Below, in pieces: positions 1 to 64,000 of a stretch of 64,000 nucleotides of DNA. The notes under the pieces are model-generated. The model made no database searches and was not told the DNA's origin. It worked only from the letters and a program-made list of their open reading frames with translations. Positions within the stretch are counted from its first letter, which is position 1. Every line of letters begins with the position of its first letter. The position numbers were made by a program, and so were the translations under genes. The stretch spans positions 16,492,001-16,556,000 of the forward strand of contig OX597842.1 in NCBI GenBank assembly GCA_951406725.2. The letters are read 5' to 3'. This stretch comes from Octopus vulgaris (Eukaryota).

Positions 1-340
1 CATTTCATGCTACATCATTTTATTAAATGTTGTAAGTATTAGAACAGTTTTAAAATATGCTGAGCACTCATCAGCCATTAATAGAGGTTTTCCATTAATA
101 CATAATTTTCATATAATATGAAAATTATGTATTAATTTAATTTTAAAACTCTTGTAATATTTACAACATTTAATAAAATGATGTAGCATGAAACGATCGT
201 ACCAAATTACCGAAGTTATTCTTGTTAATTATTTTGATTATAACCACCCACGGATTTATATGGATAACACCATACCAAATTCTGGTGCATCTAACTTAAG
301 TACCATATTCATTGGAATCTAAATTTTGCTGAACTTATAC

Positions 341-379
<39 letters not shown>

Positions 380-536
380 CATATACACTACAGGCTGCTT
401 TCAGTTTCCATCTACCAAATCCACTCACAAGCTGAGGCTGTAGTAGAAGACACTTTCCCAAGGTGCCGTGCAGTGGGACTGAACCCACAACCATATGATT
501 GTGAAGAAAACTTCTTAACCGATTTCTTTATTTCAG

Positions 537-647
537 GAATTGCTGTCTACAGTGGAAATGTCAACAATAAGAGAATGAACGATCATTTGTCTCCTAAACT
601 TCATAATGCCAACCTTCAGGGTGAAAATATTCCGTTGAAGATAAACA
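537..647 (+). CDS. Shortened (111-nt, phase 1-1) paralogue of the Ig-like exon, inverted copy: GIAVYSGNVNNKRMNDHLSPKLHNANLQGENIPLKIN
   Basis: Acceptor tttatttcag|GA and donor AACA|gtaagg match those of exons 24151-24399 and 29761-30009. Both ends (GIAV..GNV, LKIN) are homologous; the exon is 138 nt shorter with frame kept. Upstream exons would lie outside the window. Confidence 0.65.
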
Positions 648-809
648 GTAAGGAAATGATTTATAATAATTTCTGTATTAACCACTGAGGGCGACCACAA
701 AGGAAAACATTTGGGAGGGTACAGTGTGGATTATAGCATGTAAAAAGTCATACAATGAATGAAACAAAGTCAAAGTAAAACCCCTGATAGTAGGGGGACT
801 TGAAATACT

Positions 810-1062
810 TCCAAGCATTTTGCCTGGCATGCCAATGGTTCTGAAATGGCTTCAAATTTTGGCACAAAGCCAGCAATTTTAGCGGGGAGAGGATAAGTTG
901 ATTATATCGACCCCAGTGCTCAACTAATAATTATTCTATTGACCCTGGCAGGATGAAAGGTAGAGTAGACTTTGGCAGATTTTTAACTCAGAATATAAAG
1001 ATGGACAAAATGTTGCTAAGCATTTTGTCTGGCATGCTAACAATTCAGCCACCTCTCTGCCC
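810..1062 (-). mobile_element. Degenerate tRNA-related SINE fragments
   Basis: Reverse complement of ~21715-21970 and related to 37737-37960 (gttagcatgcc...ttctgagttcaaa...gcctttcatcct...gcactggggtcga). Confidence 0.6.
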
Positions 1063-1065
1063 TCC

Positions 1066-1092
1066 TAATTATTAATAATAATAATAATAATG

Positions 1093-1131
<39 letters not shown>

Positions 1132-1148
1132 TTAACAATAATAATATA

Positions 1149-1182
<34 letters not shown>

Positions 1183-1491
1183 TTAATAACAACAACAATA
1201 ATAACAAAAACAGCAACAACAACAATAATAATAATATTAACAATAATAATAATAAAAATATTAACAATAATAATAAGAAGAAGAAGAACAATAATAATAA
1301 TAATTATTATAATAATAATAATATTAATAATAATAATAATATTAATAATAACAATAATAGTAAAATATTAATAATAATAACAATAATAATAATAATAATA
1401 TCAGAGCATCACAACAAATCACAGCACATACCTAAGGCACACAGAGCTGCGCTTGGTAGTGAAGTGAAAGCACGCTATAAAAATAAAACTA

Positions 1492-1547
<56 letters not shown>

Positions 1548-1552
1548 CAACA
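1066..1552. repeat. (AAT)n/(AAC)n microsatellite containing a ~100-bp Dong/R4 3' remnant (1401-1497)
   Basis: Direct reading; 1401-1497 is the reverse complement of ~20772-20866. Confidence 0.9.
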
Positions 1553-1861
1553 GCTGCACGAATATTTTCATAATATTTACACAAATTCAAAGTTTGTAAC
1601 TTGACAATTTCAAGGTTTGCTTCTGTATTATATTTTCTTTTCTGTTTTGAATTGATAAGTTTTGATAATAATCCCTGGTGGGATATTTTTATAGTTCAAG
1701 GAATGGATTAGTTAGTTTCATTACCTAGGATTAACTGTCAGTTATACTATTTAATTGTTATAGAAACGAGTGACATTTTCCAGTTAATCATCAAGGTTGA
1801 ATTTGAAGAGAAAAATATTATTAATGGCAAAAATTGACAGAAGCCCTGTGTTTGCTTTTGC

Positions 1862-3742
1862 TATATAACTGTTCTAAATCATGGACTGATCTGTTGACCT
1901 TGCATTTCTGTGCTAGAATAAGAAAGTCAATCCCCTTTGCATATCCTATATAACCCTTCTAAATCATAGACTGATCTGTTGACCTTGCAATTCTGTGCTA
2001 GAAGAAGAAAGTCAATCCCCTTTGCATATCCTATATAACCCTTCTAAATCATAGACTGATCTGTTGACCTTGCATTTCTGTGCTAGAAGAAAGTCAATCC
2101 CCTTTGCATATCCTATATAACCCTTCTAAATCATAGACTGATCTGTTGACCTTGCATTTCTGTGCTAGAAGAAAGTCAATCCCCTTTGCATATCCTATAT
2201 AAACCTTCTAAATCATAGACTGATCTGTTGACCTTGCAATTCTGTGCTAGAAGAAAGTCAATCCCCTTTGCATATCCTATATAACCCTTCTAAATCATAG
2301 ATTGATCTGTTGACCTTGCATTTCTGTGCTAGAAGAAAGTCAATCCCCTTTGCATATCCTATATAACCCTTCTAAATCATAGATTGATCTGTTGACCTTG
2401 CATTTCTGTGCTAGAAGAAAGTCAATCCCCTTTGCATATCCTATATAAACCTTCTAAATCATAGACTGATCTGTTGACCTTGCATTTCTGTGCTAGAAGA
2501 AGAAAGTCAATCCCCTTTGCATATCCTATATAACCCTTCTAAATCATAGACTGATCTGTTGACCTTGCATTTCTGTGCTAGAAGAAAGTCAATCCCCTTT
2601 GCATATCCTATATAACCCTTCTAAATCATAGACTGATCTGTTGACCTTGCATTTCTGTGCTAGAAGAAGAAAGTCAATCCCCTTTGCATATCCTATATAA
2701 CCCTTCTAAATCATGGACTGATCTGTTGACCTTGCATTTCTGTGCTAGAAGAAAGTCAATCCCCTTTGCATATCCTATATAACCCTTCTAAATCATAGAT
2801 TGATCTGTTGACCTTGCATTTCTGTGCTAGAAGAAGAAAGTCAATCCTCTTTGCATATCCTATATAACCCTTCTAAATCATAGACTGATCTGTTGACCTT
2901 GCATTTCTGTGCTAGAAGAAGAAAGTCAATCCTCTTTGCATATCCTATATAACCCTTCTAAATCATAGACTGATCTGTTGACCTTGCATTTCTGTGCTAG
3001 AAGAAGAAAGTCAATCCTCTTTGCATATCCTATATAACCCTTCTAAATCATAGACTGATCTGTTGACCTTGCATTTCTGTGCTAGAAGAAGAAAGTCAAT
3101 CCTCTTTGCATATCCTATATAACCCTTCTAAATCATAGACTGATCTGTTGACCTTGCATTTCTGTGCTAGAAGAAGAAAGTCAATCCTCTTTGCATATCC
3201 TATATAACCCTTCTAAATCATAGACTGATCTGTTGACCTTGCATTTCTGTGCTAGAAGAAGAAAGTCAATCCTCTTTGCATATCCTATATAACCCTTCTA
3301 AATCATAGACTGATCTGTTGACCTTGCATTTCTGTGCTAGAAGAAGAAAGTCAATCCTCTTTGCATATCCTATATAACCCTTCTAAATCATGGACTGATC
3401 TGTTGACCTTGCATTTCTGTGCTAGAATAAGAAAGTCAATCCCCTTTGCATATCCTATATAACCCTTCTAAATCATAGACTGATCTGTTGACCTTGCATT
3501 TCTGTGCTAGAAGAAGAAAGTCAAACCCCTTTGCATATCCTATATAACCCTTCTAAATCATAGACTGATCTGTTGACCTTGCATTTCTGTGCTAGAAGAA
3601 GAAAGTCAATCCCCTTTGCATATCCTATATAACCCTTCTAAATCATAGACTGATCTGTTGACCTTGCATTTCTGTGCTAGAAGAAGAAAGTCAAACCCCT
3701 TTGCATATCCTATATAACCCTTCTAAATCATGGACAAATCTG
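1862..3742. repeat. Intronic minisatellite, 82/85-bp unit, about 22 copies
   Basis: Unit ttctaaatcatagactgatctgttgaccttgcatttctgtgctagaag(aag)aaagtcaatcccctttgcatatcctatataaccc recurs at 2871, 2956, 3041 etc. Confidence 0.97.
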
Positions 3743-3835
3743 AAGGGGATTAGCTAATCTTTTAAATATAGTCGTCTCGGTGTGTTAACCTATTTCTTAC
3801 CATATTTCTGTTGAAATACATTGGTTTTGTATGAA

Positions 3836-4170
3836 AGCACATGGTTCAGCGGTTAGAGCATTGAGCTTATGATCGTGAGGTTGTGAGCTCGAATCCCGGA
3901 CCGGGCTGCATGTTGCGTTCTTGAGCAAGACACATTATTTCATGTTGCTCCAGTTCACTCAGCTGTAGAAATGAGTTGCAACGTCACGGGTGCCAAGCTG
4001 TATCGGCCCCTTTACCTTTCCCTTGGATAACATCTGTGGCGTAGAGAGGGGAGGCCGATATGCATGGGTGATTGCTGGTCTTCCACAAACAACCTTGCCC
4101 AGACTTGTGACTTGGAAGGTAACTTTCTAGGTTCAATCCCATGGTCTGTGTTGTGACTGAAGGGGATTCC
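3836..4170 (+). mobile_element. tRNA-derived SINE (second family); inverted copy at ~19030-19360
   Basis: A-box-like tggttcagcggttagagc and B-box-like gagctcgaatccc head followed by a conserved body. Confidence 0.7.
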
Positions 4171-4756
4171 GACCGACCGACCGTATGAATAAATTTTGAA
4201 AATTATGAAGATTTTAGTAAAATAACCTTGTCATTACCAAGCTAATATGTGCAACATAGTGTTACTGGAAATTTTCATGGGGACTTTTCTTTTAGATCAC
4301 TTTAAACTGGAATTTGTATAATAGAAACGAAAGTATTTTTTAATAGGTTAATATGAAAATGGTCAAGCTTGGGAGATATTACTATTTTTTATTAAAAACA
4401 AAGGCTATATATTTTTGTATTTAGGAATGATCATTTTGCCAGTTTAGCCAATAAAAACACACGCACTATATATTTGATGTTACTTTGCTTCAGCGTTATT
4501 TATTTTTTACATTAATCTTAATCTTATTTCAGCCAGAGTTCTTTTGTCACACTCCTGTGACCTCATCAGTGGTCCTTTGCTTTCTTCTTTCTTATTTGTG
4601 TATCTCCTTACTAACGGTAAGCCATTATTGGCTAAACTGGCAAAATGACCATTCCGAAATACAACAATATCTGTTTCAACACACGATTTCACATCAAAAT
4701 TCTTGTAAAACAAATATATAAATGTAGCTGTATATTTTATTGTTCATCAATTGCAG

Positions 4757-4902
4757 ATAAAAAAACTGAAGATGATGGATCAAGACCCTACAGTACACTT
4801 GAGATTGTCGGAATCATTCTTATCACACTCTTCCTCGCTTCAATCCTTTTGGGATTCCTTTTCTTCGGCTACAAATATTTCAGGAACTACCCATCAGTAT
4901 AA
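4757..4902 (+). CDS. Terminal stalk/TM/cytoplasmic exon of the plus-strand paralogue: (D)KKTEDDGSRPYSTLEIVGIILITLFLASILLGFLFFGYKYFRNYPSV*
   Basis: Acceptor catcaattgcag|AT in phase 1 fits the donor at 647; ~22-aa hydrophobic run then short tail and TAA; paralogous to 18264-18439. Confidence 0.75.
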
Positions 4903-5299
4903 GAATGCTACAATTTGTGTTTTTTTATATATATTTTTAAGTAATTCTATTTATCTGAATAAGACTTTCACTGACTGCATTGGCATGGTTGGATTTTAAA
5001 GAATTTATATCCATATTTTTTATATATCATCATCATTGTCATTAGTTTAGCAGTGTCTTTTCAAGATTCTGCTACATCTTTTGACTAAAATGACTGAGAA
5101 TTTAAAAATTTTTTAAACTATTGACTGTCTGTTTATCAATTTATGAAAACAACTAATAACCTTTTTTAACTTTTTGGAATTAAAAAAAATTTCAGTACAT
5201 TTTCAGTAAAATATTCAAAAATATAGTTTTTTAATTTTATATTTCAGCTTATGTAGAGAAACTAAGTTCCTTTTCTTGCTTGTATTTCACAGTTGGTTT

Positions 5300-6288
5300 G
5301 GTTAAACTAAAGTGTTTGACCCGGTCATAAAAAAAGAATAGTGTAATAGGTGTAAGTAGTACCCAAGACTTTTTGGTTAAACTAAAGCGTTTGACTCGGT
5401 CATAAAAAAAAAAAAATAGTGTAATAGGTGTAAGGAGTACCCAAGACTTTTTACTTCAAGTTTCAAAGGAAACATTGCTGGCCTAATTTTGTTATATTTA
5501 TATTCAGCAGCATAAATACATAAAAACAGAACAGGCACACACACACACAGACAAGATCTTTTATTATGTATAGATAAGTAACAGTCCCACTGCGTGGTGG
5601 CATCTTGGGCAAGTGTTTCTACTATAGCCTCGGGCCAACCAAAGCCTTGAGAGTGGATTTGGTGGATGGAAACTGAAAGAAGCCCTTGTGTGTGTTTGTC
5701 CCCCTTCCCCCACAACATCGTTTGACAACCGATCCTGGTGTGTTTACGTCCCTGTAACTTAGCGGTTCAGCAAAAGAGACCGATAGAATAAGTACTAGGC
5801 TTACAAAAGTAGGTCCCAGGGTCGATTTGCTCGACTAAAGGTGGTGCTCCAGCATGGCCGCAGTCAAATGAATGGAACAAGTAAAAGAGTAAAGAGTAAA
5901 ACAGTGCCCCAGCATGGCCACAATCTAATGACAGAAACAAGTAAAAGATAAAAGAACACACACACATGCATTATTACTGAAAGGCTCCATTTCCCTGAGT
6001 TACTAATTTCCGATCATCAGCTGGTAAATTGAGTTTCCTTTTCTTTTGAAATATTCCCCATTTGAATAAGCTTTTGAAATTTGAAATGGAAGTTTGAAGG
6101 AAACACTGATCTTTATGCTCTATTGTTCAAAAATCCTTTGTGAACGACAAGTAGCAAAAAAAGGGCTGCCTCAAGGTTATACTTTTGATTTTGTTTCTGG
6201 TTTTCGTGGTAATACTATTACAAACATCTTATGTGTGAAGTCCTGCAAATGTCTTACGTTTAAATAATGTTTTACAGTTATACTTTTA
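5300..6288. repeat. Segmental duplicate (direct) of ~47275-48190, including a SINE at ~5583-5945
   Basis: Near-identical unique-looking sequence (e.g. ttattactgaaaggctccatttccctgagttac...) at both sites. Confidence 0.85.
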
Positions 6289-6289
6289 A

Positions 6290-6597
6290 CTAGCAGTATT
6301 GCCTGGCGATGCTCTGGTTTGTAAGGGAAATAAGTATATAAGCATTTTTAGAAAGTTACTTCCCTTACATAAACCGGGCAAAAATCATTAAAAATGTGGA
6401 AAAGTTATGGTAAATTTTTTTTTTAAATCGTAGACTCATCGTAGACACATGCTAATACTCAGAAGGGCTCGATATGAATCACGACTATAAGATACCCGGT
6501 TTTGGTTAAACTGCACCGCAAAATGTGGGAGTAGTTAGGAATCTAAATCGGAGTAGACAGACACTCACACACACAACTTCAGTTTTATATATAAAGA
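6290..6597 (-). mobile_element. Non-autonomous Helitron-like element
   Basis: Minus strand reads A|TCTTTATATATAAAA...gccaggcaatactgCTAG|T: TC 5' end, CTAG 3' end, AT target, no TSD. Same family as 15652-16151. Confidence 0.7.
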
Positions 6598-7169
6598 TTA
6601 CTGTATTAAAAAACAATTTATGCCCATGTTTTACTTTAAAGCTGGGGTTCTCAACGATTTTTTATCTACGGATCCCTTTGATTGCTATTTTATTTTGCTG
6701 GAGCCCCATAAACATTTGGTGTTTAATAACAAGTTTTATAGGAACTTTTTTCAAAATTCCTCTTTTGTTCTTCCCCCATTAACTTGTGTAGGTCGAACTA
6801 TGTAAATTGTTAGAGAAAGAAACCTAGCTGTTTCTTGCAATACATACCAATACATACATCTAAAACAGGGGTTCTCAACCATTTTTTATCTATGGACCCC
6901 TTTGATTATGATTTTATTCTGGTGGACCCTTGTAGCAATTCAATGTTTAAAACTAGTTTTACACAAACTTCTTTCAAAATTCTTGTTTTGCTTTTTCACC
7001 CATTAACTTGTGTCGGTTGACCTATGTAAGACATCAGAGAAGGAAACCTAGCTGCTTCTTACAGTAAATACAACTAAAGTACAATTTTTTCATCTTCATC
7101 ATCATTGTTGTCATTTAACGTCCGCTTTCCATGCTAGCATGGGTTGGACGGTTTGACTGTGGGCTGGCA

Positions 7170-8320
7170 AACCAGATGGCTGCACCAAGCTTCAGTCTTG
7201 ATCTGGCAGAGTTTCTACAGCTGGATGCCCTTCCTAATGCCAACCACTCTGAGAGTGGACCCTTAAACCAGATGGCTGCACCAAGCTTCAGTCTTGATCT
7301 GGCAGAGTTTCTACAGCTGGATGCCCTTCCTAATGCCAACCACTCTGAGAGTGGACCCTTAAACCAGATGGCTGCACCAAGCTTCAGTCTTGATCTGGCA
7401 GAGTTTCTACAGCTGGATGCCCTTCCTAATGCCAACCACTCCGAGAGTGGACCCTTAAACCAGATGGCTGCACCAAGCTTCAGTCTTGATCTGGCAGAGT
7501 TTCTACAGCTGGATGCCCTTCCTAATGCCAACCACTCCGAGAGTGGACCCTTAAACCAGATGGCTGCACCAAGCTTCAGTCTTGATCTGGCAGAGTTTCT
7601 ACAGCTAGATGCCCTTCCTAATGCCAACCACTCTGAGAGTGGACCCTTAAACCAGATGGCTGCACCAAGCTTCAGTCTTGATCTGGCAGGGTTTCTACAG
7701 CTAGATGCCCTTCCTAATGCCAACCACTCCGAGAGTGGACCCTTAAACCAGATGGCTGCACCAAGCTTCAGTCTTGATCTGGCAGAGTTTCTACAGCTGG
7801 ATGCCCTTCCTAATGCCAACCACTCTGAGAGTGGACCCTTAAACCAGATGGCTGCACCAAGCTTCAGTCTTCATCTGGCAAAGTTTCTACAGCTGGATGC
7901 CCTTCCTCATGCAAACAACTCCGAGAGTGGACCCTTAAACCAGATGGCTGCACCAAGCTTCAGTCTTGATCTGGCAGAGTTTCTACAGCTGGATGCCCTT
8001 CCTAATGCCAACCGCTCTGAGAGTGGACCCTTAAACCAGATGGCTGCACCAAGCTTCAGTCTTGATCTGGCAAAGTTTCTACAGCTGGATGCCCTTCCTC
8101 ATGCAAACAACTCCGAGAGTGGACCCTTAAACCAGATGGCTGCACCAAGCTTTAGTCTTGATCTGGCAGAGTTTCTACAGCTGGATGCCCTTCCTCATGC
8201 AAACCACTCTGAGAGTGGACCCTTAAACCAGATGGCTGCACCAAGCTTCAGTCTTGATCTGGCAGAGTTTCTAGTTGGATGCCCTTCCTAATGCCAACAA
8301 CTCCGAGAGTGGACCCTTAA
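7170..8320. repeat. 96-bp tandem array (~12 copies) derived from the RTE 3' UTR; source of spurious 386-aa and 234-aa ORFs
   Basis: Unit aaccagatggctgcaccaagc...gagagtggacccttaa; most of the unit matches the RTE 3' UTR (reverse complement of ~43855-43925). Confidence 0.95.
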
Positions 8321-8759
8321 AATACTACCACAGATCCCCATTTAACTATTTTTTACATGTGGACCTCTTTTGATTAATATTTTGTTCTGGTGGACCCCTA
8401 TAGCCTTTTGATACTTAAAAACTAGTTTTATAGAAATTTCTTTCCAAATTCCTATTTTGCTTTCTCACATTAACTTGTGAAGGTGGAACTCTGTAAAAAG
8501 TTAGAGAAATAAACCTAGCTGTTTCATGCAATTCATACATCTAAAGCAAAGATTTATTATGGACCCTTAAAATACTACACCAAATCCTCAATTTACTATT
8601 TTGCTTGCATAGACCCCCTTTGTTTATTATTTTATTCTGGCGGGTTCCCATAACCATTTGATGTTTAAAAACTAATTTTTCACCCATAAACTTGTGTTGG
8701 TTGAACTCTGTAAAATATTAGAGAAAGAAACCCAGCTGTTTCTTACAATGTATACCAAT

Positions 8760-9116
8760 ACACACACCCAAAGCAAAATTTTTTGAGGGTCCCTAAGATG
8801 CTATTGGATCCCCAATTTACTGTTTTCTTACATGGATCTCCTAAAATCTTATCTGGACACTCAGGGGTCATGTGAACCCTGTTTGAGAACCACTGCTTTC
8901 AAGTATTACATTAAAGCTTATTTAAAACAAACAGTTTCAGGATTTTGAGTGTATGGAGCTTATAACATTTATAATAATACTAGTCTGAAGGCTGCACACA
9001 ATGTGGACCTTTACGCTTACTCTTGCGGAAGGATAATTTGGCCTACAGCCCCAAACTAAAGTGGGCTAAATAGCATGACCATAATACATCTATAATGACT
9101 GTATGTCCTGGTGGTG
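8760..9116. repeat. Segmental duplicate (direct) of ~46920-47276
   Basis: Near-identical sequence (aaagcaaaattttttgagggtccctaagatgc...ccataatacatctataatgact). Confidence 0.85.
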
Positions 9117-10393
9117 TTTGATCAGAGATTAAGGATGGGATGACAATTAAGTCTGTAATGCAATCATTCTATTGTTTTAGTCCCAAGTTGAATTCCAACT
9201 GTTGGACAATTTGTTCCAAAGTTCTTATCTTGGCATAAAATTAATGAAGCAAATGTGTTTTATCTCTCCCCTTTGGTTTCTGACATCATCTGACAAACGC
9301 CAACCAAGATGGTGAGAATATTCCAAGCTTTATCTGCTAGAAATAGTAACCCAAATACTTTTAAATCAGATCCCAATGATGGATGTTCAAGAACCAAATA
9401 AAGGGCAGGTTTTCAATCCCATGATGACCCCAATTCCCAAAATGTTATAATATGTTTATGCAGAGCAAATTTAGACTGAGCTACAGGGGTCCCAGACGGA
9501 TGGACAGAATTTCCCTTTTATTGATATAGATTCCCATGAGGTAGTGGATAGCGATTTTTTTCACTATTTCAGTGAGTGACGACCCTGCCTGACATGAGTC
9601 TCTATCAAGGTTACAGAAAGGAGACAACCTTCAAAGGAATCCGAAGTGGAGCCCTGTAGGTGATTTAGTGTTCGACACTGATGTGGCAGCTCCTGCAACC
9701 AAGCTGGTGCCAAACGTACTGCTCTGCACTGCTTTGGACTACATCAGCAAGGTGGAAAGAGGAATCCTGACGATTGGGCTACCCAGGATTTTCTTACATC
9801 TAGTGCAGGCCTGCGCAAAACTGGAGAGGACATGAAATGCAAAAACCAGACTGGATTAGTTTATGCGCAACTCCATTGTCTCCCGAGACAAAAGGGCGCC
9901 AACGATAACCATGAGAACCAGAAATGGAATGCAAAATATAACCTTGAAGCAGCTGTATTTGCATGTGTCGTTCACAAAGGCTTTAAAGCAAAAGGACATA
10001 AGGATAAGTGTTTTCAAACTTTTATTTCATATTTCAGAAAGTATCCAAACAGCTGATAATCGGAAATGAGTAACTCTGAGTACTGGAAATCAGAGTGGTA
10101 ATGTACCAGAGAATACTCCACATTTGGATTGAGTCCTTGGCACCTTGTTGTGCTCAAGAAAGCCTGTACTCTGAAGCAGAAGTGTTAAGATCGATCCTTC
10201 TGGTGGTGTAAAGCCCTCATGGCAGTACCTTGTAAAATTGCCCGTGTGGTGTCACATAATAGAATTTGTTAGGATATATTTTGATGAAGGACTAATTTTC
10301 ATATGTAATTTGTTTGAATTATTATCTAAAGCTTGAAACACAAAACCTGATACACATATATCCATATACACATACACAAAAATCTATCAATCA

Positions 10394-10432
<39 letters not shown>

Positions 10433-11308
10433 AAAAAAACAGTACTTGGAGGAGAAGAAACAAAACGAACGAATCGAATCGAATCGACGTGAGGGCGCTC
10501 AATCATACAATAGTGTAATAAATAAAATATATGCATACATACATACATATATGTACGTACCTACATCTACATGTATATATACATGCATATATAAATATAT
10601 ATACGTGAGTACAGGACACCACAAATAGACATAGAACTCAACGAGAAACGAAAACGGAAAAACAAGCATGGAACAGACCATTATTTTTTACAACAAAAAA
10701 CAGAGTACAAGACAAACTACACCAGGAAAAATCCCCTTCATCAGCTGTCCCTAGTTCAACTCCAGCATGTTTCGAAGGTTGGACAGAACATGACTCGCTG
10801 AACTAGCCCTTCCTGCGAAAGAATTAAAAGAAAATTACCTCGCAGAGGGGTGAAAACAAAGAAAGAAAAAATGTAACACAAACAGGACGTAAAAACGATA
10901 CAAATAAAATTACAACATAAAATACAAATTAAATACAAAATAAAAATACAATACAAAAAAATACAATACGAGAAATAAAAACAACCAAGAAAACAAACGA
11001 AAAGGGCCTTTTGTTGGCCCTAGACGAAGAGATTCTGGAAGAGCGCAAGGAAACCGTGTGTTTACAGTTAGAAGTCCACATGTAAGAGGAAGTAAGTTGG
11101 GTGGCTGTGAAAGAGATGAGGAGGAGTGAGAGAGAGATAGGGAAAGAAGGGTATAATATATATATATATATATATACCGGAGTAAACACATAAATGTGAA
11201 ACAAGGTGGAAAAAAGAGTACTCAAGTGCCAGTGGTAGAGTAATATGCTTTATTTAAAGCAGCAGAAAATTGTTGAATTTTCTGCTGCTTTAAATAAAGT
11301 ATATATAC

Positions 11309-11558
11309 GGTGACACGTAAAAGCACCATCTGTTCGTGGCCGTTCGCCAGCTCCGTCTGGCACCTGTGCAGGTGACACGTAAAAAACACCCACTACACTC
11401 GCGGAGTGGTTGGCGTTAGGAAGGGCATCCAGCCGTAGAAACACTGCCAGATTTGACTGGGCCTGATGAAGCCTTCTGGCTTCACAGACCCCAGTTGACC
11501 CGTCCAACCCATGCTAGCATGGAAAGCGGACGCTAAATGATGATGATGATGATGATGA
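11309..11558 (+). mobile_element. RTE LINE 3'-end copy with (TGA)n tail. Similar copies at about 12117-12495(-), 16285-16515(-), 26243-26322(+), 27258-27570(-), 30955-31250(-), 33228-33470(-), 35415-35642(-), 50265-50535(-), 52245-52623(+), 62140-62600(+), 62690-62885(-), 63660-64000(+)
   Basis: Share ggaagggcatccagctgtagaaac...cccatgctagcatggaaa.cggacgttaaa(tga)n, in whole or part, with the 3' end of the LINE at 43500-44008. Confidence 0.85.
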
Positions 11559-11659
11559 TATATATATATATATATATATACTTTGATACTTTGAGAGGTT
11601 TCGGCCATTATTGGCCCAGGCCATGTCTAACTTAATAGCACCACCCGGTGCTATTATAT

Positions 11660-11936
11660 ATACACAACTCTGAGAGAGAATCCACTATGTAGACGCTCTT
11701 ACGCTAGATATAGATCCGCAAAGGGACTCAACCACAAGAATTGTTCTCAAGATTAACATACAATTAATCTATAGGGTTAATCTATATTTTTGTTATTTTT
11801 CATTTGTCCTGCTCGCTTACGTTCTTAGTGTGCTAAAGTGTTTTCTTGAGAACAATTCTTAGTGGTTGAGTCCCTTTGTGGATCTATCTCTAGCGTAAGA
11901 GCGTTCACATAGTGGATTCTCTTTTATAGTTGTGTA
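11660..11936. repeat. Inverted repeat (~95-bp arms, ~90-bp spacer), Penelope-like terminal remnant or MITE
   Basis: gagaatccactatgtagacgctcttacgctaga...caagaattgttctcaaga versus its reverse complement at ~11845-11935. Confidence 0.7.
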
Positions 11937-12622
11937 TTAATAATATTTACTGAATCTCAGTCTTTTATATGCTAGGCCACTGGTGTTTAAATTGATGTTA
12001 TTAGATTAATATCCAATTATTTCACCCTCTTTTTGACTTATATATATATATATATACATATATATATCTTAGATACTCTAAATTATAATTTTAAATAATT
12101 TTAAATATATATATAACATCATCGCTTAACGTCCGTTTTCCGTGCTAGCATGGGTTGGACGGTTCGACCAGGGTCTGGGAAGCCAGGAAGCTGCACCAGG
12201 CTCCAGTCTGATCTGGCAGTGTTTCTACGGCTGGATGCCCTTCCTATCGCCAACCACTCCGTGAGTGTAGTGGGTGCTTTTAACGTGCTACCGGCACAGG
12301 AGCCAGGGGAGTCTGGCAGCGACCACGATCGGTTGGTGCTTTTAACGTGCCACCGGCACAGAAGCCAGTCAAGGCAGCGCTGGCATCGGCCACGTTCAGA
12401 TGGTGCTTTTTACGTGCCATCGGCACAGAAGCCAGTCAAGGCAGCGCTGGCATCAGTCACGTTCGGATGGTGCTTTTTGGGTGCTACCAGCACAAAATGA
12501 TTTAAAATTATAATTTAGGGTATCTAAGAGATACCACCACACTGGAAATAGCAATCAAAACTTGATTCTAAAACAACATATATATGTATGTATACATTAA
12601 TATATGTAAGTATATCATATTT

Positions 12623-12673
<51 letters not shown>

Positions 12674-12697
12674 TGTATTTATGTGCTTTCTGAGTAT

Positions 12698-12756
12698 ATT
12701 CCACTGATGAAGGCAGAGCATTTCTAATGCAGAGCCTGAAATCTGGGATCTGGAAT
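12698..12756 (+). ncRNA. Minimal type-I hammerhead ribozyme motif
   Basis: ATTCCA-CTGATGA-AGGC[..GCATT..AATGC..]GCCT-GAAA-TC tgg GA-TC^-TGGAAT: intact core, stems I, II and III, AUC cleavage triplet. Lies between short inverted repeats (~12500-12575 and ~12826-12900). Confidence 0.65.
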
Positions 12757-12980
12757 TATGCAGTAATTTCTTTGCTAGTTTGTCTCTTTGTCTTCTCTCC
12801 TGGTGCTGTATGAACATTTAATGTGGTTCTAGAGTCAAGTTTTGGCTGCTATTTCCAGCATGGAGGTATCTCTTGGATACTCTAAATTATAATTTAAAAT
12901 AATTATTACCTTTGCAGGTTTTTATCCCCAAGCTGGCCACCTGATAAGATCAGTATTTAAATATCAATCTTATCCTTATT

Positions 12981-13120
<140 letters not shown>

Positions 13121-13725
13121 TCTGTCTGTCTCTCTGACTGTCTATCTCTCTCTCTCTCTCTCTCTCTATGTATCTATCTATCTAGCTACCTGTGTGTGTA
13201 TACATAGATATACATACATATATATATATATTGATAGGAAATGTGTATGTGTATATATATGTATAAATAGATATATACACACACACATATATATATAAAT
13301 ATATATATATTGATAGATAGACAAATGGATATATATGTGTGTTTGTGTATATATATATATATAATTAGTTAGATTGATAGATACTCATTATATGAAAGCT
13401 GAACAGCCTCTGGCTGTTCCAGACTGTACACATGATGAAGCCAGAAGCCAAACTCAAAAGTACAAGGTCAACATTCCATGAAATAAACATAACATGGTTC
13501 CTGGTTCAGTCCCACTGCGTGGCACCTTGGGCAAGTGTCTTCAACTATAGCCTCGGGCCGACCAAAGCCTTGTGAGTGGATTTGGCAGACGGAAACTGAA
13601 AGAAGCCCATCGTATATATATATATATATATAAAATATTATTAGAGACAAAACCACTATTTTGCAAAACAAACAAGGAAAGACTTAATCAATACATAAAA
13701 TTTTAATAAATAGTCAAAAAAACCG

Positions 13726-13768
13726 CCACTACAATCGTTTCTTGTCTTGATCGACAATCTTCAGGTGG
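13726..13768 (-). ncRNA. Minimal type-I hammerhead ribozyme motif
   Basis: Minus strand CCAC-CTGAAGA-TTGTC gatcaa GACAA-GAAA-C gatt G-TA^-GTGG: canonical CUGANGA/GAAA core, perfect stems I and II, GUA triplet, very short stem III as in Penelope-associated HHRs. Confidence 0.7.
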
Positions 13769-14163
13769 ACTTCAATCTGATCGACATGTATCATGTGACT
13801 CCAGGTGTCCTCCACGCGGTGCCAGACGGAAGGAGTCAGCTCCTGTAAATTTTCAGTTTCGAATCATTTCGACGAAATTTCTTTCTTTTTCTTCTTTTCT
13901 TTCTTTTTCTTTTTTTTTTAAAGAAAATGTAATATTTTGGGGATATTTGTAAGAATCTTAATCTCAGAAGTCTAATAATATACGTCTTTCAAGATGAATG
14001 CGGTTAAGTCATCCTTCAAAGCGCATTTGATCCATTAAACGCCTGCTCTCGTACATATGAAATCCTGGGAAATTACCACCTTTCAAATATCAACTCGGGA
14101 TAACAGATGAACGAAATAAATCGAAGTTACAATTGGAAATGTTTTAGAGACGGTCCTCTCTGT

Positions 14164-14199
<36 letters not shown>

Positions 14200-14727
14200 G
14201 TGTATATATATATACCGGAGTAAACACATAAATGTGAAACAAGGTGGAAAAAAGAGTACTCAAATACCAGTGGTGGAGTAATATGCTTTATTTAAAGTAG
14301 CAGAAAATTCAACAAAATCTGTTACTCTGAGTTTCCCGTTGCCGTCCATCAGACAGTTTTGAGAAAAATACAAAGTAAATAATTTTTTAAACAAAGTAAA
14401 TAAAACACAAAAAGACAAAGTAAGGATCGACTAGTTATGACTATCTAGTGTGGATGCGAGAGTATGTGAGTGGACGCACCGGGACCACTCTTCTTAAATA
14501 GTGCCCAAAATACACTTCACATTGTTACTCGTTTAACATAAATAAAAAAAAATATAGAAATATGCATCACGCTACTTCAAATTGTTTTCGAATTTTAAGG
14601 TTTTTAAATGAAATATTATTCAAATTTGGTATTTGATAACGATTTATCTGATAACGAGCAAGCTTTAAAATAATAATCAAAAACAATTAAGTTCTGCATT
14701 CGTTTATTGTTTTAACTCAATATTAAT

Positions 14728-15397
14728 CATCATCATCATCATCATCATCATCGTTTAACGTCTGCTTTCTATGCTAGCATGGGTTGGATGTTTTGACTGG
14801 GGTCTTGGAAGCCAGGAGGCTGCACCAGGCTCCAGTCTGATATGGCAGTGTTTCTACAGCTGGATGCCCTTCCTAACGCCAACCATTCCGTGAGTGTAGT
14901 AGGTGCTTTTTACGTACCAGGGGAGGCTGGCAACACCCACGATCGGTTGGTGATTTTACGTGCCACTGGCATGGAAGCCAGTCAAGCTGGCGCTGGCATC
15001 AACCACGTACTGATGGTGCTTTTTATGTGCCAGGGGTGGCTGGTAACAGCCACGATCGGTTGGTGATTTTTATGTGTCACCGATGCAGACGCCAGTTAAG
15101 GCGGCTCTGGCATCGGCCATTTTACATGCCACCGGCACAGGTATTGCAACTACAATTCCCATTTGATTTTTGATACTGATCTACTTGACTCAATAGGTCT
15201 CCTCAAGCACAGCAGGTCACCCTACGATCCAAGGTAAGCACAGCAGGCCATCCAGCGATCCAAGGCACTTTTGAAGGGCTGGGGCTTCTATGTGAAGCTG
15301 GTGCAGGAAACAACCATGAACTCACATTATTTGTTGGGTCTTCGCAGTCACAGCATATCTTCAGAGGTCTCGGTCTTCTGTTATTGCCTCTGTGAGA
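14728..15397 (-). mobile_element. 5'-truncated RTE copy reaching into the ORF C-terminus
   Basis: 15330-15397 is reverse-complementary to ~43405-43470, and the rest matches the LINE 3' UTR and (TGA)n tail. Confidence 0.85.
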
Positions 15398-15651
15398 ATC
15401 CGGAAATTTTTCGTCACACACCTGAGACCTCTTCAGTGACTGTTGCCTTCTTACTCCATTTCTTTGCTTTCCAAATATGAAATTGTTGATCTCTTTGCAG
15501 TTTTAGACGATTTTTCTTTATTTTCAGCTGTGTGTACTATGTTGAATCCACAAGAAGCAAAAGTGAGGAAAATTCCTGTTTTCTTCATTACTTCATCATA
15601 TCAAAAGAATTCAGGAGCATCGGATTGTGGAGGTACGACTCAATGAACAAA

Positions 15652-16151
15652 TCTTTATATATAAAAGTAAGGTTGTGTGTCTGTCTTCTACGATTTAGAT
15701 TCCTAACTACTCCCACATTTTGCGGTGCAGTGTAACCAAAAGCGGGTATCTTATAGTCGTGATTCATATCGAGCCCTTCTGGGTATTAGCGCGTATCTAT
15801 GATGAGTCTACGATTTAAAAAAAAATTTACCATCATTTTATTCCATTTTAATGCATTTTTTCGCCATTATATAAGGGAAGTAACTCTCTAAAAATGTCTA
15901 CGATGAGTCTACGATTTAAAAAAAAATTTACTATCATTTTTTTCCATTTCAATGCATTTTTTTCGCTATTATATAAGGGAAGTAACTCTCTAAAAATGTC
16001 TAAGATTAGTCAACGATTAAAAAAGAAATTTACCATCATTTTTTTTCCATTTTTAATGCATTTTTTTGCTATTTTTTGGCTATAACTCTCCAAAAATGCT
16101 TCTATAGTTATTTCCCTTACAAACCCAAGCAACGCCAGGCGATACTGCTAG
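15652..16151 (+). mobile_element. Non-autonomous Helitron-like element with internal tandem repeats
   Basis: A|TCTTTATATATAAAAG ... aaacccaagcaacgccaggcgatactgCTAG|T. Confidence 0.75.
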
Positions 16152-16519
16152 TTATTGATAAAGCTCTTCCAGTAAATCGCAATGTGCCACCGAAATATTG
16201 CAAGTGTGTTTTTCTTTTCAGCTCCTTCAGTTTTGTTCCATTTGATTTCAAATTTAGTGTATCAATGTAGTTTTGTCTGTTAATTCATCATCATCGTTTA
16301 ACGTCCGTTTTCCGCGCTAGCACGGGTTGGACGGTTTCGACCGGGGTCAGGGGAGCTCGGGACTGCCCCAGGCTCCAGTCTAGTCTGGCAGTGTTTCTAC
16401 AGCTGGATGCCCTTCCTAACGCCAACCACTCCGCGAGTGTAGTGGGTGTTTTTTACGTGCCACCTGCACAGGTGCCAGAGGGGTCTGGCATCGGCCACGT
16501 TCGGATGGTGCTTTTTATG

Positions 16520-17165
16520 GGGGGGGGTGCAGAAATATAGGGGAGCACCAGTGGGAGGGGTGGTTCAGATGACAGGTTCTAGGCAAGTAGAACGTAGGAT
16601 ATCGAGAGAGGGGTAATGCATGGTGAAATAGCGTATTGAAGAGGGGGTTCAAAGAGTAGACACCTATAATGGTGGTGGGGGGTGCAGAAATATAGGGGAG
16701 CACCAGTGGGAGGGGTGGTTCAGGGGACAGGTTCTAGGCAAGTAGAACGTAGGATATCGAGAGAGGGGTAATGCATGGTGAAATAGCGTATTGAAGAGGG
16801 GGTTCAAAGAGTAGACACCTATAATGGTGGTGGGGGGTGCAGAAATATAGGAGAGCACCAGTGGGAGGGGTGAGCACCAGTGGGAGGGGTGGTTCAGAGG
16901 ACAGGTTCTAGGCAAGTAGAACGTAGGATATCGAGAGAGGGGTAATGCATGGTGAATAGCGTATTGAAGAGGGGGTTCAAAGAGTAGACACCTATAATGG
17001 TGGTGGGGGGTGTAGAAATATAGGGGAGCACCAGTGGGAGGGGTGGTTCAGAGGACAGGTTCTAGGCAAGTAGAACGTAGGATATCGAGAGAGGGGTAAT
17101 GCATGGTGAAATAGCTTATTGAAGAGGGGGGTTCAAAGAGTAGACACCTATAATGGTGGTGGGAG
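16520..17165. repeat. G-rich tandem repeat, ~155-bp unit, ~4 copies
   Basis: ggggggtg(c/t)agaaatatagg recurs at about 16523, 16678, 16833 and 17006. Confidence 0.9.
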
Positions 17166-17241
17166 AAACGGCATCCGGTATAGTTGGAGCAAATATAGAG
17201 ATATCCGGTATTGGTGGTGGGGGTGGGTAGGGCGGGCGCGC

Positions 17242-18079
17242 CGCGAAGAATCGGCAGCCAATTTCTAATCAGCCCTGTAAGGGAGATAGATCTTAATATC
17301 TATAACGATAACTAGTGAATTATACAGAATATGCAAAAACGAGGCGAGGCTGAAATAGTAAACAGAGTGGCGACTAGGGGGATCAGAATAATAATAATTA
17401 ATAAATAATAATAATAAATAGAGATACGGATGAATTAAAGTTCAAAGATTTCTTATCTTGAGATCACTTCGTTTACGGACAGACTTGGCAAAAGGAATTC
17501 GGAATCAAGAATGAGGCAGTTTACTAGCTTAAGTATGCATAGCCATGGCGGGTGGTAGGAAGAGAGGAGTCCAGACAGACGACAATGTAAAAAGAGGGGG
17601 AGAGAAGGGAAGAGAAAAACCCCGCGAAGAATCGGCAGCCAATTTCTAATCAGCCCTGTAAGGGAGATAGATCTTAATATCTATAACGATAGCTAGTGAA
17701 TTATACAGAATATGCAAAAACGAGGCGAGGCTGAAATAGTAAACAGAGTGGCGACTAGGGGGATCAGAATAATAATAATTAATAAATAATAATAATAAAT
17801 AGAGATACGGATGAATTAAAGTTCAAAGATTTCTTATCTTGAGATCACTTCGTTTACGGACAGACTTGGCAAAAGGAATTCGGAATCAAGAATGAGGCAG
17901 TTTACTAGCTTAAGTATGCATAGCCATGGCGGGTGGTAGGAAGAGAGGAGTCCAGACAGACGACAATGTAAAAAGAGGGGGAGAGAAGGGAAGAGAAAAA
18001 CCCCGCGAAGAATCGGCAGCCAATTTCTAATCAGCCCTGTAAGGGAGATAGATCTTAATATCTATAACGATAGCTAGTC
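17242..18079. repeat. Tandem repeat, ~380-bp unit, ~2.2 copies, ending at the edge of the inverted duplication
   Basis: cgcgaagaatcggcagccaatttctaatc recurs at about 17243, 17623 and 18004. Confidence 0.9.
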
Positions 18080-18263
18080 ATGAATTGATAAACAGACAGT
18101 TAATAGCTATAAAATTTTTTCAATTCTCAGTTATTTTAGCCAAAAGATGTAGCAGAATTTTGAAAAGACTCTGTTAAACCAATGACAATGATGATAATAT
18201 ATAAAAAATATGGATATAAATTCTTTAAAATCCAACTATGCCAATGCAGTCAGTGAAAGTTTT

Positions 18264-18439
18264 CTAACAGGGCTGCTGAACAGAATAATTTCTCTTCTTC
18301 TTGAGAGAGTTGTAGCCGAAGACAGAGAGTCCGACAAGGATTGCAGCAATGATTACGACAGCAATGATTACGACAGCAATGATTCCGAAAATCTCAAGTG
18401 TACTGTAGGGTCTTGATCCATCATCTTCAGTTTTCGGAT
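18264..18439 (-). CDS. Terminal stalk/TM/cytoplasmic exon of the minus-strand Ig-like receptor locus: (D)PKTEDDGSRPYSTLEIFGIIAVVIIAVVIIAAILVGLSVFGYNSLKKKRNYSVQQPC*
   Basis: Acceptor catcaattgcag|AT in phase 1; long hydrophobic helix then KKKR stop-transfer and stop codon; paralogous to 4757-4902. Confidence 0.8.
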
Positions 18440-19462
18440 CTGCAATTGATGAACAATAAAATATACAGCTACATTTATATATTTGTTTTACAAGAATTTT
18501 GATGTGAAATCGTGTGTTGAAACAGATATTGTTGTATTTCGGAATGGTCATTTTGCCAGTTTAGCCAATAATGACTTACCGTTAGTAAGGAGATACACAA
18601 ATAAGAAAGAAGAAAGCAAAGGACCACTGATGAGGTCACAGGAGTGTGAGGAAAGAACTCTGGCTGAAATAAGATAAAGATTAATGTAAAAAATAAATAA
18701 CACTGAAGCAAAATAACACCAAATATATAGTGCGTGTGTTTTTATTGGCTAAACTGGCAAAATGATCATTCCTAAATACAAAAATATATAGCCTTTGTTT
18801 TCAATAAAAAATAGTAATATCTCCCAAGCTTGACCGTTTTCATATTAACCTATTAAAAAATACTTTCGTTTCTATTATACAAATTCCAGTTTAAAGTGAT
18901 CTAAAGGAAAAGTCCCCATGAAAATTTCCAGTAACACTATGTTGCACACATTAGCTTGGTAATGACAAGGTTATTTTACTAAAATCTTCATAATTTTCAA
19001 AATTTATTCATAAGGTCGGTCGGTCGGAACACCCTTCAGTCACAACACAGACCATGGGATTGCACCTAGAATGTTACCTTCCTAGTCGCAAGTCTGGGCA
19101 AGGTTGTTTGTGGAAAACTAGCAGTTGCCCATGCATACCTGCCTCTCCTCTCCACACCACTGATGTTATCCAAGGGAAAGGCAAAGGGGCCGATACAGCT
19201 TCGCACCAGTGACGTTGCAACTCATTTCTACAGCTGAGTGAATTGGAGCAACGTGGAATAAAGTGTCTCGCTCAAGGACACAACATGCAGCCTGGTCCGG
19301 GATTCAAGCTCACAACCTCACGATCGTAAGCTCGATGCTCTAACCGCTGAGCCATGCACCTTCATACAAAAGCAATGTATTTCAACAGAAATATGGTAAG
19401 GAATAGGTTAACACACACCAGTATCCGAGAGGAGTATATTTAAAAGATTAGCTAATCCCCTT

Positions 19463-20430
19463 CAGATCAGTTCATCATTTAGAAGGGTTATATAGGATAT
19501 GCAAAGTGGATTGACTTTCTTATTCTAGCACAGAAATGCAAGGTCAACAGATCAGTCTATGATTTAGAAGGGTTATATAGGATATGCAAAGGGGTTTGAC
19601 TTTCTTATTCTAGCACAGAAATGCAAGGTCAACAGATCAGTCTATTATTTAGAAGGGTTATATAGGATATGCAAAGGGGTTTGACTTTCTTATTCTAGCA
19701 CAGAAATGCAAGGTCAACAGATCAGTCTATTATTTAGAAGGGTTATATAGGATATGCAAAAGGGATTGACTTTCTTATTCTAGCACAGAAATGCAAGGTC
19801 AACAGATCAGTCCATGCTTTAGAAGGGTTATATAGGATATGCAAAGGGGATTGACTTCGTTATTCTAGCACAGAAATGCAAGGTCAACAGATCAGTCCGT
19901 GATTTAGAAGGGTTATATAGGATATGCAAAGGGGTTTAACTTTCTCATTCTAGCACAGAAATGCAAGGTCAACAGATCAGTCCATGATTTAGAAGGGTTA
20001 TATAGGATATGCAAAGGGGATTGACTTCGTTATTCTAGCACAGAAATGTAAGGTCAACAGTTCAGTCTATGATTTAGAAGGGTTATATAGGATATGCAAA
20101 GGGGTTTGACTTTCTTATTCTAGCACAGAAATGCAAGGTCAACAGATCAGTCCATGATTTAGAAGGGTTATATAGGATATGCAAAGGGGTTTGACTTTCT
20201 TATTCTAGCACAGAAATGCAAGGTCAACAGATCAGTCCATGATTTAGAAGGGTTATATAGGATATGCAAAGGGCTTTGACTTTCTTATTCTAGCACAGAA
20301 ATGCAAGGTCAACAGATCAGTCCATGATTTAGAAGGGTTATATAGGATATGCAAAGGGGATTGACTTTCTTCTTCTAGCACAGAAATGCAAGGTCAACCG
20401 ATCAGTCTATGATTTAGAAGGGTTATATAG
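19463..20430. repeat. Inverted copy of the 85-bp minisatellite, ~11 copies
   Basis: Reverse complement of the 1862-3742 unit, in the same intron position. Confidence 0.95.
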
Positions 20431-20771
20431 CAAAAGCAAACACAGGGCTTCCGTCAATTTTTGCCATTAATAATATTTTTCTCTTCAAATTCAACCTTCA
20501 TGATTAACTGGAAAATGTCACTCATTTCTATAACAATTAAATAGTACAATTGACAGATAATCCTAGGTAATGAAACTAACTAATCCATTCCTCGAACTAT
20601 AAAAATATCCCGCCAGGGATTATTATCAAAACTTATCAATTCAAAACAGAAAAGAAAAACTAAGACAGAAGTAAACCTTGAAATTGTCAAGTTACAAACT
20701 TTGAATTTGTGTAAATATTATGAAAATATTCGTGCAGCTGTTGTTGTTGTTATCATTATTATTATTATTAT

Positions 20772-21062
20772 TCAGTAGTTTTATTTTTATCGCGTGCTTT
20801 CACTTCACTACTGAGTGCAGCTCTGTGTGCCTTGGGTATGTGCTGTGATTTGTTGTTATGCTCTGATGGTTATTGTATGGAAAGTGTTCTGCGTAGGATG
20901 TATGCAGTGCCTAGTAGTGCAATTTTCTGTATGTTATATATGTTTGTAAGTCCTGGTGTTTTTGCTATGTATTTGTCTGAATACTTTTTTATCATGCCTA
21001 ATGCACCAACTATGATAGGAATTGTTTCTGTTTTCAGATTCCACATTCTGGTTACCTCTATT
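20772..21062 (-). mobile_element. 3' end of an R4/Dong-like non-LTR retrotransposon in a (TAA)n tract; a further ~550-bp insert at ~21110-21668 is also flanked by (TAT)n
   Basis: Translation IEVTRMWNLKTETIPIIVGALGMI...IQKIALLGTAYILRRTLSIQ* resembles the C-terminus of RLE-type R4/Dong elements, which are known to target TAA repeats. Confidence 0.7.
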
Positions 21063-22131
21063 TTATTATTATTATTATTATAATTATTATCATCATCATT
21101 ATCATTATTGAGTGAGAGAGCAGTGCATGCCATCAAAGTGACACTGGGGTACAAATATACAAAGCCCAGCATACCCATCATGACTACCTGTCTGATAAGG
21201 GTACACCAGGCACATGCCTCACAACCATATGTGCGCAACATGGTGATCTCATATCAAGATAAACAGCACATGACCTTGCAGGTGGGGCCCAGTTAGAATC
21301 TTCTATGGTCGAGTAACTCATCCCACTCAAAAGGTCCCTGAATAAGGGTTGTTTAAGGATGTTGAACGAATCACCCATATTTCCAAAGGTGAATTATCCA
21401 AGCCTCCAAGAATTCCTTTCAACACACGGCTATGATGTTCTCCCACTACTTCTGCTCGTGATCAGAGATGCACATATCGTCAGCCACCAAGGGACATACT
21501 CAACTGCTTAAGGTAAAAAAAACTGACAAGCAAATCTCTGGTTTTGAGCAGAATATTTGCTGTAGCCCATCTTTTATACCAAGACAAAACAATGTACATG
21601 ATAACACTTGCAATCAGTTAAGATCAGAAGCCATGAGAACCACTGCCTGGGACTGCATCAGGGCATTTATTATTATTATCATTATTATTATTATTATTAA
21701 TAATAATAATTAGGAGGGCAGAGAGGTGGCTGAATTGTTAGCATGCCAGACAAAATGCTTAGCAACATTTTGTCCATCTTTATGTTCTGAGTTCAAAATC
21801 TGCCAAAGTCTACTCTACCTTTCATCCTGCCAGGGTCAATAGAATAATTATTAGTTGAGCACTGGGGTCGATGTAATCAACTTACCCTCTCCCAGCTAAA
21901 ATTGCTGGCTTTGTGCCAAAATTTGAAACCATTGCAGAACCATTGGCATGCCAGGCAAAATGCTTGGCAGCATTTGATACCTGTTTACATTCTGCGCTCA
22001 AATTTCACTGAGGTCAACTTAGCCTTTCACCCTTTACAGGTCAATGAAGTAAGTACTAGTTGGGCATTGGGGGTCGATGTAATAAGCCCCACCCCTGAAA
22101 TTACTAGCATTGTGCCAAAATCTGCAAATTT

Positions 22132-22846
22132 ACTCTTTCGATACCAACCCGGCTCTTTAGTACAAATATTTGGTTTTCATAAGTTCTGAATTAAAATCTT
22201 CCACCAAACCTTAGTCACAATTTATGTTCCCAAAACTAGCTTAATTATAACTAAGTTATTTTACTAAACTCTTTGTTATATTTAACCCTTTTGATACCAA
22301 CCTGGCTGAAACTGCTTCTGGCTCTGTAATACAAATGTCTTGTTTTCATAAGTTTTGAATTAAAATCTTCCACCAAACCTTAGTCACAATTTATGTTCCT
22401 AACACTAGCTTAATGATAACTAAGTTATTTTACTAAATCCTTTGTTATATTTAACCTTTTGATACCAACCTGGCTGAAACCACCTCTGGCTCTGAGTACA
22501 AATGTCTTGTTTTCCTAAGTTTTGAATTAAAATCTTCCACCAAACGTTAGTCACAATTTATGTTCCTAACACTAGCTAAATTATAACCAAGCTATTTTAC
22601 TAAATTCTTTGTTATATTTAACCCTTTTGATACCAACCCGGCTGAAACCACCTCTGGCTCTTTAGTACAAATATTTGGTTTTCAGAAGTTCTGAATTAAA
22701 ATCTTCCACCAAACTTTAGTCACAATTTATGTTCCTAACACTAGCTTAATGATAACTAAGTTATTTTACTAAATTCTTTATTATATTTAAAATAATTGGA
22801 AGAAACACAGAGCAACTGAAAATAAATACAGTAACGAAAGGGTTAA
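22132..22846 (+). mobile_element. piggyBac-like MITE in ~4 tandem partial copies (~168-bp period); other copies at ~39512-39746 and ~51471-52027 (minus)
   Basis: TTAA CCC(t)tt.gatacc... and ...cgaaaGGG TTAA termini. Confidence 0.7.
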
Positions 22847-23202
22847 TATTATTTGAATGGTGGGGGAAAGTTGTGAAAACAGCAAGAGAGAATGATTCCA
22901 CTTTAAGTGCCAAGCTGTGAAGGAGAGGGCACTTACCTTTGGTGTTCAAGGAGATGATTGGGTTCCTCGATTTTACATAAGGGACCTCCTGTATTAGAAG
23001 GATCACATCAATATCATCTATTTTTTATTCTACTGGTGTTTAATTTGTATACGTCCCTTCTTTATTTATTGTTAACCATGTATACTTTCAATTTTTTTAA
23101 TCCTTTCATATATATAAACCCCCCACACATACACCTTAAGTCTATCTTGGTATTGACCTCCTTATCCTTTGCCCTTGTGGCAATTAAAAGAAATCATTAT
23201 TG

Positions 23203-23605
23203 AGAGGCTGTGTGGTAAGTAGCTTCCTTACAAACCACATGGTTCCGGGTTCATTCCCACTGCGTGACACCTTGGGCAAGTGTCTTCTACTATAGCTTCG
23301 GGCTGACCAAAGCCTTGTGAGTTGAATTGGTAGACGGAAACTGAAAGAAGCCCAACGTATATATGTATATATATATATATGTGTGTGTATATGTTTGTGT
23401 GTCTGTGTTTGTCCCCCCAACATCGCTTGACAACTGCTGGTGGTGTGTTTACGTCCCCGTAACTTAGCAGTTCGGCATAAGAGACCGATAGAATAAGTAC
23501 TAGGCTTCCAAGGAATAAGTCCTGGGGCTGATTTGCTTGACTAAAGGTGGTGCTCCAGCATGGCCGTAGTCAAATGACTGAAAGAAGTAAAAGAGTAAAA
23601 GAGTA
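23203..23605 (+). mobile_element. tRNA-headed SINE (main family). Other copies at about 392-520(-), 13490-13625, 24420-24560, 30030-30455, 38089-38497, 47485-47845, 48194-48440, 54052-54225, 58465-58846, 62888-63320(-)
   Basis: ggctgtgtggtaag (A box), ggttc(a)..ccc (B box), central (TA/TG)n, 3' gaaacaagtaaaagagtaaa tail. Confidence 0.85.
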
Positions 23606-24150
23606 ACTATCAGCTGAGTCCATTGTGAAGATGGCCCCTCTACTTTCCTTCAACCAGGAAAGGCAACCAGTTTTTTATATGCTTGAGGCCCAGGGCAAAG
23701 GGGAACATATAGTAGACATTGCTGAAAGGGCTAAAGACCAGCAGTTGTCTTTTTGTCAAAACCTTAATAATCTTTTACAGGTTTCACTTAAAGAGGAAAA
23801 TCAGGATGGAGAGGTAAGTGCTGCCTTCCAATCAGTTTGTTGAAAGGTGGGTGATAGAGGTGAGCATTACCTGCGTGAATGGGCCTTCTCTCAGGGTGTA
23901 CCTGTATATTGGAGAGAAAAGACTAGGAGAGGGCATCCACCCTGGTGGTCAGGGAGACCATGGATTTTGTGGGTTTTCTTTACATGTAGCCCTTGAAAGT
24001 CCCTCCACTCTCAGGGGTTTTACTTTGACTTTGTTTCATTCATTGTATGACTTTTTACATGCTAAAACCCACACTGGACCCTCCCGAATGTTTTCCTTTG
24101 TGTTCGCCCTCTGAGGTTAATAAAGAAATTATTATAAATCATTTCCTTAC

Positions 24151-24399
24151 CTTTTATCTTCAAATGAATGTCAGCAGCATTTTGGTTGTCATCATCAAAT
24201 TCCCAAGTCAAACAATTCTTAGTTACGTCTTTGATAAAAAGAGTCGAAGTATTTCCAACATGTGCCACTTTATAGTAAGGGCCATCAGCGCATGTCCTGT
24301 CACATTCATATTTATAATTGTCGCACTTCCAAAACAACGGTCGTTTCATATTTGGTAATGTTATCGTCATTGTGACGTTTCCATTGTTCACAGCAATTC
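24151..24399 (-). CDS. Ig-like exon B (249 nt, phase 1-1): GIAVNNGNVTMTITLPNMKRPLFWKCDNYKYECDRTCADGPYYKVAHVGNTSTLFIKDVTKNCLTWEFDDDNQNAADIHLKIK
   Basis: Acceptor ctttatttcag|GA, donor AAAG|gtaagg, open frame. GNVT.TI..P, W and STL.I..V patterns resemble Ig strands B, C and E, without the canonical B-F cysteines. The Ig fold is an inference. Confidence 0.75.
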
Positions 24400-24569
24400 C
24401 TGAAATAAAGAAATCGGTTAAGAAGTTTTCTTCACAATCATATGGTTCTGGGTTCAGTCTCACTGCACAGCACCTTGGGAAAGTGTCTTCTACTACAGCC
24501 TCAGCCTTGTGAGTGGATTTGGTAGATGGAAACTGAAAGAATCCTGTCGTGTATATGTATATACATATA

Positions 24570-25985
24570 TGTATATATATCTATAAAATAATATGTTACA
24601 TTACTCAATAGTCAAGATAAAACTCTGAGTTTCAGATGCCGAGGTGGAAATCCACAACACCATCTCTTCGGTTATCTGGCCATTTGAAAAATGCTATGAA
24701 AAAATACCTTTAGATAAAGGGAAATTACTGTATTATAATTCTGCTCGCGAACCCACGTGCGTACTTATACGTCACTATGAAAACGTACACATCTTCACTC
24801 GCATTTTTCGCCAAATATACACGCATATATATACAACCTCATACACACACACATGCGTACCGTAAAAGTTCATACATACGTCTATATACGCACAAGCACA
24901 AGAAAAACCATGGTTAAAGATAACAGAAAAAAAACATAAGGAAGTATACAAAGCATAAAAACCACGTACATATACGGATAAGCCCCTATGCACTCATACA
25001 CACACACGCCCATATATGTACATACCCGCACATATTTATATACGCATACATACACACGCATATACAAAAATTGAATATACATATCTCCACCCGCAAAAAA
25101 AAAATTTTTTAAATACTAAGTAAAAACGTCTATATATATATATACGTGCATTCTTATGCCCGCATACACACACATATCTAAAACTGCCCACTTATACATA
25201 TTCACACACGTGTAGAAATGAACCTATATACACGTCTATATAGGCATAGGAAAAAACGCAGGATAGAAATGTACAGAAAAAATTATTATGCGTGAAAATA
25301 TAAAAAATATATGAAATAATAAAAGGTATAATGAGATGAAAACTTTTTGGGACATAATATAGAAAGCATGTTCTATCTGTTTTCTTTAGGGGACCAAAAA
25401 CCTAACAAAACATGTGTGCGGGCATAAGAATGCACATATATATATAGACGTTTTTACTTAGTATTTAAAAAAAATTTTTTGGGGGGTGGGGTGGGGACAT
25501 ATGTATATTCAATTTTTGTATATGCGTATATAAATATGTGCGGGTATGTACATATATGGGCGTGTGTGTGTATGAGTGCATAGGGGCTTATCCGTATATG
25601 TACGTGGTTTTTATGCTTTGTATACTTCCTTATGTTTTTTTTCTGTTATCTTTAACCATGGTTTTTCTTGTGCTTGTGCGTATATAGACGTATGTATGAA
25701 CTTTTACGGTACACATGTGTGTGTGTATGAGGTTGTATATATATGCGTGTATATTTGGCGAAAAATGCGAGTGAAGATGTGTACGTTTTCATAGTGACGT
25801 ATAAGTACGCACGTGGGTTCGCGAGCAGAGTTATAACACAGTAATTTCCCTTTATATAACGGTATTTTTTCATAGCATTTTTAAATTGGCCAGATAACCA
25901 AAGAGATGGTGTTGTGGATTTCCACTTCGGCATCTGAAACTCAGAGTTTTATCTTGACTATTGAGTAATATAAAATATTACTTAA
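24570..25985. repeat. Long inverted repeat, ~600-bp arms (about 24570-25175 and 25415-25985), ~240-bp spacer
   Basis: The same 72-aa ORF appears at 24775-24993(-) and 25576-25794(+); the arms are reverse complementary by eye. Confidence 0.92.
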
Positions 25986-26409
25986 TAGATAAATTTCCTC
26001 TATTTACATAATATTGAGGTCTCTTTCTTTCTTTTATAGTTATTTTCATTTTAATATTTCTATTATGTGTAATTTTCTAGATGGTGTAATTTAATTGTTC
26101 ATTTTGAATTGATAAAAGGTGGGGTTTTTTTCTATTTTTTGATATAAATATTATATTGTGTGAAATTTGATTTAGTATTTCTAAATTGAATTTTTTTTTC
26201 CCTGTTAGTTTGGATTTATATTCCCTCAAATAATAATTATGGGCTCCCCAGACCCCAGTTGAACCGTCCAACCCATGCTAGCATGGAAAACGGACGCTAA
26301 ATGATGATGATGATGATGATGATATATATATTAATTTCAGGGCATCACGGGCAAGTTATAAATATATAAACACACAAGAGATAAGCAAGGGACAAAATAA
26401 CAAAATACT

Positions 26410-26675
26410 TAACACCCAGTCATAATGTTGTAAGAGGCAGCTTCTGCCTGGTCGGAATCCATGCTGGGTATCAGTAAGCAAGTCATTTTCTTCATGGAAC
26501 ACGATTTGTTTCTTGCAGACTATTCAGTCTATGACTTTGCTGATGTGTGAGGTCAGAGAGATAGGCCTATAATTTTTAGCACCTGCCCTGCTTCCTCCTT
26601 TATGAATACAGCATATTATTCCTTCTTTCAGTTTGTCTGGGAGCTTACCAATTAAAAGAAGCTGCAGTGGTTTTG
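26410..26675 (-). mobile_element. CR1/L2-like RT fragment (degenerate)
   Basis: Minus strand reads ...NYRPISLTSHISKV...FHEENDLLTDTQHGFRPGRSCLLQHYDW. Confidence 0.75.
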
Positions 26676-28029
26676 CAAGGCCCAAATATCCTGCCATTTA
26701 TATGATTAAACTGGCCAGCTCTGGCCTCTCCCATCTAACCTACAATGTCATTCCAAAAATTCATCATCGTATCATTGAAATCTCAAAGCTACGAGATATT
26801 CCATGATCAATTCAAACCAATGTGAATAAATAAGGATTAAATTTCACTGAATTATCTGAATGCTAAAGGGTCAATATTTTTGCTCTTGGAAATTAAAAGG
26901 GAAAATGTGCAATAGAGACCATCAAAAGAAATTAGACATCTTATTACACTTAGACTAACGAGTTTTAATTTAATGAGATTTATGTTTATTGGGACATGAT
27001 TTCATCAGACATGGGTGTACGCCTGATTAAACCATGTCACTTTCCACTTACACCCACCCCACTTATTTTAACCTCTCAGAACCTGGTATAAAGCCACCAC
27101 ACTCACTGCTATGCTCTTCGGTCGGGGCTTTTTCCTTCCGCTTCCTTTGTCTTTAAAGTTACTTGGCGACCTACTAGTGTTGGTGGCAAGTAAAAATGCC
27201 TCCAACTACTCTGTAAAATGGTTGGCATTGAAAAGGAGGAATGAATTCTGCATGAAACATCATCATCATCGTTTAACATCCATTTTCCATGCTAGCATGG
27301 GTTGGACGGTTCGACCGGGATCTGGGAAGCCAGGAGGCTGCACCAGGCTCCAGTATGATCTGGCAGAGTTTCTACAGCTGGATGCCCTTCCTAAACGTCA
27401 ACCACTCCGTGAGTGTATTGGATGCTTTTTATGTGCCAGGGGAGGCTGGTAACGGCCACAATCGGTTGGTGGTTTTTACGTGCCACCGACATGGACCCCA
27501 GTCAAGGCGGTGCTGGCATTGGCAACGTACGGATAGTTCTTTTTACGAGCCACTGGCACAGGTGCCATAAGTGATGATGACAAACATCATAACCACAATC
27601 CTATTCAGAACGACTGTCATAATTGCAGCTACATGGTAACCAAATGAGTGATGGTGCAATGAAGAAAAGCAGCCACTAAATGTGGTAAAGTGGTGGGTGC
27701 TAGGACGGCCATGAAGCAATAGAAGCCTTGCCAATGCATGGAATGGAGTTCACCACAATGCTGTGGTGTGTTGGATTCATAGCAAAATTGAAGGTGTCAG
27801 TCCTATATGGACCCCCACAAACCATCATGACCCTGGTCGAAAACCACTGTTGCAGTACATTCCCTGATGTGCATTTTTGGCTCTTTAGCCTTTCTCAAAG
27901 GTCAAATTAAAAATTTAAAGAAATCAAAAATCAAAAGATTGGCTAAAAGTTATGAGTTAAGGGAAAGAAATAGAAGACAGAATTGAAAAGGTAATGTCTT
28001 AGAGAGAAAGGGTTTGTTAATCCACTTAC

Positions 28030-28068
28030 CAATTTTGGTGATTTCATCAGTATATGCATTTGTCAAAC
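28030..28068 (-). CDS. 39-nt micro-exon (phase 1-1): xLTNAYTDEITKI
   Basis: ttttttacag|GTTTGACAAATGCATATACTGATGAAATCACCAAAATTG|gtaagt. Confidence 0.7.
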
Positions 28069-29405
28069 CTGTAAAAAATGGAAACAAAAATGTTTGATTT
28101 TAAGATGATATAATTCAAAATAAGGTGAATAAAAGAACATTATATTTCACAGTAATCTGATTGCTAAAGGATTAAACCAGTCATATTAAACCAGCCATAT
28201 CTGTTTTATGTTTGAACTAGCCACATCCACCCTCTCACACCTACCCTACAATGTCAGTCTAAAAATAAACAATCACATCAAAATGTCAAAACTACAAGAT
28301 AATGAATGATTATTTCAAAAACCAGGAGGGAGGAAGTAGGTAGCTTAATGTGGGTGTGTTGACCCAAGGAGGGGTAAGAAGAGATAGCCAGATGAGGATG
28401 ATGGAGGTGGGGTGATCAAGGTATTGAAAGAAGCAGAAATGGAAAATTGGGAGATGAGCGGGAGGAGTGAGAGGAAAAGTATTTTCAAGGGTGGTCATTG
28501 TTGGGTATGACAATAGATGTTAATAGTTAGGGATGGTGGCACTATAGAACTAAGGGAAATTGGAAAGGTGGAAGATGGGAGAGGCGAGTATTAAAGGGAG
28601 AGAAAGGGTCCACTTACAGATGCTAGTAGTGTAACAAAGGGGAAATCTGAAAAATGAAGATGGGTTGGTGGCACATCAAAGTACAGAGGTATGTAGACAT
28701 GTATGAGTAAATAGAGGGAGTTGGTAGCAACAGTAGGAGTAGGTAGTACTAAGTGGTTTGGTTCTATTTGAAGAAGAAGATCAGATAAGAATTCAAAGTG
28801 TGAGGACGGGGTGGTTGTAAAGGGGTATGTGCTGGGTAGCAGGAATGTGCAAAGGTAATCTTTAAAAATATTTAGAATGGGGGAGGTGGTAATAGTGGAA
28901 GTGATATGTTGTTAGTACAACAAAGTTGTAACTTAAGGTTAATCATAAAGAATTACATAGATTTGACATAATAGGCAAACAAGGAATAGGTTCTGTGTTT
29001 ACATGAGAGGATTACATCTGAAAATTTATTAAATAATTAGGGCTTGTGGTTTTGAAAGATAGTGGATGATTCTCATACACAGTGCCAAGATTAGTGTTGT
29101 ATGGGGTGGGCGGGTAGAATATAGGGAATGTTTTGGGACCTGAGGTTCTGTATATAATTTGTTAATGAGGTAGATAATTTATAAGTTTAATTGTGGCGGA
29201 AAATCAAAAAATTTCCAAAATTTTCTTCCATAGAATGCATCATTTCTAAAGCTCTGCTAAAAACGAAATTGGAAAAATCCCAGTCCAAACAAAGAAAATC
29301 CACCTTATGTGAGTGACCTATTCTAGAACTCTGGGCACTCGAGTAAGTTTGCCTTAACAAAAATAACTTGTGGAAAAAATAAAATAAAATAAAAATAAAA
29401 CTTAC

Positions 29406-29451
29406 AGAAAAATGTTGCAAGCAAATAGCAGAACAAGGTCCAAACAGCCAT
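29406..29451 (-). CDS. Leader exon B, signal peptide MAVWTLFCYLLATFF (exon 29406-29454, 49 nt)
   Basis: ccaccag|ATC ATG...TTC T|gtaagtttt; hydrophobic; phase-1 donor whose downstream intron is homologous to that of leader A. Confidence 0.65.
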
Positions 29452-29760
29452 GATCTGGTGGGTGAGAGAGGTGAGCATTACCTGAGTGAATGGGCCTTCT
29501 CTTAGTGTATACCTGTATATTGAAGAGAAAAGACTGGGGAGGGCATCCACCCTGGTGGTCAGGGAGACCATGGATTTTGTGGGATTTCTTTATGTGTGGC
29601 GCTTGAAAGTCCCCCCATTCTCAGGGGTTTTACTTTGACTTTGTTTCATTCATTGTATGACATTTTACATGCTAAAACCCACACTGGACCCTCCCGAATG
29701 TTTTCCTTTGTGTTCGCCCTCTGAGGTTAATAAAGAAATTATTATAAATCATTTCCTTAC

Positions 29761-30009
29761 TGTTTATCTTCAAATGATTGTCTGCAGCATTTTGGTTGTC
29801 TTCATCAAATTTCCAAGTCAAACATTTCTTAGTTACGTCTTTGATCCAAAGCGTGGGAGTACCTCCACTATTTGCCACTTCATAGTCAGGGCCATCAGCG
29901 CATGTCCTGTCACATTCATATTTATAATTGTGGAACAACCAAACCACCGGTTGTCTAATGTTTGGTATTTTTATCCTAAGGATGAAATTTCGATTGCGCA
30001 CAGCAATTC
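29761..30009 (-). CDS. Ig-like exon A (249 nt, phase 1-1): GIAVRNRNFILRIKIPNIRQPVVWLFHNYKYECDRTCADGPDYEVANSGGTPTLWIKDVTKKCLTWKFDEDNQNAADNHLKIN
   Basis: Same splice sites and length as exon B, open frame, 55 of 83 residues identical. Confidence 0.75.
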
Positions 30010-31710
30010 CTGAAATAAAGAAATCAGTTAAGAAGTTTTCTCTACAATTATATGGTTCTGGGTTCAGTCCCACTGCACAGCACCTTGGGAAAGTGTCTTC
30101 TACTACAGCCTCAGCCTTGTGAGTGGATTTGGTAGATGGAAACTGAAAGAAGCCTGTCGTGTATATGTATATACATATAGGTAAATATAAATATATACAC
30201 ACATATATATATATGTGTGTGTGTGTGTGTTTGTGTGTGTGTTTGTGTGTCTGTGTTTGTTCCCCCAACATAGCTTGACAACCGATGCTGGTGTGTTCAT
30301 GCCCCCGTAACTTAGCGGTTTGGCAAAAGGGTCTGATAGAATAAGTACTAGGCTTACAAAGAATAAGTCCTGGGGTTGATTTGCTCGACTAAAGGTGGTG
30401 CTCCAGCATGGCCGCAGTCAAATGAGTAAAACAAGTAAAAGAGTAAAGAGTAAAGGGTATATATATAAATAGAAAATTTCAAAGCTATGAGATAATCCAT
30501 GATCAATTCAAACCAATGTGGATAAATAAGGATTACATTTCACTGAATTATCTGAATGCTAAAGGGTTAATGTTTTTGCCCTTGGAAATTAAAAGGGAAA
30601 ATGTGCAATAGAGACCATCAAAAGAAATTTGACATCTTATTACACTTAGACTAACGAGTTTTAATTTAATGAGATTTATGTTTATTGGGACATGATTTCA
30701 TCAGACATGGGTGTACACCTGATTAAACCATGTCACTTTCCACTTACACCCACCCCACTTATTTTAACCTCTCAGCACCTGGTATAAAGCCACCACCCTC
30801 ACTGCTATGCTCTTTGGTCGGGGCTTTTGCCTTCCGCTTCCTTTGTCTTTATAGTTAATTGGTGACCTTCTAGTGTTGGTGCCATGTAAAAAAGCCTCCA
30901 ACTACTCTGTAAAATGGTTGGCATTAAAAAGGAGGAATGAATTCTGCATGAAACGTCATCATCATCGTTTAACATCCGTTTTCCATGCTAGCATGGATTG
31001 GACGGTTCGACCGGGATCTGGGAAGCCAGGAGGCTGCACCAGGATCCAGTGTGATCTGGCAGAGTTTCTACAGCTGGATGCCCTTCCTAAACGCCAACCA
31101 CTACGTGAGTGTAGTGGTTACTTTTTATGTGCCAGGGGAGGCTGGCAATGACCATGATCGGTTGGTGGTTTTTACGTGCCACCAACATGGACCCCAGTCA
31201 AGGCGGCACTGGCATCGGCCACGTACAGATGGTGCTTCTTACGTGCCATGACTGATGATGACAAACATCACAACCACAGTCCTATTCAGAACGACTGTCA
31301 TAATCACTGCTACATGGTAACCAAATGAGTGGTGGTGCAATGAAGAAAAGCAGCCACTACATGTGGTAAAGTGGTGGGTGCTAGGAGGGCCATGAAGCAA
31401 TAGAAGCCTTGCCAATGCATGGAATGGAGTTCACCACAATGCTGTGGTGTGTTGGATTCATAGCAAAATTGAAGGTGTCAGTCCTATATGGACCCCCACA
31501 AACCATCATGACCCTGGTCGAAAACCACTGTTGCAGTACATTCCCTGATGTGCATTTTTGGCTCTTTAGCCTTTCTCAATGGTCAAATTAAAAATTTAAA
31601 GAAATCAAAAATCAAAAGATTGGCTAAAAGTTATGAGTTAAAGGAAAGAAATAGAAGACAGAATTGAAAAGGTAATGTCTTGGAGAGAAAGGGTTTGTTA
31701 ATCCACTTAC

Positions 31711-31749
31711 CAATTTTGGTGATTTCATCAGTATATGCATTTGTCAAAC
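31711..31749 (-). CDS. 39-nt micro-exon: xLTNAYTDEITKI
   Basis: Identical to 28030-28068 with intact ag and gtaagt. Confidence 0.65.
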
Positions 31750-33915
31750 CTGTAAAAAATGAAATCAAAAATGTTTGATTTTAAGATGATATAATTCAAA
31801 ATAATGTGAATAAAAGAACATTATATTTCACAGTAATCTGATTGCTAAAGGATTAAACCAGCCATATTAAACCAGCCATATCTGTTTTATGTTTGAAGTA
31901 GCCACATCCACCCTCTCACACCTACCCTACAATGTCAGTCTAAAAATAAACCAGTCTAAAAATAAACAATCACATCATCAAAATGTCAAAACTACAAGAT
32001 AATGAATGATTAATTCAAAAACCAGGAGGGAGGAAGTAGGTAGCTTAATGTGGGTGTGTTGACACAAGGAGGGGTAAGAAGAGATAGGCAGATGAGGAAG
32101 ATGGAGGTGAGGTGATCAGGGGATTGAAAGAAGTAGAAGTGGAAAATTGGGAGATGAGCGGGAGGTGTGAGAGGAAAAGTATTTTCAAGGGTGGTCATTG
32201 TTGGGTATGACAATAGATGTTAATAGTTAGGGATGGTGGCACTATAGAACTAAGGGAAATTGGAAAGGTGGAAGATGGGAGAAGCGAGTATTAAAGGGAG
32301 AGAAAGGGTCCACTTACAGATGCTAGTAGTGTAGTAAGGGGAAATCTGAAAGATGAAGATGGGTCGGCGGCACATCAAAGTACAGAGGTATGTAGACATG
32401 TATGAGTAAATAGAGGGAGTTGGTAACAAAAGTAGGAGTAGGTAGTACTAAGTGGTTTGGTTCTACTTGAAGAAGAAGATCAGATAAGAATTCAAAGTGT
32501 GAGGACGGGGTGGTTGTAAAGATGTATGTGCTGGGTAGCAGGAATGTGCAAAGGTAATCTTAAGAAATATTTAGAATGGGGGAGGTGGTAATAGTGGAAG
32601 TGATATGTTGTTAGTACAACAAAGTTGTAACTTAAGGTTAATCATAAAGAATTACATAGATTTGACATAATAGGCAAACAAGGAATAGGTTCTGTGTTTA
32701 CATGAGAGGATTACATCTGAAAATTTATTAAATAATTAGGGCTTGTGGTTTTGAAAGATAGTGGATGATTCTCATACACAGTGCCAAGATTAGTATTGTA
32801 TGGGGTGGGTGGGTGTGAGGGCTCACTGTTAATTAACCAGGGTAGAATATAGGGAATGTTTTGGGACCTGAGCTTCTGTATATAATTTGTTAATGATGTA
32901 GTTAATTTATAAGTTGGATTGTGGTGGAAAATCAAAAATGTTCCAAAATTTTCTTCCATAAAATGCATCATTTCTAAAGCTCAGCTCAAAACAAAATTGG
33001 AAAAATCCCTACTGAAACAAAGAAAATCCACCTTACGTGAGTGACCTATTCCAGACCTCTGTGCACTTGAGTAAGATTGCCTTAACAAAAATATCCTACC
33101 CCACTTATTTTAACCTCTCAGCACTTGGTATAAAGCCACCACCCTCACTGCTATGCTCTTCGGTCGCAGCTTTTTCCTTCCGTGTCCTTTGTCTTTATTG
33201 TTACTAGGCGACCTACTAGTGTTGGTGCCTGGCTCCAGTCTGATCTGGCAGAGTTTCTATAGCTGTTTGCCCTTCCTAAACACCAACCACTCCGTGAGTG
33301 TAGTGGGTGCTTTTTATGTGCCACCAGCACAGGTGCCAGGGGAGGCTCGCAACGGCCACGATCGGTTGGTGGTTTTTACGTGCCACCGACATGGAAGCCA
33401 GTCAAGGCGGTGCTGGCATCGGCCACGTACAGATGGTGCTTCTTACGTGCCACTGGCACAGGTGCCATGACTGATGATGACAAACATCATAACCACAGTC
33501 CTATTCAGAACGACTGTCATAATCGCAGCTACATGGTAACCAAATGAGTGATGGTGCAATGAAGAAAAGCAGCCACTAAATGTGGTAAAGTGGTGGGTGC
33601 TAGGACGGCCATGAAGCAATAGAAGCCTTGCCAATGCATGGAATGGAGTTCACCACAATGCTGTGGTGTGTTGGATCCATAGCAAAATTGAAGGTGTCAG
33701 TCCTATATGGACCCCCACAAACCATCATGACCCTGGTCGAAAACCACTGTTGCAGTACATTCCCTGATGTGCATTTTTGGCTCTTTAGAAATTTAAAGAA
33801 ATCACAAATCAAAAGATTGACTAAAAGTTATGAGTTAAGGGAAAGAAATAGAAGACAGAACTGAAAAGGTAATGTCTAGTTTAAAAGGAGAGAAAAGGTT
33901 TGTTAATCCACTTAC

Positions 33916-33954
33916 CACTTTGGGTGATTTCATCAGTATATGCATTTGTCAAAC
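33916..33954 (-). CDS. 39-nt micro-exon variant: xLTNAYTDEITQS
   Basis: ttttttacag|GTTTG...ACCCAAAGTG|gtaagt. Confidence 0.6.
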
Positions 33955-36103
33955 CTGTAAAAAATGAAATCAAAAATGTTTGATTTTAAGATGATATAAT
34001 TCAAAATAATGTGAATAAAAGAACATTATATTTCACAGTAATCTGATTGCTAAAGGAATAAACCAGCCATATCTGTTTTATGTTTGAACTAGCCACATCC
34101 ACCCTCTCACACCTACCCTACAATGTCAGTCTAAAAATAAACCAGTCTAAAAATAAACAATCACATCAAAATGTCAAAACTACAAGATAATGAATGATTA
34201 ATTCAAAAACCAGGAGGGAGGAAGTAGGTAGCTCAATGTGGGTGTGTTGACCCAAGGAGGGGTAAGAAGAGATAGCCAGATGAGGATGATGGAGGTGGGG
34301 TGATCAGGGTATTGAAAGAAGTAGAAGTGGAAAATTGGGAGATGAGTTGGAGGAGTGAGAGGAAAAGTATTTTCAAGGGTGGTCATTGTTGGGTATGATA
34401 ATAGATGTTAATAGTTAGGGATGGTGGCACTATAGAACTAAGGGAAATTGGAAAGGTGGAAGATGGGAGAGGCGAGTATTAAAGGGAGAGAAAGGGTCCA
34501 CTTACAGATGCTAGTAGTGTAATAAAGGGGAAATCTGAAAAATGAAGATGGGTCGGCGGCACATCAAAGTACAGAGGTATGTAGACATGTATGAGTAAAT
34601 AGAGGGAGTTTGTAGCAAAAGTAGGAGTAGGTGGTACTAAGTGGTTTGGTTCTACTTGAAGAAGAAGATCAGATAAGAATTCAAAGTGTGAGGACGGGGT
34701 GGTTGTAAAGATGTATGTGCTGGGTAGCAGGAATGTGCAAAGGTAATCTTAAGAAATATTTAGAATGGGGGAGGTGGTAATAGTGGAAGTGATATGTCGT
34801 TAGTGCAACTAAGTTGTAACTTAAGGTTAATCATAAAGAATTACATAGATTTAACATAATAGGCAAACAAGGATTAGGTTCTGTGTTTACATGAGAGGAT
34901 TACATCTGAAAATTTATTAAATAATTAGGGGTTGTGGTTTTGAAAGATAGTGGATGATTCTCATACACAGTGCCAAGATTAGTGTTGAAAGGGGTGGGTG
35001 GGTGTGAGGGCTCACTGTTAATTAACCAGGGTAGAATATAGGGAATGTTTTGGGACCTGAGCTTCTCTATATAATTTGTTAATGAGGTAGTTAATTTATA
35101 AGTTGGATTGTGGTGGAAAATCAAAAATGTTCCAAAATTTTCTTCCATAAAATGCATCATTTCTAAAGCTCTGCTAAAAACAAAATTGGAAAAATCCCTA
35201 CTGAAACAAAGAAAATCCACCTTACGTGAGTGACCTATTCCAGACCTCTGTGCACTTGAGTAAGATTGCCTTAACAAAAATATCCTACCCCACTTATTTT
35301 AACCTCTCAGCACCTGGTATAAAGCCACCACCTTCACTGCTATGCTCTTCGGTCGGGGCTTTTTCCTTCCGCTTCCTTTGTCTTTATTGTTACTAGGCGA
35401 CCTACTAGTGTTGGTGCCTGGCTCTAGTCTGATCTGGCAGAGTTTCTATAGCTGTTTGCCCTTCCTAAACACCAACCACTCCGTGAGTGTAGTGGATGCT
35501 TTTTATGTGCCAGGGGAGGCTCGCAACGGCCACGATCAGTTGGTGGTTTTTACGTGCCACCGACATGGAAGCCAGTCAAGGCGGGGCTGGCATCGGCCAC
35601 GTACAGATGGTGCTTTTTACATGCCACCAGCACAAGTGCCATAAGTGATGATGACAAACATCATAACCACAATCCTATTAAGAACGACTGTAATAATCGC
35701 AGCTACATGGTAACCAAATGAGTGGTGGTGCAATGAAGAAAAGCAGCCACTACATGTGGTAAAGTGGTGGGTGCTAGGAGGGCCATGAAGCAATAGAAGG
35801 CTTGCCAATGCATGGAATGGAGTTCACTACAATGCTGTGGCTTGTTGGATCCATAGCAGAATTGAAGGTGTCAGTCCTATATGGACCCCCACAAACCATC
35901 ATGACCCTGGTCGAAAACCACTGTTGCAGTACATTCCCTGATGTGCATTTTTGGCTCTTTAGCCTTTCTCAAAGGTCAAATTAAAAATTTAAAGAAATCA
36001 AAAGTCAAAAGATTGGCTAAAAGTTATGAGTTAAGGGAAAGAAATAGAAGACAGAATTGAAAAGGTAATGTCTAGGAGAGAAAAGGTTTGTTAATCCACT
36101 TAC

Positions 36104-36142
36104 CAATTTCGGTGATTTCCTTAGGATACGTATTTGTGAAAA
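36104..36142 (-). CDS. 39-nt micro-exon variant: (V)FTNTYPKEITEI
   Basis: ttttttacag|TTTTCACAAATACGTATCCTAAGGAAATCACCGAAATTG|gtaagt. Confidence 0.65.
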
Positions 36143-37513
36143 CTGTAAAAAATGAAAACAAAAACGTTTGATTTTAAGATGATATAATTCAAAATAATGT
36201 GAATAAAAGAACATTATATTTCACAGTAATCTGATTGCTAAAGGATTAAGCCAGCCATATCTGTTTTATGTTTGAACTAGCCACATCCACCCTCTCACAC
36301 CTACCCTACAATGTCAGTCTAAAAATAAACAAGTCTAAAAATAAACAATCACATCATCAAAATGTCAAAACTACAAGATAATGAATGATTAATTCAAAAA
36401 CCAGGAGGGAGGAAGTAGGTAGCTTAATGTGGGTGTGTTGACCCAAGGAGGGGTAAGAAGAGATAGCCAGATGAGGAAGATGGAGGTAGGGTGATCAGGG
36501 TATTGAAAGAAGTAGAAGTGGAAAATTGGGAGATGAGTGGGAGGTGTGAGAGGAAAAGTATTTTCAAGGGTGGTCATTGTTGGGTATGACAATAGATGTT
36601 AATAGTTAGGGATGGTGGCACTATAGAACTAAGGGAAATTGGAAAGGTGGAAGATGGGAGAGGCGAGTATTAAAGGGAGAGAAAGGGTCCACTTACAGAT
36701 GCTAGTAGTGTAATAAAGGAGAAATCTGAAAGATGAAGATGGGTCGGCGGCACATCAAAGTACAGAGGTATGTAGACATGTATGAGTAAATAGAGGGAGT
36801 TGGTAGCAACAGTAGGAGTAGGTAGTACTAAGTGGTTTGGTTCTACTTGAAGAAGAAGATCAGATAAGAATTCAAAGTGTGAGGACGGGGTGGTTGTAAA
36901 GATGTATGTGCTGGGTAGCAGGAATGTGCAAAGGTAATCTTTAAAAATATTTAGAATGGGGGAGGTGGTAATAGTGGAAGTGATATGTTGTTAGTACAAC
37001 AAAGTTGTAACTTAAGGTTAATCATAAAGAATTACATAGATTTGACATAATAGGCAAACAAGGACTAGGTTCTGTGTTTACATGAGAGGATTACATCTGA
37101 AAATTTATTAAATAATTAGGGGTTGTGGTTTTGAAAGATAGTGGATGATTCTCATACACAGTGCCAAGATTAGTGTTGAAAGGGGTGGGTGGGTGTGAGG
37201 GCTCACTGTTAATTAACCAGGGTAGAATATAGGGAATGTTTTGGGACCTGAGGTTTTGTATACAATTTGTTAATGAGGTAGTTAATTTATAAGTTGGATT
37301 GTGGTGGAAAATCAAAAATGTTCCAAAATTTTCTTCCATAAAATGCATCATTTCTAAAGCTCAGCTCAAAACAAAATTGGAAAAATCCCTACTGAAACAA
37401 AGAAAATCCACCTTACGTGAGTGACCTATTCCAGACCTCTGTGCACTTGAGTAAGTTTGCCTTAACGAAAATAAGTTATGGAAAAAATAAAATAAAATAA
37501 AAATAAAACTTAC

Positions 37514-37562
37514 CAGCACATGTCATTAAGAGTAAGAGGACCAACTTGAAAAGGTCCATCAT
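37514..37562 (-). CDS. Leader exon A, signal peptide MMDLFKLVLLLLMTCA (49 nt, phase-1 donor)
   Basis: attttttcag|ATG ATG GAC...GCT G|gtaagt; classic n/h-region signal peptide. Confidence 0.75.
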
Positions 37563-37736
37563 CTGAAAAAATAATTTTCAAAAGCTGTAAGATAACAAAG
37601 CTTATAGCCCAGGGTCCGCTGCCTGTCAGGCTGAGAAAAACAAACGGTCACAATATCATCAGTCACTCTTTAATAGATTTATGGTCGAGACTCTGGCAGT
37701 GGAGATCTTATTCTTAACTATTTCAAATACTATATA

Positions 37737-37960
37737 TTTCTTTACTACCCACAAGGGGCTAAACACAGAGGGGACAAACAAGGACAGACAAACAGATTAA
37801 GTTGATTACATTAACCCCAGTGCGTAACTGGTACTTAATTTATCGACCTTGAAAGGATGAAAGGCAAAGTCGACCTCAGTGGCATTTGAACTCAGAACAT
37901 ACCGGCAGACGAAATACGGCTACGCATTTCGCCCGGCGTGCTAACGTTTCTGCCGGCTCA
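37737..37960 (-). mobile_element. tRNA-related SINE (third family)
   Basis: gccggcagaaacgttagcacgccgggcgaaatg...ttctgagttcaaat...gtcgactttgcctttcatcctttc on the minus strand. Confidence 0.65.
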
Positions 37961-38804
37961 CCCTACTCGTGAAACTGATGTATCCAGATATGGTGAGAGG
38001 TCAGACGCAACACACATCCAAGCCTCAAATCTGAAGTTGGTGCCAGAATATCAAGAAATGGACAAACTAATTATTAAGTAAACATATAGGCGCAGGAGTG
38101 GCTGTGTGGTAAGTAGCTTGCTTACCAGCCACATGGTTCCGGGTTCAGTCCCACTGCGCGGGACTTTGGGTAAGTGTCTTCTACTATAGCCTCGGGCCGA
38201 CCAAAGCTTTGTGAGTGGATTTGGTAGACGGAAACTGAAAAGAAGCCCGTCGTATATATGTATATATATATATATCTATGCATGTGTGTCTGTGTGTCTG
38301 TGTTTGTCCCCCTCACATTACTTGACAAATGATGCTGGTTTGTTTACGTCCCCGTCACTTAGCGGTTCGGCAAAAGGAGACCGATAGAATAAGTACTGGG
38401 CTTTCAAAGAATAAGTCTCGGGGTTGATTTGCTCGACTAAAGGTGGTGCTCCAGCATGGCCGCAGTCAAATGACTGAAACAAGTAAAAGAGTAAAGACTA
38501 TATATTTCTACACAAAACTTGCCCTGAATTGAGTTTAATAAGTCTTCCTTAGCCGAAACTTAGCATGAAATCGTTGTGTGGAGAATGTCGTTTTTAACAT
38601 TTGGAGGACCATTAGGCAAACTGGGCAAATATTGTCGTACATATAAATTTGGGTTTTCTTTGAGAAATATTGGTAAAATTCTGCCAATAAAGACCATGTT
38701 GTGTAATATATATAATTTTGTAGAATATTAAAGTCAGGTGTAATTTTTTTCATCCGATTTTGAATAGTCAGAATATGTGTCAGTATTTACATATTTATTT
38801 TGGG

Positions 38805-38835
<31 letters not shown>

Positions 38836-40212
38836 CACATCTCCTAATGAGTTTGCAGTAAGTTACAGATATTGATAATGTCTTGAATTTATGTTTTTAA
38901 TGCTTAAAATAAGGAATTAGTTTTCACATTTTGTTTGTTCTTTAATCTACGTCTACATGTTATTCTGTGAAAGGTATACAGTGTCTGTGGGATGTGCAAG
39001 ACACAACAGCTAAATCTTCCTTATATCACACATCATTTCATTTCACCAAGAAAAAAAAAAAGAAAAAGTAGATTTAAATATTTTCAAAAATTCATAGTGA
39101 TACCTATTTCAAGTGGTACACTCTAAATTAAAACTAGGCGGTGCCCCAGCATGGCCACAGCTCGTGAGCTGAAACTAGATGAAATGAAAAATGAATACAC
39201 AGAAAGATGATATAACAATTTTTATTGAGGAAAATTTTTGGAAAGAAATCTTTGTGGAATGGTGGGTTTATGGTCGAGTGTGCACATTGGAGACCTCTGG
39301 CACCCTAGGGCCCTGGATCACATCCCTGCTCACAGCTATCGGCCAGAAATGGCTACCTGCACGTGCTACCTGCACAAGACATTTGTACTCAGAGCCAGAG
39401 CCGGTTTCATCTGGGTTAGTATCAAAAGGGTAAATTTGCAGATTTTGTTTCACTTGTTAGAAATAGCAGCCAAATTTTGTGCAAAGTGAAGACACATTTG
39501 ACCGACTGTCTTGAACCCTTTTCGTTACCATATTTCTGTTGAGATGCTCTGTGTTTGTTTTTCAATTAATTTTAAATATAACAAAGAATTTAGAAAAATA
39601 ACTTAGTTACCATCTAGCTAGTGTTCGTATCATAAATTGTGACAAAGGTTTGGAAGAAGATTTTAATTCAAAACTTTTAAGAAAACAAGATGTTTGTACT
39701 ACAGAGCCAGAGCAGGTTTTGGCCAGGTTGGTATCAAAAGGGTTAATGTAAAATTTGAAGCGAGACAGATTTAAACTTTGCACTGTTTCTGCTCCCTCCC
39801 CCACCTTTTTTTGAGTTTTATCAATTACTATACAACACTAAAGAAACTGCATTTTTTGTCTCTTTCTTTCTTCTTGCTGAATGAAAACAAATACCAAATT
39901 AAAGGTATTTGTATAATTGTGGCTTTCCAGGTAGAATCCTAGTTTAAACAGCTCTTATAATTTCAGAAAATTTTTGCAACACACACAAATTAATATGATT
40001 ATTGAAAAGACAGCATGGAGTTTCACTTTCTGGATCATAAAATGAAATATTATCTTAATTATTAATTTAAGAGAATCACTGTCAGAAAATAGCATATTGA
40101 TATATTACTGATGTTCACCTTAATTTTACGAAATAATCTTTAATATATATCTTGTGTTTTTATTACTATACAAACCAGTATTAACAACAGAGTCTCTTCA
40201 ATTTGGACATAC

Positions 40213-40289
40213 CTTGTAGTTGTGGCTTGATGCAATGGGAAGTTTCAAAAACCAACTGGGAAATACAGACAATGAAAGGAACTTAGTTT
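40213..40289 (-). other. Candidate non-coding 5' UTR exon of the Ig-like locus
   Basis: Strong tract tcttttctttttatctttcag, 77 nt with no ATG, donor AAG|gtatgt; lies upstream of leader exons that both start right after an acceptor. Confidence 0.35.
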
Positions 40290-40654
40290 CTGAAAGATAA
40301 AAAGAAAAGAAACTATTTTTAAAAATTTTACTGAAAATGTACTGAATTTTTTTAAAATTCCAAAAGTAAAAAGGTTATGAGTGGTTATATGGGGTACTTA
40401 AACGAGAATTCCGCCAAAAATCAAATTTTCAAACTAATCTTTTTTAATAGCATAAATGTTTTTATGGGGATAAAAATATTCAAAAACAATACATGTTAGA
40501 ACCAACTGGGAAATACAAGCAAGAAAAGGAACTTAGTTTCTCTACATAAGCTGAAATATAAAATTAAAAAACTATATTTTTGAATATTCATTGGGCAACA
40601 GTTGAAACCATGGGACCATGCACAACGGCTTAACTTTGCACGTCAGATGGAAGC

Positions 40655-43600
40655 AATTTTTGAAGTAAATGACAAAGGTCATAGAGGTTGTCAGGGTTTG
40701 CAATAGAGTGCTTAAGCTCAGGTTAGTCCTACAGAGTGGCACAGCTATGATTATCTCCGCCTATGCCCCACAAGCGGGACTACCAAATGATCAGAAGGAC
40801 CAATTTTATGATACTCTTCTACAGGCTACCTCAAAGACTAGTGGCAAGGACCTCATCTTTGTGGGTGGAGACTTTAATGGGCATGTCGGGCGGAAATCCG
40901 GTATCTTCACTGGGGTACACGGTGGCCAAGGTATTGGCACCAGAAATGATGAGGGAACTAGATTACTGGAATTCTGTGATGCATGTAACCTTTCAATCTG
41001 CAACACTAACTTCAGGAAGCCTGACTGCCACCTTATAACCTATCAGTCAGGAGACTCCGCTAGCCAAATAGACTTCATCCTCACCAGACAGCGGGATGCA
41101 GGGTCACTCTTAAATACAAAGACCTTCCCGGGTGAAGAATGTATCCCTCAGCATAGGCTAATCATCAGTGACTTTAAGCTTGAGGCCAGAAAGACTTCAA
41201 GAAACAAACCAATCCAGAAAAGAAGGATTTGGAAGCTAAAGAACCCTTCACATGGTCAGAGATTTAGGGACATCCTTATCAAGAAATTTGATGAGAGGGA
41301 GGAGGAGCTTCAGACGTCGGACATAGAAGGTAGCTGGGAATTCCTACGGGACAGCTTGCTGAGTGCCACAGACCAAGTCTGTGGATGGTGCAAAGTCCCT
41401 TCCAGACCTAGAGTTACGTGGTGGTGGAATAGTGCAGTAGACAAAGCCATTAGTGCAAAGAGACAGGCCTGGAAAGCCTGGAGGGATGGGGGGCAGCAGG
41501 GAACTGTACCAGGTAGCCAAAAGGGAGGCTGGGCAGCAGGTATACATAGCCAAAGATGTAGCAGAAAAGAAGAAGTTTGCCAATGTTCTGCAACGTGAGG
41601 ACCAAAGAGCTGAGGTATTTCGGATTGCCAGACAGTGTGTGAGAGAAAATAGTGATGTTACAGGAGAGAAATGTGTCCGCATGGATGATGGGGCACTTGC
41701 TTTTAATGTTGGTGAAAAGAAAGAGGCTAGGAGAAGCCATTATGAAAGACTGCTGAATGAGGAGAATGAATGGGAGGAGGAGAACCTGCCAAATGTTGAC
41801 CCAGTAGAGGGATCAGCTATCCAAATAGACAGCTCCCTTGTAGTTAAGGCAATTAAGGATATGAAAACAGGTAAAGCCCCCGGCCCATCAGGAATCACTG
41901 CTGGGATGCTTAAAACAGCTGGCTATGTGGGCTATGGCCTAGTCACCCGCATTGTAAACCAGGTAGTTCACAATGGAGTCATACCCAATGACTGGCGTAG
42001 CAGCACCATAGTCAACTGCTACAAGGGTAAGGGTGATGCTCTAGATAGAAATAACTACAGGGGTATTAAACTGTTGGATCAGGTGATGAAGGTCACAGAG
42101 AGGGTCATAACCCATCTCATTAGGGAGAGAATTTGCTTAGATGAGATGCAGTTCGGTTTTGTGCCGGGTAGAAGCACCACTGATGCTATATTCCTGGTCC
42201 GACAACTGCAGGAGAAGTACCTAGCTAAAGATAAACCCCTCTACATAGCTTTTGTGGACTTGGAGAAAGCCTTTGACAGGGTTCCCCGATCCCTTATCTG
42301 GTGGTCGATGCGGAAACTGGAAATTGACGAATGGCTAATAAGGGCTGTACAGGCTCTATACAGAGAGGCTGTCAGCAAGGTTAGGATTGGCAACGAATAT
42401 AGTGAAGAATTCCGGGTAGAAGTAGGTGTACACCAAGGCTCAGCCCTCAGTCCCCTTTTATTCATCATAGTCCTCCAGGCAATAACAGAGGAATTCAAAA
42501 CAGGATGCCCCTGGGAGCTCCTCTATGCTGATGACCTGGCTCTCATAGCAGAATCACTACCGGAGATAGAAAAGAAATTTCAGGTGTGGAAGCAAGGGTT
42601 AGAATCAAAGGGCCTTAGAGTAAATGTAGCAAAGACCAAAGTTATAGTAAGCAGAACGGCGAACTCAGCACACACACCCTCGGGCAGGTGGCCCTGCTCG
42701 ATCTGTAGGAAAGGTGTAGGTAGAAACTCCATAAGATGCACCCAATGTAAGCTATGGATGCATAAGAGGTGCAGCAACATCAAAGGGAAATTAACTGATA
42801 AGATAGCTTTCATGTGCGGCAGATGCACAGGGACAATAGACACCACAGACACTCAGAAAACAGATTCCATCACACTCCAGGGGGAGAAACTAGAAGTAGT
42901 TGATAGTTTCCGCTACCTCGGTGACCAAGTTAGTAGTGGAGGTGGATGCTCAGAGAGTATCACAACTAGAATACGAATAGCCTGGGCAAAGTTCAGAAAG
43001 CTCCTACCCCTACTGGCAACAAAGGGTCTCTCGCTCAGAGTGAAAGGTAGATTGTATGATGCATGTGTGTGAACTGCCATGCTTCACGGTAGTGAAACAT
43101 GGGCTGTGACTGCAGAGGACATGCGTAGACTTGAAAGAAATGAAGCTAGCATGATCCGCTGGATGTGTAATGTCAGTGTGCACGCACAACAGAGTGTAAG
43201 CACCCTGAGAGAAATGCCGGACATAAGAAGCATCAGATGTGGTGTGCAAGAGCGACGCTTGCGATGGTATGGTCATGTACTGCGGATGGATGAGGAGAGA
43301 TGTGTGAAGAAGTGCCACTCCCAAACAGTTGAAGGTATCAGGGGGAGAGGTAGACCCAGGAAGACATGGGATGAGGTAGTCAAGCATGACCTCAGAGGGT
43401 TGGGCCTCACTGAGGCAATGGCGAAGGACCGAGATCTCTGGAGATATGCTGTGACTGTAAAGACCCGGGCTGCTTCCTGCACCAGTTCCGCATAGACCCC
43501 TGCCCATTCAAAGTACCCTGGATCCCGGAATGTCTCGCTGTGCTTGAGGAGACCTGTTGAGTCAAGTACATGAACATGAACATCGAAATAAATATCAATG

Positions 43601-44008
43601 GAAATAGTAGTTGTGATACCTGTGCCGGTGGCACATAAAAAGCACCATCCGTACGTGGCCGTTGCCAGCGCCGCCTCAACTGGCTTCTGTGCCGGTGGCA
43701 TATAAAAAGCACCATCCGAACGTGGCCGTTGCCAGTGCCGCCTTAGCTGGCTTCCGTGCCGGTGGCACGTTAAAAGCTCCAACCGATCGTGGCCGATGCC
43801 GGACCCCACTAGCACCTGTGCAGGTGGCACGTAAAAAGCACCCACTACACTCGCGGAGTGGTTGGCGTTAGGAAGAGCATCCAGCTGTAGAAACACTGCC
43901 AGATAAGACTGGAGCCTGGTGCAGCCCCTGGCTTCCCAGACCCCGGTCGAACCGTCCAACCCATGCTAGCGCGGAAAACGGACGTTAAACAATGATGATG
44001 AAGATGAT
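40655..44008 (+). mobile_element. RTE-clade LINE, 5'-truncated and inactivated (APE endonuclease + RT + internal PHD finger + 3' UTR with (TGA)n tail)
   Basis: APE motifs SAYAP, GDFNGH, SQIDFIL; RT motifs KAPGPSG, QFGF, FVDLEKAFDRV, GVHQGS, LLYADD; C-terminal RRLRWYGHV and RGRGRPRKTW typical of RTE. Extra G in the G run at 41488-41493 and an in-frame TGA at 43070-43072. Confidence 0.93.
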
Positions 44009-45629
44009 GTACTGAATTTTTTTTCATTCCAAAAAGTTAAAAAAGGTTATGAGTAAAAAAGGTTATGGGGTACTTAAACGTGAATTCCACCAAAAATCAA
44101 ATTTTCAAACTAATTTCTTTTTAATAGCATAAATGTTTTTATGGGAATAAAAATATTGAAGAACATTAATACATGTTACAGTGAGGAAGAAACAAGAATG
44201 GGATGTGTTAGAAACAACAGGCAGATCTCCCTTAAATCACACACCTTTCTTTACTCATAACTTTCTCAGAAATGGATATTAATGGATATTTCGGAATTTG
44301 TTGTGAAAATGTTTTATAAGGGTGGGGTGAAAAGTCTTGGAAAATACACATCAGTCAGCTTTATTTCCTCATAACTTTTGGAGAAATGGATATTTCTTTG
44401 ATGAAATTTTCTACAAATATCATTCAGATTGTGAAGGTGAAATTATATCAGAATTTAATACGTAAACAAAATTTGTGGGCTCACACACATACATAATTAC
44501 ATACACATCATGAATTGAAACTTAAAATTTTGATAAAAAATGTTATATCTGCATGTGTGTGTGCAAACATATCAATTTTTTTTTGTTAGAATAGATTTCA
44601 ATCTAATTATAATCTACATCTGAAGCATATTTGTTGCAAATTTCGTTTAAAAGAATATTAATTTTTCTGGACGATATGAGGAAAGAAAGTCAGAGGTGTA
44701 TGGCGGGTCGGGTGGGGGGCATTTGTGTAGATATGCTTCTGCTTCTTTCAGCAATTTGACTGGGGTCTTTCAAACAAATTGACCCCAGGACTTATTTCTA
44801 AGCCTAGAACTAATTGTATTGATATATTTTGCTGAAATACTAAATTAGGGGGACCACATACACACACACACATACTCATGACAGGCTCCTTTCAGTTTCC
44901 GTCTACCAAATCCACTCACAAGGCCTTGAGTGATGCATGGTTTTAATAGCAGACACTTGGGGTCGATTTGCTCAACTAAAGGTGGTGCTCCAGCATGGCC
45001 ACAGTGAAATGACTGGAACAAGTAAAAGAGTAACTTCTAATGAAGTTTTAAACAAACACCTTTCAAATGACATAGATTACGATTACAAAAAATTTGTGGG
45101 GAAGATGTTTCCTGAGGGGGTGGAAAGAGGAGTTTCGGATGAAGAAGACCAAATAAGTTGGAACTAATCTCCATATACCCTGAGTCCACAGCATCCAAGT
45201 GGTATTTGTTGGAAATTTCATTAAAAAGTATCCAATTTCCTGGAAGTTATGAGGCAACAAAGTCGGTGGGGTACACATCTATAGTTACGGCTTTTTTAAA
45301 CATTATTTTTTAAAAAGCTTTTATAGAGAAACAACATCGGTGAGGATTGTCCATTGTTAGGTCTAAATTATATTACAGACTTTTAACATGCTACATCCAT
45401 ATCATTTAATTAAAAATAATTTTCATTAATTATATAGATGCAATGGTTGGCCCGAGGCTATAGTTGAAGACTCTTCCCCAAAGTAGTACTGAGAATGAAA
45501 TCATGTGGTTAGGAAGCTTGCTAAATAAGATTTGTGATACCTCTGTCGCAGCCTTATCTACGATTCCTTATAACGATCCGATCAATGACTTTGCAATTCA
45601 AAAAAGTAGGAGAAAGTTTTATTTTATCG

Positions 45630-46072
45630 GCAATCTTTCGTCTCTAGTAGACCCTTCCGTCGATTTCCGTAAAAAAAAATTTTTTTTTTTACATATGGGC
45701 TTGCGGGAACTTTTGAAGTAATGAGAGCGAAAGAGACTAAGAGAAAGCAATTGTATGACGAGGGAAGTTCTTTTGAAGTTACCGTGCATGTGAAGCATTG
45801 ATGTACATGTGTGTGTGTGTGTGTGTTTGATGGGGTGTGGGAGACAGACAGTATGTTGTGTAAGTGAAGTGCTTCTGTTAGTGTGTGTGAAGAGACAGAG
45901 TAATGTGTGAAAGAGAGAGATAACTGAAATTTTTTACTCGGTGTATGTGTATATGTATGTGTGTGTGTATATGTATGTATATTACTTCAAAAGTTCCCGC
46001 AAGCACATGTGTCAAAAAAAAAAAATTTTACGGAAATCGACGGAAAGGTCTACTAGAGACGAAAGGTAATTG
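45630..46072. mobile_element. MITE with ~90-bp terminal inverted repeats
   Basis: ctttcgtctctagtagacc.ttccgtcgatttccgtaaaa...gcgggaacttttgaagtaat versus its reverse complement at ~45981-46066. Confidence 0.8.
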
Positions 46073-49000
46073 TTTATATTTTGAATTACATAATCTTTTA
46101 AGGAGACACCAAATTCTTTTAAATGCTTAGGGCCTCAATGGCCCTGCCCAACGTGGAATTTAAAAAGACTTACCCGAGAACAAGTATTGTCACCAAAAAT
46201 TAAAACGTGGCAGCTTCTATGAACTTCTCGTCTTCTAGATGGTTCCGGGTGCGCACGCATGCATCCACGTCAGCTAGTGGTAAGGAGTCAATCCTACAAC
46301 AACTTTTTAACTCTAACCCTAACCTTAGTTGGTTTATAAAGATAATTTATTTACTTAGTTTACAAAATTATTTACTTTCCGTTTTATTTACTTTATTCAA
46401 AAAATATTATTTAATTTTCTTTCATATGTATTCAGCCTTGAGATACAAACACGACTAGCTAGTGCAGATGTGCGCACCGGCACCACTGTTCACTAGTAGT
46501 ACCCAAGACTTTTTGGTTAAACTAAAGCGTTTGACCCCAGTCATTAAAAAAAAAATAGTGTAGCCCCAGCATGGCCACATTCTAATGACAGAAACAAGTA
46601 AAAGATAAAAGAACACACACACACACATTATTACTGAAAGGCTCCATTTCCCTGAGTTACCAATTTCTGATCATCAAGTTTCCAATGAAACTTTGCTGGC
46701 CTAATTTTGTTTTATTTCCACAGCATAAAAACATAAAAATAGAACAGGCACACACACACACAGACAAGATCTTGCCTGTTCTGTTTTTATATATTTGTGC
46801 TGTGGAATTTTTCATTTGAAACTTGACGAAAAAAGTCTTGGGTATTACTTACACTATTTTTTTTTTTTTAGTTTAACCCATTTCTTGTCTATTTTTTAAA
46901 ATTCCTTTCACATTTACGACACACATCCAAAGCAAAATTTTTTGAGGGTCCCTAAGATGCTATTGGATTCCCAATTTGCTGTTTTCTTACATGGATCTCC
47001 TAAAATCTTATATGGACACTCAGGAGCCATGTGGACCCTGTTTGAGAACCACTGCTTTCAAGTATTACATTAAAGCATTATTTAAACCACAAACAGTTTC
47101 AGGATTTTGAGTGTATGGAGCTTATAACATTTATAATAATACTAGTCTGAAGGCTGCACACAATGTGGACCTTTACGCTTACTCTTGCGGAAGGATAATT
47201 TGGCCTACAGCCCCAAACTAAAGTGGGCTAAATAGCATGACCATAATACATCTATAATGACTATATGCCTTGGTGGTGGTTAAACTAAAGCGTTTGACCC
47301 AGTCATAAAAAAAAAATAGTGTAATAGGTGTAAGTAATACCCAAGACTTTTTTATTCAAGTTTCAAAGGAAACGTTGCTGGCCTAATTTTGTTATGTTTA
47401 TATTCCACAGCACAAATACATAAAAACAGAACAGGCACACACACACACACACAGACAAGATCTTTTATTATGTATAGATATGTAACAGTCCCACTGCGTG
47501 GTGGCATCTTGGGCAAGTGTTTCTACTATAGCCTTGAGAGTGGATTTGGTGCATGGAAACTGAAAGAAGCCCCTGTGTGTGTTTGTCCCCCTTACCCCAC
47601 AACATCGTTTGACAACCGATCCTGGTGTGTTTACGTCCCTGTAACTTAGCAGTTCAGCAAAAGAGACTGATAGAATAAGTACTAGGCTTACAAAAGTAGG
47701 TCCCAGGGTCGATTTGCTCGACTAAAGGGGGTGCTCCAGGATGGCCGCAGTCAAATGAATGAAACAAGTAAAAGAGCAAAAGAGTAAGGAGTAAAACAGT
47801 GCCCCAGCATGGCCACAATCTAATGACGGAAACAAGTAAAAGATAAAAGAACACACACACACACACATGCATTATTACTGAAAGGCTCCATTTCCCTGAG
47901 TTACTAATTTCCGATCATCAGCTGGTAAATTGATCTTCCTTTTCTTTTGAAATATTCCCCATTTGAATAAGCTTTTGAAATTTGAAATGGAAGTTTGAAG
48001 GAAACACTGATCTTTATGCTCTATTGTTCAAAAAACCTTTGTGAACGACAAGTAGCAAAAAAGGGGCTGCCTCAAGGTTATACTTTTAATTTTGTATCTG
48101 GTTTTCATGGTAATACTATTACAAACATCTTAAACCACTTATGAGTGAAGTCCTGCAAATGTCTTATGTTTAAATAATGTTTTACAGTTATATAGGCGCA
48201 GGAGTGGCTGTGTGGTAAGTAGCTTGCTAACCAACCACATGTTTGTGGCATCTTGGGCAAGTGTCTTCTGCTATAGCCTCAGGCCGACCAAAGCCTCGTG
48301 AGTGGATTTGGTAGGCGGAAACTGAAAGAAGCCCGTCTTAGGCTATAGTAGAAGACACTTGCCCAAGGAGCCACACAGTGGGACTGAACCCGGAACCATG
48401 TGGTTGGTAAGCAAGCTACTTACCACACAGCCACTCCTACGCCTTGTATCAAAATTAATAACAAAAAGCACAGGTGTGACTGAGTAGTAAGAAGCTTGCT
48501 TCCCTACCACATGGTCCTGGGTTCAGTCTTACTGTGCGGCACCTGGGGTAAGTGTCTTCTACTATAGTCGCATGCCAACTAAAGCTTTGTGAGTGGATTT
48601 GATAGATGAAAACTGAAAGAAACTCATCATACTCCTTGTTTTTTTCTGTGTCCCTGTTTGTAGAAGAGCGTAGGCTCGAAACGTAAAAGACTTTTTTTAT
48701 TCCTGAGCATTATACTAATACATCTGTTTGTTTTCTACACCACCTGTCTTCGTCTTTTGTTTTTTTTGTAAACTCTCCCTATATATATATGCGTGTATAT
48801 ATATATATTGTTTTGGGATTTGGTTTGCAAGATTCTTTATATGAGTTCGTGTGTTGAAGCATATTCTGTTGTGTCTGGGGAGAGTCAATTTCTTTTAGTG
48901 ACTTGTAATTTAACACACTCACCGGTAAAATTTCCACTTATTTCTTAAAATTTTCGTTGCATCTTGCAACCTTTTCAATATGCCTATAAGCATACACATA

Positions 49001-49489
49001 CAAACATCTAAATCTCTCTTTACCTGTTCCAGTTGGTCACTTGACTGTGGCCATGTTGGGGCACCGCCTTAAAAACTTTTAGTTGAATGAATCAATCCAG
49101 TACTTATTTTATTGATACATTATTGGTGTCTACTGCCAAACTGCTGAGTTACAGGGATGTAAACAAAACAACACCAGTTGTTTAGTGGTAGTGGGGACAA
49201 ACATAAATACACACACACTGTCTTCATGGAAGATTGGAAATTAAGAACACCGCTTCCATGACAGGGACACTCGTTTACGACAATCACATGAGGTTAAAGC
49301 AAAGAAACTGTAACACATAAAAAAATGGCACCCCATCGGTTATGAGGGCTTCAGTGGATCTGATCAACAGAACAGCCTGCTCCTGAAATTAATGTGCAAG
49401 TGGTTGAGCATTCCACAGATATCTGGACCCTAAAGCTCTCAACATGTTATCCTGTATATTTTTATTTAGAGTTGTGATCCCCGTGCCAA

Positions 49490-50050
49490 TGGCACATAAA
49501 AGGCACCATCCGAACATGGCTAATGTCAGCACCACCTGGACTAGCTTCCATGCTGGTGGCACATAAAAAGTACCAATTGTGGTTGTTGCCAGCCGCCTCT
49601 AGCCCCTTTGCTGGTGGCATGTAAAAGGCACCAACCGATCTTGGTCGTTGCCAGCTGCCTCTGGCCCCTGTGCCGGTGGCACATAAAAAGCACCAACCGA
49701 TTGTGGTCGTTGCCAGCCGCCTCTAGCCCCTTTGCTGGTGGCACGTAAAAGGCACCAACCGATCTTGGTTGTTGCCAGCTGCCCCTGGCCCCTGTGCCGG
49801 TGGCACGTAAAAAGCACCAACCGATTGTGGTCGTTGCCAGTCGCCTCTAGCCCCTTTGCTGGTGGCACGTAAAAGGCACCAACCGATTGTGGTCGTTGCC
49901 AGCCGCCTCTGGCCCCTTTGCTGGTGGGACATAAAAGGCAACAACCGATCTTGGTCGTTGCCAGCTACCTCTGGCCCCTGTGCCGGTGGCACGTAAAAAG
50001 CACCAACCGATTGTGGTCATTGCCAGCCGCCTCTGGCACGTAAAAGCACT
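49490..50050 (+). repeat. ~62-bp tandem expansion inside an RTE 3' UTR copy
   Basis: ggtggcacgtaaaaggcaccaaccgat...gttgccagc..cctct repeated about 8 times. Confidence 0.85.
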
Positions 50051-50652
50051 TGCTCAAGGATGATGGGTTGCCAGGTATTGAACTTGTGACCTTATGGCTT
50101 TAAGCAAAATACCCTAACCACTAAGCTACATGCTTTCACTTTCAATTTACATTCGAAATCGGTCAAAAATCAATGGAAATTGTAGTTGTGATACCAGTGC
50201 CAAGTGAAAAGATCCATCGGAACCATGTGGTTTGGAAGCAATCATCTTCTCACACAGCCATGCTCATCATCATTATTATTTAATGTCTGTTGTCCATGCT
50301 GGAAGGCTGAGCCAGGATCCAGTCTGATTTGGCATGGTTTTCTACAGCTGGATGCCCTTCCAAATGCCAACCACTCCAAGGGTGCTTTTACATTCCACCG
50401 GCATGGGTGCCATTTGCATGGCACTGGTATCTGTCACGACTGCGATTTTGGTTGCTGATGGGTCTTCTTCTCAAGCATGACGTAATGCCAAAGGTCTTGG
50501 CCATTGCCTCTGTGAAGCCTAACCCTCGAAAGGAACTCTGCCACTCTGCCCCCAAGGGGCTCATTAATTAAAAAACACCAAAAAACACTCTTTTGTTTGT
50601 AATTTCTTTATTTGTTCTTTTTGTTGTTTTTGTTTGAAATGACTTGAAACTA

Positions 50653-50688
<36 letters not shown>

Positions 50689-51222
50689 CCAGCTGATATG
50701 GTAGAGACAATAAGGGAAATGACTCAACTTGCTAGAAATAGCAGCCAGATGTCCTTCAAATCACATTCTTCTATTTAAAGTCAGTATTGAACTGTATAGT
50801 TACTGGTATCAAAATTCAAGGAAAAATGGGATGATCATGGCTGGAAGCCCCTGAACTGCCTTCTTGTTTGATCAAGGCTGGCCTAGGGCTAAACAACACA
50901 ATCATCTATACAGTCATGGGATATCCCAAAGAGATAGACAGGATGGTCATTGATGGAACGTCCTGGACCACTTCTGATCGTAAGTTCTGTTGGGTTTAGG
51001 GCAGACCTGGGGCTAAAAAGAAACAACAACAACAACTGTAACGACAAACAAATAGATGGGATGGTCATTGATGGAACCTCCTGGACCATTCTTGATTGTA
51101 AGTTCTGCTGAGTCCAGGGCTGACTCGGGGCTAAAAAACAACAAACACATAGACACACAAAAGTCCAGCTTCTCTGCCTGTGGGGGCAGGGCCCTCAGGC
51201 TCACACAGAAGCATATTCTTGT

Positions 51223-51400
51223 TTATCGAAGCCAAGGGTCAGGTCGGTTCTTTCTCATTAGAAACTCAATTTTCTGGTTCATACTGTTGTCGTAGATCCT
51301 CTTACACCTCTCATAGCTAAGTCGGCGCCTCTTTTGAAATGGTTTCTCGTAGTACATTCGTTGGCGGTGAAGTTCTAATACTTTGTCCACTCGCAGGATT
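51223..51400 (-). CDS. MRPS21: Mitochondrial ribosomal protein S21 (bS21m), last coding exon: (R)ILRVDKVLELHRQRMYYEKPFQKRRRLSYERCKRIYDNSMNQKIEFLMRKNRPDPWLR*
   Basis: YYEKP..RRR.SYERC.RIY..M..KI.FLMRKNR.DPW signature; acceptor tttcccttag|A completes the AG/A codon from the upstream exon. Confidence 0.95.
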
Positions 51401-52849
51401 CTAAGGGAAAGAGAGAGAGAGAGAGAGAGAAAGAAAAGCAATGGTGAGAGATTTAACTTTGCTTCCTGTGATTAACTCTTTTGTTACTGTATTTATTTTG
51501 AGATGTTCTGTGTTTCTTTCAATTAATTTTAAATATAACAAAGAATTTAGTAAAATAACTTAAGCTAGTGTTAGGAACATAAATTGCGACTAAGGTTTGG
51601 TGGTATACTTAAATGCAAAACTTATGAAAACAAGACATTTGTACTACAGAGCCAGAGGTGGTTTCAGCCAGGTTGGTATCAAAAGGGTTAAATATAACAA
51701 AGAATTTAGTAAAATAACTTAGTTGTCATTAAGCTAGTGTTAGGAACATAAATTGTGACTAAGGTTTGGTGGAAGATTTTAATTCAAAACTTATGAAAAC
51801 AAGACATTTGTACTACAGAGTCAGAGGTGGTTTCAGCCAGGTTGGTATCAAAAGGGTTAAATATAACAAAGAATTTAGTAAAATAACTTAGTTATCATTA
51901 AGCTGGTGTTAGGAACATAAATTGTAACTAAGGCTTGGTGGAAGATTTTAATTCAAAACTTTTGAAAACAAGACATTTGTACTCAGAGCCAGAGGCGGTT
52001 TTGGCCAGGTTGGTAATGAAAGGGTTAAAGAAGAGAGAGTGTTGTTTTGCCCTGTGAAAGTCTTCATGTAATAGGGACTTAATGACACATATATGCTTCT
52101 TTATTAGCCACACGGGGCTGAACACAGACAGGACAAATTACAAAGTAGAGCTTTTCTTTTTGGGGAGAAAAGAAAAAAAAAATGGGGTAGGTTTTCGATC
52201 AAAAGGGATCGTAAAAAGGAAAAAGAAAAAAAAGAGAGAGGCTATTCGAGTGTGATCGTTATACCTGTGCTAGTAGGGTGCCAAGAGCACCATCCGAGCG
52301 TGATCATTGTCAGAGCAGCCAACTGGATTCTGTACCCGTGGCACGTAAAAGGGCACCATTCGAGCGTAATCGTCACCAACGTCGTTTCACTGGCACCTGT
52401 AAAAGATTTGAGCGAGGTCGTTGCCAGTATCACTTGACTGGCCCTGTGCCGGTGGCACGTAAAAAGCACCCACTACACTCTTGGAGTGGTTGGCATCCAG
52501 CTGTAGAAACTCTGCCAGATCAAGACTGGAGCCTGGTGCAGCCATCTGGTTCGCCAGACCTCAGTCAAAACCATCCAACCCATGCTAGCATGGAAAGTGG
52601 ATGTTAAACGATGATGATGATGATCAATAGGAATCGTGTATCACAGAAATGTCATGATGTAAACTGTAGAGGGGGAAGCAGATAAGGTTTATCTGTGGGA
52701 AGAAAAGCCTACGGAAAAGACCACGGTAACCTCGGTCACTTTCCTTTTGAAGTGATACTTGAAGAAGTTGATGAGAGATTGACCAGAGAGGAAAGTGTTT
52801 GTCTCCAATCCTTTCAGACACGTCCACCAGATACATTCTTTCATCACTT

Positions 52850-53548
52850 ATACCAACTATTGTACTATACATTAGATAAAGTAGTCCTAGATACACTATG
52901 CCTGAATAAAAGATGGGATGGTCACAGCTGGAACGTCTTTGATCATAGGTCTGTCTAGATCAGGACTGACCTGGAGCTAAACTCCACTAACTACTACACT
53001 GTACATCAGATACTGTAGTCCTAGATACACTATGTTCAAATAAAAAGTGGGATGGTCATAACTGGACCGTCTTCAATCAGACAGTTGGGTCAGGGCTGAC
53101 CTGGGGTTTAACAGCAACAACTATAGCTACTAATACAGACTACAATACTAGACATTAGATAATGTAGTCTTAGATACACTATGCCTGAATATAAGATGGG
53201 ATGGTCACAGCTGGAACATCTTTGATCATAGGTCGACTGGATTAGGACTGGCCTGGGGCTAAGCAACAACAACAACAACCATAACCACTAATACAGACTA
53301 CAATACTATACATTAGATAATGTAGTCCTAGATACACTATGCCTGAATAAAAGATGGGATGGTCACAGCTGGAACATCTTTGATCATAGGTCGACTGGAT
53401 TAGGACTGGCCTGGGGCTAAGCAACAACAACAACAACCATAACCACTAATACAGACTACAATACTATACATTAGATAATGTAGTCCTAGATACACTATAC
53501 CTGAATAAAAGATAGGGTGGTCACAGCTGGAACATCTTTGATCATAGG
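52850..53548. repeat. ~179-bp tandem repeat, ~4 copies, in the MRPS21 intron
   Basis: tagtcctagatacactatgcctgaataaaagatgggatggtcacagctggaac recurs. Confidence 0.85.
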
Positions 53549-54980
53549 CCAGAAGGACCAGGAATAAAATGGGATTAAAAAACAATAACTATAGGTACTA
53601 GGGCCTCTTGGAGGTGAGGTGGCTGAGTTCCTTTTGAGTGTTGGGTTTCGTGGAGGCAAAGTGACCAAGCACCCACGTGTTTGGCCACACGGAGAAAATG
53701 ACCAAAATCTTTAGCATTATGTCGTGGCAGATACAGGGTGTCATGCAAATGGCACCCAAGCTGGTGGCATGTAAAAACCATTCATTACACTCTTGGAGTG
53801 GTTGGCATTAGGAAGTTCCTTCTCAAGCCATGCCTGGCTCATAAGGGCCGGTTTCCTGGTTTCCTTCAAAATCGAAATCCATCAACATCAATGGAAATTG
53901 CAGCTGTGATACCAGTGCCGGTGGTACGTAAGAGAAAAAACTGCCGTTCAAACCGAAAACATCCAAATCTTCCACTAAGCCCCGGACCAACATCTAAGTG
54001 GATTTGGTAGATGGAAACTGAAAGAAGCCCGTCTTTTATATATATCATAATCGCAGGAGTGGCTGTGTGGTAAGTAGCTTGCTTACCTACCACATGGTTC
54101 CGGGTTCAGTCCCACTGCGTGGCACCTTGGGTAAGTGTCTTCTACTACAGCCTCGGACCGACCAACGCCTTGTGAGTGGATTTGGTAGACGGAAACTGAA
54201 AGAAGCCCGTCGTTTATATATATAATCTTTATGTGTGTGCATCTGAGATCTTTCACTACCGCCGTTATTTTGTTTGCGTCTTCGTAAACTTAATGGCAAA
54301 AATGCCCAATACTATAAAAATAAGGGACCTTTTATTTTTAAAATCTGCCGGTCAAAGTGAAAAGATCCAAAATAAGCACTGGGGTCGATTTGCTCGACTA
54401 AAACCCTTCAAGGCAGTGACCCAGCCGGCCCTAGTCGAATAACCTCAGAAGAGGGCTAATGTTGAATCGCACCTCTCCTGGAAAAATGCATTTTTTAAAA
54501 ACATTTTTACGGGTTCCTACGTTTTGGATGTCGGAGATTACGAATATGCAAAAAGAAAAATTTACAAATAGATTCTTCTAGCAGAGTATATGCAAAACGA
54601 AGTTACATTTCGTCGTTTCCGAGACAGTTTTTATAATTACTGTTAAGTTATCATTCCGATTGAACAACACGTTTTGTTTTTATCAATTTTGAATTAATCA
54701 GAAGTAACATTTCGGGTTCCTACGTTTTAGATGTCGGAGATTAGGAATATGCAAACATAAATAATAATAAAAATTTACAAATAGACTTTTCGAGCAGAGT
54801 ATATACAAAAATACAAAACGAAGTTACGTTTCGTGGTTTCCGAGTCAGTTTTTATAATAACTGTTAAGTTTTCGTTACAATGGAACAACACGGTTTGTTT
54901 TTATTAATTTTGAATTAATCAGAAGTAACATTTATTTTGTTCCGTGTAAATATTCAAGCCGTGATTATTATATAACATAC

Positions 54981-55066
54981 CTGTCCAGTGTCCGGTAAGC
55001 AACATCGAGTTGGTTGTCCTTGACAAGGACGGTCCTTGCTATAAACCTCATGTGGTTGGCAGACAT
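54981..55066 (-). CDS. MRPS21: MRPS21 first coding exon: MSANHMRFIARTVLVKDNQLDVAYRTLD(R); spliced protein is 87 aa
   Basis: H.RFIARTV.V....D.AYR.L motif; donor GACAG|gtatgt in phase 2; 86+178 = 264 nt. Missed by the ORF track. Confidence 0.95.
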
Positions 55067-55074
55067 GATGGTCG

Positions 55075-56870
55075 AGAGGAAGGGAGTGAGGAGGAGGAGG
55101 AAATAAAGGTGTGATGAGGGAGTGAAAGAAAGTGAGTGAGCGAGGGGGAGAAAATTTAAAGCGAGGAGGAGAGAGGGAGAGATAGACTGACTGTGTAAGG
55201 TGGAGGAACTACAAGTGTGATGAGAGAGTGAAAGAAAGTACGTGAGGAGGAGAGAGTAAGAGATAGACTGACTGAGGGGGAGATAGTGAGAGTTATACTG
55301 ACTGAGTAAGGCGGAGGAACTACAAGTGTGATGAGTGAGTGAAATATATCGTGTGAGTGAGGGGGAGAAATTAAAAGCGAGGAGGAGAGAGTAAGAGATA
55401 GACTGACTGAGTAAAGGCGGAGGAACTACAAGTGTGATGAGAGAGTGAAGGGGAGAGAGTGAGAGATAGACTGACTAAGTAAGGCGGAGGAACTACAAGT
55501 GTGATGAGAGAGGGGGAGAAATTAAAAGCGAGGAGGAGAGAATAAGAGATAGACTGACTGAGTAAGGAGGAGGTGGGATGAGCGAGAATATTCAGTGAAC
55601 GAGGAGGAGGAATGCGAGAGGGAGTAAGAGATTGTAAGAGCGAAAGACAGAGAGAGGGATTCTGTAAATGTGGAGGAAGAGGAGAAACAGGTAAAGAGGG
55701 GGGAAAGGAGAAACAGATTAAGAATAGAGATGGGGAAGCCGGAGAAAAAGAGAGAGGGAAAGAGTAAGAAGTAGAAGAGTGGAGGGTAGAGGACTTACGA
55801 ATGTGAGTGAGGGAAAGTAAAAAGATACATAGAATATAAAGGAGTAGGAGGAAGGGAGAGACAGAAAATATAAAGGTGTAGGAGGCGCTCTCGCGTACTC
55901 GCGCATCCGCACCAGCTAGTCATGATTAGTCGATCCTTTGTGTTTTTGTGTTTTATTTACTTTGTTTAAAAAATTATTTACTCGTGTTTTTGTCTTTTAT
56001 TTATTTTCTTTAACAAAAATTATTTACTTTGTGCAAAAAAATTATTTATTTTGTGTTTTATTTACTTTGCTTGGGAGTCGTTTTAGGATCGACTAGTCAC
56101 GACTTTTTTCTTTCACTCTCTCACATTCGTAAATACTCTACCCTCCACTCTTCTTCTTCTTACTCTTTCCCTCTCTCTCTCTCTCTCTCTCTCTTTTCCT
56201 CCGGCTTCCCCATCTCTATTCTTAATCTGTTTCTCTTTTTCCCCGTCTTTACTTGTTTCTCCTCTTCCTCCACATATACAGAATCCCTCTCTCTCTCTCT
56301 CCCATTCCTCCTCCTCGTTCACTGTTCGCTAGTAGTACCGTAGGAGGAGGAGGAACTACAAGTGTGATGAGGGAGTGAAAGAAAGTGAGTGAGTGAGGGG
56401 GAGAAATTAAAAGCGAGGAGGAGAGAGGGAGAGGCGGAGGAACTACAAGTGTGATGAGGGAGTGAAAGAAAGTGAGTGAGTGAGGGGGAGAAATTAAAAA
56501 CGAGGAGGAGAGAGGGAGAGATAGACAGACTGAGAAAGGCGGAGGAACTACAAGTGTGATCAGAGAGTGAAAGAAAGCTCTTACATTCTCTTACTCCCTC
56601 TCTCCCATTCCTCCTCCTCGTTCACTGTTCGTTAGTAAAACCGTAGGAGGAGGAGGAACTATAAGTGTGATGAGGGAGTGAAAGAAAGTGAGTGAGTGAG
56701 AGGGAGAAATTAAAAGCGAGGAGGAGAGAGGGAGAGATAGACAGACTGAGAAAGGCGGAGAAACTAGTAGTGTGATGAGAGAGTGAAAGAAAACTCTTAC
56801 ATTCTCTTATTCCCTCTCTCCCATTCCTCCTCCTCGTTCACTGTTCGCTAGTAGTACCGTAGGAGGAAGG
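55075..56870. repeat. GA-rich degenerate tandem array with an internal inverted segment around a MITE remnant (~55880-56105)
   Basis: ggaggaactacaagtgtgatgag.gagtgaaagaaag recurs many times; ~56110-56325 is reverse-complementary to ~55590-55810. Confidence 0.8.
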
Positions 56871-56954
56871 GAGAGAGATAGAATTTAACAGGGAGTAGGA
56901 GGGAGAAAAATAAGGACAGCGCTAGAGATTTTTTTTTTAAAGCCCGGAGCTTAC

Positions 56955-57058
56955 TTTCACTTTAAACGTGACTTCCGCTTCCGGTTATATAAAGTAACGC
57001 GCGGCCTTTAATCCTGAACAGAAAACTGCCCTCTTTAGGGATCGAACTCGAAAACGAC
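56955..57058. promoter_or_regulatory. Candidate compact bidirectional promoter (MRPS21 / nucleoporin)
   Basis: Local CpG enrichment, tandem ETS sites acttccgcttccgg (56971-56984), ttatataaa, outward-facing donors AAA|gtaagc (minus, 56954) and GAC|gtgagt (plus, 57059). Confidence 0.55.
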
Positions 57059-57343
57059 GTGAGTATCCATCATATGTGTGTATATATATATTAGGAGATC
57101 GACAGGAAAAAGAGGGGTTGGATTTAGTAAGGGTTAATTAGCTTAATTTACGGAATTTCGATGGTGAAATCCAATTAACGTTTTTGTTAATTGTTTTCTC
57201 ACTTAATTGGTTTTTGTTTCCTCATAACTTTTAGAAATATTTGTATTTTTAAATGAAATTATTTAGAATTACTTTACAGGTGATGTAGATTAAGGTTGTA
57301 TCGGAATTTAATGTGAAAACAAAAGGCGTACATGTACATGTCT

Positions 57344-59205
57344 GGGATCTTTTCTGTTTGAACGGCAGTTTTTAACATAATTTCTCGGTAACTAAACACT
57401 TTTAAACTTCGTGTACTGGTAGAATGTGTTTATAAAACATCTTTTTCTCTTGGCTTTCTTGAGAAAATTCTATAGTTTGTAAGATATTTGTTGTTTTTCC
57501 TTCAATTTCAACCAATCAATGACGGCTATTGAGGTAAAAAAACATTCTGTGCCGTATGAATATGTCCCTTGTTTAAGAAACCGATTGGGTTTATTTACAT
57601 TTCTGAAGAAAAAAAGGTTCTTTTCGGTTTGAACGGCAGTTTTTAACATAATTTCTAGGAAACTAAAAATTTTTAAACTTCGTATACTGGTAGAATGTGT
57701 TTATAAAACATCTTTTTCTCTTGGCTTTATTGAGAAAATTCTATGGTTTGTAAGGCATACATGTACATGTCTGGGTACTTCTTGAGAACAGTGGTCCCAG
57801 TGCGCGCACTCGCATATCCGCGCAAGCTAATCACGACTAGTCGATCCTTGTTTAAAAAATTATTTACTTTGTTTAACAAAAATGGGATCTTTTCGGTTTG
57901 AATGGCAGTTTTTTAATATAATTTCCACGTAACTAAACACTTTTAAACTTCCTATACTGGTAGAATGTGTTTATAAAACATCTTTTTCTCTTGGCTTTAT
58001 TGAGAAAATTCTATAGTTTGTAAGATATTTGTTGGTTTTTTCTCTTCAATTTCTGCAATTTCAACCAATCAATGACGTCTATTGGAGGTAAAAATCATTC
58101 TTTGCCGTATGAATATGTCCCTCGTTTAAGAAACAGATGGTAAAAGTGGGTTTATTTACATTTGCGAAGAAAAAAAGATACCCTTCCCCCCCAACCCTAA
58201 CCCTATAACATTGGAATGCAATAGATCGATACTAGGGTCATAATTATGGATGACAATTTCATATGACACCGCTAGAAAAAACTGCCGTTCAAACCGAAAA
58301 GATCCTCAGAAACATTGGTTATTTTTAAATGAAATTATTTAGAATTACTTTACAGATGATGTAGATTAAGGTTGTATCGGAATTTAAGGTGAAAACAAAA
58401 GGCGTACATATACATGTCTGGGATCTTTTCGGTTTGAACGGCAATTTTTAAAAATAATTTCCACCAGGAGTGGCTGTGTGGTAAGTAGCTTGCTAACCAT
58501 CCACATGGTTCCGGGTTCAGTCCCACTGCGTGGCATCTTGGGCAAGTGTCTTCTACTATAACCTCACACCGACCAAAGCCTTGTGAATGGATTTGGTAGA
58601 CGGAAACTGAAAGAAGTCCATCGTATATATATATATGCGTGTGTGTGTCTGTGTTTGTCCCCCTAGCATTGTTTGACAACTGATGCTGGTGTGTTTATGT
58701 CCCCGTTACTTAGCGGTTCGGCAAAAGAGACCGATAGAATAAGTACTGGGCTTACAAAAGAATAAGTCCCAGGGTCGAGTTGCTCGACTAAAGGCGGTGC
58801 TCCAGCATGGCCACAGTCAAATGACTGAAACAAGTAAAAGAGAGTAACAAAAAATTTCAAACTTCGTATTCTGGTAGAATGTGTTTATAAAACATCTTTT
58901 TCTCTTGGTTTTATTGAGAAAATTCTATAGTTTGTAAGATAATTGTTGTTTTTTTTTTGCTTCAATTTCTGTAATTTCAACCAATCAGTGTCGTCCATTG
59001 AGGTAAAAACTTGTGCCGTATGAATATGTCCCTCGTTTAAGAAACAGATTGGGTTTATTTACATTTCTGAAGAAAAAAAAGATACCCTTCGCCCTAACCC
59101 TAAAAGAGATTGAAATGCAATAGATCGATACTAGGGTCATAATTATGGGTGACAATATCATATGACAACCGCTAGAAAAAATTGCCGTTCAAAGCGAAAA
59201 GATCC
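57344..59205. mobile_element. Cluster of ~420-bp MITEs (clearest 57884-58305; 58420-59205 interrupted by a SINE)
   Basis: TIRs gggatcttttcggtttgaa(c/t)ggcagtttt and aaaactgccgttcaaaccgaaaagatcc. Confidence 0.8.
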
Positions 59206-59318
59206 TCAGAAACATTGGTATTTTTAAATGAAATTATTTAGAATTACCTTTCAGGTGATGTAGATTACGGTTGTATCGGAATTTAAGGTGAAAACAAAAG
59301 GCATACATGTCCATGTGT

Positions 59319-59536
59319 GGGTACTTCTTGAGAACAGTGGTCCCGGTGCGCGCACTCGCATATCCGACTAGTCGATCCTTATTGTGTTATTTACTTTGTG
59401 TAAAAAAAATTATTTATTTTGTGTTTTATTTAATTTGCTTGCTAGTCATTGTAGGATCGACTAGTCACGACTAGCTAGTGCGGATGCGCGACTAAGCGAG
59501 TGCGCGCCCGGGACCGCTGTTCTCAAGTAGTACCCA
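59319..59536. mobile_element. MITE with GGGTACT...AGTACCC termini; remnants at ~14420-14505, 46240-46504, 55880-56105, 57773-57850
   Basis: gggtacttcttgagaacagtggtcccggtgcgcgcactcgc versus gcgagtgcgcgcccgggaccgctgttctcaagtagtaccc. Confidence 0.8.
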
Positions 59537-60144
59537 TGTCTGCCTCCACCCCCATCTGATTTTGTTTCCTCATAACTTACAGAAAAATGGATATATTTTT
59601 TAATGAAATTTTAGAAAGACTTCCGCCCTGTCCTTCCCCATTTTCTCCCAAATTTATTTATTTTCGTATTTTTTTTCCCAAGAATCCTGTTGTCTGATCG
59701 GATACGGAGGTTCCGGAAAATTGCCAAAAATCGGCATTGTGAGTTCCTCCCCTTCACCCCCAAACTTCTTCAATTTTGACATTTTCCCCCCAATACTAAC
59801 CCTAACCTTAAAACCCCAACCCTAACCGTAAGTAGAGAAATGTTTTGAAATTTTTTGTCCAAAACATAATGTCCGTATTTTTCCGTATATTTATAAAATA
59901 AAATTCTGAAAAAAGTTTTTAAACATGATGGAAATGGGGGTGGGGGTAATTTAAAACAGGCGATTTTTGCCAATTTTTTTGCAGAATCGTATTCCCTGTA
60001 CCTGAAAAAAAAAAAAATTTTAAAGGGTGCCAGCATGGAAAACGGACATTAAATGATGATGAGGATTTCTATCGTAGACCACCATACATACATGTGTTGT
60101 CTGCAGTCAGTTGTCATTTTGGCATGACTTGGAAAATTTGCTCC

Positions 60145-60790
60145 AAGTGAGCCGCTCTCCGGCTATCTATCTGCGGCTTTACATAGCTATGGTGCGACCT
60201 CACCTGGAATTTGCATCACCGGTCTGGAACCCCTATCTTGCCCAGTATATTAATCGTCTGGAAGCCGTTCAGCGACGTGTGAACAAGAGAATACCCTCCA
60301 TCAGGCATTTGCCATATTCTGAACGCCTTACTTCTCTGGGCATGGATCCATTGAAACTCCGATGTCTGGCAGCTGACTTGGCAGACACCCATAAAATTAT
60401 TAACCATCTTACAAACAATAACTCTCAGCACCTTTTCAAACTCCACCCATCTAACACCCATGGACATGTTTACAAAGTCAGAAAACAGCACAGCTCCCAT
60501 GACTTTCGGAAACATTTTTTCACGCTAAGTGTTGCTGAAGTATGGAACAAACTGCCAGCATCAGTTGTTAGTTGTCGGAGCACTGCATCCTTCAAAACTT
60601 CCATGCTTCCTGAGAGATTCACCAACACTACACCTGATTTTCTCCCCTCCATACACACACAAGCATGTATCTGACTGATACATTATTCGCTTTCCAGACA
60701 TTTGTACATTACTGCATATGCTTTATACGTACTTTTGATAAGTTGTGGTGCACCTGAGCACTGTATACAATAATTTCATTATTATTATTA
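60145..60790 (+). mobile_element. CR1-like LINE 3' fragment with (TTA)n tail
   Basis: LYIAMVRPHLEFASPVWNPY...LEAVQRR...Y.ERL..L...HGH.YK...FF...V..WNKLP. Confidence 0.85.
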
Positions 60791-61186
60791 CTAGCAGTAT
60801 CGCCTGGCGTTGCTTGGGTTTGTTTCGATCCTTTAGAATTGGAATTTTTGAAAAGTAAAAATTTTGCATTATGTAGCTTGTTATTCTCTTTAAGTGAACA
60901 TTTTTCTGGTTGAAATATACTGAAAAATGGCAACACAGCAGTAAAAAAAAATCGTAAAAAATAGGGATTTTCATAGAAAAAAAAGCACCTTTTTGATGTA
61001 AATAATTTTTGGTGTTAACATGGTTCGATTTGAATTTTTTCTGCTATGGAATGAAGAGCAAGCCTTCTTCTATCATACTCTCAATTTTGCTCAACTTACG
61101 CCACAAGGGTCTCTGAGGAGATAGTGTTAGTTGAAAGCTACCAAACCTGCCACACACAGACAACTTCAACTTTATATAGAGAGAGA
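60791..61186 (-). mobile_element. Non-autonomous Helitron-like element
   Basis: Shares the gcaacgccaggcgatactgCTAG 3' end with 15652-16151. Confidence 0.65.
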
Positions 61187-61323
61187 TTATTATTATTATT
61201 ATATACTGGTCTGTTATTCACTTGAGTTTGCCATTTCATTTTCCTTTCCACAATATCTTTAAATCTTTGAAATCCCTGATATAGTATGTAACAACATTAA
61301 AAATCCCTGTTTTCCCTTTCAGA

Positions 61324-61384
61324 ATGCTTGGCACCGGTTCAACTTTGTTTGGCAGTGGCCAGACTGCAGCAGCTCCTCCCGCAG
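61324..61384 (+). CDS. FG-repeat nucleoporin (Nup62/Nup58/Nup54-like), first coding exon: MLGTGSTLFGSGQTAAAPPA(G)
   Basis: ttttccctttcag|aATG..., donor GCAG|gttggt in phase 1; LFG motif and G/S/T/A-rich; in frame with 63508. Confidence 0.7.
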
Positions 61385-61744
61385 GTTGGTAGTATTTCAA
61401 ACTTTTATCTCATCTACTTCTCTGGACTTCTTGGATTCAACACTACCCTTTCGTCTTTCCGTTAGTCTTTTCTTTATTCTTTACAGAATTAATAAAGAGG
61501 CAAAGTGGTTGAGGGTGCACTTTGTATTCAGGTGGTTTGAGGTTCTGTCCCACTGCGTAGCACCTTGGGCAAGTATCTACTACTGCATCCTCAGGGTGGC
61601 CAAAGCCTTCTGAGTGGATTTGGTAGATGGCAACAGTGTGTGTGATGCTGGTGCCATGGAAAAAGGCACTGGTGCTGGTAGCATGTGAAAAGCATTGATG
61701 TTGATGTCACGTAAAAAAATTCTGGTGCTGTTGCTACGTAAGAA

Positions 61745-62140
61745 AGGCTGAAGACGCTCAACCTTTATTCTCTCGAAAAACGCCGCTGCCGTGGTGATCT
61801 CATTCTCGCTCACAACATCAGGAAAGTGTAACCTCTCGAAAGAGCTGTTCTTCACTCCTGCTCCAGAGCGTAGGCTGCGGGGTCACTCCAAAAAGCTCTA
61901 TCTGCGACGATTTCATCTCAATCGAAAGAGAGGGGCTTTCTCTGTCCAGGTTGCGGATCCGTGGAATAAGCTGCCGGACGAGATAGTGAAGATGCCGACG
62001 ACCGCTTGGTTCAAAGTCTCCCTTGACCAGAAATGGCCTGAACTCTTTGCATGAACATCACCCTGTACATAACTCCATGTCCCCCTACATGGCCTTGCTT
62101 TTTGCTTTTTGAGCCAAAAAATAAACTGAACTTAACTTAA
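61745..62140 (+). mobile_element. Second CR1-like LINE 3' fragment
   Basis: LRGHSKKLYLRRFHLNRKRGAFSVQVADPWNKLPDEIV. Confidence 0.75.
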
Positions 62141-63126
62141 AATGCACTGGTACTGGTGCCATTTAAAAGGCACCATTCGAGTGTGATTGTTGCCAGCGTC
62201 GCCTAACTGGCACTTGAGCCCCGTGCTAGTAGGGTGCTAAGAGCACCATCCGAGTGTGATCGTTGCCAGAGCGGCTAACTGGCTTCCATGCTGGTGGCAC
62301 ATAAAAGGCACCATTTGAGTGAGATCGTTACCAGCATCGCCTTACTGGCACCTGTGCCGGTGGCATATGTAAAAAGATTTGAGCGAGGTTGTTGCCAGTA
62401 CCACCTGACTGGCCCTCGTGCCGGCGGTACGTAAAAGCACCCACTACACTCTTGGAGTGGTTGGCGTTAGGAAGGGCATCCAGCTGTAGAAACTCTGCCG
62501 GATCAAGATTGGAACCTGGTGCAGCCATCTGGTTCGCCAGACCTCAGTCAAACCGTCCAACCCATGCTAGCATGGAAAGCGGACGTTAAATGATGATGAT
62601 TTTATAGCAAGTTAAAGCAGGTAGTTTATCCTCCCCCTCCGGGTTTTCATGTAGTTGTAAAAACTGCATTATTTATGGGATGACCCAACCATCATCATCA
62701 TCATCGTCTAACGTCCACTTTCCATGCTAGCATGGGTTGGACAATTTTGCCTGAGGGCTGGTGAACCAGACAGCCGCACCAGGCTCCAATCTTGATCGGG
62801 CAGAGTTTCTACAGCTGGATGCCCTTCCTAACGCCAACCACTCCGAGAGTGTAGTGGGTGCTTTTTATGTGCCACCAGCACGTAAAAGATACTCTTACTC
62901 TCTTTTTTTACTCTTTTACTTGTTTCAGTCATTTGACTGTGGCCATGCTGGAGCACCGCCTTTAGACGAGCAAATCAACCCCGGTACTTATTCTTGTGTA
63001 AGCCTAGTACTTATTCTATCGGTCTCTTTTGCCGAACCGCTAAGTTATGGGGACGTAAACACACCAGCATCGGTTGTCAAGCAATGCTAGGGGGACAAAC
63101 ACAGACACACAAACATATACACACAA

Positions 63127-63164
<38 letters not shown>

Positions 63165-63507
63165 GACAGGCTTCTTTCAGTTTCCATCTACCAAATCCAC
63201 TCACAAGGCATTGGTCGGCCCGGGGCTATAGCAGAAGACACTTGCCCAAGGTGCCATGCAGTGGGACTGAACCCGGAACCATTGGTTGGTTAGCAAGTGA
63301 CTTACCACACAGCCACTACGGACATTATAAAAATAAATTGGTACTGGAATCAGTCCTCTTGACTAAAAATTCTTCAAAGTGGTGGGCCAGCATGGCTGCA
63401 GTCTAATGACTGAAGCAAATACCAGATAAAGGGTCAAAATTACAGGCATTGTTTTTCTTACTCTCTCTCACGCATTCTTATATCTTTACATTTGTTTCTT
63501 CTTTCAG

Positions 63508-63636
63508 GGGCACCCACATTTGGCAGTGGGTTAACAGCAGACAATAAACCAGCTGCAGGTTTTACATTTGGGACTGCACCAGCTGGGACCGGTGCTTCAC
63601 TTCAAGGAGGGGCAGTACCCAGAGCTTTCGTATTTA
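63508..63636 (+). CDS. FG-repeat nucleoporin, second coding exon (129 nt, phase 1-1): GAPTFGSGLTADNKPAAGFTFGTAPAGTGASLQGGAVPRAFVF
   Basis: tttcttctttcag| acceptor, A|gtaagt donor; PTFG and GFTFG (FxFG-type) motifs. Gene continues beyond the window. Confidence 0.75.
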
Positions 63637-64000
63637 GTAAGTATTTATTTTATCTCTGTTAAATGCCGGTGCCATGTAAAAAGCATCCGGTCCACACTGT
63701 AAAGTGGTCGGTGTTTGGAAGGGCATCCAGTTGTAAAGACATGCCAAAACTGACCTGCCTGTGCTTGTGCCATGTCAAAAAGCACGGAGTCCACTCTATG
63801 GGGTGGTCGTTGTTTGGAAGGGCATCCAGCTGTAAAGACCATGCCAAAACTGACGTGCCTGTGCTTGTGCTATGTCAAAAAGCACGGAGTCCACTCTATG
63901 GGGTGGTTGTTGTTAGGAAGGGCATCCAGCTGTAAGAGCCCTGCCAAAAGAGACACAGATGTCTGGTGCAGTTTTCTGCTTGACCAAACCATCCAACCCA

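Follow-up and report, generated by a model that had tools for sequence, protein, structure and literature searches.

Clustered, fast-evolving families of immunoglobulin (Ig) genes are already well known in other animals. The CEACAM/PSG genes lie in clusters, and the domain that faces the ligand is subject to positive selection and recurrent gene conversion (sections used of PMC8860441). Their products are secreted, GPI-anchored or transmembrane with a short tail, the GPI forms having arisen from stop mutations in the transmembrane exon (sections used of PMC2832619). The Alr family of Hydractinia, as far as its description in the part of PMC9546547 used here goes, contains dozens of clustered single-pass genes, the Ig domains of which lack diagnostic motifs and were recognized mainly by structure prediction. 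For molluscs, the PTC2 clusters of Biomphalaria hold hyperdiverse single-pass genes that are linked to parasite resistance (excerpts of PMC7494358). The sections used of a 2026 review on immune diversification name FREPs for molluscs and mention cephalopods for blood-cell formation only (PMC13428168). A literature search, which included gene and UniProt identifiers and had most subscription journals outside its scope, returned no paper on the octopus family described below.

The window, i.e. the whole stretch of 64,000 nucleotides of Octopus vulgaris DNA that was analysed, contains two exons that a first-pass annotation had labelled as Ig-like and as candidates for diversifying selection. Both are 249 nt long, lie on the minus strand, are in phase 1-1 and have AG/GT ends. 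They encode domains 1 and 2 of one single-pass membrane protein gene, which matches CAI9743493.1 (P0007) and was mapped exon by exon:

37514..37562, minus strand: signal-peptide exon, 49 nt, begins with ATG and matches P0007 residues 35-50
36104..36142, minus strand: 39-nt micro-exon that gene model CAI9743493.1 uses for the N-terminal part of Ig domain 1
33916..33954, minus strand: extra 39-nt micro-exon copy within a 2.2-kb tandem repeat unit, possibly an alternative first segment for domain 1
31711..31749, minus strand: putative further micro-exon copy of 39 nt, with the same sequence as 28030-28068
29761..30009, minus strand: Ig-like domain 1 exon (exon A), 249 nt, without N-glycosylation sequon and with Cys25 replaced
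29650..29760, minus strand: conserved proximal intron element behind domain 1
29406..29454, minus strand: second signal-peptide exon, intact-looking, inside the intron after domain 1
28030..28068, minus strand: 39-nt micro-exon, N-terminal segment of Ig domain 2
24151..24399, minus strand: Ig-like domain 2 exon (exon B), 249 nt, with two sequons
24040..24150, minus strand: conserved proximal intron element behind domain 2
18264..18439, minus strand: terminal exon, which encodes a stalk, a transmembrane helix and a short tail that lacks canonical ITAM or ITIM motifs, and carries the stop
23846..24585, no strand assigned: duplicated block of 740 bp (exon plus flanks), 91% identical to 29457-30195
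537..647, plus strand: Ig exon copy, internally shortened but in-frame, 111 nt, part of an inverted fragment
4757..4900, plus strand: transmembrane exon of the inverted fragment

The internal signal-peptide exon suggests that two one-domain genes fused to give this gene. Upstream of the inverted fragment neither a signal exon nor a micro-exon was found, and its Ig copy is likely a pseudogene. Two contigs stop matching at the splice boundaries of 24151..24399; the source run of one is tentatively taken to be RNA and that of the other is of unclassified kind. None of the sequencing runs listed as containing the sequence is recorded as RNA.

The two exons belong to an unnamed family of about 80 exons with a predicted Ig fold. 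The genome gave 79 matches to the Ig exon at E<=4e-5, 69 of them on contig C29, and 75 of the 76 extracted exons are intact. Sixteen separate small genes, on both strands, make up one cluster of 0.7 Mb (19.74-20.47 Mb); each has its own terminal exon, and a signal exon was detected in 15. Family genes occur in three Octopus species. Homologues were found in O. sinensis (LOC115225115/116/442), in O. bimaculoides (LOC106867739 and others) and in A. hians (GAB1602944.1); they share the domain, the signal peptide and the hydrophobic C-terminal region, and every one is annotated as uncharacterized. In the two Argonauta proteins, and in some of the octopus copies that lie dispersed, a single domain of this type precedes a second one of another type, a layout that is likely to be ancestral. 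Haliotis repeat proteins are weaker and more distant matches. In the Atlas, viral E3 CR1 came up as a neighbour, as did unnamed mollusc clusters, at 0.92-0.93; these serve as leads only.

The Ig-like label was supported for the family by structure prediction. AlphaFold modelled domain 2, with a pLDDT of 87-96 over most of its length and of 61 and 68 in two blocks of 10 residues, as a two-sheet beta-sandwich with strands A'-B-C-C'-D-E-F-G, the Ig strand order. Matches to this model in Foldseek and VIA were nearly all Ig folds (VIA Z 8-9.3, about 90 residues, about 3 A). The C-strand tryptophan W23 is present in 96% of 75 exons. A canonical V-set or I-set domain has a disulfide between strands B and F. 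This bond was not found here, as the B strand carries Leu10/Ile12 and the F strand Trp65/Phe67. Conserved cysteines are instead C32 and C36 at the C' loop, with C25 and C62 in addition in young copies, and the C' strand with its Cys-x3-Cys loop is nearly invariant. A Pfam search of the two window exons returned no family; I-set was weakly matched by 13 of 58 member exons (best E 1.4e-4). A PDB sequence search with the profile of 58 exons gave nothing decisive and no CEACAM. Homodimer prediction for domain 2 scored 0.01.

The claim of diversifying selection had been based on a hand alignment of exons A and B, and recounting reproduced its figures. The exons differ at 41 of 249 nt, with 28 of the 82 whole codons changing the amino acid and 4 purely synonymous, the downstream intron at 1 of 140 nt (24011-24150 vs 29621-29760), the upstream flank at 6 of 160, and a distal intron segment, put at about 9%, at 14 of 164 (8.5%). 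Sixteen of the replacements lie within the first 27 codons, a clustering with p=0.0012, and the two sequons of 24151-24399 (NVT, NTS) are absent from 29761-30009. The central motif is indeed identical at the DNA level, but as the same holds for 9 of the 32 young exons this is no peculiarity of the pair. Against the whole alignable flank (25 of 490 differ) the contrast is real and far above chance (p=9e-7). It was exaggerated, however, by the choice of the 140-nt segment, which varies less than any other part of the flank throughout the young family (pi 0.023 vs 0.072-0.074 elsewhere) and therefore a poor yardstick; the chance of finding some 140-nt stretch with at most one difference in the A/B flank is 0.03. 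The micro-exons in the window show a like contrast (8-9 of 39 nt vs 3-5% in their flanks). For the pair alone dN/dS is 1.4-2.0 (Fisher p 0.08-0.40), so that selection is not provable from these two exons by themselves. Gene conversion, which had been considered both as a contributor and as a full explanation of the intron identity, left no significant tract in this pair (score 1.0 vs threshold 7.1).

At the level of the family the picture was clearer. The 75 exons were split into 32 young and 43 older ones. The M0 omega of the young exons was 2.01; it was 1.94-2.14 under five other codon models and 2.06-2.25 with a separate tree for each segment. The first-pass annotation had named a dN/dS at or below 1 with more paralogues as evidence against itself, and the ratio stays near 2. 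Six pseudo-codon readings of the flanks gave 0.90-1.08, and in neutral simulations with recombination (means 0.95-1.09) one of 103 reached 2.0, at 2.07. Tree-free counts gave N/S ratios of 1.5-2.1 (p 0.001-0.02), and the closest disjoint pairs 193 N vs 27 S (15 of 16 pairs). Pi at four-fold sites of the main cluster is 0.063, equal to that of the flanks (0.056-0.074), and second positions stand at 0.123. With the conserved intron element left out, first and second positions still vary 1.83 times as much as the flank (column bootstrap 1.34-2.53, an optimistic interval as it ignores linkage). Since exon dS matches the intron background and dN is about twice as high, selection is favoured. Among the older exons omega was 0.47, the closest 15 pairs gave 1.06, and in three small old clades omega was not significantly above 1. 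Controls taken from the same genes are not clean, as signal-peptide exons contain replacement changes only (12 exons, 15 codons; omega at bound) and transmembrane exons have an omega of 1.09. A dN/dS above 1 is robust to recombination and codon model in the 32 young exons and not in the 43 older ones. The young copies were probably shaped by diversifying selection.

Within the domain the Trp, Cys, Phe and Leu core positions are kept, and replacements occur at outward-facing and loop positions. The expectation that the variable residues might form one surface was not borne out, as they occur on both sheets and in several loops. Compensating frameshifts, a conceivable source of the replacement clusters, were absent on inspection of the two closest pairs. 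The test proposed in the first-pass annotation, a comparison of the M7/M8 type, proved to be invalidated by recombination. Site-model statistics were high (M1a/M2a 77.4, M7/M8 86.0, M8a/M8 77.2), but simulations with recombination and no selection were significant in 39 of 39 cases, one of them above the observed 77. These likelihood tests were consequently dropped as evidence, and the list of selected sites is merely indicative. Conversion across the family was itself strongly indicated by clustering of incompatibilities (p<0.002) and by significant tracts in 12 of 435 exon pairs.

The proximal intron element behind the exons (as at 24040..24150) has 36 strong copies in the genome, and those checked adjoin family exons. 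It is three times as conserved as the other flank. RNA structure in it is weak (z -0.1 to -2.2 in three copies; consensus -9.3 kcal/mol). Coding use of the element was not supported, as the read-through frame is held in 21 of 32 young exons and a 1-nt loss breaks it in 10.

The 16 terminal exons of the main cluster differ in their ends. Five encode a full helix plus a short tail, 8 a hydrophobic end without tail and 2 an immediate stop; one is unclassified. The tail-less ends are predicted GPI signals, as judged by eye, and the immediate-stop forms are predicted to be secreted; O. sinensis P0010 has the same early stop as its end. In the tails read (0 to about 20 residues) no canonical ITAM or ITIM occurs, and the domains run straight into a short stalk and helix.

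In being clustered, converted, probably under selection and, by prediction, variously anchored the octopus family resembles CEACAM/PSG in its mode of working, not in membership. No CEACAM homologue was present among the PDB sequences or the 20 named of 54 representative hits of the 58-exon profile, none of which 20 came from Biomphalaria, and the structural match to CEACAM7 (Z 8.1) is no better than that to other Ig domains. Whereas CEACAM/PSG proteins combine an N domain with A/B domains, the octopus proteins repeat one domain type in tandem, with the coding sequence of each domain divided between a 39-nt and a 249-nt exon. Besides, no ITIM- or ITAM-bearing partners appeared among the octopus tails read. 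With Alr, as covered by the part of the source used, it shares clustered invertebrate single-pass genes and Ig domains without diagnostic motifs; the V-set plus I-set domains, Fn3-like region, long ITAM/ITIM tails and extreme allelic polymorphism described there were not seen in this family. Where orthologous contigs of two runs, DNA or unclassified, cover these exons, over 170-280 nt, they show 0-4 letters different from the window. This gives no sign of extreme allelic polymorphism in a comparison of four runs whose contigs lose rare variants. PTC2 diversity, in the excerpts used, lies between haplotypes, and that of the octopus family was found between paralogues.

Our preferred explanation, which we consider somewhat better than an even bet, is that tandem Ig-fold domains of single-pass genes are selected for new surfaces that bind or decoy microbes or parasites. 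The cassette of 39-nt micro-exon and 249-nt exon, both in phase 1-1, is duplicated within and between genes, as the copies found attest. Short tracts are swapped among the copies by conversion, as the tract statistics indicate, and outward-facing and loop replacements would be retained by selection with the core kept. The terminal exon provides either a transmembrane helix followed by a very short tail, or a tail-less hydrophobic end that is a predicted GPI signal, or an immediate stop for a predicted secreted form. These varied ends suggest, by analogy with CEACAM, that the proteins would act in adhesion, capture or decoy and not as self-signalling receptors; they may have the arms-race recognition role suggested in the first-pass annotation. 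A bolder version, speculative though conceivable, is that the octopus independently evolved a CEACAM-like germ-line repertoire on one chromosome, with dozens of cassettes reshuffled by conversion, driven by pathogens and deployed as membrane-bound, GPI-linked or secreted decoys, in which the conserved intron element following every exon would serve either to promote conversion or to make transcripts change over to the secreted form.

The selection statistics would apply equally if octopus cell-cell recognition were the driving force, either in gametes and the reproductive tract or in variant-specific adhesion like that of Hydractinia Alr1/Alr2. The architecture, non-canonical Ig domains arranged in tandem within clustered genes, does resemble that of Alr genes (part used of PMC9546547), and the near-invariant C' strand with its Cys loop could be a conserved contact. 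However, the alleles of Alr allodeterminants number in the tens to hundreds (same source), as against the 0-4 letters seen here, the octopus diversity is chiefly between paralogues, and stop-truncated and tail-less forms suit decoys at least equally, which makes this explanation unlikely. That there is no positive selection at all, relaxed young duplicates drifting and the apparent slowness of flanks and silent sites being due to conversion and the constrained intron element, is improbable. The conservation of the proximal intron, the inflation of likelihood tests by recombination, the single simulation at 2.07 and the lack of a purifying signal in signal-peptide and transmembrane exons agree with it. 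Relaxation predicts, however, an omega of about 1, as obtained for the flank control and the simulation means; the 1.83-fold excess persists without the element, and nearly all exons are intact with invariant core residues.

A neural or sensory cell-identity code expanded in octopus seems more improbable still. Duplication and conversion expand the cephalopod protocadherins, to which such a code would be likened (sections used of PMC9068888). Structural neighbours of domain 2 include the adhesion proteins Kirrel3, NCAM2, RIG-5 and Dpr/DIP, but at the generic Ig level only, and a cytoplasmic signalling domain is absent. For wiring genes the lack of a close counterpart in a related species is unusual, and most main-cluster domains have none in O. 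sinensis (4-11 residue differences in 8 of 10 domains, 1-2 in the other two). Hardly credible is a single Dscam-like locus with mutually exclusive splicing of Ig exons. It would accord with the phase 1-1 of every exon, the three micro-exons that precede domain 1 in the window and the at least 18 isoforms, mixing micro-exons and domains, that RefSeq gives for LOC115225115. Those isoforms may, however, join adjacent paralogues, and the cluster breaks up into 16 units, located on both strands, each of which has a terminal exon of its own and nearly all a signal exon.

The family is a case where the standard site-model test misleads and where simpler silent-site and intron controls settle the question. 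If the CEACAM-like repertoire is real, it would amount to a system of variable immune recognition that the literature found does not describe for cephalopods. The family is a concrete and sizeable candidate for diversified surface recognition in octopus. Its genes are small, intact and clustered, and occur in three Octopus species, so that their expression, response to infection and binding of microbes are directly testable.

The two 249-nt Ig-like exons at 24151-24399 and 29761-30009 differed at 41/249 nt, with 28 replacement and 4 silent changes among 82 codons and 16 of the replacements in the first 27 codons. Their downstream flank differed at 1/140 nt, the upstream flank at 6/160 and a distal intron segment at 14/164. 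Alignment reproduced all these counts of the first-pass annotation exactly. Each exon sits in a duplicated block of 740 bp. Over all alignable flank, 25/490 nt differed (5.1%). Replacement sites (34/188) were strongly above this rate (p=4.5e-7) and silent sites were not (p=0.07 at 7/58 or p=0.53 at 4/58, by two ways of counting). The 1/140 segment does not serve as a neutral yardstick, because the downstream intron begins with 110 nt that are conserved among the recently copied (young) exons of the family, 32 in number. In this element pi was 0.023 vs 0.072 elsewhere in the flank, and 14/102 columns were variable vs 82/312. With the element left out, first and second positions still stood at 1.83x flank (24 exons). 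The ~110-nt element, private to the family and three times as conserved as the rest of the flank, follows directly on the donor of each young exon. A polyadenylation hexamer is present at about +110 in most copies of the main cluster and in none of the window; it could allow secreted transcripts.

The 24151 exon matched CAI9743493.1, a 300-residue Octopus vulgaris hypothetical protein, at 100%, and the mapping of this protein onto the window shows that the pair encodes successive domains of one protein.

Features of the window gene (exons placed by mapping CAI9743493.1 back)
37514-37562, minus, signal-peptide exon
36104-36142, minus, first 39-nt micro-exon
29761-30009, minus, domain 1 exon
28030-28068, minus, second micro-exon
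24151-24399, minus, domain 2 exon
18264-18439, minus, transmembrane exon
24040-24150 and 29650-29760, window copies of the intron element (36 strong copies in the O. vulgaris genome)

Besides the micro-exon used in CAI9743493.1, two extra copies precede domain 1, and the three could be alternatives to one another; 26778-37513 comprises four tandem ~2.2 kb units, 91-95% identical, with one 39-nt micro-exon in each. The window micro-exons repeated the contrast of the pair (8-9/39 nt vs 3-5% in ~1.37 kb of flank). A second, intact-looking signal exon inside the intron after domain 1, at the end of the duplicated block, suggests that the gene arose by fusion of two one-domain genes. A 475-nt contig (run guessed to be RNA) matched 24151-24398 and was flanked there by 39 and 188 letters that do not match, and the match of a 525-nt contig (run of unlisted kind) ended at 24151; neither run has a recorded type, and both contigs fit splicing at the boundaries of the 24151-24399 exon. 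Elsewhere in the window, inverted fragments hold a shortened 111-nt Ig exon, 537-647 (+), and a transmembrane exon, 4757-4900 (+). A mirror copy lies at ~16,487,600-16,490,550 (-) of the same contig (C29) and another element copy at 16,428,856. No signal or micro-exon was found in the 50 kb upstream of the fragments, which are likely pseudogenes. Tandem arrays occupy 1851-3742, 19463-20440 and 7169-8321 (periods ~85 bp and 96 bp), the ~85 bp period being common to both arms of an inverted duplication (1400-5146 / 18078-20867).

The window occupies positions 16,492,001-16,556,000 of C29. A genome search found 88 matches; 79 of them had E<=4e-5, and 69 of those 79 were on C29. Regions with 75/79 strong matches and one weak match were extracted, leaving aside four strong ones on other contigs; 75 of these 76 exons were open, 246-252 nt long, with AG/GT ends. 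After annotation of signal, micro- and terminal exons, the main cluster (C29, 19.74-20.47 Mb) resolved into 16 units of 1-4 domains on both strands. It is therefore a gene cluster rather than a Dscam-type locus. Five of the 16 terminal exons encode full helices with few-residue tails, eight a hydrophobic end without tail (four via a stop inside the helix), two stop immediately and one is unresolved; the same early stop ends an O. sinensis isoform. On C29, DNA-identical exons at 7289569 and 7622300, on opposite strands 330 kb apart, point either to an inverted duplication that happened very recently or to an artefact of assembly. The recent tandem duplicates 334064/352629 and 330280/342638 differ at 15 and 7 codons, every change being a replacement, with only 2 differences per 240 nt of flank in each.

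Diversifying selection, as first proposed from the pair, could not be established from the pair alone (dN/dS 1.4-2.0 by kappa, not significantly >1) and was supported across the young family. Codon models were purpose-written, with M0 checked against IQ-TREE (lnL -2506.86 vs -2506.88). M0 omega was 2.01 for the 32 young exons, which comprise the window pair, four at 0.33 Mb, and 26 from the main cluster and 22.36 Mb. Five other models gave 1.94-2.14; the 26 gave 2.16 and the other 6 gave 2.13. Omega was 0.47 in the 43 older exons, 0.66 in all 75, 1.63, 1.53 and 0.83 in three small old clades (none significant) and 0.90-1.08 in a pseudo-codon reading of the flanks. Site models, including the suggested M7 vs M8 comparison, gave 2dL 77-86 on the young exons. 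They were discounted because recombination was significant (tracts in 12/435 pairs) and 39/39 simulations that included recombination but no selection came out significant as well (2dL 7.9-82.1). M0 omega was sturdier: its maximum in those 39 was 1.42, 1/103 further neutral simulations reached 2.0, and a separate tree per half, third or quarter of the young exons gave 2.06-2.25.

Tree-free measures agreed with M0 omega on an excess of replacements. Across 25 main-cluster exons, a further one being left out because a repeat had inserted in its flank, pi was 0.063 at four-fold sites, 0.056-0.074 in flanks and 0.123 at second positions. Minimum-step N/S was 1.63, 2.07 and 1.47 (p 0.019, 0.001, 0.011). 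Among 15/16 disjoint closest young pairs (one exceeded the 45-nt cut-off), which conversion leaves not fully independent, 193 replacement and 27 silent changes gave a ratio of 2.33; the same count in older exons (15/21 pairs) gave 1.06. Signal-peptide exons showed replacement changes only and transmembrane exons an omega of 1.09, over few codons, so that the genes contain no clean purifying control. Contigs of other runs, one of which may come from the source sample, differed from the window exons by 0-4 letters, and domain 2 differed from its O. sinensis counterpart at 3/73 residues; the diversity shown is thus between paralogues, not alleles. For 8/10 O. sinensis main-cluster domains the nearest O. 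vulgaris exon differed by 4-11 residues, consistent with continuing turnover.

AlphaFold, with a 74-row alignment, modelled domain 2 with Ig strand order (pLDDT 87-96 over most of its length, 61 and 68 in two 10-residue blocks) and domain 1 with less confidence (44-70). Foldseek and VIA returned almost only Ig-fold chains (best Z 9.3) and no standout relative. The disulfide that links strands B and F of a canonical Ig domain is absent from the family domain; instead, among 75 exons, C32 never varies and C36 occurs in 92%. High-posterior sites do not make up a single face but are spread over strands B, C, D, E, F and G and most loops. A profile search of 1.84 billion representative proteins gave 54 matches. 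The 20 looked up comprised 12 Octopus (three species), 2 Argonauta, 4 Haliotis and 2 lamprey obscurin-like proteins, the Haliotis and lamprey matches being weak or multi-repeat and every molluscan one annotated as uncharacterised or hypothetical. The Haliotis proteins P0055, P0070, P0074 and P0078 are membrane proteins with tandem Ig-like repeats, and inspection of two of them, P0055 and P0070, showed a Cys-x3-Cys loop like that of the octopus family; the octopus domain possibly belongs to a wider molluscan lineage, abalone included. The database gene model P0044, which joins C2H2 zinc fingers to a family Ig exon matching contig C4 at 131.07 Mb, is probably a mis-prediction.

Diversifying selection probably acts on this octopus family. 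A symmetric micro-exon/exon cassette has been duplicated, its copies undergo conversion, replacement changes are kept while the core stays unchanged, and the predicted anchoring varies between members. Together these four features match the evolution of CEACAMs under microbial adhesins (PMC8860441, PMC2832619). No test run showed homology of the family to CEACAMs. By analogy, recognition of microbes or parasites may be what drives the selection, a reading to which we incline slightly. Cell-cell or gamete recognition would be an unlikely driver, and relaxed drift in place of positive selection is less likely still; a neural code is improbable, and a Dscam-like locus, against which the 16 separate units on both strands speak, is highly improbable. 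The family differs from Hydractinia Alr in having neither its Fn3 region nor its ITAM/ITIM tails (PMC9546547); Biomphalaria PTC2 is alike only in kind (PMC7494358).

No description of the family was found in the main texts of the open literature searched; the word immunoglobulin is absent from the main text of PMC9068888, and in the passages covered PMC13428168 mentions cephalopods only for haematopoiesis. The contrast within the pair is real and leads to an octopus Ig family that is expanding, probably under positive selection and undescribed in that literature, with a putative function in recognition. This fast-evolving family would represent a system of known general kind, with its own variation.
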